64,000 nucleotides of DNA from Candidatus Buchananbacteria bacterium (GCA_013359225.1 JABWCG010000001.1:432916-496915), one strand, 5' to 3'; positions 1-64,000 are shown, numbered from the stretch's first letter. A program made the numbers and translations. Notes: generated by a model from the letters alone, not told the origin.

Positions 1-353
1 ACCCAGTCCTCATTAGGATTTTGGACTTGCGCCACAAAATCATACCGCCCTTCCCTTCCTCCTAAAGCATCAAAACTTAAAATTTGAATATCAAGCGGCT
101 TATTCGCCTGGCGAAAATAGGAATAGTCAATCAGATTAAGGCTCAAAACGCTCAAATCCTGTTTAAAATTCTTGTCCTCAACAACCAAGATCATAAGCAC
201 CTTATATAAACTATATCCATACAGCAAAACGCTAAGCAACATTAATAAGACAATCAGCGCTTGGCGCAGTCGAATCTTGTGGCTAACATACCAATAGCTT
301 AGTTTGATTTTCCAGCCACTAACTTGATGAGGGTTTCCTGTCGCTAAAACCAT
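1..353 (-). CDS. Hypothetical membrane protein, 3' end beyond the window; ATG near 351-353, begins MVLATGNPHQVSGWKIKLSYWYVSHKIRL
   Basis: An open minus-strand frame runs from an ATG near 353 to the window edge with no stop. It contains a hydrophobic helix (LIVLLMLLSVLLYGYSLYKVLMILVV). It is missing from the ORF track, probably because it is truncated. Confidence 0.3.
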   Translation of the reverse strand, partial: MVLATGNPHQVSGWKIKLSYWYVSHKIRLRQALIVLLMLLSVLLYGYSLYKVLMILVVEDKNFKQDLSVLSLNLIDYSYFRQANKPLDIQILSFDALGGREGRYDFVAQVQNPNEDW

Positions 354-442
354 AAAAATAAAAATAGGTTATTTATATTATAACACAAAATAATCTTTCG
401 TGGGTAACCTTAATTTTCATTTGATTTTTTTTCATCAGCTCT

Positions 443-469
443 TGAAAATTTCGACGGTTATGCTATACT
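443..469 (+). promoter_or_regulatory. Candidate sigma70-type promoter upstream of gyrB (TTGAAA ... TATACT, short 15-nt spacer)
   Basis: The hexamers sit about 90 nt upstream of the gyrB start in an AT-rich leader. The spacer is sub-optimal. Confidence 0.25.
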
Positions 470-534
470 TAATACAGAAAAAAATGACTAAAAATAAACA
501 AATTTAAGCCATTTTTTAGTCATCATTGTATTGA

Positions 535-2610
<2,076 letters not shown>

Positions 2611-2629
2611 AAAAATTTAACAAAAAAAT

Positions 2630-2676
2630 AAAAAAGGGCTTGATTCGAAGTTACGCGAATAAAGCCCTTTTGCTTT
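2630..2676. terminator. Bidirectional rho-independent terminator between convergent gyrB and the 2683-3126 gene
   Basis: Stem AAGGGCTT / AAGCCCTT with a loop of about 20 nt. An A-run lies 5' and a T-run lies 3'. Confidence 0.55.
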
Positions 2677-2682
2677 TAGCGG

Positions 2683-3126
2683 CTAAAGCCGCTGAAGTTC
2701 CCCAAAGGTCAAGTCATCAGGCAGCAGTGCCCGATGAAACCCTTTGTAATCAGCGTCGTTGATCGGACGCATGGTTTTGAAATGGACCTGTTCGGCCTGG
2801 CTGGAAAACTGTAAACTTTCCGTAATTTTTTTGGTCAACGTATCAACCAAATCCTCAAGACCTAAAACTTCCGGATGATTTCTCATGAACCAGACCAACT
2901 GGTCTCGGATGTGTTCCGTCTGGCGAATTGCCGACGAGCCAATCATAATATCGGGATTAAGTCTGACCGATCCGCAAATGCCGCCAGACATCACAATCAC
3001 TAGCGATGGCTTGCCGCACTTACTACAGGTAATAGTCATGACTCCTGAGACAATTTCAATTTGCAGCGGAACGCCGCAATGAGAACAACGCATCATCGCC
3101 GTTGTTTTCATAGTGCCACCCTCCAT
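2683..3126 (-). CDS. Hypothetical zinc-ribbon protein (CSHCG...CSKCG); the start may be the internal Met at about 3111
   Basis: 147-aa ORF with a C4 zinc-ribbon near the N-terminus and a soluble C-terminal domain of unrecognised family. It is convergent with gyrB and shares its terminator. Confidence 0.5.
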   Translation of the reverse strand: MEGGTMKTTAMMRCSHCGVPLQIEIVSGVMTITCSKCGKPSLVIVMSGGICGSVRLNPDIMIGSSAIRQTEHIRDQLVWFMRNHPEVLGLEDLVDTLTKKITESLQFSSQAEQVHFKTMRPINDADYKGFHRALLPDDLTFGELQRL

Positions 3127-3192
3127 TGGTGCAAGTATTATTATTGTAGATACGGTCGAAAAAATAAGTCAACTAATTAAAAATAAAGATGC

Positions 3193-3222
3193 TTGACAAA
3201 ACAAAAATAAAATTGCTATAAT
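3193..3222 (+). promoter_or_regulatory. Sigma70-type promoter of the secE-nusG-rplK-rplA operon (TTGACA, 18-nt spacer, TATAAT)
   Basis: Consensus -35 and -10 hexamers lie about 70 nt upstream of the secE start. Confidence 0.5.
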
Positions 3223-3239
3223 AGTACTACAATCAATAA

Positions 3240-3257
3240 CCCCCAAAAGGGGGTTTT
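3240..3257 (+). promoter_or_regulatory. GC hairpin plus U-tract in the secE leader (CCCCC AAAA GGGGG TTTT); possible attenuator
   Basis: A perfect 5-bp G:C stem with a tetraloop is followed by TTTT. It sits between the promoter and the secE start. Confidence 0.3.
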
Positions 3258-3292
3258 AAAATCCTTGCAAATTTTGACTAATTTTAGCAAAT

Positions 3293-3481
3293 ATGAATAT
3301 TATTAACCGCTTAGTGAACTATCTAAAAGCTTCACAACTGGAGCTTAAAAAAGTAGTATGGCCTTCCAAAAAGGAAGTTATTACCCACACCATGCTGGTA
3401 ATCGGCATTAGTGTCGGCGTGGCTTTATTTTTGGGCGTTACCGACTACGTCTTAACGCTGCTATTGGACATCCTGCTTTAA
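3293..3481 (+). CDS. secE: Preprotein translocase subunit SecE
   Basis: 62-aa protein with a single C-terminal TM helix. It sits in the conserved position immediately upstream of nusG-rplK-rplA. Confidence 0.8.
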   Translation: MNIINRLVNYLKASQLELKKVVWPSKKEVITHTMLVIGISVGVALFLGVTDYVLTLLLDILL

Positions 3482-3491
3482 TTTTAAAACT

Positions 3492-4037
3492 ATGCCAAAA
3501 CAAACACTACAACAAGGTCGTCGCTGGTACGTCATCCATACCTACTCCGGTTACGAGGAAAACGTCAAACGAAACCTCGAACAGCGTATTGAATCAATGG
3601 ATATGGAAGATAAAATTTTTAATGTTTTGATCCCTACCGAAAAAAAGATCAAGATTAAAAACGGCAAACGTAAAGTAGTAACTGAGAAAATCTTTCCTGG
3701 CTACGTCCTGGTTGAAATGGTTGTTGATGATAACTCCTGGTACGTCGTGCGAAACACCCCGAACGTTACCGGTTTCATCGGTTCTGGCACTACCCCAACC
3801 CCCATTTCTGAAAGTGAAATTAAAAACTTACAGAAACGAATGGGTGTTGAAGAACCAACCTTCAAAATTGATGTCACTGTCGGCGCGCCAGTTCGAATCA
3901 CCGACGGCCCGTTCAAAGGTTATGAAGGTAAAGTCAATAAAATTGATGAGGATCGCGGTAAAATTAAAGTCTTGGTTTCGATGTTTGGCCGCGAAACGCC
4001 AGTTGAGCTCGATTTCCTACAAGTTAAAAAAATCTAA
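3492..4037 (+). CDS. nusG: Transcription termination/antitermination factor NusG
   Basis: 181 aa. The N-terminal NGN domain (RWYVIHTYSGYEENV) and a C-terminal KOW motif (GPFKGYEGKV) are present. It lies in the secE-nusG-rplK-rplA synteny. Confidence 0.92.
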   Translation: MPKQTLQQGRRWYVIHTYSGYEENVKRNLEQRIESMDMEDKIFNVLIPTEKKIKIKNGKRKVVTEKIFPGYVLVEMVVDDNSWYVVRNTPNVTGFIGSGTTPTPISESEIKNLQKRMGVEEPTFKIDVTVGAPVRITDGPFKGYEGKVNKIDEDRGKIKVLVSMFGRETPVELDFLQVKKI

Positions 4038-4062
4038 TGCAAAATTATAATTATCTAACCTT

Positions 4063-4488
4063 ATGGCTAAGAAAGTAAAAACAGTTATTAAACTGCAAAT
4101 CACCGGGGGGCAAGCTAATCCAGCACCACCAGTTGGTCCGGCGCTCGGTCAGCATGGTTTAAACATTGCTGAATTCTGTCAGCGTTTTAATGAGGCAACC
4201 CGCGATCGTCAGGGCGAAGTGACACCGGTTGAAATCACTGTCTATGAAGATCGAACTTATAGTTTTATCACTAAAACCCCTCCTGCCGCTGAACTACTAA
4301 AGAAAGTGGCCGGCGTGCCCAAGGGTTCAGGCGAGCCGCTTAAGAAAAAAATCGGCAAAATCACCCGGGCTCAGATTAAAGATATCGCTCAAAAGAAAAT
4401 GCCCGATTTAAACGCCAAAGATATCGAAGGCGCAATGAAGATTATTGAAGGCACTGCCCGACAGATGGGCTTGGAAGTTGTTGACTAA
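4063..4488 (+). CDS. rplK: 50S ribosomal protein L11
   Basis: 141 aa. The N-terminus reads [35 protein letters not shown]. Confidence 0.95.
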
Positions 4489-4509
4489 ATTACTAATTAA
4501 TTTGCGGGA

Positions 4510-4528
4510 CCCTGAAAATTAATCAGGG
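4510..4528 (+). promoter_or_regulatory. Hairpin in the rplK-rplA intergenic region (CCCTGA AAATTAA TCAGGG); possible L1 autoregulatory site or attenuator
   Basis: A perfect 6-bp stem lies 27 nt upstream of the rplA start, just ahead of the Shine-Dalgarno AAAGGAA. Confidence 0.2.
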
Positions 4529-4554
4529 GTTTGTACCGCGAAAGGAAACATCAT

Positions 4555-5235
4555 ATGAAACGTTCAAAGCGTTATCAGGAATTAATCAAAAAGGTTGATA
4601 AGACAAAAGTCTATTCAATCGAAGAAGCAATTAAATTGATCAAAGAAACGGGAAAAACTAAGTTTGATAGTTCCGTTGAAGTCCACGCCCGGCTCGGGAT
4701 TGATCCCAAAAAAAGTGATCAGCAGGTCCGCGGCGCGGTCAGTCTTCCCCATGGCACCGGCAAAACCAAAAGAATCGCCGCTTTCGTCATGCCTGACAAA
4801 GAAAAAGAGGCCAAAGAAGCCGGCGCTGACGTTGTTGGCGGTCAAGAGTTGATTGAAGAAATCAAAAAAACCGGCAAGTGCGACTTTGACGTTGCCGTTG
4901 CCACTCCAGACATCATGCCAAAAATGGCTGTTGTCGCCAAAACCCTTGGACCACGAGGATTAATGCCGTCGCCGAAAAATGAAACAATTACGACAAATCT
5001 TAAAAAAACCATTGGCGAACTGAAAAAAGGCAAAGTTAGCTTCAAAAATGATGACACCTCAAACGTTCACCAGATTATTGGCAAAGTTTCATTTGACGAT
5101 AAACAGCTGTTAGAAAATTATACCGCTTTCATTGACGTCTTAAAAAAATCAAAGCCGTCTTCAGCAAAAGGAACTTTCATCCAAAATGTCAGTATTAGCT
5201 CAACAATGGGTCCTGGCATTAAAGTTCAACTCTAA
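4555..5235 (+). CDS. rplA: 50S ribosomal protein L1; start at the ATG after the Shine-Dalgarno AAAGGAA, 8 codons inside the track ORF
   Basis: The protein starts MKRSKRYQELIKKVDKTKVYSIEEAIKLIKE and ends in L1 C-terminal motifs. Confidence 0.93.
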   Translation: MKRSKRYQELIKKVDKTKVYSIEEAIKLIKETGKTKFDSSVEVHARLGIDPKKSDQQVRGAVSLPHGTGKTKRIAAFVMPDKEKEAKEAGADVVGGQELIEEIKKTGKCDFDVAVATPDIMPKMAVVAKTLGPRGLMPSPKNETITTNLKKTIGELKKGKVSFKNDDTSNVHQIIGKVSFDDKQLLENYTAFIDVLKKSKPSSAKGTFIQNVSISSTMGPGIKVQL

Positions 5236-5254
5236 AAATCCCTTGAAATCTTGA

Positions 5255-5288
5255 AAAACTCCGCCTTCAGCTTGGCGGAGTTTTTGAT
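5255..5288 (+). terminator. Rho-independent terminator after rplA
   Basis: Stem CTCCGCC / GGCGGAG with a loop TTCAGCTTG, followed by TTTTT. Confidence 0.6.
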
Positions 5289-5334
5289 TGGGAATTCTGG
5301 CTCTTTTAATGGTAAAAAACTAAAAAATTTTTAT

Positions 5335-5364
5335 TTGCCAAAAGCAACTAAAATCTGTTAAAAT
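5335..5364 (+). promoter_or_regulatory. Candidate promoter of the dTTP-synthesis operon (TTGCCA, 18-nt spacer, TAAAAT)
   Basis: The hexamers lie about 35 nt upstream of the dCMP deaminase ATG. Confidence 0.4.
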
Positions 5365-5398
5365 ATACTCGTTATTAGTAACATTCTTGTCAAAAATT

Positions 5399-5941
5399 AT
5401 GGCTGAAGAACGCAAGCATTATCGTCCAAATTGGGATGACTATTTCATGGCAATTGCCAAAATAGTGGCGGCTAGAGGAACCTGCGACCGACTCTACGCC
5501 TCAGCGGTTTTGGTGAAAGACAACAGAATAATCTCAACCGGTTATAATGGTTCGCCGCCAGGTTTGCCCCACTGTAATGATGTTGGCCATTTAATGGAAG
5601 AGGGCCACTGTGTCCGCACAATTCATGCCGAACATAATGCAATTTTACAAGCGGCCGCCCAGGGTGGTACCAGTACCATCGGCTCAACCATCTACATGAA
5701 ATACAGCCCATGCATTCACTGCACTAAATATATTATCTCAGCCGGCATAAAAAGGGTTGTGTTTGAAAAAATTTATCGCAATCAAAAAGTTACCGAAATG
5801 TTCAAACAGGCAGGCGTTGTTGTTGAAGAATACAAATCAAATCCGGCCTGGCAGGAAGAAATCCTCAAAATATTTTCCGAAGAAACACCAACTCGCATTA
5901 ATGAGGGCGAAGTTAAATTGGAGGAAAAAAATGAAGCCTAA
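5399..5941 (+). CDS. dCMP deaminase (deoxycytidylate deaminase); ATG start inside the track ORF that begins at 5387
   Basis: The cytidine/deoxycytidylate deaminase zinc motifs HAEHNAI and PCIHC are present. Confidence 0.85.
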   Translation: MAEERKHYRPNWDDYFMAIAKIVAARGTCDRLYASAVLVKDNRIISTGYNGSPPGLPHCNDVGHLMEEGHCVRTIHAEHNAILQAAAQGGTSTIGSTIYMKYSPCIHCTKYIISAGIKRVVFEKIYRNQKVTEMFKQAGVVVEEYKSNPAWQEEILKIFSEETPTRINEGEVKLEEKNEA

Positions 5942-6491
5942 AATAATTATCGGCCTCATTGGTGAATTGGCCGCTGGCAAAGGCACTATTACCCGCTACT
6001 TAAAAGAAAATCATCAGGCTGTTAGCTTTCGCTTTTCCGATCCCCTGCGCGAAACCTTAAATATTTTTGATCTTGATGTCTCGCGCGAAAACATGCAGAA
6101 CATCTCAACGATGCTACGAACAAACTTCGGCGAAAATATTCTGGCTAAAGCCATTGCGAAAAAGGTTCGCGAAGGAGATGATAACTTCATTGTAATTGAC
6201 GGCGTCAGGCGCCACACCGATCTAGAAAATTTAAGCGACGTACCGGGTTTTAATCTCGTATATATCACTGCCGATCAAAAAATTCGGCACGATCGCTATG
6301 TCAAACGAAACGAGAATGTTGGCGACGATAAAATGACTTTTGCCGATTTTCAAATCAAAGAACAGGCCGAAGCCGACCGACAGATTCCTGAAGTCGCCAA
6401 ATCAGCCAACTATAAAATAAACAACGACGGTTCGCTAGAACAGCTATATCAGCAAATTGAAGATACCATTAAAAAAATAAATGAAAATTAA
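5931..6491 (+). CDS. P-loop deoxynucleoside-monophosphate kinase, T4 gp1-like; start at the ATG after GGAGG, inside the track ORF that begins at 5757
   Basis: A Walker A motif (GLIGELAAGKGT) is present. The C-terminus NNDGSLEQLYQQIEDTIKKI resembles, as I recall it, the C-terminus of phage T4 dNMP kinase (NDGSLEELF...). The gene sits inside a thymidylate-synthesis gene cluster. Confidence 0.55.
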   Translation: MKPKIIIGLIGELAAGKGTITRYLKENHQAVSFRFSDPLRETLNIFDLDVSRENMQNISTMLRTNFGENILAKAIAKKVREGDDNFIVIDGVRRHTDLENLSDVPGFNLVYITADQKIRHDRYVKRNENVGDDKMTFADFQIKEQAEADRQIPEVAKSANYKINNDGSLEQLYQQIEDTIKKINEN

Positions 6492-6903
6492 AGTCAAAAG
6501 ATTAAACCCAGAAGCTCAACTCCCCTCATATGCCCATCCCGGAGATGTCGGGCTTGATCTATATGCACTGGAAAATTATCAGCTGTTACCTGGGGAAAAC
6601 AAGATCTTTTTCTTGGGCTTTGCCCTGGAGTTTCCTGAAGGCTACGCGGCGATTGTTAAGGATAAAAGCAGTCTGCCAAAGAACGGCAAAATTCACACCA
6701 TGGGCGGCGTCTATGACGCCGGGTATCGGGGAGAATACAATGTCAACCTAATTAATCTAGGTGATAAACCATACTTAATTGAAAAAGGAAATAAAATTGC
6801 TCAATTACTAATTATGCCGGTTGTCTTAGCCGAACTGGAAACTGTTGACCAGTTAAGCGAAACTAGTCGCGGCGAGGGTCGGTTCGGATCAACCGGAAAA
6901 TAA
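6481..6903 (+). CDS. dut: dUTP diphosphatase (dUTPase)
   Basis: 140 aa. The trimeric dUTPase motifs AHPGDVGLDLY, GYRGE and the C-terminal RGEGRFGSTG are present. Confidence 0.9.
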   Translation: MKIKVKRLNPEAQLPSYAHPGDVGLDLYALENYQLLPGENKIFFLGFALEFPEGYAAIVKDKSSLPKNGKIHTMGGVYDAGYRGEYNVNLINLGDKPYLIEKGNKIAQLLIMPVVLAELETVDQLSETSRGEGRFGSTGK

Positions 6904-6909
6904 AAAAAT

Positions 6910-9255
6910 ATGGAGGACAAAAAAGTATTTTATATTATTGCCATAGTAATTATACTGGCTTTAATTGTAACCGGGGTAATCCTGCTATTTTTTTATTTTC
7001 AAAAAACCAGTACCACCCCTGATCCCAATGCAGTCGCAAACGTCAATCAGAATCAAACTGCCGGAACCCTGCCAAATAACCAAACAGTTGGCGATCCAAA
7101 TGACCCCAATAACGCCGCTGCCGCCTCTTTAGCCAAAGAAAAACAATTTATTTCATCATTCTGGCGTCCGAGCGAAATCAGCTTTAACCCAAGCCTGCCA
7201 ACTTACCAGACTCCCATTACTGAAATCAAAAATCAAATTGTTAATTATCGAGACTTTTCAAGAAAAATTGATGTTGAATCTAGTCTCGAAAAATTAGCAG
7301 CAAATAGTTTCGTCGTCATCGCAGATCCGTTCAAATCGCAGTCATCTGACTGGGAAACAAGTTATAAATTAATCAGGGAAAACGAGTTGCCCATATTTAT
7401 CAGCACCGATTCTGTAGCCGGAGTATATCAAACCACTTTGCATGTTATCTATAAAGAAATTGAACAAGATATTTTTTATCCGTCGCTTTGGAAATTACTA
7501 AACCAACTTTACCAGAAAAATAAAGCACGCTATGACCAAAAGCTCAAACAATTTGGTATTCAAACTGACTTACTGACTGAAGCTAACCGCCTTGAATTGT
7601 CCTACCTAGCCGTGGCTCTCAAACTCCTCCAGCCGGATGTGGCTCAAATTAGAGAGCCGCTCTCAACTGATGACAATAAATTTTTTACGCCCCAAGAAGC
7701 AGGTCAATATGCTTTTAACATCCCCGATTATCTTGATAAAGAAGTGACTGGCGAAATTGAATTAATTACCAAAAAAATCAAGGGTGCTGAATCAAAGGTT
7801 TTTCTTTATCCAAAAAATTATCAAGTTTTTGACGTTCCTGAACAATATCGTACTTCAGAAAAACTCAAAAATTATTACCTGGCGATCACCTGGCTCAACG
7901 AAGGATTTTTCCCGCTCTGGCATCAGGATAATGACTGTGCTGATTGTCTACTTGACGAACAAGATCATCAGATCAACTTGGTGGCAGCACTGTTGCTCAG
8001 CACCGATCTAGCCAGTGATCAAAATCTTAAAAACAGTTGGGCTAATATTTATAAATCAATTTCCTTTTTCAGAGGCTTGGAATCAAACTTAACTTACATT
8101 GACTATGCCCAATCACTAAAAAATATTTTTGGGGATGACTACGATATTGAACAATTATTTAGCGCTGACAATGCCACCGTTAAAGAACGAATCAGTCTTA
8201 TCCAAGAAGCACTTGGCTCCGTCACATTTTTGAGTGCACTTGGTGGCGATAACCAGTCCAAACCAAATACTGGCCTGCGCCTGCTTAGAAACTACCATCT
8301 ATTAGAAAATAAACTCTTTAACCGATTAACCTATCAGGCTACCGGAGAATATCTTGGCGAAACTAAAAATGTTGTCTTGCCATTCACCGGTTGTAATGTT
8401 GAAAAATTATTCCTACGATGCTGGCCGACCAGCCTTGATTTATTCAACCTGCTTGGCAATCAAACAGCTGCTAATATCTTAAGCGAGAATAAAAATAATC
8501 TTTACCAAAATTACCAGCCCAACCTTAACCAGCTTAAAGAGGAGCTGACAAAATTTGATCAAAATACCTGGCATGATAATGCATACTTAAGCCTGTTGTC
8601 GGCATTACAAAAAATCAATCATGATAACACTGCTGGTTACCCGGTTTTTATGACAACTGACGCTTGGCGGAAAAAAACTTTAACTACCAGTCTCGGAGCC
8701 TGGGTTGATTTTCACAAAGAAATAAACTTTGAGCGGTCAGAAACAAAAGAAAGTGGCGGCTTGGGTTCTTACTTTCCATACGGCTATGTCGAACCGCAGG
8801 TGGCGTTTTATGGTGAATTGCTTAGCAACGTAAAAATGATTATTGAGGGTTTTAATACCTTGCAAATAATCTCACCCGTCAGCCGCTCATACGAACGGCT
8901 TAATAACTTAAAAATTACGCTTGAAAAGTTAGCCGACATTTCAAAAAAAGAATTAGAAAATACTTCGCTTGAACAGACTGATTACGAATTTATTAATAAT
9001 TTCAACAAACATATCCGAACCTTTATTGGTGACGTCCGCAAAGAAAGCATCCAAAATACTCATACTCTCAGATTCCCGCTAGAAAATAATCGGCTCCTTG
9101 ATCAAAAAAATAAAGGGCTTGATTATTTGATCGTCGCTTATCCGAATTCTACGGGGCAGTTGTTTTTCGCCATTGGTCCGGTGTATAGTTTCACCGAGGA
9201 AAAAAATGGCGGAGCCGCCTCAACTAATTGGCAAACCGACTATAAAATAAAGTAA
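6910..9255 (+). CDS. Hypothetical large membrane-anchored protein (781 aa, N-terminal TM helix, Asn/Gln/Pro-rich linker)
   Basis: A long intact ORF with host-like codon usage. No recognisable family. It is inserted between dut and thyA. Confidence 0.7.
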   Translation: MEDKKVFYIIAIVIILALIVTGVILLFFYFQKTSTTPDPNAVANVNQNQTAGTLPNNQTVGDPNDPNNAAAASLAKEKQFISSFWRPSEISFNPSLPTYQTPITEIKNQIVNYRDFSRKIDVESSLEKLAANSFVVIADPFKSQSSDWETSYKLIRENELPIFISTDSVAGVYQTTLHVIYKEIEQDIFYPSLWKLLNQLYQKNKARYDQKLKQFGIQTDLLTEANRLELSYLAVALKLLQPDVAQIREPLSTDDNKFFTPQEAGQYAFNIPDYLDKEVTGEIELITKKIKGAESKVFLYPKNYQVFDVPEQYRTSEKLKNYYLAITWLNEGFFPLWHQDNDCADCLLDEQDHQINLVAALLLSTDLASDQNLKNSWANIYKSISFFRGLESNLTYIDYAQSLKNIFGDDYDIEQLFSADNATVKERISLIQEALGSVTFLSALGGDNQSKPNTGLRLLRNYHLLENKLFNRLTYQATGEYLGETKNVVLPFTGCNVEKLFLRCWPTSLDLFNLLGNQTAANILSENKNNLYQNYQPNLNQLKEELTKFDQNTWHDNAYLSLLSALQKINHDNTAGYPVFMTTDAWRKKTLTTSLGAWVDFHKEINFERSETKESGGLGSYFPYGYVEPQVAFYGELLSNVKMIIEGFNTLQIISPVSRSYERLNNLKITLEKLADISKKELENTSLEQTDYEFINNFNKHIRTFIGDVRKESIQNTHTLRFPLENNRLLDQKNKGLDYLIVAYPNSTGQLFFAIGPVYSFTEEKNGGAASTNWQTDYKIK

Positions 9256-9258
9256 ATT

Positions 9259-10131
9259 ATGAAAGCATACCTAGACATTGTTAAAAAAGTTCTAACCGAC
9301 GGAACTAAAAAAGAAAATCGTACCGGTATTGATACCATTTCAATCGCCGGCATGATGTTTGAACATGATATGGCCGAAGGCTACCCGTTGCTCACCACTA
9401 AAAAAGTACCATTTCGCCTAGTCGCTAGCGAACTTGAATTCTTTATCAAAGGCTTAACCGACAAACAGTGGCTAATTGACCGCAATAACCACATTTGGGA
9501 TGAATGGGCCAACCCTAAAAAAGCGCCATACGGCCACGACGAAGCGGCCAAAAACAAAATGGCTGCTGAACGCGACTTGGGCGCGATTTATGGCTTTCAG
9601 TGGCGGCATTTCAATGCCGCTTATGATAATTTTGATTCAAATTACTCCGGCCAAGGCGTTGATCAACTCAAAAAACTGGTTGAAACGATTAAAACTAATC
9701 CCAACGATCGCCGAATGATTGTTTCAGCCTGGAACCCATTACAAATGAACGAAATGGCGTTGCCTCCATGCCACTACTTATTTCAAGTAGTTATAACAGG
9801 CAACAAATTAAATTTAATGTGGAATCAGCGTTCCGTTGACGTCATGTTAGGCCTGCCATTTAACATCGCCAGCTATTCCCTGCTACTTCACCTGTTAGCC
9901 AAAGAAACCGGCTACCAGGAAGGCCGCCTGGTTGGTTTTTTAGGTGATGTTCATATTTATGAAAATCATATTAAAGGTGCTAAAGAACAACTCTCTCGCG
10001 ATCCGAATAAATATAAACTCCCCACAGTTGAAACTAAAAATTTCCAATCAATCTTTGAGTGGCAATATACCGACACCGAATTAATTAATTACCAAAGCTA
10101 TCCGACCATTAAGCTTGAAATCGCTGTTTAA
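9259..10131 (+). CDS. thyA: Thymidylate synthase ThyA
   Basis: 290 aa. The motifs RTGIDTIS, ...LPPCH..FQ and the conserved C-terminus are present. Confidence 0.95.
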   Translation: MKAYLDIVKKVLTDGTKKENRTGIDTISIAGMMFEHDMAEGYPLLTTKKVPFRLVASELEFFIKGLTDKQWLIDRNNHIWDEWANPKKAPYGHDEAAKNKMAAERDLGAIYGFQWRHFNAAYDNFDSNYSGQGVDQLKKLVETIKTNPNDRRMIVSAWNPLQMNEMALPPCHYLFQVVITGNKLNLMWNQRSVDVMLGLPFNIASYSLLLHLLAKETGYQEGRLVGFLGDVHIYENHIKGAKEQLSRDPNKYKLPTVETKNFQSIFEWQYTDTELINYQSYPTIKLEIAV

Positions 10132-10133
10132 CT

Positions 10134-10649
10134 ATGAAAATAATTCTCATGATGGCAATGACTGCCGATGGCATTATTGCTAAACACAAAGACCATACTG
10201 CTGACTGGACCACCAAAGCCGATAAAAAAGCATTTATCGCCGAAACTAAAAAACATGGGGTCATCATTATGGGCGAAACCACATTTAACACCATTGGCCG
10301 CCCCTTGCCTGGACGACTGAATTTAATTTTAACGCTAACGCCGGAAAAATATCAGGAGCAAGTTCAACCAGGTTTGTTGGAATTTATGAACGCCCCAGCT
10401 GAAACAGTGGTACAAACCCTGGAGCAACGAGGCTTTACGTCAGCGGTACTTGGTGGTGGCGCCAGAACAAACTCTTTCTTTTTAAAAGCAAATTTAGTAG
10501 ATGAGATTTTAATTACGGTTGAACCAAAAATTTTTGGAATGGGTATGAACTTTACCGAAGGTGAAGACCTCGACCTTAATTTACAGCTTCTGGCGGCAAA
10601 AGAAATTGGAGACCAGGCCGTTCAGCTTCATTACAAAATAATAAAATAA
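10134..10649 (+). CDS. folA: Dihydrofolate reductase
   Basis: 171 aa. The motifs MAMTADGIIA and IIMGETTFNTIGRPLPGR are present. It lies immediately downstream of thyA. Confidence 0.85.
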   Translation: MKIILMMAMTADGIIAKHKDHTADWTTKADKKAFIAETKKHGVIIMGETTFNTIGRPLPGRLNLILTLTPEKYQEQVQPGLLEFMNAPAETVVQTLEQRGFTSAVLGGGARTNSFFLKANLVDEILITVEPKIFGMGMNFTEGEDLDLNLQLLAAKEIGDQAVQLHYKIIK

Positions 10650-10668
10650 AAAAGAGGTAAAACCTCTT
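10640..10668 (-). terminator. Rho-independent terminator of the minus-strand gene 10676-11017 (also a hairpin after folA)
   Basis: Stem GAGGT / ACCTC with an AAAA loop. On the minus strand it is followed by TTTTTTATTTT. Confidence 0.45.
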
Positions 10669-10675
10669 AAGCGTG

Positions 10676-11017
10676 TCAGGACTGGCAAAATGCCAGACCG
10701 ACTTTCCGCAAAACAAAAGTAAAACAAACAAAGAACAAAACCAGCACTGCTGTCGTCAACCAGGACACATCTGGTATCTGGTAAAGCGACGTCAGCAATC
10801 GGGCGCCGAGCGTAAGCGGGCTCGCCAGATACAACGCATACATGCAGGGCATAAAACACCCGCTGATCAGCAGAACTGTTCTACCACACTCTCGTCCATT
10901 GCGAAGAGCGGCAAACATTGATAATCCGACGGCCAAAACCAGCCAGGCCGCCAAAACAGCTAACAGCACGATACCGATCATATTGCGTCCTCCAAGATGG
11001 TTGGGGCCAAACCGCAA
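10676..11017 (-). CDS. Hypothetical small membrane protein (113 aa), GC-richer than its surroundings
   Basis: Two or three predicted TM helices. It has its own terminator. It is antisense-embedded between folA and tmk. Confidence 0.4.
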   Translation of the reverse strand: MRFGPNHLGGRNMIGIVLLAVLAAWLVLAVGLSMFAALRNGRECGRTVLLISGCFMPCMYALYLASPLTLGARLLTSLYQIPDVSWLTTAVLVLFFVCFTFVLRKVGLAFCQS

Positions 11018-11047
11018 ACAATGCTACTCTAACTAATTACCAAATAA

Positions 11048-11722
11048 ATGTCAAACCACATCGGAAAACTTATCGTCATTGAAGGAATTGATGGTTCTGG
11101 TAAAGCCACTCAAACCAGAATTCTTTTTGAAAAACTTAAAGCTTCGCACCTGGATGTTGAGACAATTGATTTTCCTCAGTACACTAACAATTTTTTCGGC
11201 CGGCAGGTGAGGCGCTATCTAAATGGTGAATTTGGCGATCCAACAAAAGTTAATCCTTATCTGGCTTCAATTCTTTACGCTGCCGACCGCTGGGAATCAA
11301 GCGATAAAATCAAGCAGTGGCTTGATCAAGGAAAGATTGTCTTGCTGGACCGATATTATACAAGCAACCTTATCCACCAGGGTACTAAATTTTCTCAAGA
11401 TGAGTTAGAGAAATTTATTTCCTGGAATGAAGCAATGGAGTTTGATACTTTTCAAATCCCCAGACCCGACCTAATACTCTATCTTCATTTACCGGCGGCT
11501 ATGGCCTATGATCTGATTACCAAGCGCGGCCAAGGCCACGACGGACATGATACGCTTGAACATATGCAAACCGCCGAAACCCGATGTCAATATCTTGCCG
11601 CAAAACTTAACTGGCAAACCATTGAGTGTTGCGATACTACCGGGCTCTTACCAATTGAGGAAATCGCCAACATCATCTGGCACGCACTACAACCAATACT
11701 TGAGAAAAATAAAATTTTATAG
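11048..11722 (+). CDS. tmk: Thymidylate kinase
   Basis: 224 aa. The P-loop reads IVIEGIDGSGKATQ, and the DRY motif and lid region are present. Confidence 0.9.
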   Translation: MSNHIGKLIVIEGIDGSGKATQTRILFEKLKASHLDVETIDFPQYTNNFFGRQVRRYLNGEFGDPTKVNPYLASILYAADRWESSDKIKQWLDQGKIVLLDRYYTSNLIHQGTKFSQDELEKFISWNEAMEFDTFQIPRPDLILYLHLPAAMAYDLITKRGQGHDGHDTLEHMQTAETRCQYLAAKLNWQTIECCDTTGLLPIEEIANIIWHALQPILEKNKIL

Positions 11723-11727
11723 CTAAA

Positions 11728-11756
11728 ATTAAGCCTGATTTTAGGCTTTATTTTTC
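11728..11756 (+). terminator. Terminator after tmk
   Basis: Stem AAGCCT / AGGCTT with a loop GATTTT, followed by TATTTTT. Confidence 0.5.
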
Positions 11757-11811
11757 AGGCAGTTTATGATAAGCTAGTACAGTAAAACAATCATTTTTAT
11801 CAAAATATCCT

Positions 11812-13347
11812 ATGAAATTAACCCCGGTAATTGGGCTGGAAATCCATGTTCAATTAAAGACTAAATCAAAAATGTTTTCCCCGGCCGATAATACTGGCGA
11901 AGACAAGCCCGCTAACACCACCATTAATCCGATTGATCTGGCCCATCCTGGCACCCTGCCAGTAACAAACCGCCAAGCGGTTGAATGGTCAGTCATGTCA
12001 GCAATGGCCATTAACTGCACCATCCCCGAAATTTCCAAATTTGACCGCAAAAGTTATTTTTATCCCGACCTGCCCAAGGGTTACCAAATTTCACAATATG
12101 ATCAGCCTATCGGCCTGAAAGGCTATTTAGATATCGAAACAAAAGACGGTCAGCGACGAATTGGCATCACCCGCCTCCACCTCGAAGAAGATGCCGCTAA
12201 AAATTTCCACTCAGCCGATGGTAAATATACACTGGTAGATTACAACCGCGCCGGCACACCGCTGATGGAAATTGTTACCGAACCTGACATGCGCACCCCC
12301 GCTGAAGCTAAAACTTTCATGCAAGAGCTACGCATGATTATGCGCTATCTCGGAGTATCTGACGCGGACATGGAGAAAGGTCATTTGCGTTGTGATGCAA
12401 ATATTTCTCTTACTGACCAAGACCCGGAAAATATCAACATTAAAAAACTTAAACCAAAAACTGAAGTTAAAAACATTAACTCATTTCGAGCTGTCGAAAA
12501 AGCTTTGGAGTATGAGATTAAACGACAAACAAAGCTATGGGAGGAAGGAAAAATTCCTGATACACAAACAACTCGCGGCTGGAATGAAGACAAAGGCGTT
12601 ACCGAAGAACAGCGCACTAAGGAGGAAGCATCAGACTATCGATATTTCCCAGAACCGGATTTGCCACCAATTAATTTCACCCCCGGAGCGCCAAATGCAA
12701 TCGATGTAGCAAAAATCAAAAATAGTTTGCCAGAGTTACCTCAAAACAAACGCCTTCGCTTTATTCAAGAATTTGAATTAAGCCCCGACAATGCCAAAAT
12801 CATCACTGATGATAAAGGTTTAGCCAACTTCTTTGAACAGGCAATGTCTGAGCTTCGCGCCTGGCTAATTTCGCTGGATGAAACCGAAGGTACCAAAGAA
12901 GAAATTTGGGATACTAACAAGGCCAAGCTTGCTAAGCTATGCGCCAACTGGCTAATCAATAAACTAATGGCTTTGATTTACAAAGAAAATAAAGATCTGC
13001 AAAGCTGTCAGGAAATCACCGCTGAAAATTTTGCTGAATTTATATCGCTTGTTTATCAAAATAAAATCAACTCAACCGTTGCTCAAAAAATTCTTGAAAA
13101 AATGCACCAAACCGGCAAAGATCCTTCGGTTATCATAGAAGAAGATGATTTAGGCAGTACCCAAGACAGTGGAGCTTTAGAAAAGATTATTGACCAAATA
13201 ATCATTAATAACCCAAAACAGGTTGAACAATATAAAAATGGCAAGGAAACACTTATTCAGTTTTTTGTTGGCCAGGTGATGAAAGAAACCAAGGGTCAGG
13301 CTGACCCAAATGAAACTAAAGATTTACTAACAAATAAACTAAAATAA
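11812..13347 (+). CDS. gatB: Asp/Glu-tRNA(Asn/Gln) amidotransferase subunit B
   Basis: 511 aa. The N-terminus reads MKLTPVIGLEIHVQLKTKSKMF. The GatB/YqeY C-terminal domain is present. Confidence 0.93.
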   Translation: MKLTPVIGLEIHVQLKTKSKMFSPADNTGEDKPANTTINPIDLAHPGTLPVTNRQAVEWSVMSAMAINCTIPEISKFDRKSYFYPDLPKGYQISQYDQPIGLKGYLDIETKDGQRRIGITRLHLEEDAAKNFHSADGKYTLVDYNRAGTPLMEIVTEPDMRTPAEAKTFMQELRMIMRYLGVSDADMEKGHLRCDANISLTDQDPENINIKKLKPKTEVKNINSFRAVEKALEYEIKRQTKLWEEGKIPDTQTTRGWNEDKGVTEEQRTKEEASDYRYFPEPDLPPINFTPGAPNAIDVAKIKNSLPELPQNKRLRFIQEFELSPDNAKIITDDKGLANFFEQAMSELRAWLISLDETEGTKEEIWDTNKAKLAKLCANWLINKLMALIYKENKDLQSCQEITAENFAEFISLVYQNKINSTVAQKILEKMHQTGKDPSVIIEEDDLGSTQDSGALEKIIDQIIINNPKQVEQYKNGKETLIQFFVGQVMKETKGQADPNETKDLLTNKLK

Positions 13348-13348
13348 T

Positions 13349-13636
13349 ATGCCAGGATTAGACCGTCTCGAAAGACAAGGTGAACCAATTTTCGCTGAAG
13401 AAGAAAATCCAAATAAAGTTTTAGATGCAATTAGTCTTTTGGAACAGCTTGGGCCTAACCCAAACGTCTACGAACTGCCAACCGGCGATTTGTTTAGACC
13501 ATATGCTGATGCCGCCGAAACTTTCATCAGCGCTTTCAATAGAGAAGACAAAGCTGCACTTGATAATAAACAACTAAAGCGCTTAGCTGAAGAAATCAGG
13601 ACCGTCTCAACGACAATGAGTAAAGAAGTTGCCTAA
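13349..13636 (+). CDS. Hypothetical acidic protein (95 aa) immediately downstream of gatB
   Basis: The start abuts the gatB stop. No recognisable family. A GatC-like function is not supported by the sequence. Confidence 0.45.
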   Translation: MPGLDRLERQGEPIFAEEENPNKVLDAISLLEQLGPNPNVYELPTGDLFRPYADAAETFISAFNREDKAALDNKQLKRLAEEIRTVSTTMSKEVA

Positions 13637-13639
13637 AAT

Positions 13640-13682
13640 AAAAAAACAGCCTCGGATAAAACTATCGGGGCTCTTTTTTTAT
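13640..13682. terminator. Probable bidirectional terminator between the 13349-13636 gene and miaA
   Basis: A weak stem AGCC...GGCT is flanked by AAAAAAA upstream and TTTTTTT downstream. Confidence 0.35.
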
Positions 13683-14587
13683 TTTAAAAAATTATTCACC
13701 AATATAACGATTTTTGAATAATCATTTTCCCAAATTACACTCTTATCACGTTTAAACCAAGTCATCTGCCGCTTTGAAAAATCTTTAATTGCCTTTTCCA
13801 AAGATTCATACATTTCTTGATAAGTCGTCTTTCCTTGCAGATAACGGGCAATAAAGCGATATTCCAAACCAAAGGCCTCTAACCTTTTCCAACTAACACC
13901 GGACTGACGCAGTTTTTTAACCTCTTGAATCATTGCCTCTTTTTCAAGCCTAGTTCGCAACCGTTTACTAATTCGCTTAACCAAAACTTCCTGCGGGAAA
14001 GCGACACCGATCTTCAAAAAATCAAAATTTGGTTTTGATTTTCCAACTAATGCTGACTTTGGCTTACCGGTCTGATAATAAATTTCCAAAGCACGCTGAA
14101 CCCGACGACGATTATGGCGGTCAATATGAGCATACGTTTTAAAATCAACCCTTTTTAGCTCCCGCAGCAACTCATCTAATGTTTTTTTGGATAACCTAGA
14201 TCGAATAATTTTATTATTACCGGCCGGCGGCAGTAAATACCCTTCCGTAATTGCCGAAATATAAAGGCCAGTGCCGCCGCAAATAACTGGAACTTTTCCC
14301 CGCTTCAAGATATTTTTTATTTCTTGATTAGCCATCATTTGCCACCGAGCAACACTAAAATCCCTTTTGGGAGAGGCGCAATCAATCAGGTGGTATCGTA
14401 CGCCGGCATATTCTTTTAAATCTTTACCGCTACCAACATCCATCCCCCGATAGACTTGACGTGAATCAGCCGAAATTATTTCACCGTTAAATCGCTTTGC
14501 AAGACGAACGGCAATCTTTGTTTTTCCAGCAGCCGTCGTGCCAAGGATAATGATAACTTTATTATTTTCTTCCATGAATTTCTTCAA
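13679..14587 (-). CDS. miaA: tRNA dimethylallyltransferase
   Basis: 302 aa. The P-loop reads IIILGTTAAGKTKIAV. The motifs ISADSRQVYRGMDVGSGK and GGTGLY are present. Confidence 0.9.
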   Translation of the reverse strand: MKKFMEENNKVIIILGTTAAGKTKIAVRLAKRFNGEIISADSRQVYRGMDVGSGKDLKEYAGVRYHLIDCASPKRDFSVARWQMMANQEIKNILKRGKVPVICGGTGLYISAITEGYLLPPAGNNKIIRSRLSKKTLDELLRELKRVDFKTYAHIDRHNRRRVQRALEIYYQTGKPKSALVGKSKPNFDFLKIGVAFPQEVLVKRISKRLRTRLEKEAMIQEVKKLRQSGVSWKRLEAFGLEYRFIARYLQGKTTYQEMYESLEKAIKDFSKRQMTWFKRDKSVIWENDYSKIVILVNNFLK

Positions 14588-16325
14588 CTAATCGGTCAAA
14601 AAACTCATCTCGACCAATCAGTTCAACTTCCTTTTTGCCTCTGATTCTTACCTGAAGATCTTTACTCTTAGCTTCTTTCTCACCAATTACTAACATATAC
14701 GGAACTTTTGATTTTTCGGCCTTACGAATCTTATTGCCAACAGTTTCGTCAGCTTGGTCAACTTCAACTCTAATACCTTTACTTTTTAATTCCTCAGCTA
14801 ACTTCTGACAATTACTGACAAAGTCGGCCCCGACCGGAATGATTTGAACCTGAATTGGTGCCAACCAGACAGGAAACGCTCCGGCATAATGCTCAATTAA
14901 TATTCCCAAAAATCGTTCCGGCGAACCAATTAAAGCACGGTGGATCATTACCGGAGTCTTTTCCGAACCGTCCTTATCAATATACCGTAAGCCAAACCGA
15001 TTCGGCATACTAAAATCAATTTGAATTGTTGAAAGTTGCCACTCGCGGCCAATTGCATCTTTAGCCATTAAATCCATTTTAGGGCCGTAAAACGCGGCCT
15101 CACCTTCACCAATTTTATACTCAATTTTATTGTCTTTCAAAATTGATTCCAATATACCTTCGGCCTTATCCCAAACCTGATCTTCGCCAATATATTTTTC
15201 TTTATGATTCTTATCGCGTAATGAAAGCCGGATCCAGTAATCCATTTTATAAGTCTTCATTACTTCCTTAATCGCTTCCAGCACAGCATTAAACTCCTGT
15301 TGAATTTGATCTTCGCGGCAAAAACAGTGGCCGTCATCCTGAGCAAAACATCGCAAGCGTGCCAAACCATTAAGTTCGCCCGGTTTCTCATCCCGATACA
15401 AATTGGAAAAATCAGCAAACCGAATTGGCAAGTCCTTGTAACTACGAAGTTGCGATGCATAAATTTGAGTATGCTGTGGACAATTCATCGGTTTAAGATA
15501 ATATTGTTCATCTGTGTAATGAGATTTAACTTCAAGCATATCATCCTTATACTTGTCATAATGCCCTGAAATTTTAAACAATTCAGCCTTGTTGATGTTG
15601 GGAGTATGGACTTCTTGGTAACCAATTTTACCCTGTAATTCATTCGAATAGTTAATAATCAGCTTTCTAATCAAAGCCCCCTTTGGTGTATACATCGGCA
15701 TACCGGGACCAATTAATTCGGAAAATACAAACAAGCCAAGCTCTTTACCGAGTTTTCGATGATCGCGTTTTTCCGCTTCCGCCAACATATCAAGGTACTG
15801 TTTCAAATCATTTTCCGAAGCAAAGGCAGTTCCGTAAATACGAGTCAACATTTTGTTTTTCTCGTTTCCGCGCCAATAAGCTCCGGCCAATTTCATTAAC
15901 TTGACAGCACCAATTTCTTTGGTTGATTTAACATGGGGTCCGGCGCACATATCATTAAATTTACGCTTACCGTCCTGCGCGACCATAACATAAAAACTCA
16001 ACTTCTTTTCGCCCTCCTTTTTTAGATCCTCAGCCAGTTCCACCTTATACGGCTGTTTTTTCTTTTTAAGATACTTAATTGCCTCATCAGTTTCCACGTC
16101 GTACTGCTCCATTTTCTGATTTTGTTTAATAATATGTTTCATCACCTTTTCGATTTCTTTTAGATCATCATCAGTCGGCATTTTTTTACCAAAATCAAAA
16201 TCATAATAAAAACCGTCTTCGATTGCCGGACCAATCGCGATTTTAGCATCAGGAAAAAGTTCTAAAACTGCCTGAGCCATGACGTGTGAAGCGGTGTGTC
16301 TAATTTTTAGTAATTTTTCGTCCAT
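14562..16325 (-). CDS. thrS: Threonyl-tRNA synthetase; starts at the editing (N2) domain and lacks the N-terminal TGS domain
   Basis: 587 aa. The editing motif HTASHVMAQAV is present. Class II aaRS catalytic motifs and the anticodon-binding domain are present. Confidence 0.93.
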   Translation of the reverse strand: MDEKLLKIRHTASHVMAQAVLELFPDAKIAIGPAIEDGFYYDFDFGKKMPTDDDLKEIEKVMKHIIKQNQKMEQYDVETDEAIKYLKKKKQPYKVELAEDLKKEGEKKLSFYVMVAQDGKRKFNDMCAGPHVKSTKEIGAVKLMKLAGAYWRGNEKNKMLTRIYGTAFASENDLKQYLDMLAEAEKRDHRKLGKELGLFVFSELIGPGMPMYTPKGALIRKLIINYSNELQGKIGYQEVHTPNINKAELFKISGHYDKYKDDMLEVKSHYTDEQYYLKPMNCPQHTQIYASQLRSYKDLPIRFADFSNLYRDEKPGELNGLARLRCFAQDDGHCFCREDQIQQEFNAVLEAIKEVMKTYKMDYWIRLSLRDKNHKEKYIGEDQVWDKAEGILESILKDNKIEYKIGEGEAAFYGPKMDLMAKDAIGREWQLSTIQIDFSMPNRFGLRYIDKDGSEKTPVMIHRALIGSPERFLGILIEHYAGAFPVWLAPIQVQIIPVGADFVSNCQKLAEELKSKGIRVEVDQADETVGNKIRKAEKSKVPYMLVIGEKEAKSKDLQVRIRGKKEVELIGRDEFFDRLVEEIHGRK

Positions 16326-16884
16326 ATTTTTTATGGTTAATTTTATTTAAATATTCTTCCCGCAATAAACCCATATGAATTTGATCATGCCAATATCCTT
16401 CGCGGTAAATGTGCTGCCGAAAAATTCCTTCTTGCTTAAAACCAATTTTTTCATACGACTTTTGTCCGCGAAAATTATAGGCAATAAAATTTAAATGAAT
16501 TCGATGCAATTTTAACTTCTTAAACCCATAATCAACAATAAGCTTGCCAGCTTCCGTACCACAACCCTGACCCCAATATTTTTTATCACCAATACTGATG
16601 CCATATTCTGCTATACCAACCGTATTTTTAGGCACCCGTAAACTAACAACTCCGACATGGACCCCTTCAATTGTATCAATTGCCAAAACTAAATTTCGCT
16701 TATTACGATTAGTTTCCCTAATCCATTCCCGTTCTTCTTTAAGCGTGGGTGGCGCCTGATCATAAATACTTAAATATTTAGTAACTTCACGGTCCTTCAA
16801 CCATTGGCAAAAACGCGGCGCATCATCCAATGACAGCGGACGTAAAACGACTTTTTTACCTTTGAGAATAAATTTTTTTGCCAT
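16300..16884 (-). CDS. GNAT family N-acetyltransferase (RimJ/RimL-like)
   Basis: 194 aa with the GNAT core WGQGCGTEAGKLIVDYGF. It overlaps the thrS start by 26 nt. Confidence 0.8.
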   Translation of the reverse strand: MAKKFILKGKKVVLRPLSLDDAPRFCQWLKDREVTKYLSIYDQAPPTLKEEREWIRETNRNKRNLVLAIDTIEGVHVGVVSLRVPKNTVGIAEYGISIGDKKYWGQGCGTEAGKLIVDYGFKKLKLHRIHLNFIAYNFRGQKSYEKIGFKQEGIFRQHIYREGYWHDQIHMGLLREEYLNKINHKKYGRKITKN

Positions 16885-16893
16885 ATTTTAAAC

Positions 16894-16927
16894 AAAAAAC
16901 CCAAGCCAGATTTATTTTCTGCTTGGG
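16894..16927 (-). terminator. Minus-strand rho-independent terminator with no annotated gene feeding it
   Basis: Stem CCCAAGC / GCTTGGG with a 14-nt loop. On the minus strand it is followed by TTTTTT. It lies just upstream of the GNAT start. Confidence 0.45.
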
Positions 16928-17113
16928 ACCCTTAAGCGGGTGGTTCCACCCAAGTTCCTCGCCTTAAGCTTAAAGCGGGCACTTTTCTATGAATTGGCCT
17001 AAAATTTAGTCCCCAACAACGGGAGTTTACAAAACATGAAGTTGGTAGCTTCATCAATCATTCTAGGTATTTTTATTATAGATTATTGACGACGTAATGT
17101 CAACCTCACCTTT

Positions 17114-17142
17114 TTGACGGCACTTGGCAAAATTAGTATTAT
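17114..17142 (+). promoter_or_regulatory. Candidate promoter for gene 17242-17562 (TTGACG, 17-nt spacer, TATTAT)
   Basis: Consensus-like hexamers lie about 100 nt upstream of the strong Shine-Dalgarno AAAGGAGG. Confidence 0.4.
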
Positions 17143-17241
17143 ATAGTTAACAATTTCATCTAAAATAGCAAAGTTAAGTAATGTTTTGTTCATTTTACAA
17201 GATATTTTGGAGAAGGAGTCAAAAGCAAAGGAGGATCACAG

Positions 17242-17562
17242 ATGTTTAACTTGTTAGTTTCAGCTGCATTGGTGGCACTGGGAATTGGTCTGGGAACAGT
17301 AATCAGCCGAATATGCGCCGGTACCAAAATCGATGACCAGTCCGCAAGACTGGCTTCAGCATTAAAGCAGGCAACGACTGAGTTCCATCACGTCGAACTA
17401 AACTATCAACGCATGACTCCACGGTTCATTTGTACGATCTACGACGATGGGTATCCCTGCTATGGCAAGTCTAGTAACGCAACCAGAGCTGTCGAATTAG
17501 CTCTACAGGCGACACAAGAAACCAGGGACGGGAAACTACTCTCTGAGCTAGCCGAAGCGTGA
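17242..17562 (+). CDS. Hypothetical small secreted or membrane-anchored protein (106 aa), elevated GC
   Basis: A strong Shine-Dalgarno AAAGGAGG lies 7 nt before the ATG. An N-terminal hydrophobic segment (LLVSAALVALGIGLGTVI) is present. GC is about 48% against a local background of about 38%. It is flanked by a promoter and terminators. Confidence 0.5.
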   Translation: MFNLLVSAALVALGIGLGTVISRICAGTKIDDQSARLASALKQATTEFHHVELNYQRMTPRFICTIYDDGYPCYGKSSNATRAVELALQATQETRDGKLLSELAEA

Positions 17563-17570
17563 TACCAGCT

Positions 17571-17598
17571 GGGGAAGGATTGGCTTCCCCTCTTTCTC
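17571..17598 (+). terminator. Terminator-like hairpin after gene 17242-17562
   Basis: Stem GGGGAAG / CTTCCCC with a 6-nt loop, followed by a T-rich stretch TCTTTCTCT. Confidence 0.4.
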
Positions 17599-17641
17599 TA
17601 AGGTATTTATTTCTGCGATAATAAACGCGCGTGGGCCAAAA

Positions 17642-17677
17642 TAAAATTCAGTCGCTTGGAGGCGACTGAATTTTTTA
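17642..17677. terminator. Bidirectional rho-independent terminator
   Basis: A perfect 11-bp stem AATTCAGTCGC / GCGACTGAATT with a loop TTGGAGG. An A-run lies 5' and TTTTTT lies 3'. Confidence 0.65.
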
Positions 17678-17690
17678 AGTAACCAATAAT

Positions 17691-18845
17691 TTACTGCCCG
17701 ACTATAATTTCAATCTTGTCTTTAATCCGGGGAATTTTTTTTAACCAGGCAGGATGGAACTCTACAGTCACTGATTGGATTTCTGAAAACTGAGAGAAAT
17801 AGGCCTGGACTTCTTCCGAAGTCATACCACCAAGTTCCGATTTATCAATTGTGTCATTAAGTTCCGAGATAATTGAACTGCCTGATAAAGAAACTTTAAC
17901 ACTCGCCTCTCCTGATTCAACATTATACTGCTCCACCTGATAATTAAAACTTTTCGGGTCAAGATCAAGTAATTGTTTTTCCGACGGCAATTCCGATTTT
18001 AATTTTTCGCGGGCTAAGCTCATTACCCGGCTTTCATCAAAAACCACCACTACGGTTTCAAGATTCATTGATGTTTTGAACTCTGAAATTTCATCACCAA
18101 CCTTTGAATCAAAGGTTGTCTGACCAACCTTAGAAGAAACTAGTTTTGGCCAAAGCCGTTCTTCTGCTTCAAGCTGGTCGTTAACATCATTTAAGGCTTT
18201 TTGGAATAAGCTATCTCTGAGTTTCTTTTCGGCGTCCGTCAAATCCTGATCAGTCACAACGGAAACTTGATACCCTCCCGGACGAAGAGTATTTTCAACT
18301 TCCGCATAAATTTGCTCCTGAAGCGGCCCCCAAAGTCCCGGCATAATCAATTTGGTCGGTTTTATTTCCTTAAAATTTTCCGGATCCTCGGGGTAGACTG
18401 GTACTTTTATTTTTTGGCCAGGCCCAACACTAACCGTTCGATCCAGACGCAGCAAAATTACCGACGGATTTTCCGCAGCAGCTAACCGGGTCGTTCTGAC
18501 TAATGACTGTTCTTTTGTATAATTGTTAACAATCGTCACCTCTCCCAAGATATCTGATTCAACTGATTTAGCACCGGTGGATGGAAAAATTTCCTCACCC
18601 GAAACGGTAAGCACCTTGATCCGGCCCGGTACAATATTAGTGTCAGTAAGCGATCCTAGGTTTGAACGATCTTTAACATTAAAAACAAACTCCTGGTTGA
18701 CAGTCTGAGCGCTTGGTGTCACAACAATAACCACCTTAGCCAAGGCCAAATAAAAAACTAAAGCCGAGACCAAAATAGACAAAATAAAAAAGCCGAGACC
18801 GATTTTTCGGTATGACTTTGGCAATATGTACGACGCATCCCTCAT
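17691..18845 (-). CDS. Hypothetical signal-anchored protein; start taken at the internal Met (MRDASY...) to avoid a 50-nt overlap with dnaE
   Basis: About 384 aa with a single N-terminal TM helix and a large soluble domain. No recognised family. Confidence 0.6.
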   Translation of the reverse strand: MRDASYILPKSYRKIGLGFFILSILVSALVFYLALAKVVIVVTPSAQTVNQEFVFNVKDRSNLGSLTDTNIVPGRIKVLTVSGEEIFPSTGAKSVESDILGEVTIVNNYTKEQSLVRTTRLAAAENPSVILLRLDRTVSVGPGQKIKVPVYPEDPENFKEIKPTKLIMPGLWGPLQEQIYAEVENTLRPGGYQVSVVTDQDLTDAEKKLRDSLFQKALNDVNDQLEAEERLWPKLVSSKVGQTTFDSKVGDEISEFKTSMNLETVVVVFDESRVMSLAREKLKSELPSEKQLLDLDPKSFNYQVEQYNVESGEASVKVSLSGSSIISELNDTIDKSELGGMTSEEVQAYFSQFSEIQSVTVEFHPAWLKKIPRIKDKIEIIVGQ

Positions 18846-18882
18846 ATTAATATAATACAGAAAAAATACTAAGCTGGCAACG

Positions 18883-21800
18883 TTAGCGTGTGGTTTCAAT
18901 CTTAAAACAATTTTTTCCAACCAATGATTCAACCGATTCTACAAGGGTTTCTGATGAATCAACTAAATAATTAGTAACAATTTTATTAAATCCCTGTCCA
19001 TTTCTCATAACTAAACAAACCTTGTTATGCCCCGGATGCCGGTCAAAGACTTCCTTTAGGCGGTCAGTTAAATTCTGGTCAGCAGTCGAAGGTAAAAGGA
19101 CAAAAGCTGTCCCGCCAATTACCGTTTCCCGGTCATTAGCAACCGGCTTGGCGAAATTTTTTCGGTAAAATCGGTTGCCATCACTCCCATTTCCGGCGGA
19201 ATCAAGCTCCTGAAGGATTGATGAAATATTTTCAGCCCTCATTTCCTTGGCATGATTGCAGATCAGTTTAGCATCGCCGTCCTTATCAGATAAGCGGCAA
19301 TTCATAATAATTACTTTATCCTCCTGCCAAATTTCTGGATTTGACCGCAAAATTGTCGGAAACACCAAAACCTCAATGCCGTTAGTCATGTCTTCTATCC
19401 TAACAAAAAGCATCGGCTCGCCTTTTTTAGTAATTATCTTTTTTACCTTAGTAATAACTCCGGCAACCTTTAAGGCTTGCTCCCCATAACCATTATCCTC
19501 ATTCAGCAAGTCTTTAACCGGCGTGACTTCGTGCCGGATATGATCATGAAACTCTGATAGCGGGTGGGCTGAAACATACAGGCCTAAAAATTCCTTTTCC
19601 CAGTTGAGCCGTTGTTTATCGTCAGCAGGATCAATCGGATCAAGATACAGCTTTGGTAATGACACGGTTGTTGCCATCATACCAAACAAACTAGACTGCA
19701 TGCTATCCGCTTCCTGATTGATATTTTTTATAAAAATAAGAAGCTTATCAATATTGTAAAGCAGTCGATTGCGCTCGCCTAGCGTATCAAGCACTCCAGA
19801 TTTGATCATGGCCTCTAACGATTTTTTATTCAAATCTTTAGTCTTAACTCGACTCAAAAAATCTTCTAGCGTCAAAAATGGTCCATTCCCTTTTCGCTCC
19901 TTAATGACTTCCCTGATAATATTCTCCCCCAAATTTTTTACAGCACTCAGGCCAAACCTAATTTTATTGCTTTTCTTGTCAGCCCGACGCTCAGGAGTGT
20001 CATACACCACGGTAAAAGTTGAAAAACTTTCGTTGATATCCGGCGGCAACACTTCAATTCCCATTTGGCGACACTCCTCAACTTCAATGGCAATACGGTC
20101 AACGTTTCCGTGATCAGCCGTCAATAGTGAAGCCATAAATTCTGAAGGGTAGTGGGCCTTAAGATAAGCTGTCTGATAAGCAATCATTGCATAACACGCA
20201 GCATGAGAACGATTAAACCCATAACGGGCGAACGGTAAAACATAATCCCAAATCTGTTTTGCAATCTTTGGTTTAATACCATTTTTAACCATACCTGCGA
20301 TCATTTTTTCCTCCTGTTTATTCAACAATGCGGCAATTTTTTTGCCGACCGCTTTACGTAAGACGTCAGCTTCGCTATAAGAAAATCCGGCCAATACTCG
20401 GGCGATCTCCATCAGTTGTTCCTGATAAACGATAATACCGTTAGTCTTTTCTAAAATTGGCCGCATCCGTTCATCTAGATACTCCACTTCCCTGCGACCA
20501 TGTTTGGCGCCAATATAATCAGGAATAAACTCCATTGGACCGGGACGATATAAAGAAACCATTGCGATAATATCTTCTAACTCTGTTGGTGCCAACTGCT
20601 TTAGATAGCGTTTCATCCCGGAACTTTCTAGCTGAAATACTCCCGTAGTCTCAGCCCGTTGAAACACTCCAAACGTCTTCTTGTCATCAAGCGGTAAACG
20701 GTCAATTTTAATCTCAATCCCCAGTGCCTTGGTTAAAATTTCTAAAGTATTTTCAATAATGGTTAAATTTTTCAAGCCCAATAAGTCAATTTTCAACAAG
20801 CCCAACTCTTCAATTGCATGCATCTCATACTGGGTTACAATTTCATTTTCATCCTGGCTTGAGCGTTGGCGAGGGATATAAGCATCCATTGAATCCGGTG
20901 TAACTACAACACCGCAAGCGTGGGTTGAGGCATGGCGAGCACATCCCTCTAACTTTTTAGCAATTTCAAGCAATCGTCGGCCGTCCGGCTCAACCATCAC
21001 TGCCTGCAAATCAGGTACTGTTTTGATGGCATCGTCAAGCGACGTAAACATAGGAATCATTTTTGCCACTTTATCACAATAAGCATACGGCAGCCCCATT
21101 ACCCGGCCAACGTCTCTAATCGCCGCCCGGGCAGCCATCGTTCCAAAAGTGATAATTTGTGCCACATGATCATTGCCGTATTTTTGGGAAACATAACTAA
21201 TAACTTCGTCACGTCTCGTATCCGCAAAGTCAGAGTCAATATCAGGCATTGATATTCTTTCGGGGTTCAAAAATCTTTCAAAAATCAAATTATACTGCAA
21301 GGGATCAATATTGGTAATATTGGTTAAATAAGCAACTAAACTGCCGGCCGCTGACCCACGGCCCGGGCCGACAACAATATCGTTATTTTTTGCCCAATTA
21401 ATAAAGTCAGAAACAATCAAAAAGTAAGAAGCAAAACCAGTCTTCTTGATAATATCAAGCTCATACGTAAGTCGTTGTCTAATATTTGATGCGACATCAG
21501 TTGTGCCGTATCGTATTTTTAAGCCTTGTTCACAAAGCTCCTTTAAAAATTCAATATCTGTTTTGCCGCTAGGCACCTCAAAATGAGGCAGCAACGTTTT
21601 GCCAAGTTCAAGTTCAACATTGCAGCTCTCAGCAATTTTCAAAGTATTAGCGATAACCTCCGGGTGGTCTTTCCAAATTGCCTGCATTTCCGCCGGAGTT
21701 TTCATGGAAAAATCTTCCCCCATATAGCTCATCCGGTCCGTATCAGCTAAAGTTCTTTTGGTTTGAATACACAACAAGACATCCTGAGCATAATCATCGT

Positions 21801-22437
21801 CAGAATTCAGATAGTGGATATCGTTTGTTGCTACAATCGGTATGCCTAATTTTTCTCCCAGCGCAAAAATTTTTTTATTTACCTGTGCCTGGTGGTTAAT
21901 ATTGGGGTGATGTTGAACCTCTAAATAGTAATTCCCCTCCCCAAAAAGTTTAAGATATCGCTTGGCCGTTTCTTCGGCAGCAATATCATCACCATTCACA
22001 ATATGCTTAGAAACTTCTCCCGCCAAACAAGCCGAAGTACAGATCAAACCCTCGTGATATTTTTCTAGCAATTCAAAATCAATTCTTGGTTTATAATAAA
22101 ACCCATCAAGATGGGCAATGCTTGTTAATTTAATCAAATTTTGATAGCCTTCGAGATTTTTCGCTAATAAGATCAAATGATACGGACTCGTATCAATATT
22201 CGGCCGCTTATTAAGGTGACCATTTCGAGCAACGTATGCCTCAACCCCCAGAATCGGCTTAATTCCGGCCTTTTTTGCTTTTTGATAAAACTCGACCAAA
22301 CCATACATAACGCCGTGGTCAGTCAATGCCAAAGCTGGCATGTTGTATTGCTTGGCTTTTGCAACCAGCTGATCAATTTTTGACAAGCCGTCGAGTAATG
22401 AAAAATGAGAATGGGTATGGAGATGGACAAAAGACAT
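18883..22437 (-). CDS. dnaE: DNA polymerase III alpha subunit
   Basis: 1184 aa. The N-terminal PHP domain (HLHTHSHFSLLDG) is present. The polymerase core and an OB fold are present. Confidence 0.95.
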   Translation of the reverse strand: MSFVHLHTHSHFSLLDGLSKIDQLVAKAKQYNMPALALTDHGVMYGLVEFYQKAKKAGIKPILGVEAYVARNGHLNKRPNIDTSPYHLILLAKNLEGYQNLIKLTSIAHLDGFYYKPRIDFELLEKYHEGLICTSACLAGEVSKHIVNGDDIAAEETAKRYLKLFGEGNYYLEVQHHPNINHQAQVNKKIFALGEKLGIPIVATNDIHYLNSDDDYAQDVLLCIQTKRTLADTDRMSYMGEDFSMKTPAEMQAIWKDHPEVIANTLKIAESCNVELELGKTLLPHFEVPSGKTDIEFLKELCEQGLKIRYGTTDVASNIRQRLTYELDIIKKTGFASYFLIVSDFINWAKNNDIVVGPGRGSAAGSLVAYLTNITNIDPLQYNLIFERFLNPERISMPDIDSDFADTRRDEVISYVSQKYGNDHVAQIITFGTMAARAAIRDVGRVMGLPYAYCDKVAKMIPMFTSLDDAIKTVPDLQAVMVEPDGRRLLEIAKKLEGCARHASTHACGVVVTPDSMDAYIPRQRSSQDENEIVTQYEMHAIEELGLLKIDLLGLKNLTIIENTLEILTKALGIEIKIDRLPLDDKKTFGVFQRAETTGVFQLESSGMKRYLKQLAPTELEDIIAMVSLYRPGPMEFIPDYIGAKHGRREVEYLDERMRPILEKTNGIIVYQEQLMEIARVLAGFSYSEADVLRKAVGKKIAALLNKQEEKMIAGMVKNGIKPKIAKQIWDYVLPFARYGFNRSHAACYAMIAYQTAYLKAHYPSEFMASLLTADHGNVDRIAIEVEECRQMGIEVLPPDINESFSTFTVVYDTPERRADKKSNKIRFGLSAVKNLGENIIREVIKERKGNGPFLTLEDFLSRVKTKDLNKKSLEAMIKSGVLDTLGERNRLLYNIDKLLIFIKNINQEADSMQSSLFGMMATTVSLPKLYLDPIDPADDKQRLNWEKEFLGLYVSAHPLSEFHDHIRHEVTPVKDLLNEDNGYGEQALKVAGVITKVKKIITKKGEPMLFVRIEDMTNGIEVLVFPTILRSNPEIWQEDKVIIMNCRLSDKDGDAKLICNHAKEMRAENISSILQELDSAGNGSDGNRFYRKNFAKPVANDRETVIGGTAFVLLPSTADQNLTDRLKEVFDRHPGHNKVCLVMRNGQGFNKIVTNYLVDSSETLVESVESLVGKNCFKIETTR

Positions 22438-22520
22438 AATTAAATATTTCTGGAAGTCTTAAATGATTAAATGACCCCCAAGGAAAGCAGCGCTTTCCCT
22501 CAAACTTGATTTTATTAAAC

Positions 22521-22826
22521 CTACTTTCGGCGTTTCTTGTTTGCCGGACCGGAATTTTTCTGTTTTTCCATTAAAAACCCAACCAGTTTGATTACTGAAT
22601 CAGAAATCATCGCCGCATGATTCGAGCCTTTCTCTAATTTATCCTTAATCAATTTTAAAATTTTATCAACTAGCTCCAACTTTTCGCGGGCGCTGATAGT
22701 CATCTTGCTAATATTTTTAAGCATGACAATCACATAATAAACCGCCCAGCAAGCAAAAACGGTAAAAAGAAAGATTGACAACGCAATGGTCAAAAAAAGT
22801 ATGTCTTTTGATGATTCAATAATCAT
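22521..22826 (-). CDS. Hypothetical small membrane protein (101 aa)
   Basis: One TM helix plus a lysine-rich tail. It lies between pheT and dnaE on the same strand. Confidence 0.4.
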   Translation of the reverse strand: MIIESSKDILFLTIALSIFLFTVFACWAVYYVIVMLKNISKMTISAREKLELVDKILKLIKDKLEKGSNHAAMISDSVIKLVGFLMEKQKNSGPANKKRRK

Positions 22827-22855
22827 ATAATTTTTGTTTTAAGATTTATCCTAAT

Positions 22856-25231
22856 TTATTTTCTAATTTGCGCGCCAAATAGCTGAACTAACTTCTTTTC
22901 AACCGCTAATAAAACCCGATCAATTTCTTCTGATTTTAACGTTCGTTCCGGAGACCTGAATGTCAACCGAAACGCTAAACTCTTTTTGCCATCGCCAATA
23001 TTTTGATTCACAAACGTACTCAGATAGTTAACTGAAACAATTAAATTATCGATTCCTGACACTTTAGCAAAAACGTCGCCCCAGGCAACCCCTTGATCCA
23101 CAATAATTGCCATATCACGCGTGGCACTTGGAAATTCCGGCAAAGGCTCAAAAATATTTTCCGCTTTGGCATGAGCGGTTAACAGCTGGAAATTAAAATC
23201 AACTAATGCTACGCCGCGATTAATCCCAAATCGTTCTCGGATTTCAGCTTTGGGAATACCAAACTGGCCTAAAAATTCTTCGCCCAAATAAACATCAAGA
23301 CATCTGCCCGCTTCCCAGATCGGACAATTGTCATCCGTCGACTTAAACGTGTAATTAGTAATCCCCATTTTTTTAAGCAGAAACTCGGTTGTCCCTTTAG
23401 CCAGAGAAAACACGGCTGACTGCTCGTCAACTACCGCGGCAGTTAATTTTAAAAGTTCTTTTGGCAAATCGTTAGTCTTAGCCGGGATATAAATATTGCT
23501 TAATTCAAAGATTTTTTGTGTTTGATAGTTATTCAGGTTGTCTGAAACATTCTGTAGCATTTGAGGCAACAAGGTATTTCTCATATACACCATATCTTCG
23601 TTAAGCGGATTATCAATTTTAACTGCCGGCGCAGACGAATACCCCATTGTTGCCAATAATTTTTCCGATACCATTGAATAATTATAGACTTCACTAAACC
23701 CTAAGCCGGATAAACAATTCTTAACCTTTTTCTCCCAATAAAAAATTGGGTCTTTTACTTCAACTGGCACCTGGCCGCTCGGCAATGAAACCGGCAGCTT
23801 ATGATAGCCATATACACGGGCAATCTCTTCAATCAAATCGTGACTGGCGGTAACATCATATGCCCGATACCAAGGAACTATCACCTTAAACCTGGCGCTT
23901 CCTGAAACTTCAAATCCTAAATTGGTCAAAATATTTTTTATTTCGCTTGGTTTTAATTCCACCCCTAAATATCGTTTGACATCAGTAAGGTCTAATTCAA
24001 TTTTTTTAGGTTTATATGGCTGATCATAAATATCAACAATCGGCGAGGCCACCTGGCCGCCCGCCAACGCCTGAGTTAATTCAATTGCTCGCAAGATTCC
24101 AACAAAGGTTGATTCCGGATGGAGATTTTTTTCAAATAGGTCTGAGGATGCTGAATGTAAATTCAGCTCCCGGGCCGTTTTTCTGGTTGCTAGCGGATCA
24201 AATGTCGCCGATTCAAAAATAATTGTCTTAGTGTTTTCATATGCCGCCGAATCGGCGCCACCCATAACACCGGCAATAGCAACGGCGCGCTGACTGTCGG
24301 CAATCACCAGATGATTTGGCTGAAGCTGATATGTTTGTCCGTCAAGGGCCAATACTGTTTCACCTTTTTTAGCCAAGCGAACAATAATCTCCTGGCCGCT
24401 AATTTTATCATAATCAAAAACATGCATCGGCCGGCCGTATTCTAAAAGAATATAATTCGTAATATCAACCAAATTATTAATCGGCCTCATGCCGGCAGCA
24501 ATCAGGCGTAGCTGCATCCAAAGCGGTGACGGACCAACAGTAATATTCGTCATTACCACTGCATTATATCTCGGACACAGTTTTGATTCCTTTACATTTA
24601 TTCCAAGCGGCAAATCATGGACTGATTTTAATTTTGGTTCAGCCAGTTTGGTCAAAAAGGTGCCCCCCAGCACCGCCGCGGCATCCCGTGCCAATCCGAC
24701 AACCGACATTGCGTCAGTCCGATTGGAAGTTACCTCAATATCCAAGACATAGTCGTCAAAATCAAAAACTTCTTCAAATTTTTTTCCAATTTTTGTATCG
24801 GACGGCAGTACCATAATGCCAGAATGGTCTTCACCTAATCCTAATTCCCGGGGAGAACAAATCATGCCATCGCTCTCGATATCTCTAATTTTTGCTTTTT
24901 TGATTTCAAAAGTCGTACCATCCTGATCAATTACCTGCGCTCCGACCCGTGCTAGCGGCACCACCTGCCCAACCGCTATATTAGGTGCACCGCAAACTAC
25001 CGTCTGTTTACCCTGGCCAGTATCAACAGTCGCTAAACGTAACCGGTCGGCGTTAGGATGAGGATTAATTTCTAAAATTTTTGCCGTTATTACATTTCTA
25101 AACGGCGGCCGGATCGGACGAAACCGATCAATAGTCTGACTGCGCAAAGAAAACTCCTTAACAAACTCCTCAACAGATTTATTTGTTTTGAGGTACTCTT
25201 TTATCCAGTTGTAAGAAAGTGATAAATTCAT
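22856..25231 (-). CDS. pheT: Phenylalanyl-tRNA synthetase beta subunit
   Basis: 791 aa with tRNA-binding, B3/B4, B5 and FDX-ACB domains. It lies downstream of pheS. Confidence 0.93.
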   Translation of the reverse strand: MNLSLSYNWIKEYLKTNKSVEEFVKEFSLRSQTIDRFRPIRPPFRNVITAKILEINPHPNADRLRLATVDTGQGKQTVVCGAPNIAVGQVVPLARVGAQVIDQDGTTFEIKKAKIRDIESDGMICSPRELGLGEDHSGIMVLPSDTKIGKKFEEVFDFDDYVLDIEVTSNRTDAMSVVGLARDAAAVLGGTFLTKLAEPKLKSVHDLPLGINVKESKLCPRYNAVVMTNITVGPSPLWMQLRLIAAGMRPINNLVDITNYILLEYGRPMHVFDYDKISGQEIIVRLAKKGETVLALDGQTYQLQPNHLVIADSQRAVAIAGVMGGADSAAYENTKTIIFESATFDPLATRKTARELNLHSASSDLFEKNLHPESTFVGILRAIELTQALAGGQVASPIVDIYDQPYKPKKIELDLTDVKRYLGVELKPSEIKNILTNLGFEVSGSARFKVIVPWYRAYDVTASHDLIEEIARVYGYHKLPVSLPSGQVPVEVKDPIFYWEKKVKNCLSGLGFSEVYNYSMVSEKLLATMGYSSAPAVKIDNPLNEDMVYMRNTLLPQMLQNVSDNLNNYQTQKIFELSNIYIPAKTNDLPKELLKLTAAVVDEQSAVFSLAKGTTEFLLKKMGITNYTFKSTDDNCPIWEAGRCLDVYLGEEFLGQFGIPKAEIRERFGINRGVALVDFNFQLLTAHAKAENIFEPLPEFPSATRDMAIIVDQGVAWGDVFAKVSGIDNLIVSVNYLSTFVNQNIGDGKKSLAFRLTFRSPERTLKSEEIDRVLLAVEKKLVQLFGAQIRK

Positions 25232-25238
25232 GGATAAA

Positions 25239-26270
25239 TTAAAACTGTTTTAAAAACCGTAAATCGTTTTGGTACATCATCCTAATGTCAGGGATACGCA
25301 GGCCGGATTTCATCATATAAGTGCGCTCAACTCCCCAACCAAACGCAAAACCGGAATATTTTTTTGCGTCAATTTTGCCAGCTTTCAAGACATTCGGATG
25401 CACCATTCCAGCACCGCCAAGCTCTAGCCAGCCGCTCTTACACATTTTACACCCCTTACCAAGACATAGCCCGCAAGAAACATCAATTTCAAAACTCGGT
25501 TCGGTGAATTGAAAATGAAACGGCCTAATCCTCGCTTGGCGTTCCGGTCCAAAAAAATTCTTAACAAAATAATCAAGCGTTCCTTTCAGATCGGCGATGG
25601 TAACATCTTTATCAATTAACAACCCCTCAAACTGATGAAACATCGGAACATGACTAACGTCAATTTGTCGCCGATAACATTTTGATATGTTCATCATTCT
25701 AATTGGCAGATTTCCCTTTTCCATCTCCCGTACTTGCCCCGATGAGGTGTGCGGTGTTAACACTCGCTGCCCTTTGGGGCCCACTGGCTTTGGATCAATA
25801 AAAAAGGTTTCCCACTCATCACGGGCCGGATGATCAGTTGGCATATTTAAAGCTTCAAACGCATAATAGTCCCATTCGACTTCCGGATATCGCCGCCGGA
25901 TAAAACCTAAGCGCTCAAATGTTTCTGAAATTTCCTCAATCGCTTTAGTCACTAAATGCAAACTGCCTTCTGGAAACTGGTACCCAGGCACTGTGACGTC
26001 AAAACTGTCCGCCCGGCCACCCTGAGTTTTGAGCCGTTGATTGGTTTTACTTATTTCTTCAGTAATTTTATTTTTTAACTGATTAGCCAAATGTCCAACA
26101 ATCTTTCTTTCTTCTTCCTGCAAATCTTTCAAGCCACGCAAAACATCTGTCAGTACACCGGCCTTGCGACCGAGATACTTAATATCCAGTCGCGCCAAAT
26201 CATCAAGGTTGGTGACCCCGGCGATATCTTGCTCAAACTCTTGTTGTATTTTTGCTAGTTGTTCATTCAT
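25239..26270 (-). CDS. pheS: Phenylalanyl-tRNA synthetase alpha subunit
   Basis: 343 aa with the class II core motifs (FHQFEGL, GWGVERT). Confidence 0.93.
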   Translation of the reverse strand: MNEQLAKIQQEFEQDIAGVTNLDDLARLDIKYLGRKAGVLTDVLRGLKDLQEEERKIVGHLANQLKNKITEEISKTNQRLKTQGGRADSFDVTVPGYQFPEGSLHLVTKAIEEISETFERLGFIRRRYPEVEWDYYAFEALNMPTDHPARDEWETFFIDPKPVGPKGQRVLTPHTSSGQVREMEKGNLPIRMMNISKCYRRQIDVSHVPMFHQFEGLLIDKDVTIADLKGTLDYFVKNFFGPERQARIRPFHFQFTEPSFEIDVSCGLCLGKGCKMCKSGWLELGGAGMVHPNVLKAGKIDAKKYSGFAFGWGVERTYMMKSGLRIPDIRMMYQNDLRFLKQF

Positions 26271-26662
26271 AAATTGCTATGCGGACGCTGTTTCTGAGAA
26301 GAGATAAAGAAAAATTCCAAAACCGTTAAAGCCATCATGTACAAAATCAAATTCCACCAATACAGCAAGCCATATCCTTTAAGAACCGTCCAACCAACCA
26401 CCAGCAACGTCAATAATATCGCATGGCGAATTGAAGTTTTTAGACGGTGATATGGCATTTGTTTTTTTAACAATTTAGCTTTAACTAAATCGCCGATAAC
26501 AAACACCGTGCCGCCAAAAGCCATAAAAAAACTAAGGTAAAACAAGCTAAATCCGATAAAACTAATCTGAGTCGGATCAAAATAAAAAAGAACCGCCACC
26601 CAAGTAACCCATGAGATGATAGTCCCCAAAATAATTAAAGTTAAAAATAGTCGATAGTTCAT
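26267..26662 (-). CDS. Hypothetical membrane protein (131 aa, 4 TM helices)
   Basis: Hydrophobic ORF whose stop overlaps the pheS start by 4 nt (translational coupling). Confidence 0.5.
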   Translation of the reverse strand: MNYRLFLTLIILGTIISWVTWVAVLFYFDPTQISFIGFSLFYLSFFMAFGGTVFVIGDLVKAKLLKKQMPYHRLKTSIRHAILLTLLVVGWTVLKGYGLLYWWNLILYMMALTVLEFFFISSQKQRPHSNL

Positions 26663-26725
26663 ATCTTAACTATTCTATTATAACAAAAAAAGATTGGCCA
26701 GGCAATCAAAAAAATAATCAAAAAA

Positions 26726-27022
26726 CTAGGCCAAAAACCGTAAGCTCGAAACAACTCTCTTATGGTAGAAACTATTAAGATTTTTCAAAATATAGGGCTC
26801 CTGAGCCTTTAATTTCTCAGCTAAAACTGAAGAAAGACACGTTACCGACAATACGCCATTTTTCAGATAAAGCGGCTTAACTTTGGCGAATACTTTTGGT
26901 TCGAACATTACTTCCATAACATTGGAAAAATCTTCCAAAACTTTTGCCTCCTGGACCTGCTGCTGAATACCCGCCTTCTTGACTGATCGATCAAGTAATT
27001 TTTCGATTTTTGTAAAACCCAT
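26726..27022 (-). CDS. DUF721/DciA-like protein (putative replicative-helicase loader)
   Basis: 98 aa. The C-terminal motif VLSVTCLSSVLAEKLKAQEPYILKNLN matches the DUF721 signature (V.V..SS.WA.EL......I...LN). It is translationally abutted to the upstream helicase-nuclease gene. Confidence 0.5.
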   Translation of the reverse strand: MGFTKIEKLLDRSVKKAGIQQQVQEAKVLEDFSNVMEVMFEPKVFAKVKPLYLKNGVLSVTCLSSVLAEKLKAQEPYILKNLNSFYHKRVVSSLRFLA

Positions 27023-30000
27023 TTATAAATTGTTTAAATTATTAAAGCGGCAGGTACAATCGGATTTTTTCGCCGGCCACGGATATTCCAAGATGGCTTT
27101 AATAGTTTTTACCATTTTGCGCGACAAGTTATCCAAATCTTTTTGGGAACCGATAAAAGACGCCTTGGTACCGTCTTCCAAATAATAGTACGTCAATTTT
27201 TCAACGGTTTCTCCGAGATGCTGACTTGCAGCTAATTGATAAATTAATAACTGGTTTTTATCTTCTGGCTCTAGGCGATCCTGTTTCTTGCTAGCGCCAG
27301 TCTTATAATCAATTAGCTCAACACCATTATTAATCTGATCAACCCGGTCGATTTTACCAATCAGCGTATAATGCTCACCGCTCTCTTCATCTTTTAAATG
27401 AAGATTAAAAGGCGTTTCTAAAAATTTTGGCACTGTTAATTCTTTTTCATACTGCTGATAGAAATCTTTAAGCATTCGTCGGCCATTGGCCTTGTATTCG
27501 TCATGCTCTCGGCGAGTACCATACCAATCATCAATCCAAACCCGTTCGTAAATTTCCAACAACTCTTCCAAGCTAACCAGTGGTTTTTTGACAGCCGTTA
27601 AGCCCTTTTTACTACCAAATAAATCTTGCTGGCCAACATCTGAACGTTCTTTCACCTTTAAAAAGAAATTCTGCAAAGTGGCGTGGATTGAAGAACCAAA
27701 CGAAAAAAAGTTTTTACCGCGCTGCGGAATCTTTAGGATATACTCCAACCAATAATGATAGGGACAGTTTTCAAAAGAGTTTAGCTGAGTGAAAGAAAAC
27801 TTTTTTGGCAACAAATAGCTAATGTCGTCAGACTCGATTTTTCTGACCGTAACTTCCGAGGCGGACGGTGCCAACTTGAGCTTATGTTTAACAGTTTTTT
27901 CTTCAGGCTGGTCAAGCGGCAACCCGAGCGTTGCCAACTCCGCCAAAAACCGAGAAATCTTTTTTTGCCGGCTGCCACCGTAATCTGAAGCGCTCGTTAA
28001 ATACAATCCGGATTTTGCCCGCGTCATGGCCACATAAAAAAGCCGGCGCTCTTCTTGCAAGTGTACATCGCCTTGAGGCAAAATTTCTTTCACCAAAGAA
28101 TCGGGCAGACTAATGGGATCGGGACGATTATCAGTCGGAAATCGCCGGTCAACCATCGTGACTACCCACACATACTGAAATTCCAGCCCTTTAGCAGCAT
28201 GAATCGTCATCACTTTAACCGCGTCCGGACCCTCATCCATATTTTGTTCCAAATCCCCCGTCTGACCGGCTTCCAACTCAAGATTCATTAATTCCAAAAA
28301 ATTCTTGACTGACGGATCTTGCGCCGACTGTTCAAAATCATTAATTCGTTTATAAAACTGATTTAAATATGCCGTCGTTTGAATCATTTCCGCGTTCTCA
28401 TCCTTAGTCATATGTTGCAGATAACCAGAGTCTTCCAAGAAGGCCATAACCACTTCTGTCACCGATCTATCACGGGCAATTTGAGTGTGACGCTCTACTA
28501 AGCCTAAAAATTTCTGAATTTTTGATCTGGTATCCATGTCGGCCTGACGAACCACTTCTGGTTGCTGTATTGTTGCAAATAATGAATAGCCTTTGCGACG
28601 CGCCCAGTAATTAAGCTGAACAATTGTCCGGTCTGGCAAACCAACGATTGGTGAATTTAAAATCCGGTATACCGCGCTGCTTTCATGATAATCATCCAGC
28701 AACCTCAGATAAGCCAAAATATCCAATACCACTGGTTTTAAATAAAGGCCGCGCGACGCCACAAAGCGGTACGGAATTTGAGTTTGACTCAATGCCTGAG
28801 AAAAAAAGTTGGCGACTTCATTTGTTCGGGCCAAAATAGCAAAATCGCCCCAACTGGCATCCGGATTTTTTTCTTTCAGATCAGCAATGTGCTTAAGCAC
28901 TGCCCGGACTTCATCGTCGGCCGTCTCAAAATGAAAGTGACAAATTTCTCCCTTCTCCTTATTTTGAGAAATTAATTTTTTTGTTAAGGCGGCCGGCGCT
29001 TTTTTATTCTTTGCCAATTTTACCTCAAGCCGGTTTGGATTATTCTGCTGAATAAAACTATATGATAAATCAAGAATATTTTGGGTTGAACGATAATTTT
29101 TTGTCAGAAAAACTTCTTTGGAATTTTTATAATCTTTTTTAAACTCTAAAATATTAGAAACCGACGCCCCGCGAAATTTATAAATTGACTGATCATCATC
29201 ACCGACTACAGTAATATTTTGATTGGGTTCAGCTAATAATTTTACCAACTCATACTGGGCATAATTGGTGTCTTGAAATTCATCAACTAAAATATATTTA
29301 AACTTCTGGCGATATTTAGCTAATACAGCCGGCCGAGTTTTAAACAGTTTTAAACAATAGTTAATCAAGTCGCCAAAATCAAGCGCGTTATTTTCCAGCA
29401 GCAATTGCTGATAGACGTGATAGGCATTAGCCACTTCCTGTACTTTTTTAATTTCTTGTGCTACTAATTCTTTTCGTTCTTGCTTACTTAATGTTTTAAT
29501 TTCATCCTGACTCAAAAAATCTTTAATAAAATCAGCCCCGTCGGCGTTTAGTTGTAAATTTTTAGCGTATTCCAAATAATCCTGGGCTGAGATAACTTCA
29601 TCTTTTGCCCGCGAGAAAAGTTTGATTAACGCATGAATGAATTTAGTCGGATTGCCAAGCGGTTTATAAAAATCAAGTTCAAATTTATCTAGGTTCTGCC
29701 TGATCAGCATCCACTGTTCCGTTTGGTTTAACATTTTAAAATCATTAGGCACACCAATCTCAAGCGCATGTTGCTGCAAAATTTTTTCGGCAAAGGCGTG
29801 AAAAGTTAAGATCCATAAATCAACATAGCCATACGGCAACAGTCGATCAACCCGTTCTGCCATTTCGGTGGCCGCTTTTTCCGTAAACGTTAAAGCCAAA
29901 ACCTCGTCCGCCTTAGCTTTCTCCTGTTCAATCAACCAGCCAATCCGTTGAGTAATTACCGTCGTTTTCCCGGTTCCCGCACCGGCGACAATCAAAAGAG

Positions 30001-30064
30001 GCCCGGCATCATGAGTTACAGCCTGCCTTTGTTCGTCATTTAAACTTTTAAGATTAATTTCCAT
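27023..30064 (-). CDS. UvrD/PcrA-family helicase fused to a C-terminal Cys-containing PD-(D/E)xK (RecB/Cas4-like) nuclease
   Basis: 1013 aa. The Walker A reads AGAGTGKTT, and UvrD helicase motifs I-VI are present. The C-terminus has CPYHYW, GKIDRVD, ELIDYKTG, QLLIYQLA and a terminal CTC cysteine cluster. Confidence 0.88.
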   Translation of the reverse strand: MEINLKSLNDEQRQAVTHDAGPLLIVAGAGTGKTTVITQRIGWLIEQEKAKADEVLALTFTEKAATEMAERVDRLLPYGYVDLWILTFHAFAEKILQQHALEIGVPNDFKMLNQTEQWMLIRQNLDKFELDFYKPLGNPTKFIHALIKLFSRAKDEVISAQDYLEYAKNLQLNADGADFIKDFLSQDEIKTLSKQERKELVAQEIKKVQEVANAYHVYQQLLLENNALDFGDLINYCLKLFKTRPAVLAKYRQKFKYILVDEFQDTNYAQYELVKLLAEPNQNITVVGDDDQSIYKFRGASVSNILEFKKDYKNSKEVFLTKNYRSTQNILDLSYSFIQQNNPNRLEVKLAKNKKAPAALTKKLISQNKEKGEICHFHFETADDEVRAVLKHIADLKEKNPDASWGDFAILARTNEVANFFSQALSQTQIPYRFVASRGLYLKPVVLDILAYLRLLDDYHESSAVYRILNSPIVGLPDRTIVQLNYWARRKGYSLFATIQQPEVVRQADMDTRSKIQKFLGLVERHTQIARDRSVTEVVMAFLEDSGYLQHMTKDENAEMIQTTAYLNQFYKRINDFEQSAQDPSVKNFLELMNLELEAGQTGDLEQNMDEGPDAVKVMTIHAAKGLEFQYVWVVTMVDRRFPTDNRPDPISLPDSLVKEILPQGDVHLQEERRLFYVAMTRAKSGLYLTSASDYGGSRQKKISRFLAELATLGLPLDQPEEKTVKHKLKLAPSASEVTVRKIESDDISYLLPKKFSFTQLNSFENCPYHYWLEYILKIPQRGKNFFSFGSSIHATLQNFFLKVKERSDVGQQDLFGSKKGLTAVKKPLVSLEELLEIYERVWIDDWYGTRREHDEYKANGRRMLKDFYQQYEKELTVPKFLETPFNLHLKDEESGEHYTLIGKIDRVDQINNGVELIDYKTGASKKQDRLEPEDKNQLLIYQLAASQHLGETVEKLTYYYLEDGTKASFIGSQKDLDNLSRKMVKTIKAILEYPWPAKKSDCTCRFNNLNNL

Positions 30065-30093
30065 GCCCCCATTTTAACATAAAAAATGATTAA

Positions 30094-30141
30094 ATAAAAA
30101 AGAGTTTAAAATAGGCCGACGCATCGACTATTTAAACTCTT
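30094..30141 (-). terminator. Rho-independent terminator of the pyrE-pyrF-microprotein operon
   Basis: An 11-bp stem AAGAGTTTAAA / TTTAAACTCTT with a 19-nt loop. On the minus strand it is followed by TTTTTTATTT. Confidence 0.5.
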
Positions 30142-30152
30142 AAGTCAAGGTT

Positions 30153-30326
30153 CTATTTCTTTTTTGCAGCCCCCAACCAGGCCACACAGTCTCGACAATA
30201 CATGCCCCCATTTGTTCGACACTTCTTACAGGCCTTAGTGTCTGGCACGATATCGCACCTATGAGGACGCCCCGGATATTTAGCCTTACCACCACCGTCA
30301 TAGTTATGGCTTGGCTTTTTGCTCAT
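30153..30326 (-). CDS. Cys-rich zinc-ribbon microprotein (57 aa); below the ORF-track length cutoff
   Basis: The translation is MSKKPSHNYDGGGKAKYPGRPHRCDIVPDTKACKKCRTNGGMYCRDCVAWLGAAKKK. Its ATG overlaps the pyrF stop in an ATGA arrangement, indicating translational coupling. A terminator follows. Confidence 0.4.
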   Translation of the reverse strand: MSKKPSHNYDGGGKAKYPGRPHRCDIVPDTKACKKCRTNGGMYCRDCVAWLGAAKKK

Positions 30327-31165
30327 GCAGTCTGCTCCAGAGCAGCATTGATTTGATCGCGTAGCTCACAGGCTCGTTGCCCGGCGACTTCCGCAAAATC
30401 AGCCTCAGACGAGGCGTGAATAATGCCTCGTGACGAATTAATGACAAACGGATATGTCCTGGCGTATCTGACGGTTTCCAGTAATTCACCTCCCTGGGAA
30501 CCAACGCCGGGAATCAGGAGCGGAATTTCCGCGGGCCGCCAAATGGGGTTGTCGGTCCCCAAAAATTTAATCTGACCCGGAAATGTTGCTCCCATCACAA
30601 ACCCAATCCGGGTACTTTCCTCGGTTTGCAATGCAGCAACTTCGTGAGCCAGATAAACGAATAACGGTTTGCCGCCGCCAACGCAGTCCTCCTGAAACTT
30701 GGCCGCGCCCTTATTGCTGGTATGCGACAAAACGTACAGTCCTTTCGCCGCGCCCCACCTCAACCACGGCGCCAATGTGTCGGTACCCAGGTAGGCATTG
30801 AGCGTCACGGCATCAGCGCCGAATCGTTCAAATGCCGCGACGGCATATTTCTCGGCCGTGTTGCCAATGTCGCCATACTTGGCGTCCAAGATAACCGGCA
30901 AGCAAACCTCCGACTGAATAAAGCTGATCAGTTTTGCCAGCTCCGGTTCGGCTTCGCAGCTTTGCCAAAAAGCCAAATTCGGTTTGTAGCAACATGCGTA
31001 CGGCGCAGTCCGCTCGACAATATCGCTTGCAAACCGGATCAACTGTTCCCGCAGACTGCCTTTGAGCACTGGCAGTTTATCAGGGTCGGGATCCAACCCA
31101 ACACAGACGCGAGTTTGGTGCTGAGCCTGAATCTCGCACAATCGGTCCAGAAAAGATATCATCAC
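30323..31165 (-). CDS. pyrF: Orotidine-5'-phosphate decarboxylase, type 2 (long, actinobacterial-like form); high GC
   Basis: 280 aa. The N-terminal RVCVGLDPDPDKL and overall length fit type-2 OMP decarboxylase. GC is about 55% against a genome background of about 40%. Confidence 0.8.
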   Translation of the reverse strand: MMISFLDRLCEIQAQHQTRVCVGLDPDPDKLPVLKGSLREQLIRFASDIVERTAPYACCYKPNLAFWQSCEAEPELAKLISFIQSEVCLPVILDAKYGDIGNTAEKYAVAAFERFGADAVTLNAYLGTDTLAPWLRWGAAKGLYVLSHTSNKGAAKFQEDCVGGGKPLFVYLAHEVAALQTEESTRIGFVMGATFPGQIKFLGTDNPIWRPAEIPLLIPGVGSQGGELLETVRYARTYPFVINSSRGIIHASSEADFAEVAGQRACELRDQINAALEQTA

Positions 31166-31190
31166 GAAATCTCCTTTTTTCGTCCCGGCG

Positions 31191-31883
31191 CTAGAGTGCT
31201 AACACACCGCGCGGCACGGAACTTTGCGGATGACGCTCGTAAAACTCCTTGCCGTGACCAACCATCATATTGATCGGCACAAGATCAGCACACTGTGGGC
31301 AGGTTTCTTCCGGGTGCATCACCATCGGAATATCATACAGCGTTTCAAGAACCGGAACGCCAAGCTGTTCAGCAGTAATGCCGCCGCGGTTACAAATCAC
31401 CGCCACTCCGGCGACAATGCCACCAACCTCATTAACAGCGTTAATCGTCGCCACGGCGGAACCACCGCTGGCAAACACGTCTTCAGTCACGAGCCCGTTT
31501 TGGCCAGCGACAATTGTCGGGAAATAACGGCCGATGACACGTTCTCCCTTTTTAACACCGTCGCCTGTCTTTTCCTGGGCAAACACCCAGTTAACTTCCC
31601 GACCAGTGATCCGGCTCAGCCAACACGCTGTCGCCGCTGCCAGACCAACCGCACCATACGTCGGTCCGATCACAACGCTGATGTCGTGATCAACGAAACG
31701 CAAGGCGATGATTCGGGCGGCTGCCGAAAGCAGCCGACCGCTGGACAACAGTCGATCCTTGTCAAAGTACCCGGGAGCATGAAAATGCCCGGCGGGCTTA
31801 GGAGTTAACACGACATGGTCGTCGGTCAAAATCGCTCCTCGAGCTTTGGCAGCTTCAAGGATTTCAGCCAAACTCATCTCCAT
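31191..31883 (-). CDS. pyrE: Type I phosphoribosyltransferase, orotate PRTase-like; start at the internal Met (MEMSLAEILE) preceded by GGAGG; high GC
   Basis: The PRTase PRPP-binding motif LVTEDVFASGGS is present. It lies directly upstream of pyrF in the same orientation. There is an unusual C-terminal extension containing CPQC. Confidence 0.55.
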   Translation of the reverse strand: MEMSLAEILEAAKARGAILTDDHVVLTPKPAGHFHAPGYFDKDRLLSSGRLLSAAARIIALRFVDHDISVVIGPTYGAVGLAAATACWLSRITGREVNWVFAQEKTGDGVKKGERVIGRYFPTIVAGQNGLVTEDVFASGGSAVATINAVNEVGGIVAGVAVICNRGGITAEQLGVPVLETLYDIPMVMHPEETCPQCADLVPINMMVGHGKEFYERHPQSSVPRGVLAL

Positions 31884-32041
31884 ACGACTTTTCCTCCTGT
31901 AACCGGTTGTTTTATTCGCCAGAATAAATAGATTGGAAGGTACACAGCCCCCCAACTGCCTAATTACTTTAGTTAGTATTAAAAATAAAGTCAAGGATAA
32001 TTTTTATCTCAATTAAGCTAAAATATAGGCCTGAATCAATC

Positions 32042-32073
32042 AAAAATTCCTGCTATATATGCAGGAATTTTTT
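32042..32073. terminator. Bidirectional rho-independent terminator
   Basis: A perfect stem ATTCCTGC / GCAGGAAT with a loop TATATAT, flanked by AAAA upstream and TTTTTT downstream. Confidence 0.6.
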
Positions 32074-32158
32074 AACGGCAAAATAACCTAAAACAAATCT
32101 TTAGATTTTTTTATACTAGGATTCTTTCGCTTCAACCGCGAAATCAATATCTAAAAAA

Positions 32159-32278
32159 CTAGTAGCAGCACTCGCCAGCCGGTTTTCCGGAACCGCAGTC
32201 GCATGGCTCTGCCGCACCGCAGCACTCGCCATACGGACGTTCTGACCCGCAAGGGCAATCGTCACCCAAATGTGGCAT
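32159..32278 (-). CDS. SEC-C motif microprotein (39 aa) with two tandem SEC-C metal-binding motifs; not in the ORF track
   Basis: The translation is MPHLGDDCPCGSERPYGECCGAAEPCDCGSGKPAGECCY. The two motifs CPCGSERPYGECCG and CDCGSGKPAGECCY match the SecA C-terminal SEC-C consensus CPCGSGKKYKxCCG. It begins 8 nt after the tatD stop, and a terminator follows. Confidence 0.4.
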   Translation of the reverse strand: MPHLGDDCPCGSERPYGECCGAAEPCDCGSGKPAGECCY

Positions 32279-32286
32279 ATTGTAGG

Positions 32287-33087
32287 TTATGAATTAAATT
32301 TAAATAAATTAAATGAATTTTTAGTCATCTCCTCCACTACTGTAGTATAAGAAACACTCTTAATTTCTGCAATCTTTTCCGCCACCTGTCTCACATATTG
32401 TGGCTGATTTCGTTTGCCGCGATGCGGCTCCGGTGCTAGGTACGGTGAATCAGTTTCAATCAGCATTGAACTTAAAGAAATCTTACTGGCGATTTCCGGC
32501 AACTTGCCGGTTTTGTCAAAAGTAACAATACCGGTAAAGCCAACGTAGAAACCTAATTCTGAAAATTCCAAAGCCTGACTTAAATTACCACCATAGCAAT
32601 GCACCACTCCTCGATTATATTTTTCAGTTTTAACAATATTTAAAATTTCCTGATATGCATCTTTGGTCCCATCCTTGCTGTTACGACCATGAATAATTAT
32701 CGGCAAATCAAATTCTTTAGCCAGCCGTATCTGTTTAGTAAAAACTTTTTTTTGATTTTCAAAATTACTGTCACTGTGAAAAAAATCAATACCGGTCTCA
32801 CCAATTGCGACAATTTTTTTAGAACTTAACACTAACGCTCGATAATCATCAACATTAAAAGCTTCCGGATGAAATTCACTGCCAGAGACATGAATCGGGT
32901 GCAGCCCAATTGCCGCATAAACACCCCTTTCATATTGTTGGGCAATATCTACGGCCCGACGACTCGTTGCTAGTTGCGCCCCCACATTGATCATCCATAT
33001 TTCATGCTGTTGACAGTCGGCAATCACTTCCTGCCAATCCGATTCAAACGCCTCAAAATTTACGTGAGCATGAGTATCAATGATCAT
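32287..33087 (-). CDS. tatD: TatD-family metal-dependent hydrolase/DNase
   Basis: 266 aa. The N-terminal IDTHAHV motif and other TatD His/Glu/Asp metal ligands are present. Confidence 0.85.
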   Translation of the reverse strand: MIIDTHAHVNFEAFESDWQEVIADCQQHEIWMINVGAQLATSRRAVDIAQQYERGVYAAIGLHPIHVSGSEFHPEAFNVDDYRALVLSSKKIVAIGETGIDFFHSDSNFENQKKVFTKQIRLAKEFDLPIIIHGRNSKDGTKDAYQEILNIVKTEKYNRGVVHCYGGNLSQALEFSELGFYVGFTGIVTFDKTGKLPEIASKISLSSMLIETDSPYLAPEPHRGKRNQPQYVRQVAEKIAEIKSVSYTTVVEEMTKNSFNLFKFNS

Positions 33088-33605
33088 ACAACCGCTTTAA
33101 TTATTTCCGGTAATAACGGAGTTAGAATTGACGCTAATTGAATCAATAGCTGAGCAACCTGGGAGCCAGCTACGGCCGTCTGCCACCAATCTATCGGCGC
33201 CAGCTGAACCGTAAAATAAACTATCGTACCAATCGCCAATACGGCTTCAATTAAACCGAACAAGGCACCAAGAATTCTGTTGAAACTCTTGGCAAACGGA
33301 ATAATTGAAATCAAATTAAAAATTTTATTAACTAGCCAAAAAGCTAAGCCGACCAGGCGATTGACAATCGTGAACAACAAAATAAACGCAATCACTCGCG
33401 CGGCGACAGCATTGCCTAAAAGAATAATCTCCAACCAACCGGCAACCGGCTCATAGTACATTCCCGCTAACCATGTACCCGCCACGACTCCCACCAATGC
33501 GCCGATACTCTGTACCAACCCCAGAGCAAATCCAAATGCGACAAATGCAAAAATAACAAGGATTAAAACTAAATCAAGAATGCTTAAATACATATAGTTA
33601 ATCAA
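33084..33605 (-). CDS. CvpA-family membrane protein
   Basis: 173 aa, 4 TM helices, CvpA-like N-terminal pattern. It overlaps metG and tatD by 4-8 nt. Confidence 0.55.
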   Translation of the reverse strand: MINYMYLSILDLVLILVIFAFVAFGFALGLVQSIGALVGVVAGTWLAGMYYEPVAGWLEIILLGNAVAARVIAFILLFTIVNRLVGLAFWLVNKIFNLISIIPFAKSFNRILGALFGLIEAVLAIGTIVYFTVQLAPIDWWQTAVAGSQVAQLLIQLASILTPLLPEIIKAVV

Positions 33606-35028
33606 GGCGCGGGAATAATGGCTCGCCTTTGGTTATTTTTTTAGCGGTTATAATTTGTTCAATCCTAGCAGCAGTTTCCGGCAAAAATGGCGACAAAAGC
33701 TGGCTGATTTCGTAAATTTCCTGAGCCGACTGCTGAAGAATCTTTTCGACTTCCTTCGATTTTCCTTCTTTAGCTAACTGCCAGGGCTTAGTTTCCGAAA
33801 CCAACCCGTCAACGCGAGCCATCTTATCCCAAATGAACTTTAGTACCTGATCAAACAAGAATCCGTCTATTAAGCGGTAGAATTCTTCCGGAGCCTGATA
33901 CTTAGTCTTGATTCTAACGCTGACATTATTTTGCTCAATTAACCCGACGATTCGGTTGACCAAATTCCCTAAACCATTAGCCAAATCGGAATTATATGCC
34001 TCCTTGAGGCGGCTCTCGGAAAAATCACTGTCCTGGACCGGGTGGATATAGCGCAACAAATAGTAGCGGACTGGCTCAACTCCATACTGTCGAATAAGAC
34101 TAAATGGATCAACAACATTGCCAAGCGACTTAGACATCTTGCCCCCGTCAATATTGATATAACCATGAACAAATAACTTTTCCGGCAATGGCAAACCAGC
34201 GGAGAGTAGCATCGCTGGCCAGTACACCGCATGAAATCTGATAATGCCCTTACCAACGGTATGGACATCGGCCGGCCAAAACTTTTTAAACAGCTTGCCG
34301 GATGTATCATAATCAATACCAGTGATATAGTTACTCAACGCGTCAAACCAAACATACATCACTTGGTTTTGGTCGCCGGGTACCGGCACGCCCCAATGTT
34401 TCGCCCGAGCCTGAGATCGGGAAATTGAAAAATCTTCAAGCCCCATTTTAATAAAACTTAAAACTTCATTCTTGCGAGACTCTGGTACGATTTGGTATTT
34501 ATCTGACTCAATTAATTGCTCCAAAATTTTTTGGTAATTAGAAAGTTTGAAAAAATAATTTTCTTCTTCAACTACATCCGGTTTGGTTTGATGTTCCGGG
34601 CACTTGCCGTCAATAAGCTCTTTTTCCGTATAAAATTGTTCACAGCCAACACAGTAAAGTCCCTTGTACTTTTTTTTATAGATGTCTTCCGGCTTGCAGG
34701 CCGCCCATAATTTTTGAGCGCCGGCAAAATGCTTATCCGAGACTGTTCGAATAAAATCATCATTGGAAATATTTAAAGCCTTTGCAAGATCAATAAATTT
34801 TTGAGTGTTTTTATCAACTAGCGCCCTAACTGAAATTCCTTCTTTTTCTGCCGTCTGAACGTTTTTTAAACTGTTTTCATCGGCACCTGTTAAGAAAAAA
34901 ACCTGTTCGCCAATCTGGCGATGATATCTAGCGACCACATCAGCTTGAATTAACTCAAAAGCAAAACCAATATGCGGACTGGCATTAACATACGGAATAG
35001 CTGTAGTAATATAAAATTTCTTTGGCAT
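33598..35028 (-). CDS. metG: Methionyl-tRNA synthetase (short form)
   Basis: 476 aa. The HIGH motif (PHIGFA), KMSKS, and a zinc knuckle (CVGCEQF...CPEH) are present. Confidence 0.93.
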   Translation of the reverse strand: MPKKFYITTAIPYVNASPHIGFAFELIQADVVARYHRQIGEQVFFLTGADENSLKNVQTAEKEGISVRALVDKNTQKFIDLAKALNISNDDFIRTVSDKHFAGAQKLWAACKPEDIYKKKYKGLYCVGCEQFYTEKELIDGKCPEHQTKPDVVEEENYFFKLSNYQKILEQLIESDKYQIVPESRKNEVLSFIKMGLEDFSISRSQARAKHWGVPVPGDQNQVMYVWFDALSNYITGIDYDTSGKLFKKFWPADVHTVGKGIIRFHAVYWPAMLLSAGLPLPEKLFVHGYINIDGGKMSKSLGNVVDPFSLIRQYGVEPVRYYLLRYIHPVQDSDFSESRLKEAYNSDLANGLGNLVNRIVGLIEQNNVSVRIKTKYQAPEEFYRLIDGFLFDQVLKFIWDKMARVDGLVSETKPWQLAKEGKSKEVEKILQQSAQEIYEISQLLSPFLPETAARIEQIITAKKITKGEPLFPRLD

Positions 35029-35694
35029 TTATTTATTTCCTATAACGACAACAAATTCTCCTTTAGTCTCTTCATTTGTTATATTATTTAAAACCTCTTG
35101 GGCAGTGCCGCGATAAACCGTTTCAAACTTCTTGGTTAATTCTCGCGCCACAACAATCTGGCGAGTTAACCCTGCTGCAATTAATTGCTCCAACGCCTTT
35201 ATGATCCGGTGAACTGATTCGTAAAACACGACCGTATGATCAGACTCAATAATTTTTTTGATCAAAGTCTCCCGACCTTTTTTGTGAGGTAAAAAACCAA
35301 AAAAGGTAAAACGATCTGTTGGGAATCCCGACAACGCCAAGGCGGCCGTCAAAGCACTAGCACCAGGAACCGATTCAACCGTAATGCCTTCCGCGACTGC
35401 CGAGGCCACCAACAACCCACCGGGATCTGAGATGCCCGGCGTGCCGGCATCAGAAACTAGCGCAACGTGCTTTCCTGATTGTAATTTTGAAATTAAAAAG
35501 TCGACCTTACCGACTTTACTGTGTTGATGATAGCTCACCGTGGGCGTAACAATCTGATAATGGTCTAACAGCCTCTTGGTTACCCGAGTATCTTCGCAGG
35601 CAATAACATCAACCGTTTTCAAAATTTCCAAGGCCCGCAAGGTGATATCTTTAAGGTTACCAATTGGTGTTGAAACCACGTAGAGAATTCCCAT
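35029..35694 (-). CDS. rsmI: 16S rRNA (cytidine1402-2'-O)-methyltransferase RsmI; start at the internal Met MGILYVV
   Basis: Tetrapyrrole-methylase-fold motifs YVVSTPIGNLKDITLRALEIL and ACEDTR are present. Confidence 0.85.
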   Translation of the reverse strand: MGILYVVSTPIGNLKDITLRALEILKTVDVIACEDTRVTKRLLDHYQIVTPTVSYHQHSKVGKVDFLISKLQSGKHVALVSDAGTPGISDPGGLLVASAVAEGITVESVPGASALTAALALSGFPTDRFTFFGFLPHKKGRETLIKKIIESDHTVVFYESVHRIIKALEQLIAAGLTRQIVVARELTKKFETVYRGTAQEVLNNITNEETKGEFVVVIGNK

Positions 35695-35741
35695 ATACTT
35701 AAAAATACCACAAAAATCATCGTTTTTCAAGTTTAATTTAC

Positions 35742-36968
35742 TTAACGTAATTGCTCTTGCCAGCTTTTAATTGTTTCAAAATAATCCTGTCTGCTTTCTT
35801 CCTTTATAGCCTCCCCGGACGGCAACTCTTCAAGAAGCGGGTTAATTTTAGTGCCGTTTTTTACCATCTCGTAATGTAAATGTGGACCCGTTGAAAGACC
35901 GGTTGAACCGACATAACCAATTATTTGTCCCTGAGTAACTTTTTGACCACGTTTAACGGCAATGCGTGAAAGGTGTGCGTAGTTGGTTGAATATGTCCCA
36001 TTATGTCTGATACTTACCTTATTTCCATATGAACCATCCCAGCCCGCCAAGCTTACCGTCCCGTCGCCAACCGCGCGAACCGGCGTTCCGGCCGCAGCGG
36101 CATAATCAATCGCCCGATGGCCGGTTGAAATATTAAATGCTGAAATGTATCGCGAGCCGGTCGTAAATCCGGAAGTAATATATTTAAAAGACAACGGCGC
36201 TTTTAAAAATATCTTTTGGGTTGAATTGGCATCCTGATCATAATAACCTTCAATCTGATCTTTGGCATAATAAAAAGCAAATAAATCCTTACCTTCATTG
36301 GTAAACTTACCGGCTAAAATTTTTCCTGGCATTATATATTCTCCCTTTAAATAGCGCTCTTCATAAATGAACTTATATTTGTCGCCCGACCTAACTTGCC
36401 AAGCAAAATCAACTGTCCATTGAAACACGTCCGCAAAAGCAATGATTGCCCGCTCATCAATACCTTGGCTTAAAGCAGACTCCCACATCGAACTATCAAT
36501 TGTACCTTCAACTGTTTTAATTTTTATTTCATAGGGAATCATCTTTCTTTCGGCCGCCCAAACGTTCACTGTGGTTGTAGCCTGACTATTCTGCTCGCGG
36601 GTCACAAACAACTCTTCTTCACTGTCAATTTGATATATCAATTGTTTAAATTCATCAGTTTGTTTGTCATAAACTAAATTAATTACTCTGCCCAACCGAA
36701 TGTTTGTTAAATCATAAACGTTTTGAGCCGCATCAAAAATAGCCTGACTGATCAGCGGGCTGACGCTTGCTGTTTCCATTAATTTTCCAAAAGTTGAACC
36801 TTCGGTTACTTCAATATTCTTAACATATGTTGTTTCAGCTTTCGGATTAACTACTGTGCTGTCTTCAGGCGCCGGCTCAGCAGTTTTTAAACGGCCGGAT
36901 TGCCAGACAAAGAATGACACCAAACCTAAAATAGCTGCAAACAGTAAAATATTCTTGACTAATTTCAT
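35742..36968 (-). CDS. M23-family metallopeptidase with an N-terminal membrane anchor
   Basis: 408 aa. The C-terminal M23 signature HRAIDYAA...GSTGLSTGPHLHYE is present. Confidence 0.85.
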   Translation of the reverse strand: MKLVKNILLFAAILGLVSFFVWQSGRLKTAEPAPEDSTVVNPKAETTYVKNIEVTEGSTFGKLMETASVSPLISQAIFDAAQNVYDLTNIRLGRVINLVYDKQTDEFKQLIYQIDSEEELFVTREQNSQATTTVNVWAAERKMIPYEIKIKTVEGTIDSSMWESALSQGIDERAIIAFADVFQWTVDFAWQVRSGDKYKFIYEERYLKGEYIMPGKILAGKFTNEGKDLFAFYYAKDQIEGYYDQDANSTQKIFLKAPLSFKYITSGFTTGSRYISAFNISTGHRAIDYAAAAGTPVRAVGDGTVSLAGWDGSYGNKVSIRHNGTYSTNYAHLSRIAVKRGQKVTQGQIIGYVGSTGLSTGPHLHYEMVKNGTKINPLLEELPSGEAIKEESRQDYFETIKSWQEQLR

Positions 36969-37145
36969 AGATTTTTATTATATCACAAATCACCTACTAT
37001 GTTATACCAAAAAAACTGACGTTTATTTCAAGCTCTTCAAAATACACACATGAATTGTCCAAACCACTATTAGTAATCCATTGCTGTTAATCAAGCATCC
37101 TGCGCGGAGATTTAATTTTTTATTAAATACCTAGTCTATTCTGAT

Positions 37146-37178
37146 AAAAAATGAGCCTTCCGACAGGGAAGGTTTTTA
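37146..37178. terminator. Bidirectional terminator downstream of uvrC
   Basis: Stem CCTTCC / GGAAGG with a loop GACAG, flanked by AAAAAA upstream and TTTTT downstream. Confidence 0.55.
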
Positions 37179-37285
37179 TTCATTACTTAGGGGGTTATCA
37201 ATAATGCATAACACACCACAACAACAGTTATTTTAGAGGTATTTATATTAAAATCAAATGATTTTAAAGGATGAATAGCCCATTT

Positions 37286-38866
37286 TTATTGTCTTTTTAG
37301 CCTCAAAGAACGCTGATAAGTAATGGCAAAACGGTGAGCCTCATCTCTAATGCGTTGCAATAATTTTAAGGCCGATGAACGCTTTGAAAGACGAATCGGA
37401 TATTTACTCTTCAGGGTGTAAATTTCTTCCTCTTTTTTTGCTAAAGCAATAAGCGGTATTTGATCCAAACCCAATGCCGACAACGACTGACGTGCGGCCG
37501 AAAGTTGGGGTTTGCCGCCGTCAACCATAATTAAATCCGGCAGTTGTTCCTGCTGCTTGGTAATTCGGTAATACCGACGATACACCACCTCCTTCATAGC
37601 GTCAAAATCCGATTGTCCCTGAAAAGTTTTTATTTTAAACCGCCGATAATTATCCTTGTCTGGTTTGCCCTGATCAAACCGAACCATTGAAGCAACAACA
37701 TCAGACGGCCCTAAATTAGAAATATCAAACGCTTCAATTATTCTTGGCGAACTCGTTAGCCCGAGAACGTTCTGCAATTCAAACAAATTGGCCTCGCCTG
37801 TCTGCAAATTTATTTCAATATTTTTTTTAACTAACTCCAAGAGCTTTAGCTTGTCTCCTTTTTGGGGAACAATGATCTTAAGCCGATGTCCTGCTAGGTT
37901 AGAAAAATACTGCTCTAAAATATTTTGATCAGCAAGCTGAATCGGCAGAATAATTTCTTGCGGGATATCTTGTGTATAGTAATATTGGGAAAGAAAATCA
38001 GCCAGGTTTACTGCCGGTTCTGTGCTTAAAGGAGTTTGAAATGTAAACTCTTTACGGCCGGAAATAATTCCTTTATTAATATTAAATAATTGAACAACTA
38101 ATTTGTTCGGCGTCTGAATATAGTTTATAACATCCTGATCATAGTTACGGCGCAGTTCAATTTTTTGTTTTTGAGCAATGTTCTCCAGAGCCATAATCTG
38201 ATCACGTCTAATTTTAGCTTGCTCAAAATTATTCTGAGCGGCATACTCATGCATTTCCGATTGTAATTTTTTAATCAACTCTTCATTTTGACCTTTTAAA
38301 AGCAGTCGCACTCGGTCAACTCGCTGTCGGTATTCAATCTGGCTAATTTCCTCAGACCACGGCGAGGTTGCCAATTTAATCCGTCCTCGTTGAATCTCTT
38401 TCTTGGTCATCCGTTTATTGACTCTCATTTTGAATAATCGATTTGCGATTCTCACTAACTCTTGCCGAGCCTGGCCGGAAGCATAGGGACCGTAGACTTC
38501 ATCACTATTTTTAAAGGATCGTACGGCGACTAGTCTGGGGTATTCTTCATTGGTTATCAGCAGATGGGCATAGCGCTTTCCAGCTTTTAACTCAATGTTA
38601 TATTTTGGCTGGTGCTTATTAATCAATCGGGCTTCTAACAAAAATGCTTCAAGTTCGTTATCAGTAATAAAAAAATCAACGTCACTTATTTTTTTCACCA
38701 GCTCGACAGTTTTAGAATCTAAATCATATTTATGAAAATAACTCTTAACCCGTTTACTGATATTTTTTGCTTTGCCAATATAAATAATTCTCCCGTTTTT
38801 ATCCTTAAAGATATAACAACCGGGATTTTGTGGTGAATCTTTAATTTTTTGCTTTAAATTAGACAT
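37286..38866 (-). CDS. uvrC: Excinuclease ABC subunit C; start taken at MSNLKQKIK, 18 codons inside the track ORF
   Basis: The GIY-YIG domain (GCYIFKDKNGRIIYIGKAKNISKRV) is present. UvrBC-interaction, RNaseH-like and HhH domains are present. Confidence 0.9.
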   Translation of the reverse strand: MSNLKQKIKDSPQNPGCYIFKDKNGRIIYIGKAKNISKRVKSYFHKYDLDSKTVELVKKISDVDFFITDNELEAFLLEARLINKHQPKYNIELKAGKRYAHLLITNEEYPRLVAVRSFKNSDEVYGPYASGQARQELVRIANRLFKMRVNKRMTKKEIQRGRIKLATSPWSEEISQIEYRQRVDRVRLLLKGQNEELIKKLQSEMHEYAAQNNFEQAKIRRDQIMALENIAQKQKIELRRNYDQDVINYIQTPNKLVVQLFNINKGIISGRKEFTFQTPLSTEPAVNLADFLSQYYYTQDIPQEIILPIQLADQNILEQYFSNLAGHRLKIIVPQKGDKLKLLELVKKNIEINLQTGEANLFELQNVLGLTSSPRIIEAFDISNLGPSDVVASMVRFDQGKPDKDNYRRFKIKTFQGQSDFDAMKEVVYRRYYRITKQQEQLPDLIMVDGGKPQLSAARQSLSALGLDQIPLIALAKKEEEIYTLKSKYPIRLSKRSSALKLLQRIRDEAHRFAITYQRSLRLKRQ

Positions 38867-38871
38867 TTTCG

Positions 38872-38900
38872 TTGACAATAATATAGTACCATGATATAGT
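38872..38900 (+). promoter_or_regulatory. Candidate promoter for gene 38946-39308 (TTGACA, 17-nt spacer, TATAGT)
   Basis: Consensus -35 with optimal spacing. A GGAG Shine-Dalgarno lies 8 nt before the ATG. Confidence 0.4.
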
Positions 38901-38945
38901 TCATTTTTCATGGTTTTCACTCATCTGGCAACTTGGAGAATATAG

Positions 38946-39308
38946 ATGCCTCCACAGACAAAGACCAACAGCATACCATGGTCGACCTTTAACAAAAACA
39001 ATTACCGAGGGCAGCTGCTTGTCTGGCACGAAGACAACCATCAGTTCTCGGGAACAATCAGCGAAATCAACGTTAGGCCCGGTCACGGCATTGAAGTTTC
39101 TCTCAAAGAAATTGAGGTCAGAGAAAAAATCGATGACCCCTGGAGAGATTCGTCCTGTCCGGTCCGATCAATCCATTTTAATGCCAGTCGTGAACCGATC
39201 AACGACGAACTCGGCGTTTCAATCGGACACGGCGGCAACAACACCGCAACAATCATTCCTGTTCGCAATCGCGACGATCTGCAAAAGGTGCTTTTGCAAC
39301 AACAGTGA
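38946..39308 (+). CDS. Hypothetical small protein (120 aa), elevated GC, divergently placed between uvrC and uvrA
   Basis: It has its own promoter and Shine-Dalgarno. GC is about 50%. It was preferred over the overlapping alternative-frame ORF 39019-39354. Confidence 0.45.
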   Translation: MPPQTKTNSIPWSTFNKNNYRGQLLVWHEDNHQFSGTISEINVRPGHGIEVSLKEIEVREKIDDPWRDSSCPVRSIHFNASREPINDELGVSIGHGGNNTATIIPVRNRDDLQKVLLQQQ

Positions 39309-39345
39309 TTTTCTCATGGCAGTTTCCAACAACTGCCTTATTTTT

Positions 39346-42171
39346 TTATCCTAAAACTTTTTTTAAATACTTACCGGTATAACTCCACTTAGCACACTTC
39401 GCAATTTTTTCCGGCGTACCCTCGGCCACAATTCTACCGCCCCGATCACCGCCTTCCGGACCTAAATCAATAATCCAATCGGCTGATTTAATGACATCCA
39501 AATTATGTTCAATAACCAAAACGCTATTCCCTTTATCAACCAATCTGTTTAAGACTCCAAGCAGTCGGGCAACATCGTCAAAATGAAGCCCGGTTGTTGG
39601 CTCGTCAAGAATATATAGCGTATTTCCACCCTTGCGCGACAATTCAGAAGTTAGCTTAATTCGCTGAGCTTCACCCCCGGAAAGCGTAGTGGCACTCTGC
39701 CCAAGGGCAATATATCCCAAACCAACGTCATAAAGAGTTTGTAGTTTATTTTTGATAGCCGTGACATTCTTAAAAAACTCCAACGCTTCTTCAACGGTCA
39801 TATTAAGCACTTGCGAAATATTTTTGTCTTTATATTTCACTTCAAGTGTTTCATGATTATAACGTGTTCCTTTACATTGCTCACATTCAACATAAACATC
39901 CGGCAAAAAATGCATTTCGATTTTTTTTACACCGTCTCCTTCGCATTCCTCGCACCGACCGCCGCTGACATTAAAACTAAACCGCCCCGGCTTATAGCCC
40001 CTCAACCTTGCCTCGGGAGTCTGGGCAAATAAATCACGAATTAACGTAAAAACTCCAATGTATGTCACGGGATTACTGCGTGGCGTCCGACCAATTGGCG
40101 ACTGATCGACAATAATAGCTTTGTCTAAATTGCCATACCCTTTCAATGCCTTATGTTTTCCCGGCTTATCCGTGCTGGCCCAAAATATTTTATACAGTGC
40201 TTTGTACAAAATATCGTTAATTAAACTACTTTTGCCGGAACCAGACACCCCGGTGACACAAGTAAACACTTTCAACGGAATTTTAACATCGATGTTCTTC
40301 AAATTATTCTGAGCGGCGCCGATAATTTCAAGGTAATCAAACGCCCGACGCCGTTTATCGGGAACTTCAATCTTCTTTTCACCCGTCAGATACTGGCCCG
40401 TGATTGATTTTTTGCTCTTTTTGATCTGCTCTGGAGTCCCGGCAAAGGTTATCTCGCCGCCATGAATTCCTGCCCCCGGACCCAAATCAATAACATAGTC
40501 GGCTGCTAAAATAGTGTCTTCATCGTGTTCAACAACAATCACCGTATTGCCAAGGTCTTTAAGATGACGCAGCGTTTTAATAAGCTTCTCATTATCACGC
40601 TGGTGCAAACCGATTGACGGCTCATCAAGAATATATAAAACTCCTCGCAATTCAGAACCAATTTGAGTGGCCAATCTGATTCGTTGAGCTTCTCCCCCGG
40701 AAAGTGTTCTTGCTTCACGTGACAGAGTCAGATAATCAAGCCCGACGTCAACCAAAAACTGCAGCCGATTTTTAATTTCCTGTAAAATCAACTTGGCAAT
40801 TTCTGATTGCTCTTTATTGAGCTTTAGGCTAGCAAAAAAATCAACCAGCTTGCCGATTGAAACCTGCCCGACATCCCAAATGTTCTGATCATTTATAGTA
40901 ACTGCTAAAGTTTCAGGCTTTAACCGCTTACCTTGACACGATTGGCAATTGCCAATTCGCATATACTTTTCCATTTCTCGACGACGATATTCAGAATCAG
41001 TCTGTTTATAAAGCCGCTCAATCTGAGGAATAATACCTTCAAACTCACCAATCCAACTGTAGCTTGATCCTTTTTTGCTTGACGTCAGATGAAAATCAAT
41101 GTCTTCAGTTGAACCATATAAAATAATATTTTGAATTTTTTCCGGCAAATCTTTGAATGGTGTCCATAAATCAAATTTATAGTGTTCAGCCAGGCCTTCT
41201 AAAAGTTGCTGCCGCCAGCCTTCACCATAAGTCTGCCACGGCTTAACCGCCCCTTCGGCCAGCGACAAGCTGGAGTTTGGTATTACCAGATCCCGATCAA
41301 CCTGCTGCAAAAAACCTAACCCATGGCATTGAGGGCAGGCACCAAATGGCGAATTAAAAGAAAACATTCTTGGCTGTAATTCTTCAATTGAAATACCGCA
41401 ATCAAGACACGCATTATGCTGAGAAAACAATCGTTCAGTGTCGCCAATGATCACTAGGACTAGGCCGTCCGCTTCAGAAAGCGCAACCTCAATCGAATCA
41501 GTTAAACGGTTAGCTACTCCTTTTTTAATAATCAGGCGATCAACAATTAATTCAATGGCATGCTTGGTCTGTTTATTAAGCTTGAAATCTTCCCAGTCAT
41601 CAAGATCTTTTACCTCACCATTAATTCTAATTCGACTAAAACCTTTTTGTTGCAAATCAGAAAATAACTTTTCGTATGTTCCTTTTTTGCCCCTGATAAT
41701 CGGCGCTAGAATTTGAATTTTTGAGCCCGCTTTCTCTTTTTGAATTATTTCACTAATAATCTCTGCTGACTGAGGCGTAATTAATTTGCCGCAGTTCGGA
41801 CAATGCGGCACACCCACTCTGGCATACAAGAGACGAAGGTAATCATAAATTTCAGTGATCGTACCGACGGTTGACCGAGGATTTTTTGAAATTGATTTTT
41901 GCTCAATTGAGATTGCCGGCGACAAACCGGTAATTTTATCAACGTCCGGTTTATTCATTAACCCTAAAAATTGTCGAGCATAAGCCGACAAACTCTCAAC
42001 ATACCGCCGCTGACCTTCGGCGTACAACGTATCAAAAGCTAATGTTGATTTACCAGAACCAGACAAACCGGTGATAACCGTCAACTGGTCAATCGGAATT
42101 TCAGCATTAATATTCTTTAAGTTATGCTCTCGAGCACCCTTAATTACAATTTTTTCAGCATTTTTAGACAT
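39346..42171 (-). CDS. uvrA: Excinuclease ABC subunit A
   Basis: 941 aa with two ABC ATPase modules ([18 protein letters not shown]), zinc fingers and LSGGE signatures. Confidence 0.95.
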
Positions 42172-42186
42172 AATTTAACATTTTTA

Positions 42187-42215
42187 TTGACTTTTTATAA
42201 TAAATATGATATAAT
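42187..42215 (+). promoter_or_regulatory. Near-consensus sigma70 promoter (TTGACT, 17-nt spacer, TATAAT) for gene 42288-43169
   Basis: The hexamers are followed by the Shine-Dalgarno GGGAG and the ATG at 42288. Confidence 0.5.
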
Positions 42216-42287
42216 ATATAATCCCTTTACTACGTAGTATTGGGACCAGAGACTATCAAAAAGAAAAAGAAAACAGGGAGATAAGTC

Positions 42288-43169
42288 ATGAACTTCGTTC
42301 TTTTCAACATTGCGCTGGTATTGGTCGGGGCGGCAATCGCCGGACTTGAAGGTCGGTTGTCACACCGCCAACTTGGGTCGAAATCAATCCCTTGGCTTGC
42401 TCACGGCGGGATGTGGGCCGACTTGGTACTAATCAGTACCATGGCGTATTTCATTGGTCCGCAACTCTCCGACGTTTCGCCGCGCATGTTCGTCTTCGCC
42501 GGGGTAGTTGGGATACTGGCAAGTATTGTAATGCACTTAGCATACGTCCAGTGGGCCGACCTGTCTGGTCATATTGTCGAGCCGAGCAACCAAGGCTTGA
42601 ACAAATTGACCGCTGGCGGCTGGTACCACTTGGCGTATATGGCGTTAGTCATTACCGCCATCGTCGCCTACTATGCCGGTACGAGCGCAAACAAGTTTTG
42701 GGTGTCACTACTACTAGTGGCATTCATCATTCCCGCTGTCTGGCAGCCAGGGTGGTACGCTCACAAGCTTCACCACGGCTACGGTCGCATCGACGCCAAT
42801 GGCTGGGGTCAGGCGGCTGTAATGGTCATCTTGATTAGTATCTCGTTTTGGTACTTCACTCCCTACGACTTCAAAGTTGAGGTGGTGGGCACCAGCGAGC
42901 CAACGATCCAGTTGACCGCCACGAAACTTCCATGGCAAGCAACACCCTTTGACGAACAAGGTCAGGCCATCATCCAGAGCTACACCGTTGTTCGTTTTTT
43001 CCAGAAAAACGAGGTTTGGCAGACGACTGGCGATCACCTATCAGCAAATGTCATTGCCTACCATCTTATTGGAAAAGACGACAACAGCCTACTACCACTC
43101 ACGACGACGATTCATATCGACAAAGTCGGCGGCGGCGAAATGCAGAACCTTGACATCAAATTGCCGTAA
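42288..43169 (+). CDS. Hypothetical integral membrane protein (293 aa, about 6 TM helices plus a C-terminal soluble domain); high GC (about 55%)
   Basis: A long intact ORF with a strong promoter, Shine-Dalgarno and terminator. Its composition is foreign to the neighbouring uvrA and uvrB. Confidence 0.6.
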   Translation: MNFVLFNIALVLVGAAIAGLEGRLSHRQLGSKSIPWLAHGGMWADLVLISTMAYFIGPQLSDVSPRMFVFAGVVGILASIVMHLAYVQWADLSGHIVEPSNQGLNKLTAGGWYHLAYMALVITAIVAYYAGTSANKFWVSLLLVAFIIPAVWQPGWYAHKLHHGYGRIDANGWGQAAVMVILISISFWYFTPYDFKVEVVGTSEPTIQLTATKLPWQATPFDEQGQAIIQSYTVVRFFQKNEVWQTTGDHLSANVIAYHLIGKDDNSLLPLTTTIHIDKVGGGEMQNLDIKLP

Positions 43170-43179
43170 GGCCTTCATC

Positions 43180-43226
43180 ACGACCCCCAACAGAAAAAAT
43201 TTCTGTTCCGGGGTCGTTATTTTTTT
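43180..43226. terminator. Bidirectional rho-independent terminator
   Basis: Stem ACGACCCC / GGGGTCGT enclosing an inner hairpin CAGAAA...TTTCTG. A T9 run lies downstream. Confidence 0.55.
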
Positions 43227-43238
43227 ATAAGGATCATT

Positions 43239-45173
43239 CTACAGTTTCTTTTTCAGCTTTTCAATTTTTTCTCGAAACATAATCGCTTTTTCAAATTCCA
43301 AATTTTCTGCCGCCGCTCTCATTTGGCCTTCCAAATCAATAATCATTTTATCCAACGTCAATTCCTTGCCTTTTTCTCCTGGCTCAATCACCACTTCTTC
43401 TTCGGCGATTGCTTTAATAATGCTGGTCGGGGTTATTCCGTGTTCTTTATTGTATGCCAACTGAATTACTCGCCGTCGATCAGTTTCCCGAATTGCTTCC
43501 TTGATTGAACCAGTTTGTCGGTCGGCATACATAATCACTTTTGAATTCACGTTCCGCGCCGCACGGCCGATGGTTTGGATAAGACTGGTGGTATTGCGCA
43601 AAAATCCCTCCTTATCAGCATCTAAGATTGCCACCAGAGCAACTTCCGGAATATCAAGCCCTTCTCGTAACAAGTTAATTCCGACCAGTACCTCATACTT
43701 TCCAATTCGCAGATCACGAATGATCTTTGTGCGCTCAAGCGTATCAATTTCCGAATGCAGATAAACCGCCTTGATCCCCTGATCAATAAAATACGTCGCC
43801 AGATCTTCAGCCATACGTTTAGTCAAAGTTGTCACCAATACCCGATGATCCTTGGCCACCACTGCTTGGATTTCATGCAATAAATCATCAACCTGGCCGG
43901 TTACCGGACGAACCTCAATGACTGGATCAATCAGGCCGGTTGGTCTGATAATTTGTTCAACCACATTTTTACTGTTCTCAAATTCATACTGACCGGGTGT
44001 TGCCGAAACAAAAATGGTTTTTTTGAGACGTTTTTCGAATTCTCCAAATTTTAACGGTCGGTTATCATACGCTGAAGGCAGACGAAAACCATAATCAACC
44101 AGATTCTTTTTTCGGGCCTTATCACCATGGTACATTCCTCCAACCTGCGGAATCGTCTGATGGCTTTCGTCAATGACCATCAGCCAATCTTTGGTAACAT
44201 AATTAAAGAAATCAACCAATGTGAAGGGCGGCTGTCCGGCCTTACGGCCGTCAAAATGCCGAGAATAATTTTCAATACCTTTACAATACCCTAGCTGTTC
44301 AATCATTTCCAAATCATAATTTGTCCGCTGATTTAATCGGTATGATTCAATAGTTTCTAATTGGGGCAAGCGTTCGGCCAATTCTTCCCTAATCGCCTTT
44401 AAGGCTTGGGGAATACGATCTTTAGGGACAACAAACGGCTTGGCGGGATAAATAAAAATATCGGACAAGGCATTGATTTTTTTACCCGACATTTTATCAA
44501 CATCCAAAATTTCTTCTATAATGTCGTCAAAAAACTTAATTCGGACGATATTACTATTGGCTGAACCCTGAACAATATCAACCGTATCGCCCCGAACTCG
44601 AAACCGGCCAGATCGTAATTCAGTGTCATTACGTTCGTATTGAATGTTAATCAGCGCTCGCTGGAAATCCTTTTTTTCTAATTTCTGCCCAACCGTCAGA
44701 TGAAAACTTTCGCCCTCAAAATCTTTAGCCTGGCCTAAGCCATAAATACAAGAAACTGAAGCGACCACTATAACATCTTCACGGGCCAAAAGTGATGTTG
44801 CCGCTTCCATACGCAAACGTTCAATCTGCTCATTAACGCTTGAATCTTTCTCGATATAGGTATCTGACGCCGGCAAATAGCTTTCCGGCTGGTAATAATC
44901 GTAATAGGAAACAAAATAACACACCTTATTTTTTGGAAAAAAGGTTTGGAACTCTTGATACAACTGAGCCGCTAACGTTTTATTATGAGATAATACTAAC
45001 GTCGGTTTTTGAATCTGTTGGATAACATTCGCAATCGTGAAAGTCTTACCGGAACCAGTCACGCCTAAAAGCGTCTGGTATGGATGTTTTTTATATCCTT
45101 CCACCAAACTCTTGATTGCCTTAGGTTGGTCGCCCCGCGGGGGGTATGGACTAAAAAGTTGGAACTTTGGCAT
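43239..45173 (-). CDS. uvrB: Excinuclease ABC subunit B
   Basis: 644 aa. The helicase motifs (GVTGSGKT, DESH) are present. The beta-hairpin region is present, and so is the C-terminal UVR domain. Confidence 0.95.
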   Translation of the reverse strand: MPKFQLFSPYPPRGDQPKAIKSLVEGYKKHPYQTLLGVTGSGKTFTIANVIQQIQKPTLVLSHNKTLAAQLYQEFQTFFPKNKVCYFVSYYDYYQPESYLPASDTYIEKDSSVNEQIERLRMEAATSLLAREDVIVVASVSCIYGLGQAKDFEGESFHLTVGQKLEKKDFQRALINIQYERNDTELRSGRFRVRGDTVDIVQGSANSNIVRIKFFDDIIEEILDVDKMSGKKINALSDIFIYPAKPFVVPKDRIPQALKAIREELAERLPQLETIESYRLNQRTNYDLEMIEQLGYCKGIENYSRHFDGRKAGQPPFTLVDFFNYVTKDWLMVIDESHQTIPQVGGMYHGDKARKKNLVDYGFRLPSAYDNRPLKFGEFEKRLKKTIFVSATPGQYEFENSKNVVEQIIRPTGLIDPVIEVRPVTGQVDDLLHEIQAVVAKDHRVLVTTLTKRMAEDLATYFIDQGIKAVYLHSEIDTLERTKIIRDLRIGKYEVLVGINLLREGLDIPEVALVAILDADKEGFLRNTTSLIQTIGRAARNVNSKVIMYADRQTGSIKEAIRETDRRRVIQLAYNKEHGITPTSIIKAIAEEEVVIEPGEKGKELTLDKMIIDLEGQMRAAAENLEFEKAIMFREKIEKLKKKL

Positions 45174-45274
45174 AGCAAGCGAAAGGGACCGGCAAGTCCC
45201 TTTAATAAAATTGTTTAATTTAACACATTAATCGTAACAATCTTAAGACAAAAAGTCAATCCTGCTTAGCGCCG

Positions 45275-46264
45275 TTACTTTTTCATTATTCCCTTATCAG
45301 CCGCTGGGGTTCGTTTTTTCTTATTTAGAATATAATTGTAAGCCGCTAATGCTGCCTTAACTCCATCACCGGCAGAAATGTTATTTTGTTTATATGGATC
45401 ATTCGTAACGTCGCCAGCGGCAAAAATGCCTGGTTCAGACGTGCTGGCATGGCGAGAATTAATCATAATTTGGGCGTACTTATCAAGTTTAACAATATCT
45501 CTAACCAGATCAGAGTTAGGCATTGAACCAATCTCCACAAAGATTCCTTCAACCTTTAGAGTCTGCTCCTGATCAGATTGGTCAAGATACTTTAAGCCGC
45601 TCACTAACGTATGGCCAAAAATTTGAATAATTTTGGCATTAAAAATCTTTATTACTTTTGGATTTCCGGAAATTTGATCTTGAGATACCGGATCGGCTTT
45701 TAGTTTATTTGTATTACTAATCAGGTAGATCTTGTCGGCATATGGCAAAAGGTCGATAACTGCCTCAACGCCGGCATTACCGCCGCCAATAACAGCGACT
45801 GCCTTGCCGTTAAACAGCGGCGCGTCACACGTTGAACAATATGAAACTCCTTTTCCGTTGAATTCTACTTCACCAGGCACATCCAGGCGACGTCGGCTCG
45901 CGCCCGATGCCACAATAACAGTTTTGGCGGTATACTGCTTCCTATCATCCACAGTAACCACAAAATCAAATGCTCGGACACTTTGCTTGTCGGAAACTGG
46001 CACCTTTTTTACTCCTACAGCTTTTCGACCCGTCTGCACATCAACCACATCGGGAAAATTTCGAGCATGGGCCTCTAACCGCTTACCAAGCTCAAAACCG
46101 GAAATATTTTTCTCGCCAATCCAGTTTTCAATCTGATCAGACACTACCGACTGCCCGCCAAATGAGTACGCCAAAAGTAACGTCTTCATCTTTTTTCGGG
46201 CTGCATACACCGCTGCAGCAACACCGCCCGGTCCACCGCCAATTATGATTACATCGTAAATCAT
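45275..46264 (-). CDS. trxB: Thioredoxin reductase-like FAD-dependent disulfide oxidoreductase
   Basis: 329 aa. The FAD motif GGGPGG is present. The redox-active CSTCDA is present, and an NAD(P) motif GGGNAG is present. Confidence 0.82.
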   Translation of the reverse strand: MIYDVIIIGGGPGGVAAAVYAARKKMKTLLLAYSFGGQSVVSDQIENWIGEKNISGFELGKRLEAHARNFPDVVDVQTGRKAVGVKKVPVSDKQSVRAFDFVVTVDDRKQYTAKTVIVASGASRRRLDVPGEVEFNGKGVSYCSTCDAPLFNGKAVAVIGGGNAGVEAVIDLLPYADKIYLISNTNKLKADPVSQDQISGNPKVIKIFNAKIIQIFGHTLVSGLKYLDQSDQEQTLKVEGIFVEIGSMPNSDLVRDIVKLDKYAQIMINSRHASTSEPGIFAAGDVTNDPYKQNNISAGDGVKAALAAYNYILNKKKRTPAADKGIMKK

Positions 46265-46271
46265 ATGAATG

Positions 46272-46784
46272 CTACCCTTCCAATAAATAGGCTAACCGTT
46301 CACCGAATTCCTTAGCAGCAGCGGGATCTTTAGCAGTAACAATCAGATCATCAACTTCAACCGGCATTCCGGTATAATCTGCTCCCCGATCTTTTAAATT
46401 TTCTTCTTCTGAGGGAAATGCCGTCACCGTTTTGCTAATTAAAATTCCGGCATTGGCCAAAATGGACGGGGCGATACAAATTGCGCCAATTAATTTTCTT
46501 TTAGCCCTAAAATCCCGCACCAATTGTAAAACTTCACCGTCATTGAAATAGGACACCGCTCCCGGACCACCAATAAAAACTGCCGCATCGAAATCTTGCG
46601 GCTTCACCTCAGCCACCGCCATGTCCGGAGTGATTTCCGTACCAAGTTTGCCAACTGCCCGGTTGCGGGTTTTGGCGGCTACTTTCGCTTCGAAGCCCCG
46701 ATTATCCAAAATCTTTTTAGGCTCAAGAAGCTCTTCGTCGCGAAAAGCATTTTGAGCGACAATAAATACTACTCTTTTTTTCAT
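46272..46784 (-). CDS. DJ-1/PfpI-family protein
   Basis: 170 aa. The nucleophile-elbow cysteine lies in the motif IGAICIAPSILA. Confidence 0.8.
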   Translation of the reverse strand: MKKRVVFIVAQNAFRDEELLEPKKILDNRGFEAKVAAKTRNRAVGKLGTEITPDMAVAEVKPQDFDAAVFIGGPGAVSYFNDGEVLQLVRDFRAKRKLIGAICIAPSILANAGILISKTVTAFPSEEENLKDRGADYTGMPVEVDDLIVTAKDPAAAKEFGERLAYLLEG

Positions 46785-46820
46785 ACATTTTTAGCAACTT
46801 ATTTATATATTAAATATAAC

Positions 46821-46860
46821 AAAAATCTGACCCGACTGAAAGGTTAGGGGTCAGATTTTC
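46821..46860. terminator. Terminator downstream of the pilin gene (bidirectional)
   Basis: A 10-bp stem AATCTGACCC / GGGTCAGATT with a 14-nt loop, flanked by an A-run and TTTT. Confidence 0.55.
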
Positions 46861-46876
46861 TCAAATTAATCTTAGA

Positions 46877-47348
46877 TTACCGGCTAACTTCAATGTCCTG
46901 ATCGCGTTCCGGATCGCAAGAACCAACCTGGATTCTACCTGTTGCAGTTTTTCTGATATAGTAATCGGTATTTCCGGCATCAGCACCAACCGAATCTCCC
47001 AAAGGGTCAATTGGAATTGAAGCAATATATTCGTCAACTATATCAGGGGCAAGATTTAGACAAGCGCCTGCTGTAGTTTGAGCGCCACAGGCCGCATCAC
47101 AACCAATGCCATCAGTGCCCAAAACATAATAAGTGCCAACTGTTGCGCTGGCAAGTGCGTTCGGCAATGTACCGGCGTTATCAACCGTATATTTCAAAAC
47201 AGCATTCAAGATTGAATTAACTGAACTCCAACGTTCAGCATTTCTGGCTTCGGCCAATCGGCGCGCCGGATCAACGGCGACAAAAATAATGGCGGCCAAA
47301 GATAACAATCAACAGTTCAATAAGGGTAAACCCTTGATTTTTTTTCAT
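46877..47348 (-). pseudogene. Type IV major pilin gene with an apparent frameshift between the prepilin leader/N-terminus and the body
   Basis: The ATG at about 47348 encodes MKKNQGFTLIELLIVI, then reaches a stop 9 codons later. The pilin body (LAAIIFVAVDPARRLAEARNAERW... two Cys pairs ...VSR) continues in the +1 frame from 47308. Removing one T from the TTT at about 47298-47300 restores a canonical pilin. The shift coincides with the boundary of a 99-bp repeat. Confidence 0.55.
47202..47300. repeat. 99-bp segment 100% identical to 47691-47789 (pilin conserved N-terminal body region); about 123 bp with 3 mismatches when extended
   Basis: Direct comparison of the two stretches. Flanking sequence on both sides is divergent. 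Confidence 0.85.
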
Positions 47349-47362
47349 AAGGCTCCTTTTAA

Positions 47363-47788
47363 TTATCGTGAGACACGGATAGTCGGGGTTTCGCTGTTGA
47401 CCTCTTCAGCACCACAGGCGCCAACAGTTACCCGGCCACTCGGACTCTTATAAATATAATAAAATGTTTTAGTCGCACCAGCTCCCGATTCGTTTGAATC
47501 GTAAGGAATCGAAGCTAGATAGGTATCAACTAATGGTGACAGATCAATTACCGCTGTGGTGGTTGTAGCAGTCCCGCCGCCGGCAGTTTCACAGTCAGTA
47601 GCGCTCGCGCCCGTTCCAATCATATAGGTCGTACCAGCCGTCAAATTAGCCGGGGGCGCACCAGCATTATCAACCGTATATTTCAAATAGGCATTCAAGA
47701 TTGAATTAACTGAACTCCAACGTTCAGCATTTCTGGCTTCGGCCAATCGGCGCGCCGGATCAACGGCGACAAAAATAATGGCGGCCAA
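47363..47788 (-). CDS. Second pilin copy lacking the prepilin leader and first TM residues (leaderless cassette); begins at TTG, body LAAIIFVAVDPARR...
   Basis: 141-aa ORF with an identical conserved 5' segment but a divergent C-terminal variable region containing a Cys pair. No ATG, leader or Shine-Dalgarno lies upstream; the upstream sequence is ...ATGAGCTTTTAA. Confidence 0.5.
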   Translation of the reverse strand: MAAIIFVAVDPARRLAEARNAERWSSVNSILNAYLKYTVDNAGAPPANLTAGTTYMIGTGASATDCETAGGGTATTTTAVIDLSPLVDTYLASIPYDSNESGAGATKTFYYIYKSPSGRVTVGACGAEEVNSETPTIRVSR

Positions 47789-47789
47789 A
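47691..47789. repeat. Copy 2 of the 99-bp perfect repeat (see 47202-47300)
   Basis: Identical to 47202-47300. Confidence 0.85.
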
Positions 47790-47835
47790 TTAATTGCTTT
47801 AAAAGCTCATTTATAGTATATCACTAAAAATCGTT

Positions 47836-49662
47836 TTATTCTACAATATCAAAATAAATTCCGTATACCCATCCTTCCACCGAGGCGTCTTTAATCTTAT
47901 ACCAACCATCCGACTCCTCTACTACTTCATAAACACCCCCCACCGGCACCGAGCCAACTTTCTTAAAGCTGGTTGCCGCACCTTCCCGGACATTTAGATA
48001 ACCAACAGCATTTTCCTTAACTCTAATTTTGATTGGCTTAGTTTCATTTGAAACCCCCAAAACCTCCGGATTATTCTCAGCACTGCTTTCTGCTGCCGGC
48101 GTCGTCGTTGAAGTTTCAAACAGTTCAGTAAACGTACTAAACACCCAGCCCGAAATTTTGTCGTCCAACTTGATCTTATGCCACTCTTCACCGCGCTCTA
48201 ACAATTCGTATTCACTACCGGACTTTGCCTCTCCAACTTTACTGAATTCCGCGCCCGCGCCGTCACGAACGTTCGCATAGCCAGCACTGGTAGGCAGGAT
48301 GCGCACCATCGTTTTTGGCGCTAATGCCTCGGTGGTACTCGCCAATTCCCGCTGAATTGCCTGGTCTCGGAGCTGATCTAAAACATCAAGATTAATATCA
48401 GCCGGAACGAACTTGCCGGTGTCTGATGCAGGAGAAAAATAATTATAGAAATCCACACCTTGCTGTTTTGTTGTAATCACCGCCAACAAGCCGGCCAACA
48501 TTAAAATTAAAATCGCCAACCGGGTAAAAAATCTCTGCCAGTGTTTACGATCGCCTTTTTCAGGCAAAAATTTAAGCAGTGGATTTTTCCTTAGCGGTAG
48601 CAAATTAATGTCGCTGGTCTCTGGTTTTTTTTCAATCCCCCGCAATGCCAGCCCTAAAACATTGGAAAAAATAATTTCCTTGCCCTTAACGTTGCCTAAA
48701 GCTCCCGGATCCTTAATCTTGGCAAAAGGTTTGCCAAGATTTACCACCAAACCAAAGCTGTTGGCAAAATGCTGATCAATACTTGGCAACAAAGCCGAAC
48801 CACCAGCCAAAATAATTTCATCAACATGACGCTGAGCTTCAGCTTGATAAAATTCAATCAATTGTTTTGCTTCCCCGACAACTTTTTTAGATTCGTTTTG
48901 CAAGATAGCCACCACTTTACCGGTATCTTTTTTGGAGTCAAAACCCGTTTTAATCTTCAATTCATTGGCGCTCTTTTCAGTTATCTTTTTAGCGGCCATA
49001 ATCGCTTTAGTGAACCGGCCGCCGGCAACCTTCACCACGCCACTAGCTCTAATGCCCTGGCGATCAAAAATGGTTAGGTTAGTCGTTCGTGAACCAATAT
49101 CCATCAACAGCTTGGCCGATTTTTTATTATTAACGTCAATCAGAATACGTGCCAAACTTAATGATTCTAAATCAAAAGCAATCGGCTTTAAGCCAATTGC
49201 TTCAAGTACTTCAACGTAGGCGTCGACAACTTTTACCGGCACTGCCGCATAAAAGATTTCTTGTGACGCACCCTCAACGGTAATGGTTTTAAAATCGTAA
49301 TAAACTTCTGATGATTTAAACGGAATTACTTCTTCCGCCTTAAAGGGAATTGTATTTTTTATTTCTTTATGTTTCAGTCCGGCGGGTAATTTGAAAACTG
49401 TTGTAAAAACCTGCGAATCAGGCAACGACAGCACACAAAAAGGCGTTCTGATTTTTTGCGGTTTTGCCGAATCAAGCAATTTAACCAGACTGTCTTGAAG
49501 CTTCTTTTTATCTTTAATAATACCGTCTTTAACCAGGCTGGTTTTAAAAACTGAACGAGCGTAAGCAGTAATCTTAGGCTTACCAAAAAGCGGCTTCGTC
49601 AACTGCAAGGCCTCAATTGAATAATCTGAAATGTCCAAACCAAAAATTTCTTTTTTTACCAT
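47836..49662 (-). CDS. pilM: Type IV pilus assembly PilM-PilN-like fusion with two C-terminal SH3b-like domains; start at MVKKEIFGLDIS after AGGAGG
   Basis: The N-terminal actin-like PilM fold is present, about 350 aa. A TM segment follows (RFFTRLAILILMLAGLLAVI). Two repeats of about 60 aa close the protein (NVRDGAGAEFSKVG...GWVFSTF and NVREGAATSFKKVG...GWVYGIYF). Confidence 0.75.
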   Translation of the reverse strand: MVKKEIFGLDISDYSIEALQLTKPLFGKPKITAYARSVFKTSLVKDGIIKDKKKLQDSLVKLLDSAKPQKIRTPFCVLSLPDSQVFTTVFKLPAGLKHKEIKNTIPFKAEEVIPFKSSEVYYDFKTITVEGASQEIFYAAVPVKVVDAYVEVLEAIGLKPIAFDLESLSLARILIDVNNKKSAKLLMDIGSRTTNLTIFDRQGIRASGVVKVAGGRFTKAIMAAKKITEKSANELKIKTGFDSKKDTGKVVAILQNESKKVVGEAKQLIEFYQAEAQRHVDEIILAGGSALLPSIDQHFANSFGLVVNLGKPFAKIKDPGALGNVKGKEIIFSNVLGLALRGIEKKPETSDINLLPLRKNPLLKFLPEKGDRKHWQRFFTRLAILILMLAGLLAVITTKQQGVDFYNYFSPASDTGKFVPADINLDVLDQLRDQAIQRELASTTEALAPKTMVRILPTSAGYANVRDGAGAEFSKVGEAKSGSEYELLERGEEWHKIKLDDKISGWVFSTFTELFETSTTTPAAESSAENNPEVLGVSNETKPIKIRVKENAVGYLNVREGAATSFKKVGSVPVGGVYEVVEESDGWYKIKDASVEGWVYGIYFDIVE

Positions 49663-49669
49663 TTTGTTT

Positions 49670-50044
49670 TTATTCCTCCTGCCAAGAGATAACTGCAAGA
49701 TTGTTATCAACCTGGATTTCTATTTTTTGATGATAGGTATCAACGGTACCGGTTGCGGTTACTGTTGCTATATTACCGCTCACCTCTACCGTTAGTATAC
49801 AAGAATTCGAACCAATTGACAACGTTCCAACATAATCAACAAAATTATTGCGCAGACGCTCAAGTCCGTCTTCGATACAAGCATTGGCCAAGTTGCGAGC
49901 AATCGCTGCTTGAGTACTGCTAAAGCTAGATTGCAACTCATCAACGCCAGACAAGCTAATTGATAAACCAATCGCCAAGCCGGCAACGGCAACAATTAAA
50001 AGCGCGATCAATGCAATATATCCTTTTGGTTTAGTAGTATACAT
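49670..50044 (-). CDS. Minor pilin/pseudopilin-like protein; start at the internal Met MYTTKPKGYIALIALLIVAVAGL
   Basis: The N-terminal hydrophobic helix resembles a degenerate prepilin N-terminus. A GGAGG Shine-Dalgarno lies upstream of this Met. Confidence 0.45.
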   Translation of the reverse strand: MYTTKPKGYIALIALLIVAVAGLAIGLSISLSGVDELQSSFSSTQAAIARNLANACIEDGLERLRNNFVDYVGTLSIGSNSCILTVEVSGNIATVTATGTVDTYHQKIEIQVDNNLAVISWQEE

Positions 50045-50048
50045 TTGT

Positions 50049-50549
50049 TTATTTCCTCCCCCGCAATTCAGCAGAAAATATCGCTGTCGTACTGGCGGCA
50101 TATTCAGGCTGATTGCTTGGATTATCGTACTCCAAACGCAATGTCACGGCAACATTTTTCGTTCTGGCGTCGTATGATTGATCGGCAAAAACTCCGGTTA
50201 CCTTAACCGAGGTGTCATGAAGAATAATCAGATTACTAAAGCCGACTTGTCTGGTCAGGGTGCTGTTAGCTGTGTCAAAATGCAAAGTAATATCATCACC
50301 GGGCATAGTTAACACTAAATTGTCATCGCTAATACTAGTGATATCCTGAGCCGCCCTAATGTCTTTGGTAATAATATTTGAAATAAACCGCAACTGCTGG
50401 TTAATATCTTGACTGGTATAATTTTTAGTTTGGCCGCTTAACATGTCAAGCATTAAATAAGAAATGCTAACCAAGATAATTGAAACGATTGCCAAATACA
50501 ATATCAATTCAATTAAGGTAAACCCTGATTGTTTTTGAGACTTTTTCAT
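50049..50549 (-). CDS. Type IV pilin-like (pseudopilin) protein with the prepilin motif KQSGFTLIEL
   Basis: 166 aa. The N-terminus reads MKKSQKQSGFTLIELILYLAIVSIIL. Confidence 0.7.
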   Translation of the reverse strand: MKKSQKQSGFTLIELILYLAIVSIILVSISYLMLDMLSGQTKNYTSQDINQQLRFISNIITKDIRAAQDITSISDDNLVLTMPGDDITLHFDTANSTLTRQVGFSNLIILHDTSVKVTGVFADQSYDARTKNVAVTLRLEYDNPSNQPEYAASTTAIFSAELRGRK

Positions 50550-53500
50550 TATGGTAAATAATTTATTTTGACTGATTCAAGACTTGGCGTGTTAACCCCG
50601 TCACCCACTAATTCGGCGCGATACTGCACCCAGCGGTTGAAGTTTAAATCAGCCGGAATAATTGATCCGCCACTATTGGTAAAGTAGGTACCTGGTCCGT
50701 TGTCACCGTACCAGGCGGTCCAGCTTCCGGGAAGACCTGCCGCGTCTGGAGCCGTTCTGACTTGCATTTTAATGTCACAATCGGGATTACACGACGGCAC
50801 TGTTTCCTCCCAAGTGATGATATTAACTGATGCGTCGCCACCCATATCAAATGCCGACGATTCAAGCCAACCATTAGTTGCATACCCAGTTCCTCCAGCA
50901 CCCGCCGCCTGGCCCCAGCCGATTTGAACATTGTCCAGTTCAACAGACTGTGCACCATTGCTGGATAAAAATGCCTTAAACATAATCTGCCCCGTTGTAG
51001 TCGGAAAACTGGCAATATTAGCATTAACTTCAACAGCAGTGTTACCGGAGTTTACCGGCACTCCCGAACTGGTCCAACTGGCACCATTCCAAAACTGCCA
51101 GGTCGCGCCGTTGTCATCAGAAAGCTGATAATAAATTTCACCGCTGTTTTTATTGGCTGTTTCTGTAAATGAAGCCCACGTGTCTAAGTCCGCTACAGTC
51201 AGGGCATTTATAGGGACAATTGATGGATTTGTTGTTGAATAGCTGCCCGACTCACTAATTTGAATTGTCTTTACCCAGCCGTCAGCGCCCGGACCAGTAT
51301 AACCAACGGCCAAATAATCTGATGACAATGCGATCAGGCTTGGTGCATTAGCATTTACCGTATCAAATTCATACGTTGCAATAACTGAATCCGAGGTGTT
51401 CCCGGTGTTATCAACAGTAAACATTGCCACAAAACCGTCGTTACCGTTGCCGCGATAAGCCACGGCATAGTAATCGTCAAACCAATGAACAACGCTCGGT
51501 TCATACCCATTACTTGAATCAAACTCCAAGCTGTCAATTATCACGTTTGAAATATTACCCGCGCCATCAATCGCAAACGTTCGCACCCAGCCATCAGCGC
51601 CCGAACCGCGGTAGGCGACCGCATACACATCGCCGGCAACATGGATCAGGTCTGGCTCAAAACCGTTTGCCGTATCATACTCAAAATTATCAATTATCAA
51701 ATTGCCAATGTTACCTGAACCGTTAATAGTAAAAGTTTTCACCCAGCCGTCATCTCCCGGACCCTGATAGGCGACCGCATACACATCGCCCGCAACATGG
51801 ATCAGGTCTGGTCGACGACCATTGTTAGTATCAAACTCCAGCCGGTCAATCGTGGTATTAGAAATATTACCGCTACCGTCAATAGTAAAAGTTTTCACCC
51901 AGCCGTCATCTCCCGGACCGCGGTAGGCTACGGCGTAAACGGTCGCGGAAACCTGAACGATACTTGGTTCACGTCCATTGTTAGTATCAAACTCCAGCCG
52001 GTCAATCGTGGTATTAGAAATATTACCAAAGTTATCAATAGTCAGAGTTGCAACAAAACCGTCAGCGCCCGAACCGCGGTAGGCGACCGCATACACATCG
52101 CCCGCAACATGGATCAGGTCTGGCTCAAAACCGTTATACATGTCAAACTCCAGCTGGTCAATCGTGGTGTTAGAAATATTACCGCTACCGTCAATAGTAA
52201 AAGTTTTCACCCAGCCGTCATCTCCCGGTCCTTGATAGACGGCAGCATAAATGTTGCCAAAAATCGGCAACACCTCAACATAAAGACCCTCAGCGGTATC
52301 AAATTCTAGACTATCAATAAACGGCGAACTAAATCCGTTAACTGTTGCACCCGACGTTTTAAGCCGGGCGATCCCACTGCCAACCTCAATATTGTTTGCA
52401 TCATAAACATACTCAGCCGGCTCTAAAAAAGTCCAGTCATAGTACTGGGAACAACTGATACTGATTTCATCAAGCTGAACAAACGCCGCACCATCGCTCT
52501 CTAAAAATGCCCGAAAGATTATTTGAGCACTGGTGGTTGAAAAATTTTGGATCGCTGAATTGACCACGCTGGCCTGGTTATAATCAGCCGGACCTGCAAT
52601 CGTCCAACTGGCACCATTCCAAAACTGCCAGGTCGCGCCGTTGTCATCAGAAAGCTGATAATAAATTTCACCGCCGTTTTTATTCGCCGTTTCCGTAAAC
52701 GAAGTCCAACGATCGATACCGCTAACTAGATGACTACTGCTTGGACCAATCGTCGGGCGAGTAGTCGGATAATTTGACGACTGTTGCCAATTCAAAACAA
52801 CATTATCGTACCCAATCTGAAAGGGTCCGTTGGATGGGCCTCCGGGAGTCTCAACCCAAGCGGCAATTTTTAAATAGTATGTTCCGGCAGTTGCTAATTT
52901 TGAAGAAACATCAATATTAATTTGAGAATTCCAGCTCTGCGTCGACGTTATTTCGCCGGAAGACCAGACTTCTTGGCCAATCACCGGCGCACCGGGCGAC
53001 GAATCAACAAAAACATACAGTTTAAAAGTATTAGGTGTTGCATCATACTGGCTCACCTGCCAGTCAAAACTTACTGTTGCGCTCGGATTATTAACAGTCG
53101 TGGTAAACGACTGATACCCATAGCCCCCTACTTCGTCATTGCTACCAGCCGGGACAGTAATATACACCCAGCCTCCTGGATTACCGCCGACAGATTGCCA
53201 ACCGCCAGTAACGTCAGCCTCACCACCGCCCTGATTCCAATCAGCATACGACCAACCGGAAATATCGGTAGTAAACCCCGGATTAATAGTCAAATCAGAC
53301 ACGCCGCCAGGAGCGGAAACTAGTTGGGCAAATCCGCCGGCAATTTCAATTTCACCGGGAGTATACACATACTCGGCATCTGTGGTAAAAGACCAAACGT
53401 TTGTCCCACAACCGCCGCCGGTAAGAGGCGCCAAAGTCACCTGTCCGGCAGTGGCAACATTAACATTTCCGTCATCGCTAGCATACCGAGTATTGTCAGA

Positions 53501-54043
53501 CCAGACGGTCTGCCCGGAGGCGCCAACCCAGTTCGTTTGAATCCAATCGTCAGTCTGCCAAGTGGTCAAATAGGAAACCAGCTCAACCAAATTGCCGATG
53601 CCATTAATCGACGTATAATCAACCTGAACGGTAACTTTTTTGGTGTGCACATCAACGACTGATCCTGGATCAGCACAATCAACAATTTCACCGCCGCCAT
53701 CTCGACAAGCGTCAGCAATACTGACTGTTCTGGTATAATCATCATCAATCGCTTCGCTGGTGCCGGCAAACGTCCAATGCCCGCTTGAGTTATCAAGGCC
53801 ATGAACGCCATTCTCCAATAAATTCCAAGCTTGTCGCCTAATTGACCACGCTGCTTCAATACCTTCCTGGGCATGAAGCAATGCCACATCACGCTGGCTC
53901 GCTTGGACATCGCTGCCATACGAACTCATTAATAAACCGATTAATGCCGTTGCAAATAAACCAAAAAGCGCGACGGCCAGTATTACTTCCACCAAACCGA
54001 CACCTTTGGAATAAAATTTTTGACGGCTAATTTGGGGCATCAA
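50549..54043 (-). CDS. Giant pilin-like protein (1164 aa): prepilin-type N-terminus, two BNR/Asp-box modules, and about 7 repeats of 47 aa predicted to form a beta-propeller; putative pilus tip adhesin
   Basis: The N-terminus reads KGVGLVEVILAVALFGLFATAL. The module TWASFTETANKNGGEIYYQLSDDNGATWQFWNGASWT occurs twice. The unit YAVAYRGPGDDGWVKTFTIDGSGNISNTTIDRLEFDTNNGR.PDLIHVAGDV recurs at least 6 times. Confidence 0.8.
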   Translation of the reverse strand: MMPQISRQKFYSKGVGLVEVILAVALFGLFATALIGLLMSSYGSDVQASQRDVALLHAQEGIEAAWSIRRQAWNLLENGVHGLDNSSGHWTFAGTSEAIDDDYTRTVSIADACRDGGGEIVDCADPGSVVDVHTKKVTVQVDYTSINGIGNLVELVSYLTTWQTDDWIQTNWVGASGQTVWSDNTRYASDDGNVNVATAGQVTLAPLTGGGCGTNVWSFTTDAEYVYTPGEIEIAGGFAQLVSAPGGVSDLTINPGFTTDISGWSYADWNQGGGEADVTGGWQSVGGNPGGWVYITVPAGSNDEVGGYGYQSFTTTVNNPSATVSFDWQVSQYDATPNTFKLYVFVDSSPGAPVIGQEVWSSGEITSTQSWNSQINIDVSSKLATAGTYYLKIAAWVETPGGPSNGPFQIGYDNVVLNWQQSSNYPTTRPTIGPSSSHLVSGIDRWTSFTETANKNGGEIYYQLSDDNGATWQFWNGASWTIAGPADYNQASVVNSAIQNFSTTSAQIIFRAFLESDGAAFVQLDEISISCSQYYDWTFLEPAEYVYDANNIEVGSGIARLKTSGATVNGFSSPFIDSLEFDTAEGLYVEVLPIFGNIYAAVYQGPGDDGWVKTFTIDGSGNISNTTIDQLEFDMYNGFEPDLIHVAGDVYAVAYRGSGADGFVATLTIDNFGNISNTTIDRLEFDTNNGREPSIVQVSATVYAVAYRGPGDDGWVKTFTIDGSGNISNTTIDRLEFDTNNGRRPDLIHVAGDVYAVAYQGPGDDGWVKTFTINGSGNIGNLIIDNFEYDTANGFEPDLIHVAGDVYAVAYRGSGADGWVRTFAIDGAGNISNVIIDSLEFDSSNGYEPSVVHWFDDYYAVAYRGNGNDGFVAMFTVDNTGNTSDSVIATYEFDTVNANAPSLIALSSDYLAVGYTGPGADGWVKTIQISESGSYSTTNPSIVPINALTVADLDTWASFTETANKNSGEIYYQLSDDNGATWQFWNGASWTSSGVPVNSGNTAVEVNANIASFPTTTGQIMFKAFLSSNGAQSVELDNVQIGWGQAAGAGGTGYATNGWLESSAFDMGGDASVNIITWEETVPSCNPDCDIKMQVRTAPDAAGLPGSWTAWYGDNGPGTYFTNSGGSIIPADLNFNRWVQYRAELVGDGVNTPSLESVKINYLP
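51440..52290. repeat. Intragenic tandem DNA repeats (about 141-bp period, near-identical copies) encoding the propeller blades of the giant pilin-like protein
   Basis: Strings such as ccgtcatctcccggaccgcggtaggc..gcatacacatcgcccgcaacatggatcaggtctgg recur. The antisense ORF 51797-52309 is a by-product of these repeats. Confidence 0.7.
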
Positions 54044-54482
54044 TAATACCTAACTCATTAATCTTAATTGTTTTGATGAACAGCGCTTCGGTACTAGTGA
54101 CAGTCACCGTGCCAGTGGCGCTTGGTGTGCCTGAATATACACTAAAGTAAATTTCAGCGCCGAACGTGGGAACAACATTAAGTGCCGGCGAGTAAGTAAT
54201 TTCCTGGTCATAATGCGGATCACGACTGACATACTCACTACCCTGAAAAATGACCATTTTATTTTGTGCTTCATCAAAATAAACCCCCCAGGGCATGCCA
54301 GTATAGCCATTAATTGATTGTAGTTGTGCTCGCCGTAAAGTTCGTTCAATATCATTAGCATAGGTTGTGACATCACCTGAAACCGAGTAAGAAAACAAAA
54401 AAGGGATGCTTAATCCGGCAACCACTAAAATTATCCCGACCGTAATCAGCATTTCAATTAAGGTAAACCCACGAAATGTCAT
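54027..54482 (-). CDS. Type IV pilin-like (pseudopilin) protein with the prepilin motif RGFTLIEM
   Basis: 151 aa. The N-terminus reads MTFRGFTLIEMLITVGIILVVAGL. Confidence 0.7.
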   Translation of the reverse strand: MTFRGFTLIEMLITVGIILVVAGLSIPFLFSYSVSGDVTTYANDIERTLRRAQLQSINGYTGMPWGVYFDEAQNKMVIFQGSEYVSRDPHYDQEITYSPALNVVPTFGAEIYFSVYSGTPSATGTVTVTSTEALFIKTIKINELGIIDAPN

Positions 54483-54495
54483 ACGGTAAATTTCA

Positions 54496-55722
54496 TCACC
54501 TCTGGAATTGAGAGGTTACTTGGTAAATTGGAGTAATGACCGATACTGCCACAAAACCGACGATCAACCCAACTGTTAAAAGCAGCGCCGGTTCAAGGAC
54601 TGTGGTCATATTCTTGGTGGCATTAGCCACTTCCTTTTCATAATAATTTGCCAAATAATTTAATGATTCATCCATCCGACCACTACGCTCGCCAACGCCA
54701 ATCATTTTAATTGCTAGCAACGAAATCAATGGTTTTCGCTTTGATTGATTCAACATACTAATAACATCAGACATCTTCTTACCTTTGCGCACTTCCGGCA
54801 ATACGTTGTTTAAAAGTTTCCGGTAAACATAATTATTGGTCGTGGTTATGGCAACTTCCAAACTACGATCAATTGTCAGTCCGCTTTTCAATAAGATAGA
54901 CAAGGTTCTGGTGATTAAAACCATATTGTAGTTAATGACCAAGTGTCCGATTACCGGTAACGCAATTAATAACCGGTGCCAGTATGGTTTTGCAAATTTC
55001 TGGGCAACCAAAATTCGCAGTGCAATTAGTGTTCCAAGCAAGCTCAGCACAATCAAACCGCCGTGCTTATCCATTAGATCAGCCGCCCAGAGTAAAATTC
55101 TGGTACTTAGCGGCAATTCAAAATTGAGCGACACAAACAGTTTTGAAATTTTCGGCAACACAAAATAAGACAACACTAGCCCTAGGCCGAAAGTAGCAAA
55201 CAATATGATCGCCGGATAAAATGAAGCGGCTTTGATGGTCCGACGTAATTCTAGACGCGACTCGAGTTCGTTTCCTAAATAATCAAGATTTTCTTCCAGG
55301 GTGCCACTTGATTCACCAACCTTAATGATGTTAACAAATAGCGGATCAAATACCTTTGGGTATTTTGCCAGTGAACCACCCAGGCTCTGACCCGATCTCA
55401 CTTTGGCTAAAACGTCTTTAATAACAGAACTAAATTTCTTCGAGGCGGTCTGCTCGGCAATTACCTCCAACGCCTCATGGAGATTAATCCCAGATTTAAT
55501 CATCGTTGATAAGTGTTTAATAAACAACACTTTATCAACCAGTGCTACCCGGCCGAAATTTAATTCAAGAATGTTTTCTTTTACTTTTCCCCGCGGAGAA
55601 ATTTTTTTTACAAACCAACCCTTACTAATCAAAATTTCTGTGGCTTCTCGAAGCGATGAGGCATCAAGAACACCTTTTTGTTCACGGTTAAGCGCATCAA
55701 AAGCACGATAACTAAATTTCAT
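54496..55722 (-). CDS. pilC: Type IV pilus platform protein PilC (GspF family); start at the internal Met MKFSYRAF
   Basis: Two T2SS-F domains with three TM helices, typical of PilC/GspF. Confidence 0.85.
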   Translation of the reverse strand: MKFSYRAFDALNREQKGVLDASSLREATEILISKGWFVKKISPRGKVKENILELNFGRVALVDKVLFIKHLSTMIKSGINLHEALEVIAEQTASKKFSSVIKDVLAKVRSGQSLGGSLAKYPKVFDPLFVNIIKVGESSGTLEENLDYLGNELESRLELRRTIKAASFYPAIILFATFGLGLVLSYFVLPKISKLFVSLNFELPLSTRILLWAADLMDKHGGLIVLSLLGTLIALRILVAQKFAKPYWHRLLIALPVIGHLVINYNMVLITRTLSILLKSGLTIDRSLEVAITTTNNYVYRKLLNNVLPEVRKGKKMSDVISMLNQSKRKPLISLLAIKMIGVGERSGRMDESLNYLANYYEKEVANATKNMTTVLEPALLLTVGLIVGFVAVSVITPIYQVTSQFQR

Positions 55723-55732
55723 ATTTTTATTT

Positions 55733-57415
55733 TTATTCTCTGGTAGCGCGAAGAACTTCTTCAATGGTCGTAAGACCGGACAAAACTTTTTTAATGCCGT
55801 CATCAATCATGGTTTTCATTCCTTCAGTGATCGCTTGTTGCTTGATTTGATCGGCGTTGGCGCGCTTCATAATTAAATCTCTGATTGCTTCTGACATTAC
55901 CAAAATTTCACAAATTGCCACTCGACCCCGATAACCGGTTTGACCGCATAATTCGCACCCCTTACCGCGATAGATCCGAAATTCTTTATTTTCGGTTCCA
56001 AAATGTTTATCGATTAATTCTCGGGAAAAATGTTGTGCTAGTTGTTCCGTGGTCACTTTTTCACTCACAATACAATTTGAACAAATCCGGCGGACTAAGC
56101 GCTGAGCAATAATAATATTAACCGTTGAGGCAATTAAAAATGGCTCGATCCCCATCTTTAAAAATCGCGGTAGCGCCGTCGCCGCGTCATTGGTATGCAA
56201 TGTCGACAACACCAAGTGCCCGGTCATCGCCGAATTAATAGCGATATCGGCTGTTTCCTGATCACGGATTTCACCGACCATAATAATATCCGGATCTTGC
56301 CGTAATAAAGACCGCAACCCTTGGGCAAACGTTAAATTGGTTTTCGGATTAACCTGGACTTGGTTGACCCCCTCAATATCATACTCCACCGGATCCTCAA
56401 TCGTCGCAATGTTAACTTCCCGACGATTCAAATTTTTTAATACGGCGTACAATGTTGTGGTTTTACCTGAGCCGGTCGGGCCAGTTGCTAAAATTGCCCC
56501 GTACGGCTTTGCATATTCTTTTTTCAGTTTTACCAAATCTTCATTACTAAAACCCAAATCCTCCAGACTTAGCTGGCGAGATTTTTCTGACAACAAACGC
56601 AATACCACTTTTTCTCCTTCAACCACCGGGATAATAGAAACACGGATATCCAAATTTTCCGCCTCAAACTTCATTCTGATTTTACCGTCCTGAGCGCTAC
56701 GGTGTTCATCAGTTCGCAACTGGGACATGATTTTAATCCTGGTCACCACTAATTCATGAAAACTTTTTGGCAAATCAATAATGTCGTGCAAAATCCCATC
56801 GATGCGAAAACGTACCAGCGTTTTTTCTTCCATCGGTTCAATATGGATATCTGACGCCTTATTCTCATAGGCATATTGCAAGATAGTGTCCACAATTTTA
56901 ATAATTGGTACATCTTCCGCCTTAGCACCGCCGGTGGCCTGTGAAATATTTTCTTGAATAATATCAGCAAATTCTTTCTTAAGTCCTTTTTGATATTTCG
57001 GCAAAGTGTTTTCAATATTTTGCCAAGTAGTGTAATAAGGAATCACTCGCTGGCCGGTTTTTTTCTCCACTAAATTGATCGCTCGCAAATCACTGGGGTT
57101 AACCATAGCCAACTTGATAGTATCTCGGTCGCGCTCAAAGGCAATGACTTTTTGATTTTTAGCCATGACGCGCGGAATCAAATTTAATACTTCCGGGTCA
57201 ATTGGCTGACGATCCAAGTCAACAAAGTCAAACCCCAATTGTCCGGCTACCACCTGGCCCAGATGATCATCGGAAATCAAGTCGCTTGCCACCAACACTT
57301 CGCCAAGCGACTTATTGTTTTGCTCCGCAAAGCGATATGCCGCGTCTAGCCGCTCTTTTGGAATTAAATCCAATTCTTCAACCAGCAATTTTAAACGCTC
57401 GTTGGTTACTTTCAT
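55733..57415 (-). CDS. pilB: Type IV pilus assembly ATPase PilB (GspE family)
   Basis: 560 aa. The Walker A reads GPTGSGKTTT. The Asp and His boxes are present, and the tetracysteine motif (CSNC...CELC) is present. Confidence 0.93.
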   Translation of the reverse strand: MKVTNERLKLLVEELDLIPKERLDAAYRFAEQNNKSLGEVLVASDLISDDHLGQVVAGQLGFDFVDLDRQPIDPEVLNLIPRVMAKNQKVIAFERDRDTIKLAMVNPSDLRAINLVEKKTGQRVIPYYTTWQNIENTLPKYQKGLKKEFADIIQENISQATGGAKAEDVPIIKIVDTILQYAYENKASDIHIEPMEEKTLVRFRIDGILHDIIDLPKSFHELVVTRIKIMSQLRTDEHRSAQDGKIRMKFEAENLDIRVSIIPVVEGEKVVLRLLSEKSRQLSLEDLGFSNEDLVKLKKEYAKPYGAILATGPTGSGKTTTLYAVLKNLNRREVNIATIEDPVEYDIEGVNQVQVNPKTNLTFAQGLRSLLRQDPDIIMVGEIRDQETADIAINSAMTGHLVLSTLHTNDAATALPRFLKMGIEPFLIASTVNIIIAQRLVRRICSNCIVSEKVTTEQLAQHFSRELIDKHFGTENKEFRIYRGKGCELCGQTGYRGRVAICEILVMSEAIRDLIMKRANADQIKQQAITEGMKTMIDDGIKKVLSGLTTIEEVLRATRE

Positions 57416-57795
57416 TATTTCTTTGGTAAAAGTTTGTTTAATTTATCAACCACGTCATCAAGACTTAAATCACTTTTTACAATGTAATCCAACACCCCCA
57501 ATTTACGACCCTGCTGCATATCTTCGGGTTGGCCCAAGTTGGACAAAATTACCACCGGGATTTTGTTGGTTATCTCCTGATTTTTTAATGATTCTAACAC
57601 CTCAAAACCGTCTATATCCGGCAACATAATATCCAATAAGATTAAGTCAGGATTTTCTGAAGCTGCCTTAGTTAACCCTTCTTTGCCGCTACTGGCAATT
57701 GAAATTTGATAGTTGCTTGCTTCAAGCATTTTGGAGAGCATTTTCCCCAAAAATTTATCATCTTCAACGATAAGAACTTTTTTTCCGGTAGCCAT
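57415..57795 (-). CDS. CheY-like single-domain response regulator; start at MATGKKVLIVEDD
   Basis: The receiver domain has the conserved DD...D...K pattern (phospho-acceptor within ILLDIMLPDIDG). Its stop overlaps the pilB start. Confidence 0.8.
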   Translation of the reverse strand: MATGKKVLIVEDDKFLGKMLSKMLEASNYQISIASSGKEGLTKAASENPDLILLDIMLPDIDGFEVLESLKNQEITNKIPVVILSNLGQPEDMQQGRKLGVLDYIVKSDLSLDDVVDKLNKLLPKK

Positions 57796-57858
57796 GAATA
57801 CAAAATAATTATTAATAACTATATTATACCACATTTCTTAGTCCATTACTATCAGATA

Positions 57859-57887
57859 TTGACAAAAAAAGCTATTTATGATATAAA
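57859..57887 (+). promoter_or_regulatory. AT-rich host-type promoter (TTGACA, 17-nt spacer, TATAAA) driving the high-GC gene 57983-59140
   Basis: The hexamers lie about 95 nt upstream of the ATG. The Shine-Dalgarno AAGGAG precedes the start. Confidence 0.45.
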
Positions 57888-57982
57888 ACAATGATACCGT
57901 CTGAAACAGGAGTAAGGCGGTATTATTGCGGAATTGGTCCGCAAAGGTCCACAACTCACAATAAAGAAGGAGAGCAGGACAC

Positions 57983-59140
57983 ATGTTTGGAAAACGCGGT
58001 TTTTTCGGATTCGGACGTCAGGACGATAATTCGGGTGCCGGCAACAACGTTGAACCTTGCGCCATATGCGGCGTGGTCCACGAAAACCCGGTGACGGCGA
58101 ATGAGATGAAAGGCATGGGCATGCTTCCGGGCCTGCTGGGCGCACTGCTGAGCGGCGGGCTTGGCGGTGGCATCCCCGGAGTCGATGTCGAAACCACCAC
58201 GGTGATGATCAACCCCAAAACCGGCGAAGTCAAGACCCTGACGCGCGGCTCGCGCCTGGAAGAAGTCGACCTTTCGGCGTTCGATCCGGACGTGATCCGG
58301 CAACTCGAAGAGGTGGCCAATTTCGACCGCCTCGTCGACGAGAAGTCCAGCAAGGCATCCGAGCTACGGCGCGAAGTCTCCCTGTTGGAGCGTAACCTCC
58401 GTCGCGCCGAAACCCGCCTCAAGCATTCGCTCTGGGGCCAGGTCGACGGACGCTACTATGGCGACGACCAGCTCGAGATCGGGCGTGAAGGCGAAGAAAC
58501 GGTTCGCATCAGCCGCCGCGGCGACCACATCTGCATCGTGGAGGGCGAACTGGGTCAGCAACTGATGTCCCAGCAAGACGCCATCGAACAGATGAGTGGC
58601 ACCATCCGCGACAAGAACCGCGAAGCCGAAACCCTGGAGCGCGAGGCCAAGCACCAACCGGAGCTGGCGAGGGTGATGCATGAAGAGGCCACAGAGGCGC
58701 TGTTCAACTACCTGCGCCAGACCGGCAACCGCGAGCTGATGCGTCAGCTCATGACCGACCGCGCGTTCCTCCACGTCGACGAAACCGGCAAGCTCGGCAT
58801 CTCTGCGATGGTCGACATCAACGAGCAGACCGACGGCGTGCCCGAGGAAATCCGCGACATGATGGCCGTGATGCAGAAGCATCACCCCAGCGGTCGCGCG
58901 CTACCCCCCGCCGTGGCCAAGCTTCTCGGCCTGAATACTCCCGAACTGCCGCCGGTGTCGGATGAACTGCCGGTCGGACCCATCACCTCTCCCGACGCCA
59001 TCAGCGACGAAGGCGCGGCCGCCGAAAACAACGGCAAAGACGTGGTTCCTCCCGGAACCTTCATGGCCGACGAACCCGTCCTGGTCGCGGCCAACGAACC
59101 GCCCCTGGGCGACCCCGACGGCGGCAAACTCGGCGACTAG
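57983..59140 (+). CDS. Hypothetical protein (385 aa) of strongly foreign composition (about 62% GC): Gly-rich N-terminus with a CAICG motif, central charged coiled-coil-like region, Pro/Asp-rich acidic tail
   Basis: A single long ORF with GC3-rich codons (GGC, CTG, GAC, CGC). All overlapping opposite-strand ORFs are stop-poor artefacts of the high GC. A native promoter, a Shine-Dalgarno and a downstream terminator flank it. Confidence 0.6.
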   Translation: MFGKRGFFGFGRQDDNSGAGNNVEPCAICGVVHENPVTANEMKGMGMLPGLLGALLSGGLGGGIPGVDVETTTVMINPKTGEVKTLTRGSRLEEVDLSAFDPDVIRQLEEVANFDRLVDEKSSKASELRREVSLLERNLRRAETRLKHSLWGQVDGRYYGDDQLEIGREGEETVRISRRGDHICIVEGELGQQLMSQQDAIEQMSGTIRDKNREAETLEREAKHQPELARVMHEEATEALFNYLRQTGNRELMRQLMTDRAFLHVDETGKLGISAMVDINEQTDGVPEEIRDMMAVMQKHHPSGRALPPAVAKLLGLNTPELPPVSDELPVGPITSPDAISDEGAAAENNGKDVVPPGTFMADEPVLVAANEPPLGDPDGGKLGD

Positions 59141-59175
59141 TCTAACAGTCGCCTCCATCGTACCTTAACCCCCAC

Positions 59176-59222
59176 GCACCAAGTCATTTCCTCTCTGGAA
59201 AAGACCTGGTGCTCTTTTTTTT
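59176..59222 (+). terminator. Rho-independent terminator after the high-GC gene
   Basis: Stem GCACCAAGTC / GACCTGGTGC (one mismatch) with a 17-nt loop, followed by T9. Confidence 0.5.
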
Positions 59223-59271
59223 GACTCAAAATTTTTACTGTGATATTTTTTAGGGTAAGGAGGATTTTGCC

Positions 59272-59454
59272 ATGTATGACGCCAAACTCAACGCACCACG
59301 AAAACTAGCGCCGGCTACAACTGCGATCTTTGAACCAAACCGTCACCTCAACCGCTGGCCCCAAGGCCAAACGACCACAACCGACAGAATTCTACGGGTT
59401 TTTGCCATCATTGCGAAAAAACCCCTCAACGGCTGCTGCGGTTGTGGAAACTAA
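59272..59454 (+). CDS. Small protein (60 aa) with a strong Shine-Dalgarno and a C-terminal GCCGCG motif
   Basis: The Shine-Dalgarno AAGGAGG lies 8 nt before the ATG. The translation is MYDAKLNAPRKLAPATTAIFEPNRHLNRWPQGQTTTTDRILRVFAIIAKKPLNGCCGCGN. GC is moderately elevated. Confidence 0.35.
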   Translation: MYDAKLNAPRKLAPATTAIFEPNRHLNRWPQGQTTTTDRILRVFAIIAKKPLNGCCGCGN

Positions 59455-59495
59455 AAAGCCCTGGAATTTCACAGAGCTTTTTTTATTTAAAAAAA

Positions 59496-60407
59496 TTATT
59501 GTTGGGGTTGAGGTAACAACGACACTCGATAAATTGCAAACAGCAACACTGCCGCGCCAACCAGCTGAGTAACACTCAGCAATCTACCCCGCAAAATAAA
59601 TTCCAAAATAATCGCCGAAAGCGGGAATGCCAGTTCACAGATGGTTGAAACTGACGCTGTTACCCGCTTAAGACCATAGTAGTATAAAAACATCGCTAGT
59701 CCGCCGGAACTAAATACAATAATAAAAAACGTTAGCCACTGTTGCGGCGCAATGGCTGGCAATTTAAAAATATCTTTTGTTGCTAAAGAAATCAGTAGCA
59801 TAATCACCGTTGTCAAACCAAAGCGTAAATACGTCCCGGTCCGAAAATTCACCTGTGCCAAAGCTCGCTTGCCAAATACTGTAGACGATCCCCAGGCAAA
59901 CGCCGCACCAAGAGCAAACAGTGCTGCAACCAAAGTTTTATCGCCGGTATTAAAATTCGGCACCAGACCGTCAAACGTTATGAAATATGTGGCCACAATT
60001 GCCAGGCTCGCCCAACTAAAAAATTTCTTTGGCAGCTTTTCTTTTAAAACAATAGCGGCCAGCAACAAGGCAAACACCGGTTGTAACTTTTGAATTAAAA
60101 CCACAACCGACAAATTGACAAAATTAACATAAAATAGCGCTTTCGTGATGCACATTGTTCCGATTACTCCACCAAAAAGCGCCACCCAGGCAAACGCTCC
60201 CCAGTCACTGCGTCGTAACTTTTTTACTTCAGCAAACTCCTTGATAAAAAACGGCAGCATAAACATAAACGCCAGCGCGTGCTCAACCAACACCACTAAA
60301 GGCACGGGTAAAGTGTATAGCGCCGGACGCAACACCACGCCGTCTAACGCCCAAAAAAATGCAGCAACAATAATAAACAGGGGTCCGTAATTAATAAATT
60401 GTTTCAT
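59496..60407 (-). CDS. EamA/DMT-family transporter (10 TM helices)
   Basis: 303 aa with two EamA repeats. Confidence 0.8.
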   Translation of the reverse strand: MKQFINYGPLFIIVAAFFWALDGVVLRPALYTLPVPLVVLVEHALAFMFMLPFFIKEFAEVKKLRRSDWGAFAWVALFGGVIGTMCITKALFYVNFVNLSVVVLIQKLQPVFALLLAAIVLKEKLPKKFFSWASLAIVATYFITFDGLVPNFNTGDKTLVAALFALGAAFAWGSSTVFGKRALAQVNFRTGTYLRFGLTTVIMLLISLATKDIFKLPAIAPQQWLTFFIIVFSSGGLAMFLYYYGLKRVTASVSTICELAFPLSAIILEFILRGRLLSVTQLVGAAVLLFAIYRVSLLPQPQQ

Positions 60408-60415
60408 AAATTTAT

Positions 60416-60787
60416 TTATAGGCCAAAAAATTTCTTGGCCGCCGTTACATCTTTTTTAATCTGTCGCTTTAAAGCGGCAACAGTTGGATATTTTTCAATA
60501 TCGCGAAATTTAAAAATAAGCTTTTTTTGAACCCGCGTGCCGTACAGATCATCACGCAAAGTCAGTAAATATGTCTCGCAAGTTTTGTTTCGCAGACTAA
60601 ACGTTTTCACCGGGCCCAGGTGAGTTACTCCGGGATACACCTTACCATCAATATTAACTAAAGAAAAATAAATTCCCCATTGGTCTTTTTTCAAACCCCT
60701 GGGGACAGATACATTGATTGTTGGAAAACCGATCCTCTTGCCTCGGCGCTGTCCGGTTTTTACTTCTCCTGTAATCGTCAAAAACAT
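60416..60787 (-). CDS. Riboflavin kinase (stand-alone flavokinase domain)
   Basis: 123 aa. The motif GEVKTGQRRGKRIGFPTINV resembles the RibF C-terminal domain (GxGRG..LGFPTAN), followed by the glycine-rich flap. Confidence 0.7.
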   Translation of the reverse strand: MFLTITGEVKTGQRRGKRIGFPTINVSVPRGLKKDQWGIYFSLVNIDGKVYPGVTHLGPVKTFSLRNKTCETYLLTLRDDLYGTRVQKKLIFKFRDIEKYPTVAALKRQIKKDVTAAKKFFGL

Positions 60788-61545
60788 TACTTAATTGTCG
60801 TAATTATTCCCAAACTGACCACAAGCATTTCAAACACTGCTGCTAACACTGACATTAAAAAGAAAGATAAAAAGGCAACTGCCAAAAACTCATTAGCGAA
60901 ACCACCAACTAGACCGATCGCTGATGAAAACAAAATAATTAATGCCAAAATTGGTAGCACGGATATCAAAACTACTAATGAACCATTAACCACTTTTTTA
61001 TCCTTAAAATGGCCGCTGAGTAGCTGGCCAAACCGAAACCAAACCAGGGCACTGCTGGCGGCAAAAATAAATAACGACAATAACGGCACAAATGCCACCG
61101 CTAAACCCTGCCAATCAAAAATTTTTATTAAAAGCGAAACTCCAAAAAATCCAAACAAAAAAATCAGAATCAGCGCTAAATTAAAGCCGAATAAAATCAA
61201 ACCATTTTTCAATATTTCCTCAAGAGCCTTAACCTGTCTTTTCTTTTTAAAAATATTGATTGAAAACATAATTTTTTTGATTATTTCTAAATTGCTTAAA
61301 AAATTCCCAATCCGTACAACCCGAAGGTGGATTTTTGGCGTTACTCGGCCGTAGCCCTTCTTTACTAACAACGAATAAATGCCGGCCGCCAATCCAAAAA
61401 TAAATAATCCCGGCAAAAACGGCAGAAACACTCCCATAATCCCAACAATCATCACTAAAAAAATCAAAATCAACAATACCGCTTCGACCATCAACGCGAT
61501 AATCAAAGAAAAATGTCCCGACATTTTGTTGGCAATTTTTCTCAT
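60787..61545 (-). CDS. Hypothetical polytopic membrane protein (252 aa)
   Basis: 6-7 predicted TM helices. Its stop overlaps the riboflavin kinase start. Confidence 0.55.
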   Translation of the reverse strand: MRKIANKMSGHFSLIIALMVEAVLLILIFLVMIVGIMGVFLPFLPGLFIFGLAAGIYSLLVKKGYGRVTPKIHLRVVRIGNFLSNLEIIKKIMFSINIFKKKRQVKALEEILKNGLILFGFNLALILIFLFGFFGVSLLIKIFDWQGLAVAFVPLLSLFIFAASSALVWFRFGQLLSGHFKDKKVVNGSLVVLISVLPILALIILFSSAIGLVGGFANEFLAVAFLSFFLMSVLAAVFEMLVVSLGIITTIK

Positions 61546-61628
61546 TTAAAAAACAAAATAAAAAAATCAAGCAAATCTATTATACCATTTTATGGCAAAA
61601 AAAGATAGATTTTATAAACAGGAGAAAA

Positions 61629-62948
61629 TTAATCCAAAACGTAGGTTTCCGGAATCGGCTTGATAAAGTTTTGGGCCAAAGTATATGTATAAGCCCCCTG
61701 ATTAGGAATCATGATAATATCACCCTCTTTAATTGCCTTGGCATAACAGTAATATCCGAACAGATCATACGGAGTGCACAATGAGCCGTACAAATGACAC
61801 GACAACTCTTTGGTGTCCGGTCGGGTTAAATTAACAACCGGATAATAAAAATATTCAAATAATTCATATCCAACCATATTCACACCGCCGTCTAAAATTA
61901 CTAGGTCTGAGCGTTTGACATCCATAACTTTCAAAATCAAATGCATTGATTTAGTGGAGATCGCCCGGCCGGGCTCGCAATAGTATTTTGGTTTAATAAT
62001 AGGGTCTAGGTGCAACTTGATTGATTTGGCGATTGCCTGCGCATAACCGGCCAGCGGCACCGTTTCAGTCAAATAGTATTTGTCTTTAAAATCAGCCTGC
62101 CGGCCAAAATGTTCAGCGGCCGCCTTAATCACTTCCCCCTGCGACGTGGTCCAGGGAAAATACCCCTCAAGCTGGTAGGTTTCAAACCCGCCGCCAAAAT
62201 CGATAAATTTTATTTGTGACCGATCTTCTTCACTAAGCAGTTTCAAATATTTAGCTATTTCTTTAATCAGGTTCTGATACGGCTCAACTCCCTTATTCCA
62301 ACTCATATGACACTGAATGCCCTGCAGCTGGATTTCCGGATATTTTTTAGCTTCATTTAAAAACCGCTTTAGGTCGGTCAAAGGGATGCCAAACTTATTC
62401 CAGGTATTATGATATTTGGTGGCAATCCTAACCCCTGCTCGGATAGTCGTTTTTTCCTGGCGCAAACGCACTCCTAGCCGCCGTAATTCTGTAAAACTGT
62501 CCAGATTAATAATCAGCTTCTTTCGGTATTTAATCGCTAAATTAAGCTCACGATCAGTTTTTGCCGGACCGGTAAAAATAATTTTTTTAGCGCCATATTT
62601 GATGGCTAGCTCAAGTTCGCGGCCACTAGAAACGTCCAAGCCCAAAGCCTGTCTAACAACCTCTTTGAGTAAAAATGGATGGGGATTTGATTTAACCGCG
62701 TAAAAAATTTCTAGGCGCGGAATTTGTTTAGTGAAAACCGACTTAAACTTTTTAATATCGGCTCGAACCGACTGACGGTCAAAAAGATAAAAAGGGGTTT
62801 CGTGTTTTTTAGCCAGTTTCAAAATCGCTTGCCGCTTTTTAAGGCTGGTTTTTACCACCGGCGCCAAACTGCCGCGCTTTAATTTTAAGTGTTGATCCAA
62901 ATACTTAGATACTACTTTTTTACTTACAGCATGATTTTTGGTGAGCAT
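61629..62948 (-). CDS. PLP-dependent decarboxylase of the Orn/DAP/Arg decarboxylase family (fold type III); diaminopimelate or carboxynorspermidine decarboxylase-like
   Basis: 439 aa. The PLP-lysine motif FYAVKSNPHP is present. The glycine-rich GGGFE is present. The C-terminal CHLYGSLCTPYD motif is present. Confidence 0.8.
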   Translation of the reverse strand: MLTKNHAVSKKVVSKYLDQHLKLKRGSLAPVVKTSLKKRQAILKLAKKHETPFYLFDRQSVRADIKKFKSVFTKQIPRLEIFYAVKSNPHPFLLKEVVRQALGLDVSSGRELELAIKYGAKKIIFTGPAKTDRELNLAIKYRKKLIINLDSFTELRRLGVRLRQEKTTIRAGVRIATKYHNTWNKFGIPLTDLKRFLNEAKKYPEIQLQGIQCHMSWNKGVEPYQNLIKEIAKYLKLLSEEDRSQIKFIDFGGGFETYQLEGYFPWTTSQGEVIKAAAEHFGRQADFKDKYYLTETVPLAGYAQAIAKSIKLHLDPIIKPKYYCEPGRAISTKSMHLILKVMDVKRSDLVILDGGVNMVGYELFEYFYYPVVNLTRPDTKELSCHLYGSLCTPYDLFGYYCYAKAIKEGDIIMIPNQGAYTYTLAQNFIKPIPETYVLD

Positions 62949-62952
62949 ATAT

Positions 62953-64000
62953 TTAGTAGGTGAAATGTTGTAATATCATCTTACCATATTTATTAAGTTG
63001 CCCATGATGATCGTATAATCGAAAATTGGAAATTACGGTACCCAGCACCACACCTTTAGCTAACACCTCTCCTGGTTGAGTATCAGAATAAAAGATAAAA
63101 TATCTGCCGCCACGGCTAATTTTTGTGATATCTGGCGTCACAAACCTTATTTTCTTGCCGTCGATTACATACACACCGCCCGGATACTGCTGACGAATTA
63201 AAAATTTGTCTTGGGGGCTTTGGATATACACGGTTGCACCATAAAAATTTGATTGGCGAGGAAACGCCGCAAACGTCGATCTTGCCGCCGGCTTGCGCGA
63301 GGCCGATAACATTGCCTCAAGGTACAACCGACCCGTATTGATTTGGGAAATAGTTTCCGGGAACAACACCAACTGACAGCTTGAGGCGGCGAGTCTTGGA
63401 TTAGCTTCTAAAATCTTAACGCCTAAACGAGTGGCGATAAAATCAATATTAGCATATCCGACAAAGCCGAGGCGGCGCAAACATTCCCCTAAATGATAAA
63501 ATACCGAATTAATCTCTGATGTTAATTTTGAATTGATTTCTTTAGCGCCAACCCACTGAATCCCCAAAAAATCTTTTTGCTGGTAGCGGTTTTTTTTACC
63601 GTACTGCTGACGGCGCAATGCCGATAATGCTGTCAAAGACGGACTGACAAAAATAGTAATGCCATACGATTGGCCCGGCACAAACATTCGTGCTAAATAT
63701 CGCCGACTCCCGATAATCCGCCCGGCTGAAATTAATTTTTTTATTTCAGCGGCAGTTGAAACAAAATACGTCCCTTCACCGCCCCGAGATGAAGGTTCCT
63801 GCAAAACAACTCTACCTTTTAGTTTCAAAGCGGTTTTGCCAGGACGGATAATTTGGCTTAGCGGCGCTGGTAAATTATTTTTGGCTAAAAAATTATCAAA
63901 CCAAATTTTATCTTCCAACTGCTTGGCTAATCTGAAATCAGGGGCAATCAGCGTAATGCCGTTGTCTTGAGCCCAGCGGTAAAATGACGGCTCAATGCCA
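62953..64000 (-). CDS. ATP-grasp-like protein, 5' end beyond the window (the frame stays open upstream of the TTG at 63918, which the ORF track used as its start)
   Basis: Fragments resembling the ATP-grasp B and C domains (ILEANPRL, GYANIDF). The upstream in-frame translation ...GIEPSFYRWAQDNGITLIAPDFRLAKQ continues to the window edge. Confidence 0.55.
   Translation of the reverse strand, partial: GIEPSFYRWAQDNGITLIAPDFRLAKQLEDKIWFDNFLAKNNLPAPLSQIIRPGKTALKLKGRVVLQEPSSRGGEGTYFVSTAAEIKKLISAGRIIGSRRYLARMFVPGQSYGITIFVSPSLTALSALRRQQYGKKNRYQQKDFLGIQWVGAKEINSKLTSEINSVFYHLGECLRRLGFVGYANIDFIATRLGVKILEANPRLAASSCQLVLFPETISQINTGRLYLEAMLSASRKPAARSTFAAFPRQSNFYGATVYIQSPQDKFLIRQQYPGGVYVIDGKKIRFVTPDITKISRGGRYFIFYSDTQPGEVLAKGVVLGTVISNFRLYDHHGQLNKYGKMILQHFTY

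Follow-up and report, generated by a model that had tools for sequence, protein, structure and literature searches.

A giant modular minor pilin of Candidatus Buchananbacteria as a candidate pilus-tip adhesin

The window, a 64-kb stretch of the genome of Candidatus Buchananbacteria, an ultrasmall bacterium of the Patescibacteria, encodes within a type IV pilus operon a giant minor pilin in which five beta-rich modules, about 1000 residues together, are grafted onto a pilin module. Our preferred explanation, which we hold to be moderately probable, is a modular type IV minor pilin that is displayed at the pilus tip and acts as a predicted glycan-binding adhesin. An earlier note on this DNA had proposed a candidate pilus-tip adhesin. 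The modular, pilin-headed architecture behind that proposal is confirmed, its interpretation is supported in part, and the role of a tip adhesin stays the best reading, at the same moderate level of confidence.

Results

The gene lies in a type IV pilus operon

The reading frame of the giant pilin is intact (Table 1). Counted from a TTG it comprises 1164 codons; the second codon is an ATG (at 54040) and probably represents the start, resulting in a product of 1163 aa. Residue numbers used here refer to the 1164-codon ORF, while AlphaFold and alignment numbering is one lower. No identical entry for the giant pilin was found in the protein collection searched, and an exact look-up of the protein P0377 gave no record either. 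No module of the giant pilin reaches the threshold of a Pfam or NCBIfam profile, and PDB sequence searches using the protein as well as the family profile returned only the N-terminal helix of geopilin (E 0.12-0.38). An Rfam scan of the window revealed no RNA family.

The gene occupies the GspI/PilV/ComGE position of an operon with the order RR-pilB-pilC-mpH-GIANT-mpJ-mpK-pilM-pilin. All pilus genes around it lie on the minus strand, and their ends overlap or abut. A location among three pseudopilin genes and pilMCB had been described before and is exactly what is found, with minor-pilin genes at the H, J and K positions and pilC, pilB and pilM nearby. For the K-position protein there is no family match in Pfam or NCBIfam. 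Neither a PilD motif nor PilT was found in the 64-kb window. The operon order with the giant gene in second place of the H-I-J-K block is found again in about 55 of 78 loci and is shared by the patescibacterial lineages Magasanikbacteria, Buchananbacteria, Falkowbacteria, Kerfeldbacteria and Parcubacteria. The two adjacent major-pilin genes both seem to be damaged: one carries a frameshifting deletion of 14 nt, and in the other the leader is missing. Hence the pilus may be defective in this Buchananbacteria genome; alternatively, the assembly could contain an error at these genes.

Table 1. Features of the giant-pilin gene, its product and the surrounding operon (positions in the window).
Feature	Position	Strand	Residues and description	Basis
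Whole gene	50549..54043	-	modular I-type (GspI/PilV/ComGE-position) minor pilin, predicted	ORF, relatives, synteny
Class III (prepilin) signal	53924..54043	-	14-aa basic leader to Gly14, Glu19 (+5), hydrophobic start of helix alpha1	sequence, conservation
Pilin module	53534..54001	-	aa 15-170; ~56-residue alpha1 helix, then beta-sheet; Cys113/Cys123 pair	AF2 full model; family NCBIfam matches
Trp-rich linker	53402..53533	-	aa 171-214; conserved; family motif DWxQTDWSGGxGQxxWSD	family conservation
Connector 1	53303..53401	-	aa 215-247; WSFTTDAEYVYTPGEIEIAGGFAQLV	
Cargo 1	52784..53296	-	aa 250-420; beta jelly-roll module B, CBM/adhesin-like	
Asp-box module C1	52439..52771	-	aa 425-535; SDDNGATW at 465-472	W, F, G, Q positions invariant in family
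Connector 2	52346..52432	-	aa 538-566; WTFLEPAEYVYDANNIEVGSGIARLK	
Cargo 2	51230..52321	-	aa 575-938; seven-bladed beta-propeller, 7 x 52 aa	
Asp-box module C2	50909..51229	-	aa 939-1045; SDDNGATW at 975-982; 58% identical to C1; weak DUF5643 match	
C-terminal beta domain D	50552..50896	-	aa 1050-1164; conserved in family	
Response regulator	57415..57834	-	stand-alone, first gene of operon	
PilB	55733..57415	-	extension ATPase (MshEN + T2SSE)	
PilC	54496..55806	-	platform protein (T2SSF x2)	
H-type minor pilin	54027..54482	-	151 aa; GFTLIE; ComGD/GspH-like	upstream neighbour of giant
J-type minor pilin	50049..50549	-	166 aa; GFTLIE; ComGF-like	downstream neighbour of giant
K-position small protein	49670..50101	-	N-terminal hydrophobic helix, no Glu+5; likely start 50044 (124 aa)	conserved position
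PilM	47836..49710	-	fused to transmembrane/PilN-like segment and two SH3 domains	
Two tandem major-pilin genes	46877..47788	-	both apparently damaged at 5' end	

The N-terminus carries a class III signal

The N-terminus of the giant pilin, MMPQISRQKFYSKG/VGLVEVILAVALFGLFATALIGLL (the slash marks the predicted cleavage site, context …SKG/VGLVE), combines Gly at -1 and Glu at +5 with ~24 hydrophobic residues. G-1 and E+5 show at least 90% conservation among 87 relatives, in which the hydrophobic helix is kept as well; the prepilin-type N-terminus noticed earlier thus holds as a class III signal. Positions +1/+2 are Val-Gly and not Phe-Ser/Thr, and the Pfam profile N_methyl (PF07963) stays sub-threshold on the giant pilin (15.3 bits; cut-off 21.2). 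Among its relatives TIGR02532 is matched by 10 of 22 (best E 7.6e-6), and several have a precomputed PF07963 annotation.

The AF2 model of the pilin module, read at the level of secondary structure, shows a helix spanning 15-70 and, after it, strands within 78-168; pLDDT exceeds 90 from roughly residue 50 onwards. Several NCBIfam profiles match among 22 family members, namely ComGE (15/22), PilV (11/22), XpsI (9/22) and GspI (7/22), with best E values between 5e-7 and 2e-5, all sub-threshold and mostly confined to the N-terminal helix. XpsI is the sole I-type match of the giant pilin itself (E 0.0025, far under the curated cut-off). We assign the N-terminal 170 residues to a pilin module of prepilin type, belonging to the GspI/PilV/ComGE ('I') class; the assignment is part of the preferred explanation and shares the moderate probability given to it as a whole.

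Two cargo modules, each followed by an Asp-box module

The giant pilin follows the layout pilin–linker–(connector–cargo–Asp-box module)x2–C-terminal domain. All modules are strongly acidic. The pI of 4.05 (132 D/E vs 38 K/R) argues against DNA binding.

An exact Asp-box, SDDNGATW, is present twice (aa 465 and aa 975). It lies in the modules C1 and C2, ~110 aa each, which align with 58% identity (E 1e-43); either one is beta-rich, non-propeller and has a single Asp-box. The earlier note had read them as two SDDNGATWQ-containing, BNR/sialidase-like modules. Two Asp-box modules are indeed there, while the label is misleading: Pfam BNR yields 13.7 bits with an E value of 0.062, no sialidase or other glycosidase family in Pfam or NCBIfam matches the giant pilin, and inspection of the seven 52-aa repeats revealed no Asp-box in the propeller blades. 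Sialidase/BNR propellers are ruled out for these modules, as the protein has only two Asp-boxes, both outside the propeller.

Cargo 2 is detected by TRF as a repeat with a period of 156 nt (4.7 copies, score 535). At the protein level it consists of seven exact 52-aa units with pairwise identities of 37-77%. As few relatives contain the propeller, it came out at a pLDDT <50 in a full-length AF2 model; a dedicated propeller alignment remedied this and led to a seven-bladed propeller with a pLDDT of 96. The seven-bladed propeller suggested before is therefore supported by AF2, its period being 52 aa (156 nt) instead of the ~47 aa assumed. Variation in repeat number between strains had also been brought up. 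The number is constant at seven because the fold is closed, and it is the cargo domain in the slot that varies between genomes.

None of the propeller types considered earlier (PilY1, BNR and PQQ) fits. PQQ gives no Pfam match to the giant pilin, and the model has seven blades where PQQ propellers are typically 8-bladed; for BNR the weak E value is given above. The PilY1-type propeller (PF05567/IPR008707) is a C-terminal domain of a non-pilin protein with a Sec signal and does not describe the giant pilin. RCC1 (PF00415 and relatives) has no Pfam match to the giant pilin at E <= 0.1, and the 52-aa repeat has its own consensus. In a fold search with the propeller, sequence identity to all propeller matches was 6-16% and no enzyme class was favoured. 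The 52-aa-repeat propeller is a member of a large family without a Pfam model that comprises at least 1,700 clusters (50% identity). A PHROGs search for phage context of L085, a 379-aa stand-alone propeller, gave no match.

Cargo varies at fixed slots within the family

The grammar pilin–linker–(connector–cargo–Asp-box module)n–C-terminal domain holds over 121 proteins. Their total length ranges from 629 to 2308 aa while the adjoining genes stay constant. Cargo types are CBM-like jelly rolls, LamG-sized modules, unknown modules and the 52-aa-repeat propeller. P0030 equals the giant pilin in length, but where the latter has the propeller it holds another cargo, of 369 aa; L005 carries two propellers. 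Even the smallest members (~640 aa) possess the A-L-conn-B-C-D core.

Discussion

The giant pilin is a variant of the known modular-pilin strategy and not a new kind of system. Modular pilins are adhesins, as in Streptococcus sanguinis, where PilB has a vWA module and PilC a lectin module (Raynaud et al. 2021, PMC8179133). In the sense of that work the giant pilin is a modular pilin, with CBM-like jelly roll(s) and a seven-bladed propeller following the pilin module. It shares with the S. sanguinis proteins a small pilin module with class III signal onto which non-pilin binding modules are grafted, a monoderm-like host cell, an operon with no secretin gene and a proposed adhesion from the pilus. 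It differs by five extra modules (about 1000 aa) in place of one, and by the repeated connector–cargo–Asp-box grammar. The survey of modular pilins already includes Magasanikbacteria and Falkowbacteria proteins (PMC8179133). As it is based on InterPro and Pfam recognises no module of the giant pilin at threshold, the present family was probably invisible to it.

A precedent with respect to the propeller is PilX2 of Nanosynbacter lyticus TM7x, a minor pilin with a seven-bladed propeller that is required for host binding (PMC11623550; published version PMC12206443). Like the giant pilin it is the largest pilin of its locus; its host binding is experimental and glycans are the suspected ligands. 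The description of PilX2 also sets the two apart: its propeller has RCC1 repeats, in contrast to 52-aa repeats without RCC1 match, it was named as X-type and reported without a predicted PilD signal, whereas the giant pilin takes the I position and has conserved G-1 and E+5, and it stems from Saccharibacteria and not from the Buchananbacteria/Magasanikbacteria group. That giant pilin fusions are poorly characterised, as assumed earlier, is thus only partly true, given that modular pilins are a described class (PMC8179133) and that PilX2 has been tied experimentally to host binding.

Further likenesses concern PilY1/PilC, the tip adhesins of Gram-negative type IVa pili, which are also large proteins with a seven-bladed propeller, core minor pilins as partners and otherwise modular and variable domains; the tip location is inferred in our case. 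With GspI/PilV/ComGE the giant pilin has in common a sub-threshold N-terminal profile similarity at the family level, the H-I-J-K gene order and the retained Glu+5. Those proteins are single-domain and about 100-190 aa long, whereas only the first ~170 of 1164 aa form the pilin module here. The propeller lectins PLL (Photorhabdus) and BP39L (Burkholderia) show an identity of only 6-16%, and neither homology nor a shared sugar site can be claimed because unrelated propellers score equally well.

According to our preferred reading, a prepilin peptidase would cut the giant pilin after Gly14, and the protein would join the H-, J- and K-position minor pilins in a complex priming pilus assembly on PilC/PilB. 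As a constituent of the priming complex it would therefore be placed at the pilus tip. The grafted modules would represent ligand-binding heads, most likely for cell-surface glycans, and anchor the pilus of this Buchananbacteria cell, presumably an episymbiont, to a host cell or to a surface. By exchanging cargo, lineages would retune specificity.

Core minor pilins serve primarily to prime assembly. A genuine minor pilin whose ectodomain serves assembly or architecture (priming, capping, spanning of wall or S-layer, capture of environmental polymers) without specific host adhesion would agree with this role, with the A-L-conn-B-C-D core of the ~640-aa members, which suggests a conserved structural job, and with the fact that CBM-like folds bind free polysaccharides, too. 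We regard it as rather unlikely, since cargo is extremely variable at fixed slots next to constant neighbours, which is typical of recognition proteins and not of scaffolds, and since TM7x can extrude pili without PilX2 but requires it to bind the host (PMC11623550). Alternatively the protein might not be incorporated into the pilus at all and be a cell-surface adhesin with an uncleaved N-terminal membrane anchor, merely encoded in a pilus operon. The same study reports PilX1 besides PilX2 of TM7x without predicted PilD signals (PMC11623550), and the sub-threshold N_methyl score, the atypical +1/+2 residues and the failure to find PilD in the 64-kb window point in this direction. However, a plain anchor does not need G-1 and E+5, conserved to at least 90%, the family matches I-type minor-pilin profiles, and the place between H- and J-type minor pilins is fixed in about 55 genomes, all of which makes this alternative quite improbable.

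Two further alternatives concern the modules themselves. With a single Asp-box per non-propeller module of ~110 aa, blades that contain none, no glycoside-hydrolase or other enzyme family in Pfam or NCBIfam, and propeller matches of such low identity (6-16%) with no preferred enzyme class, we consider a pilus-borne or surface enzyme (sialidase-like glycosidase, lyase or lactonase) with catalytic Asp-box modules or propeller very unlikely. Patescibacteria are considered to rely on nucleotides taken up from outside. This presumed dependence would suit a DNA receptor of a competence (Com-type) pilus for nucleotide scavenging, as would the comG-like operon with its ComGD-, ComGE- and ComGF-like matches. 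Against it stand the strong acidity of all modules (pI ~4) and folds that are CBM- or lectin-like and not DNA-binding, so that such a receptor is hardly to be expected.

A large part of bacterial diversity consists of Patescibacteria, of which almost every cultured member lives attached to other microbes. To our knowledge, how they choose and hold their hosts is largely unknown outside one Saccharibacteria model. The family described here provides a concrete, sequence-defined candidate for a host-binding pilus tip in a different, uncultured lineage, and the combination of a fixed pilin carrier with exchangeable heads would render specificity predictable and testable. Even if the adhesin reading were wrong, the giant pilin demonstrates the reach of the modular-pilin strategy, with a carrier the size of GspI bearing five modules and about 1000 aa.

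More tentatively, and with less than even probability, the connector–cargo–Asp-box unit could be a portable 'socket' by which the Magasanikbacteria/Buchananbacteria/Falkowbacteria group trades domains for host recognition at the tip of the pilus. In that case the I-type minor pilin might be a host-range determinant comparable to a phage receptor-binding protein, and the 52-aa-repeat propeller an undescribed family of pilus-tip lectins, recruited separately onto different minor-pilin carriers per lineage.

Operons with propeller proteins of ~505 aa appear to belong to another lineage. By eye these proteins resembled K-type minor pilins such as the 143-aa ORF of the window, which sequence comparison did not support (pairwise BLAST E 11, no Pfam PilX_N); what supports a minor-pilin role for them is operon position only. 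The analysis also brings to light a large propeller family, lacking a Pfam model, that recurs in type IV pilus operons: in four of four other loci examined, its members (45-50% identity) come after a gene that is ComGF-like or N_methyl pilin-like, within operons of the pilB-pilC…pilM type.

A giant, probably I-type, minor pilin in a conserved operon

The target gene is a minus-strand open reading frame of 1164 codons counted from a TTG, located exactly where the earlier note had placed it. The ATG is codon 2 and lies within the final codons of the upstream gene, and the stop codon runs into the start of the next gene, hence the packing is operon-like. Residues are numbered by the 1164-codon frame; AlphaFold and alignment numbering is one lower. 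The neighbours, pseudopilin genes and pilMCB all on the minus strand, are those already described. The remainder of the window consists of housekeeping genes (gyrB, dnaE, pheT, uvrA, uvrB and a UvrD/AddA-like helicase).

Features of the window and of related loci (window positions unless a locus handle, L, is given)
Feature	Position	Strand	Remarks
Orphan ORF, 385 aa	57983-59140	+	just upstream of pilus operon
Response regulator, stand-alone	57415-57834	-	same strand as target
PilB	55733-57415	-	adjoins response regulator
PilC	54496-55806	-	between PilB and H-like pseudopilin
GFTLIE pseudopilin, 151 aa	54027-54482	-	ComGD/GspH-like matches
Target (giant)	50549-54043	-	between ComGD/GspH-like and ComGF-like pseudopilins
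GFTLIE pseudopilin, 166 aa	50049-50549	-	ComGF-like matches
124-143-aa protein	49670-50101	-	hydrophobic N-terminal helix without Glu+5
PilM–PilN-like fusion, 624 aa	47836-49710	-	transmembrane/PilN-like segment, two C-terminal bacterial SH3 domains
Two pilin genes	46877-47788	-	major pilins, 3' of pilM
Phosphoribosyltransferase-like gene	31191-31994		weak match below cut-off; raised-GC patch
OMP-decarboxylase gene	30323-31165		raised-GC patch
Propeller proteins, ~505-520 aa	L002 8001-9548; L004 8001-9521; L083 6001-7518; L084 6001-7563
P0030, orthologue of target	L012 7977-11483		1167 aa
P0124, stand-alone propeller	L085 6001-7140		beside parB
Propeller plus B/C module	L044 379-5613		1745 aa; MAG labelled Nitrospirota

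The protein search returned 171 relatives, whose source names are all Patescibacteria. Scanning species-representative genomes gave 78 loci in Magasanikbacteria, Buchananbacteria, Falkowbacteria, Uhrbacteria, Kerfeldbacteria and 'Parcubacteria' MAGs, some TPA records among them being evidently mislabelled as Gammaproteobacteria. The order response regulator-pilB-pilC-mpH-giant-mpJ-mpK-pilM-pilin (one to three copies), mp denoting minor-pilin genes, is kept in about 55 of the 78. The giant ranges from 629 to 2308 aa across loci and neighbour sizes are constant. Within this conserved pilus operon the target takes the I place in a minor-pilin block ordered H-I-J-K. No secretin gene is found in the operon and no PilT in the 64-kb window. 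Among the related loci the PilM orthologue measures 343-720 aa, and in several related genomes a divergently oriented pilT precedes this operon.

The N-terminus reads MMPQISRQKFYSKG↓VGLVEVILAVALFGLFATALIGLL (arrow, predicted cleavage point). The consensus of 87 relatives is …[K/R]G↓[F/Q/V/A]S[L/I][V/L]E[V/L]I.A.A.F.L, in which Gly-1 and Glu+5 are conserved to at least 90%. Judged from these sequences, a class III-type N-terminus is conserved across the family. Pfam N_methyl scores below threshold on the target (15.3 vs 21.2 bits), and TIGR02532 is matched by 10 of 22 relatives. The commonest NCBIfam matches, all sub-threshold, are ComGE (15/22), PilV (11/22), XpsI (9/22) and GspI (7/22), four models that stand for the corresponding I minor (pseudo)pilins in competence pili, type IVa pili and type II secretion. 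AlphaFold2 with the 87-sequence alignment predicts a pilin-like arrangement in which an N-terminal helix of 56 residues leads into a beta-sheet (78-168), with pLDDT >90 from about residue 50. A Sec-type signal, the counter-possibility named beforehand, is therefore unlikely, given the H-like and J-like neighbours on both sides, the I position and the pilin-like N-terminus.

The target protein is missing from a collection of 5.8 billion proteins, where the best match reaches 50% identity, and no record carries its exact sequence. By contrast, the NCBI-derived orphan gene some 4 kb upstream is in that collection. Public annotation may have skipped the giant gene or marked it as a pseudogene.

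Grafted modules and a propeller of 52-residue repeats

BLAST against relatives and module HMMs place 121 proteins under one grammar, A–L–(connector–cargo X–C)n–D (A, pilin module; L, Trp-rich linker; C, Asp-box module; D, conserved C-terminal domain). The smallest members (~640 aa) read A-L-connector-B-C-D, B being a jelly-roll cargo, and the target A-L-connector-B-C-connector-propeller-C-D. Cargo X is the jelly roll, a propeller (10/121 proteins) or an unassigned block of ~110, ~210 or 335-385 aa; blocks of ~210 aa fall in proteins that bear LamG (PF13385). The relative P0030, about the target's length, is 40% identical to it end to end, its propeller slot being filled by an unrelated 369-aa domain, and the best genome match is a Magasanikbacteria MAG carrying two propellers. 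Cargo is exchanged at fixed slots.

The exact motif SDDNGATW occurs at aa 465 and 975, each inside a ~110-aa module, and the two modules are 58% identical (E 1e-43). Both are beta-rich and non-propeller with a single Asp-box apiece; a DUF5643 match is weak (E 9e-6, below cut-off). Neither is a sialidase propeller. The jelly-roll cargo has a CBM-like fold and the repeats a propeller fold.

TRF finds a 156-nt period (4.7 copies, score 535), and the protein shows seven exact repeats of 52 aa between aa 575 and 938, with pairwise identities of 37-77%. The propeller is poorly modelled in the full-length run (pLDDT <50), owing to the small number of relatives that have it. A propeller-only search gave 421 relatives, and exhaustive HMMER 1723 cluster representatives at E ≤1e-3 (737 at ≤1e-30), with no convincing Pfam annotation among the 1723. 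Folded with a 99-sequence alignment, it reaches pLDDT 96 and pTM 0.93, with 28 strands forming seven four-stranded blades. The earlier note's observation is confirmed and its interpretation borne out in part, with the ~47-aa period, the variable repeat number and the BNR/sialidase label corrected.

Many propeller relatives are proteins of ~505 aa, which in 4/4 distinct loci examined sit in another lineage's pilus operon (pilB, pilC, 133-aa gene, ~150-aa gene, propeller protein, 34-50-aa ORF, ~180-aa PilO/T2SSM-like gene, pilM). They comprise a hydrophobic N-terminus, a seven-bladed propeller 45-50% identical to the target's and a short C-terminal tail. Of the two small genes, one or other has a pilin-like score: in L002 the 133-aa gene (weak N_methyl) and the 152-aa gene (ComGF), in L084 the 147-aa gene (N_methyl). 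The propeller family thus recurs, with differing carriers, in minor-pilin blocks of type IV pili. A K-type reading of the ~505-aa proteins, prompted by a resemblance by eye to the window's 143-aa ORF, is unsupported (BLAST E 11). The lineage is anaerobe-like with loci rich in PAS kinases, L084 additionally holding AFOR and ferredoxin genes, and the micro-ORF directly after each propeller protein is conserved.

Proposed function

By analogy with GspH-I-J-K and FimU-PilVWX complexes, the four minor pilins (H, I, J, K) would prime the pilus and remain at its tip, so that the ~1000-aa extension would project distally. An outer membrane is generally taken to be absent from Patescibacteria, which may leave room for a bulky pilin, as with PilB of S. 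sanguinis. Judging by fold and precedent, the grafted modules would bind ligands, probably surface glycans, and such binding would lead to attachment.

That the ectodomain serves an architectural or priming role only seems unlikely. Less probable still is an uncleaved, membrane-anchored surface protein; the failure to find a PilD motif in the 64-kb window would suit it, and the conserved Gly-1 and Glu+5 count against it. An enzyme is very improbable, with no enzyme family among the target's Pfam and NCBIfam matches. Equally improbable is the DNA receptor of a Com-type pilus: the folds count against it, as does the strong acidity of the product (pI 4.05; 132 D/E vs 38 K/R).

The target fits the modular type IV pilin class, a described group whose adhesin role has direct evidence and in which Patescibacteria are well represented (PMC8179133). 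It would work like PilY1 and like PilX2 of TM7x (Saccharibacteria), a minor pilin with a heptabladed RCC1 propeller that is required for efficient host binding and dispensable for pilus extrusion, host-wall glycans being implicated (PMC11623550; published as PMC12206443). The target belongs to none of four families: PilY1, sialidase/BNR propellers, PQQ propellers and RCC1 propellers. Novelty seems to lie in three features: an I-type carrier whose connector–cargo–Asp-box grammar is repeated, its size with five grafted modules, and a 52-aa-repeat propeller family without Pfam model that recurs in pilus operons.

Additional observations

B/C modules have a second context in very large proteins (~790 to >3100 aa) without pilin-module match, encoded directly 3' of two adjacent response-regulator genes outside pilus operons (L035, L039-L041, L043, L047, L049, L051, L053, L055, L056, L060, L061, L063, L064, L070, L077-L079). 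Stand-alone propellers measure ~380 aa. The L085 example lies among many small unannotated ORFs, possibly a mobile element; PHROGs give no support for phage origin. The L044 protein combines the same propeller with a B/C module, so these modules may extend beyond Patescibacteria; mis-binning of the contig is the alternative.

Both major-pilin genes appear disrupted. Compared with intact orthologues (L006, L007), 14 nt are deleted from the hydrophobic-helix codons of copy 2 (ATG at 47347, MKKNQGFTLIELLIVI…), which shifts the frame. Copy 1 (47363-47788) retains the pilin body without leader or GFTLIE segment. The copies are identical over ~100 nt from the break point; assembly collapse at the repeat, silent cassettes or real decay may be responsible.

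A sharp-edged 1.2-kb island of 60-66% GC (~57950-59200; genome ~41%) matches exactly the extent of the 385-aa ORF, which runs opposite to the pilus operon and is an orphan gene with a foreign base composition. It has no Pfam or plasmid match, and its sole match in the 5.8 billion proteins is itself (100%, hypothetical protein HUU49_02610, Candidatus Buchananbacteria MAG). A second patch of raised GC (30000-32000; 0.515 vs ~0.41) may reflect horizontal acquisition of pyrimidine-synthesis genes.
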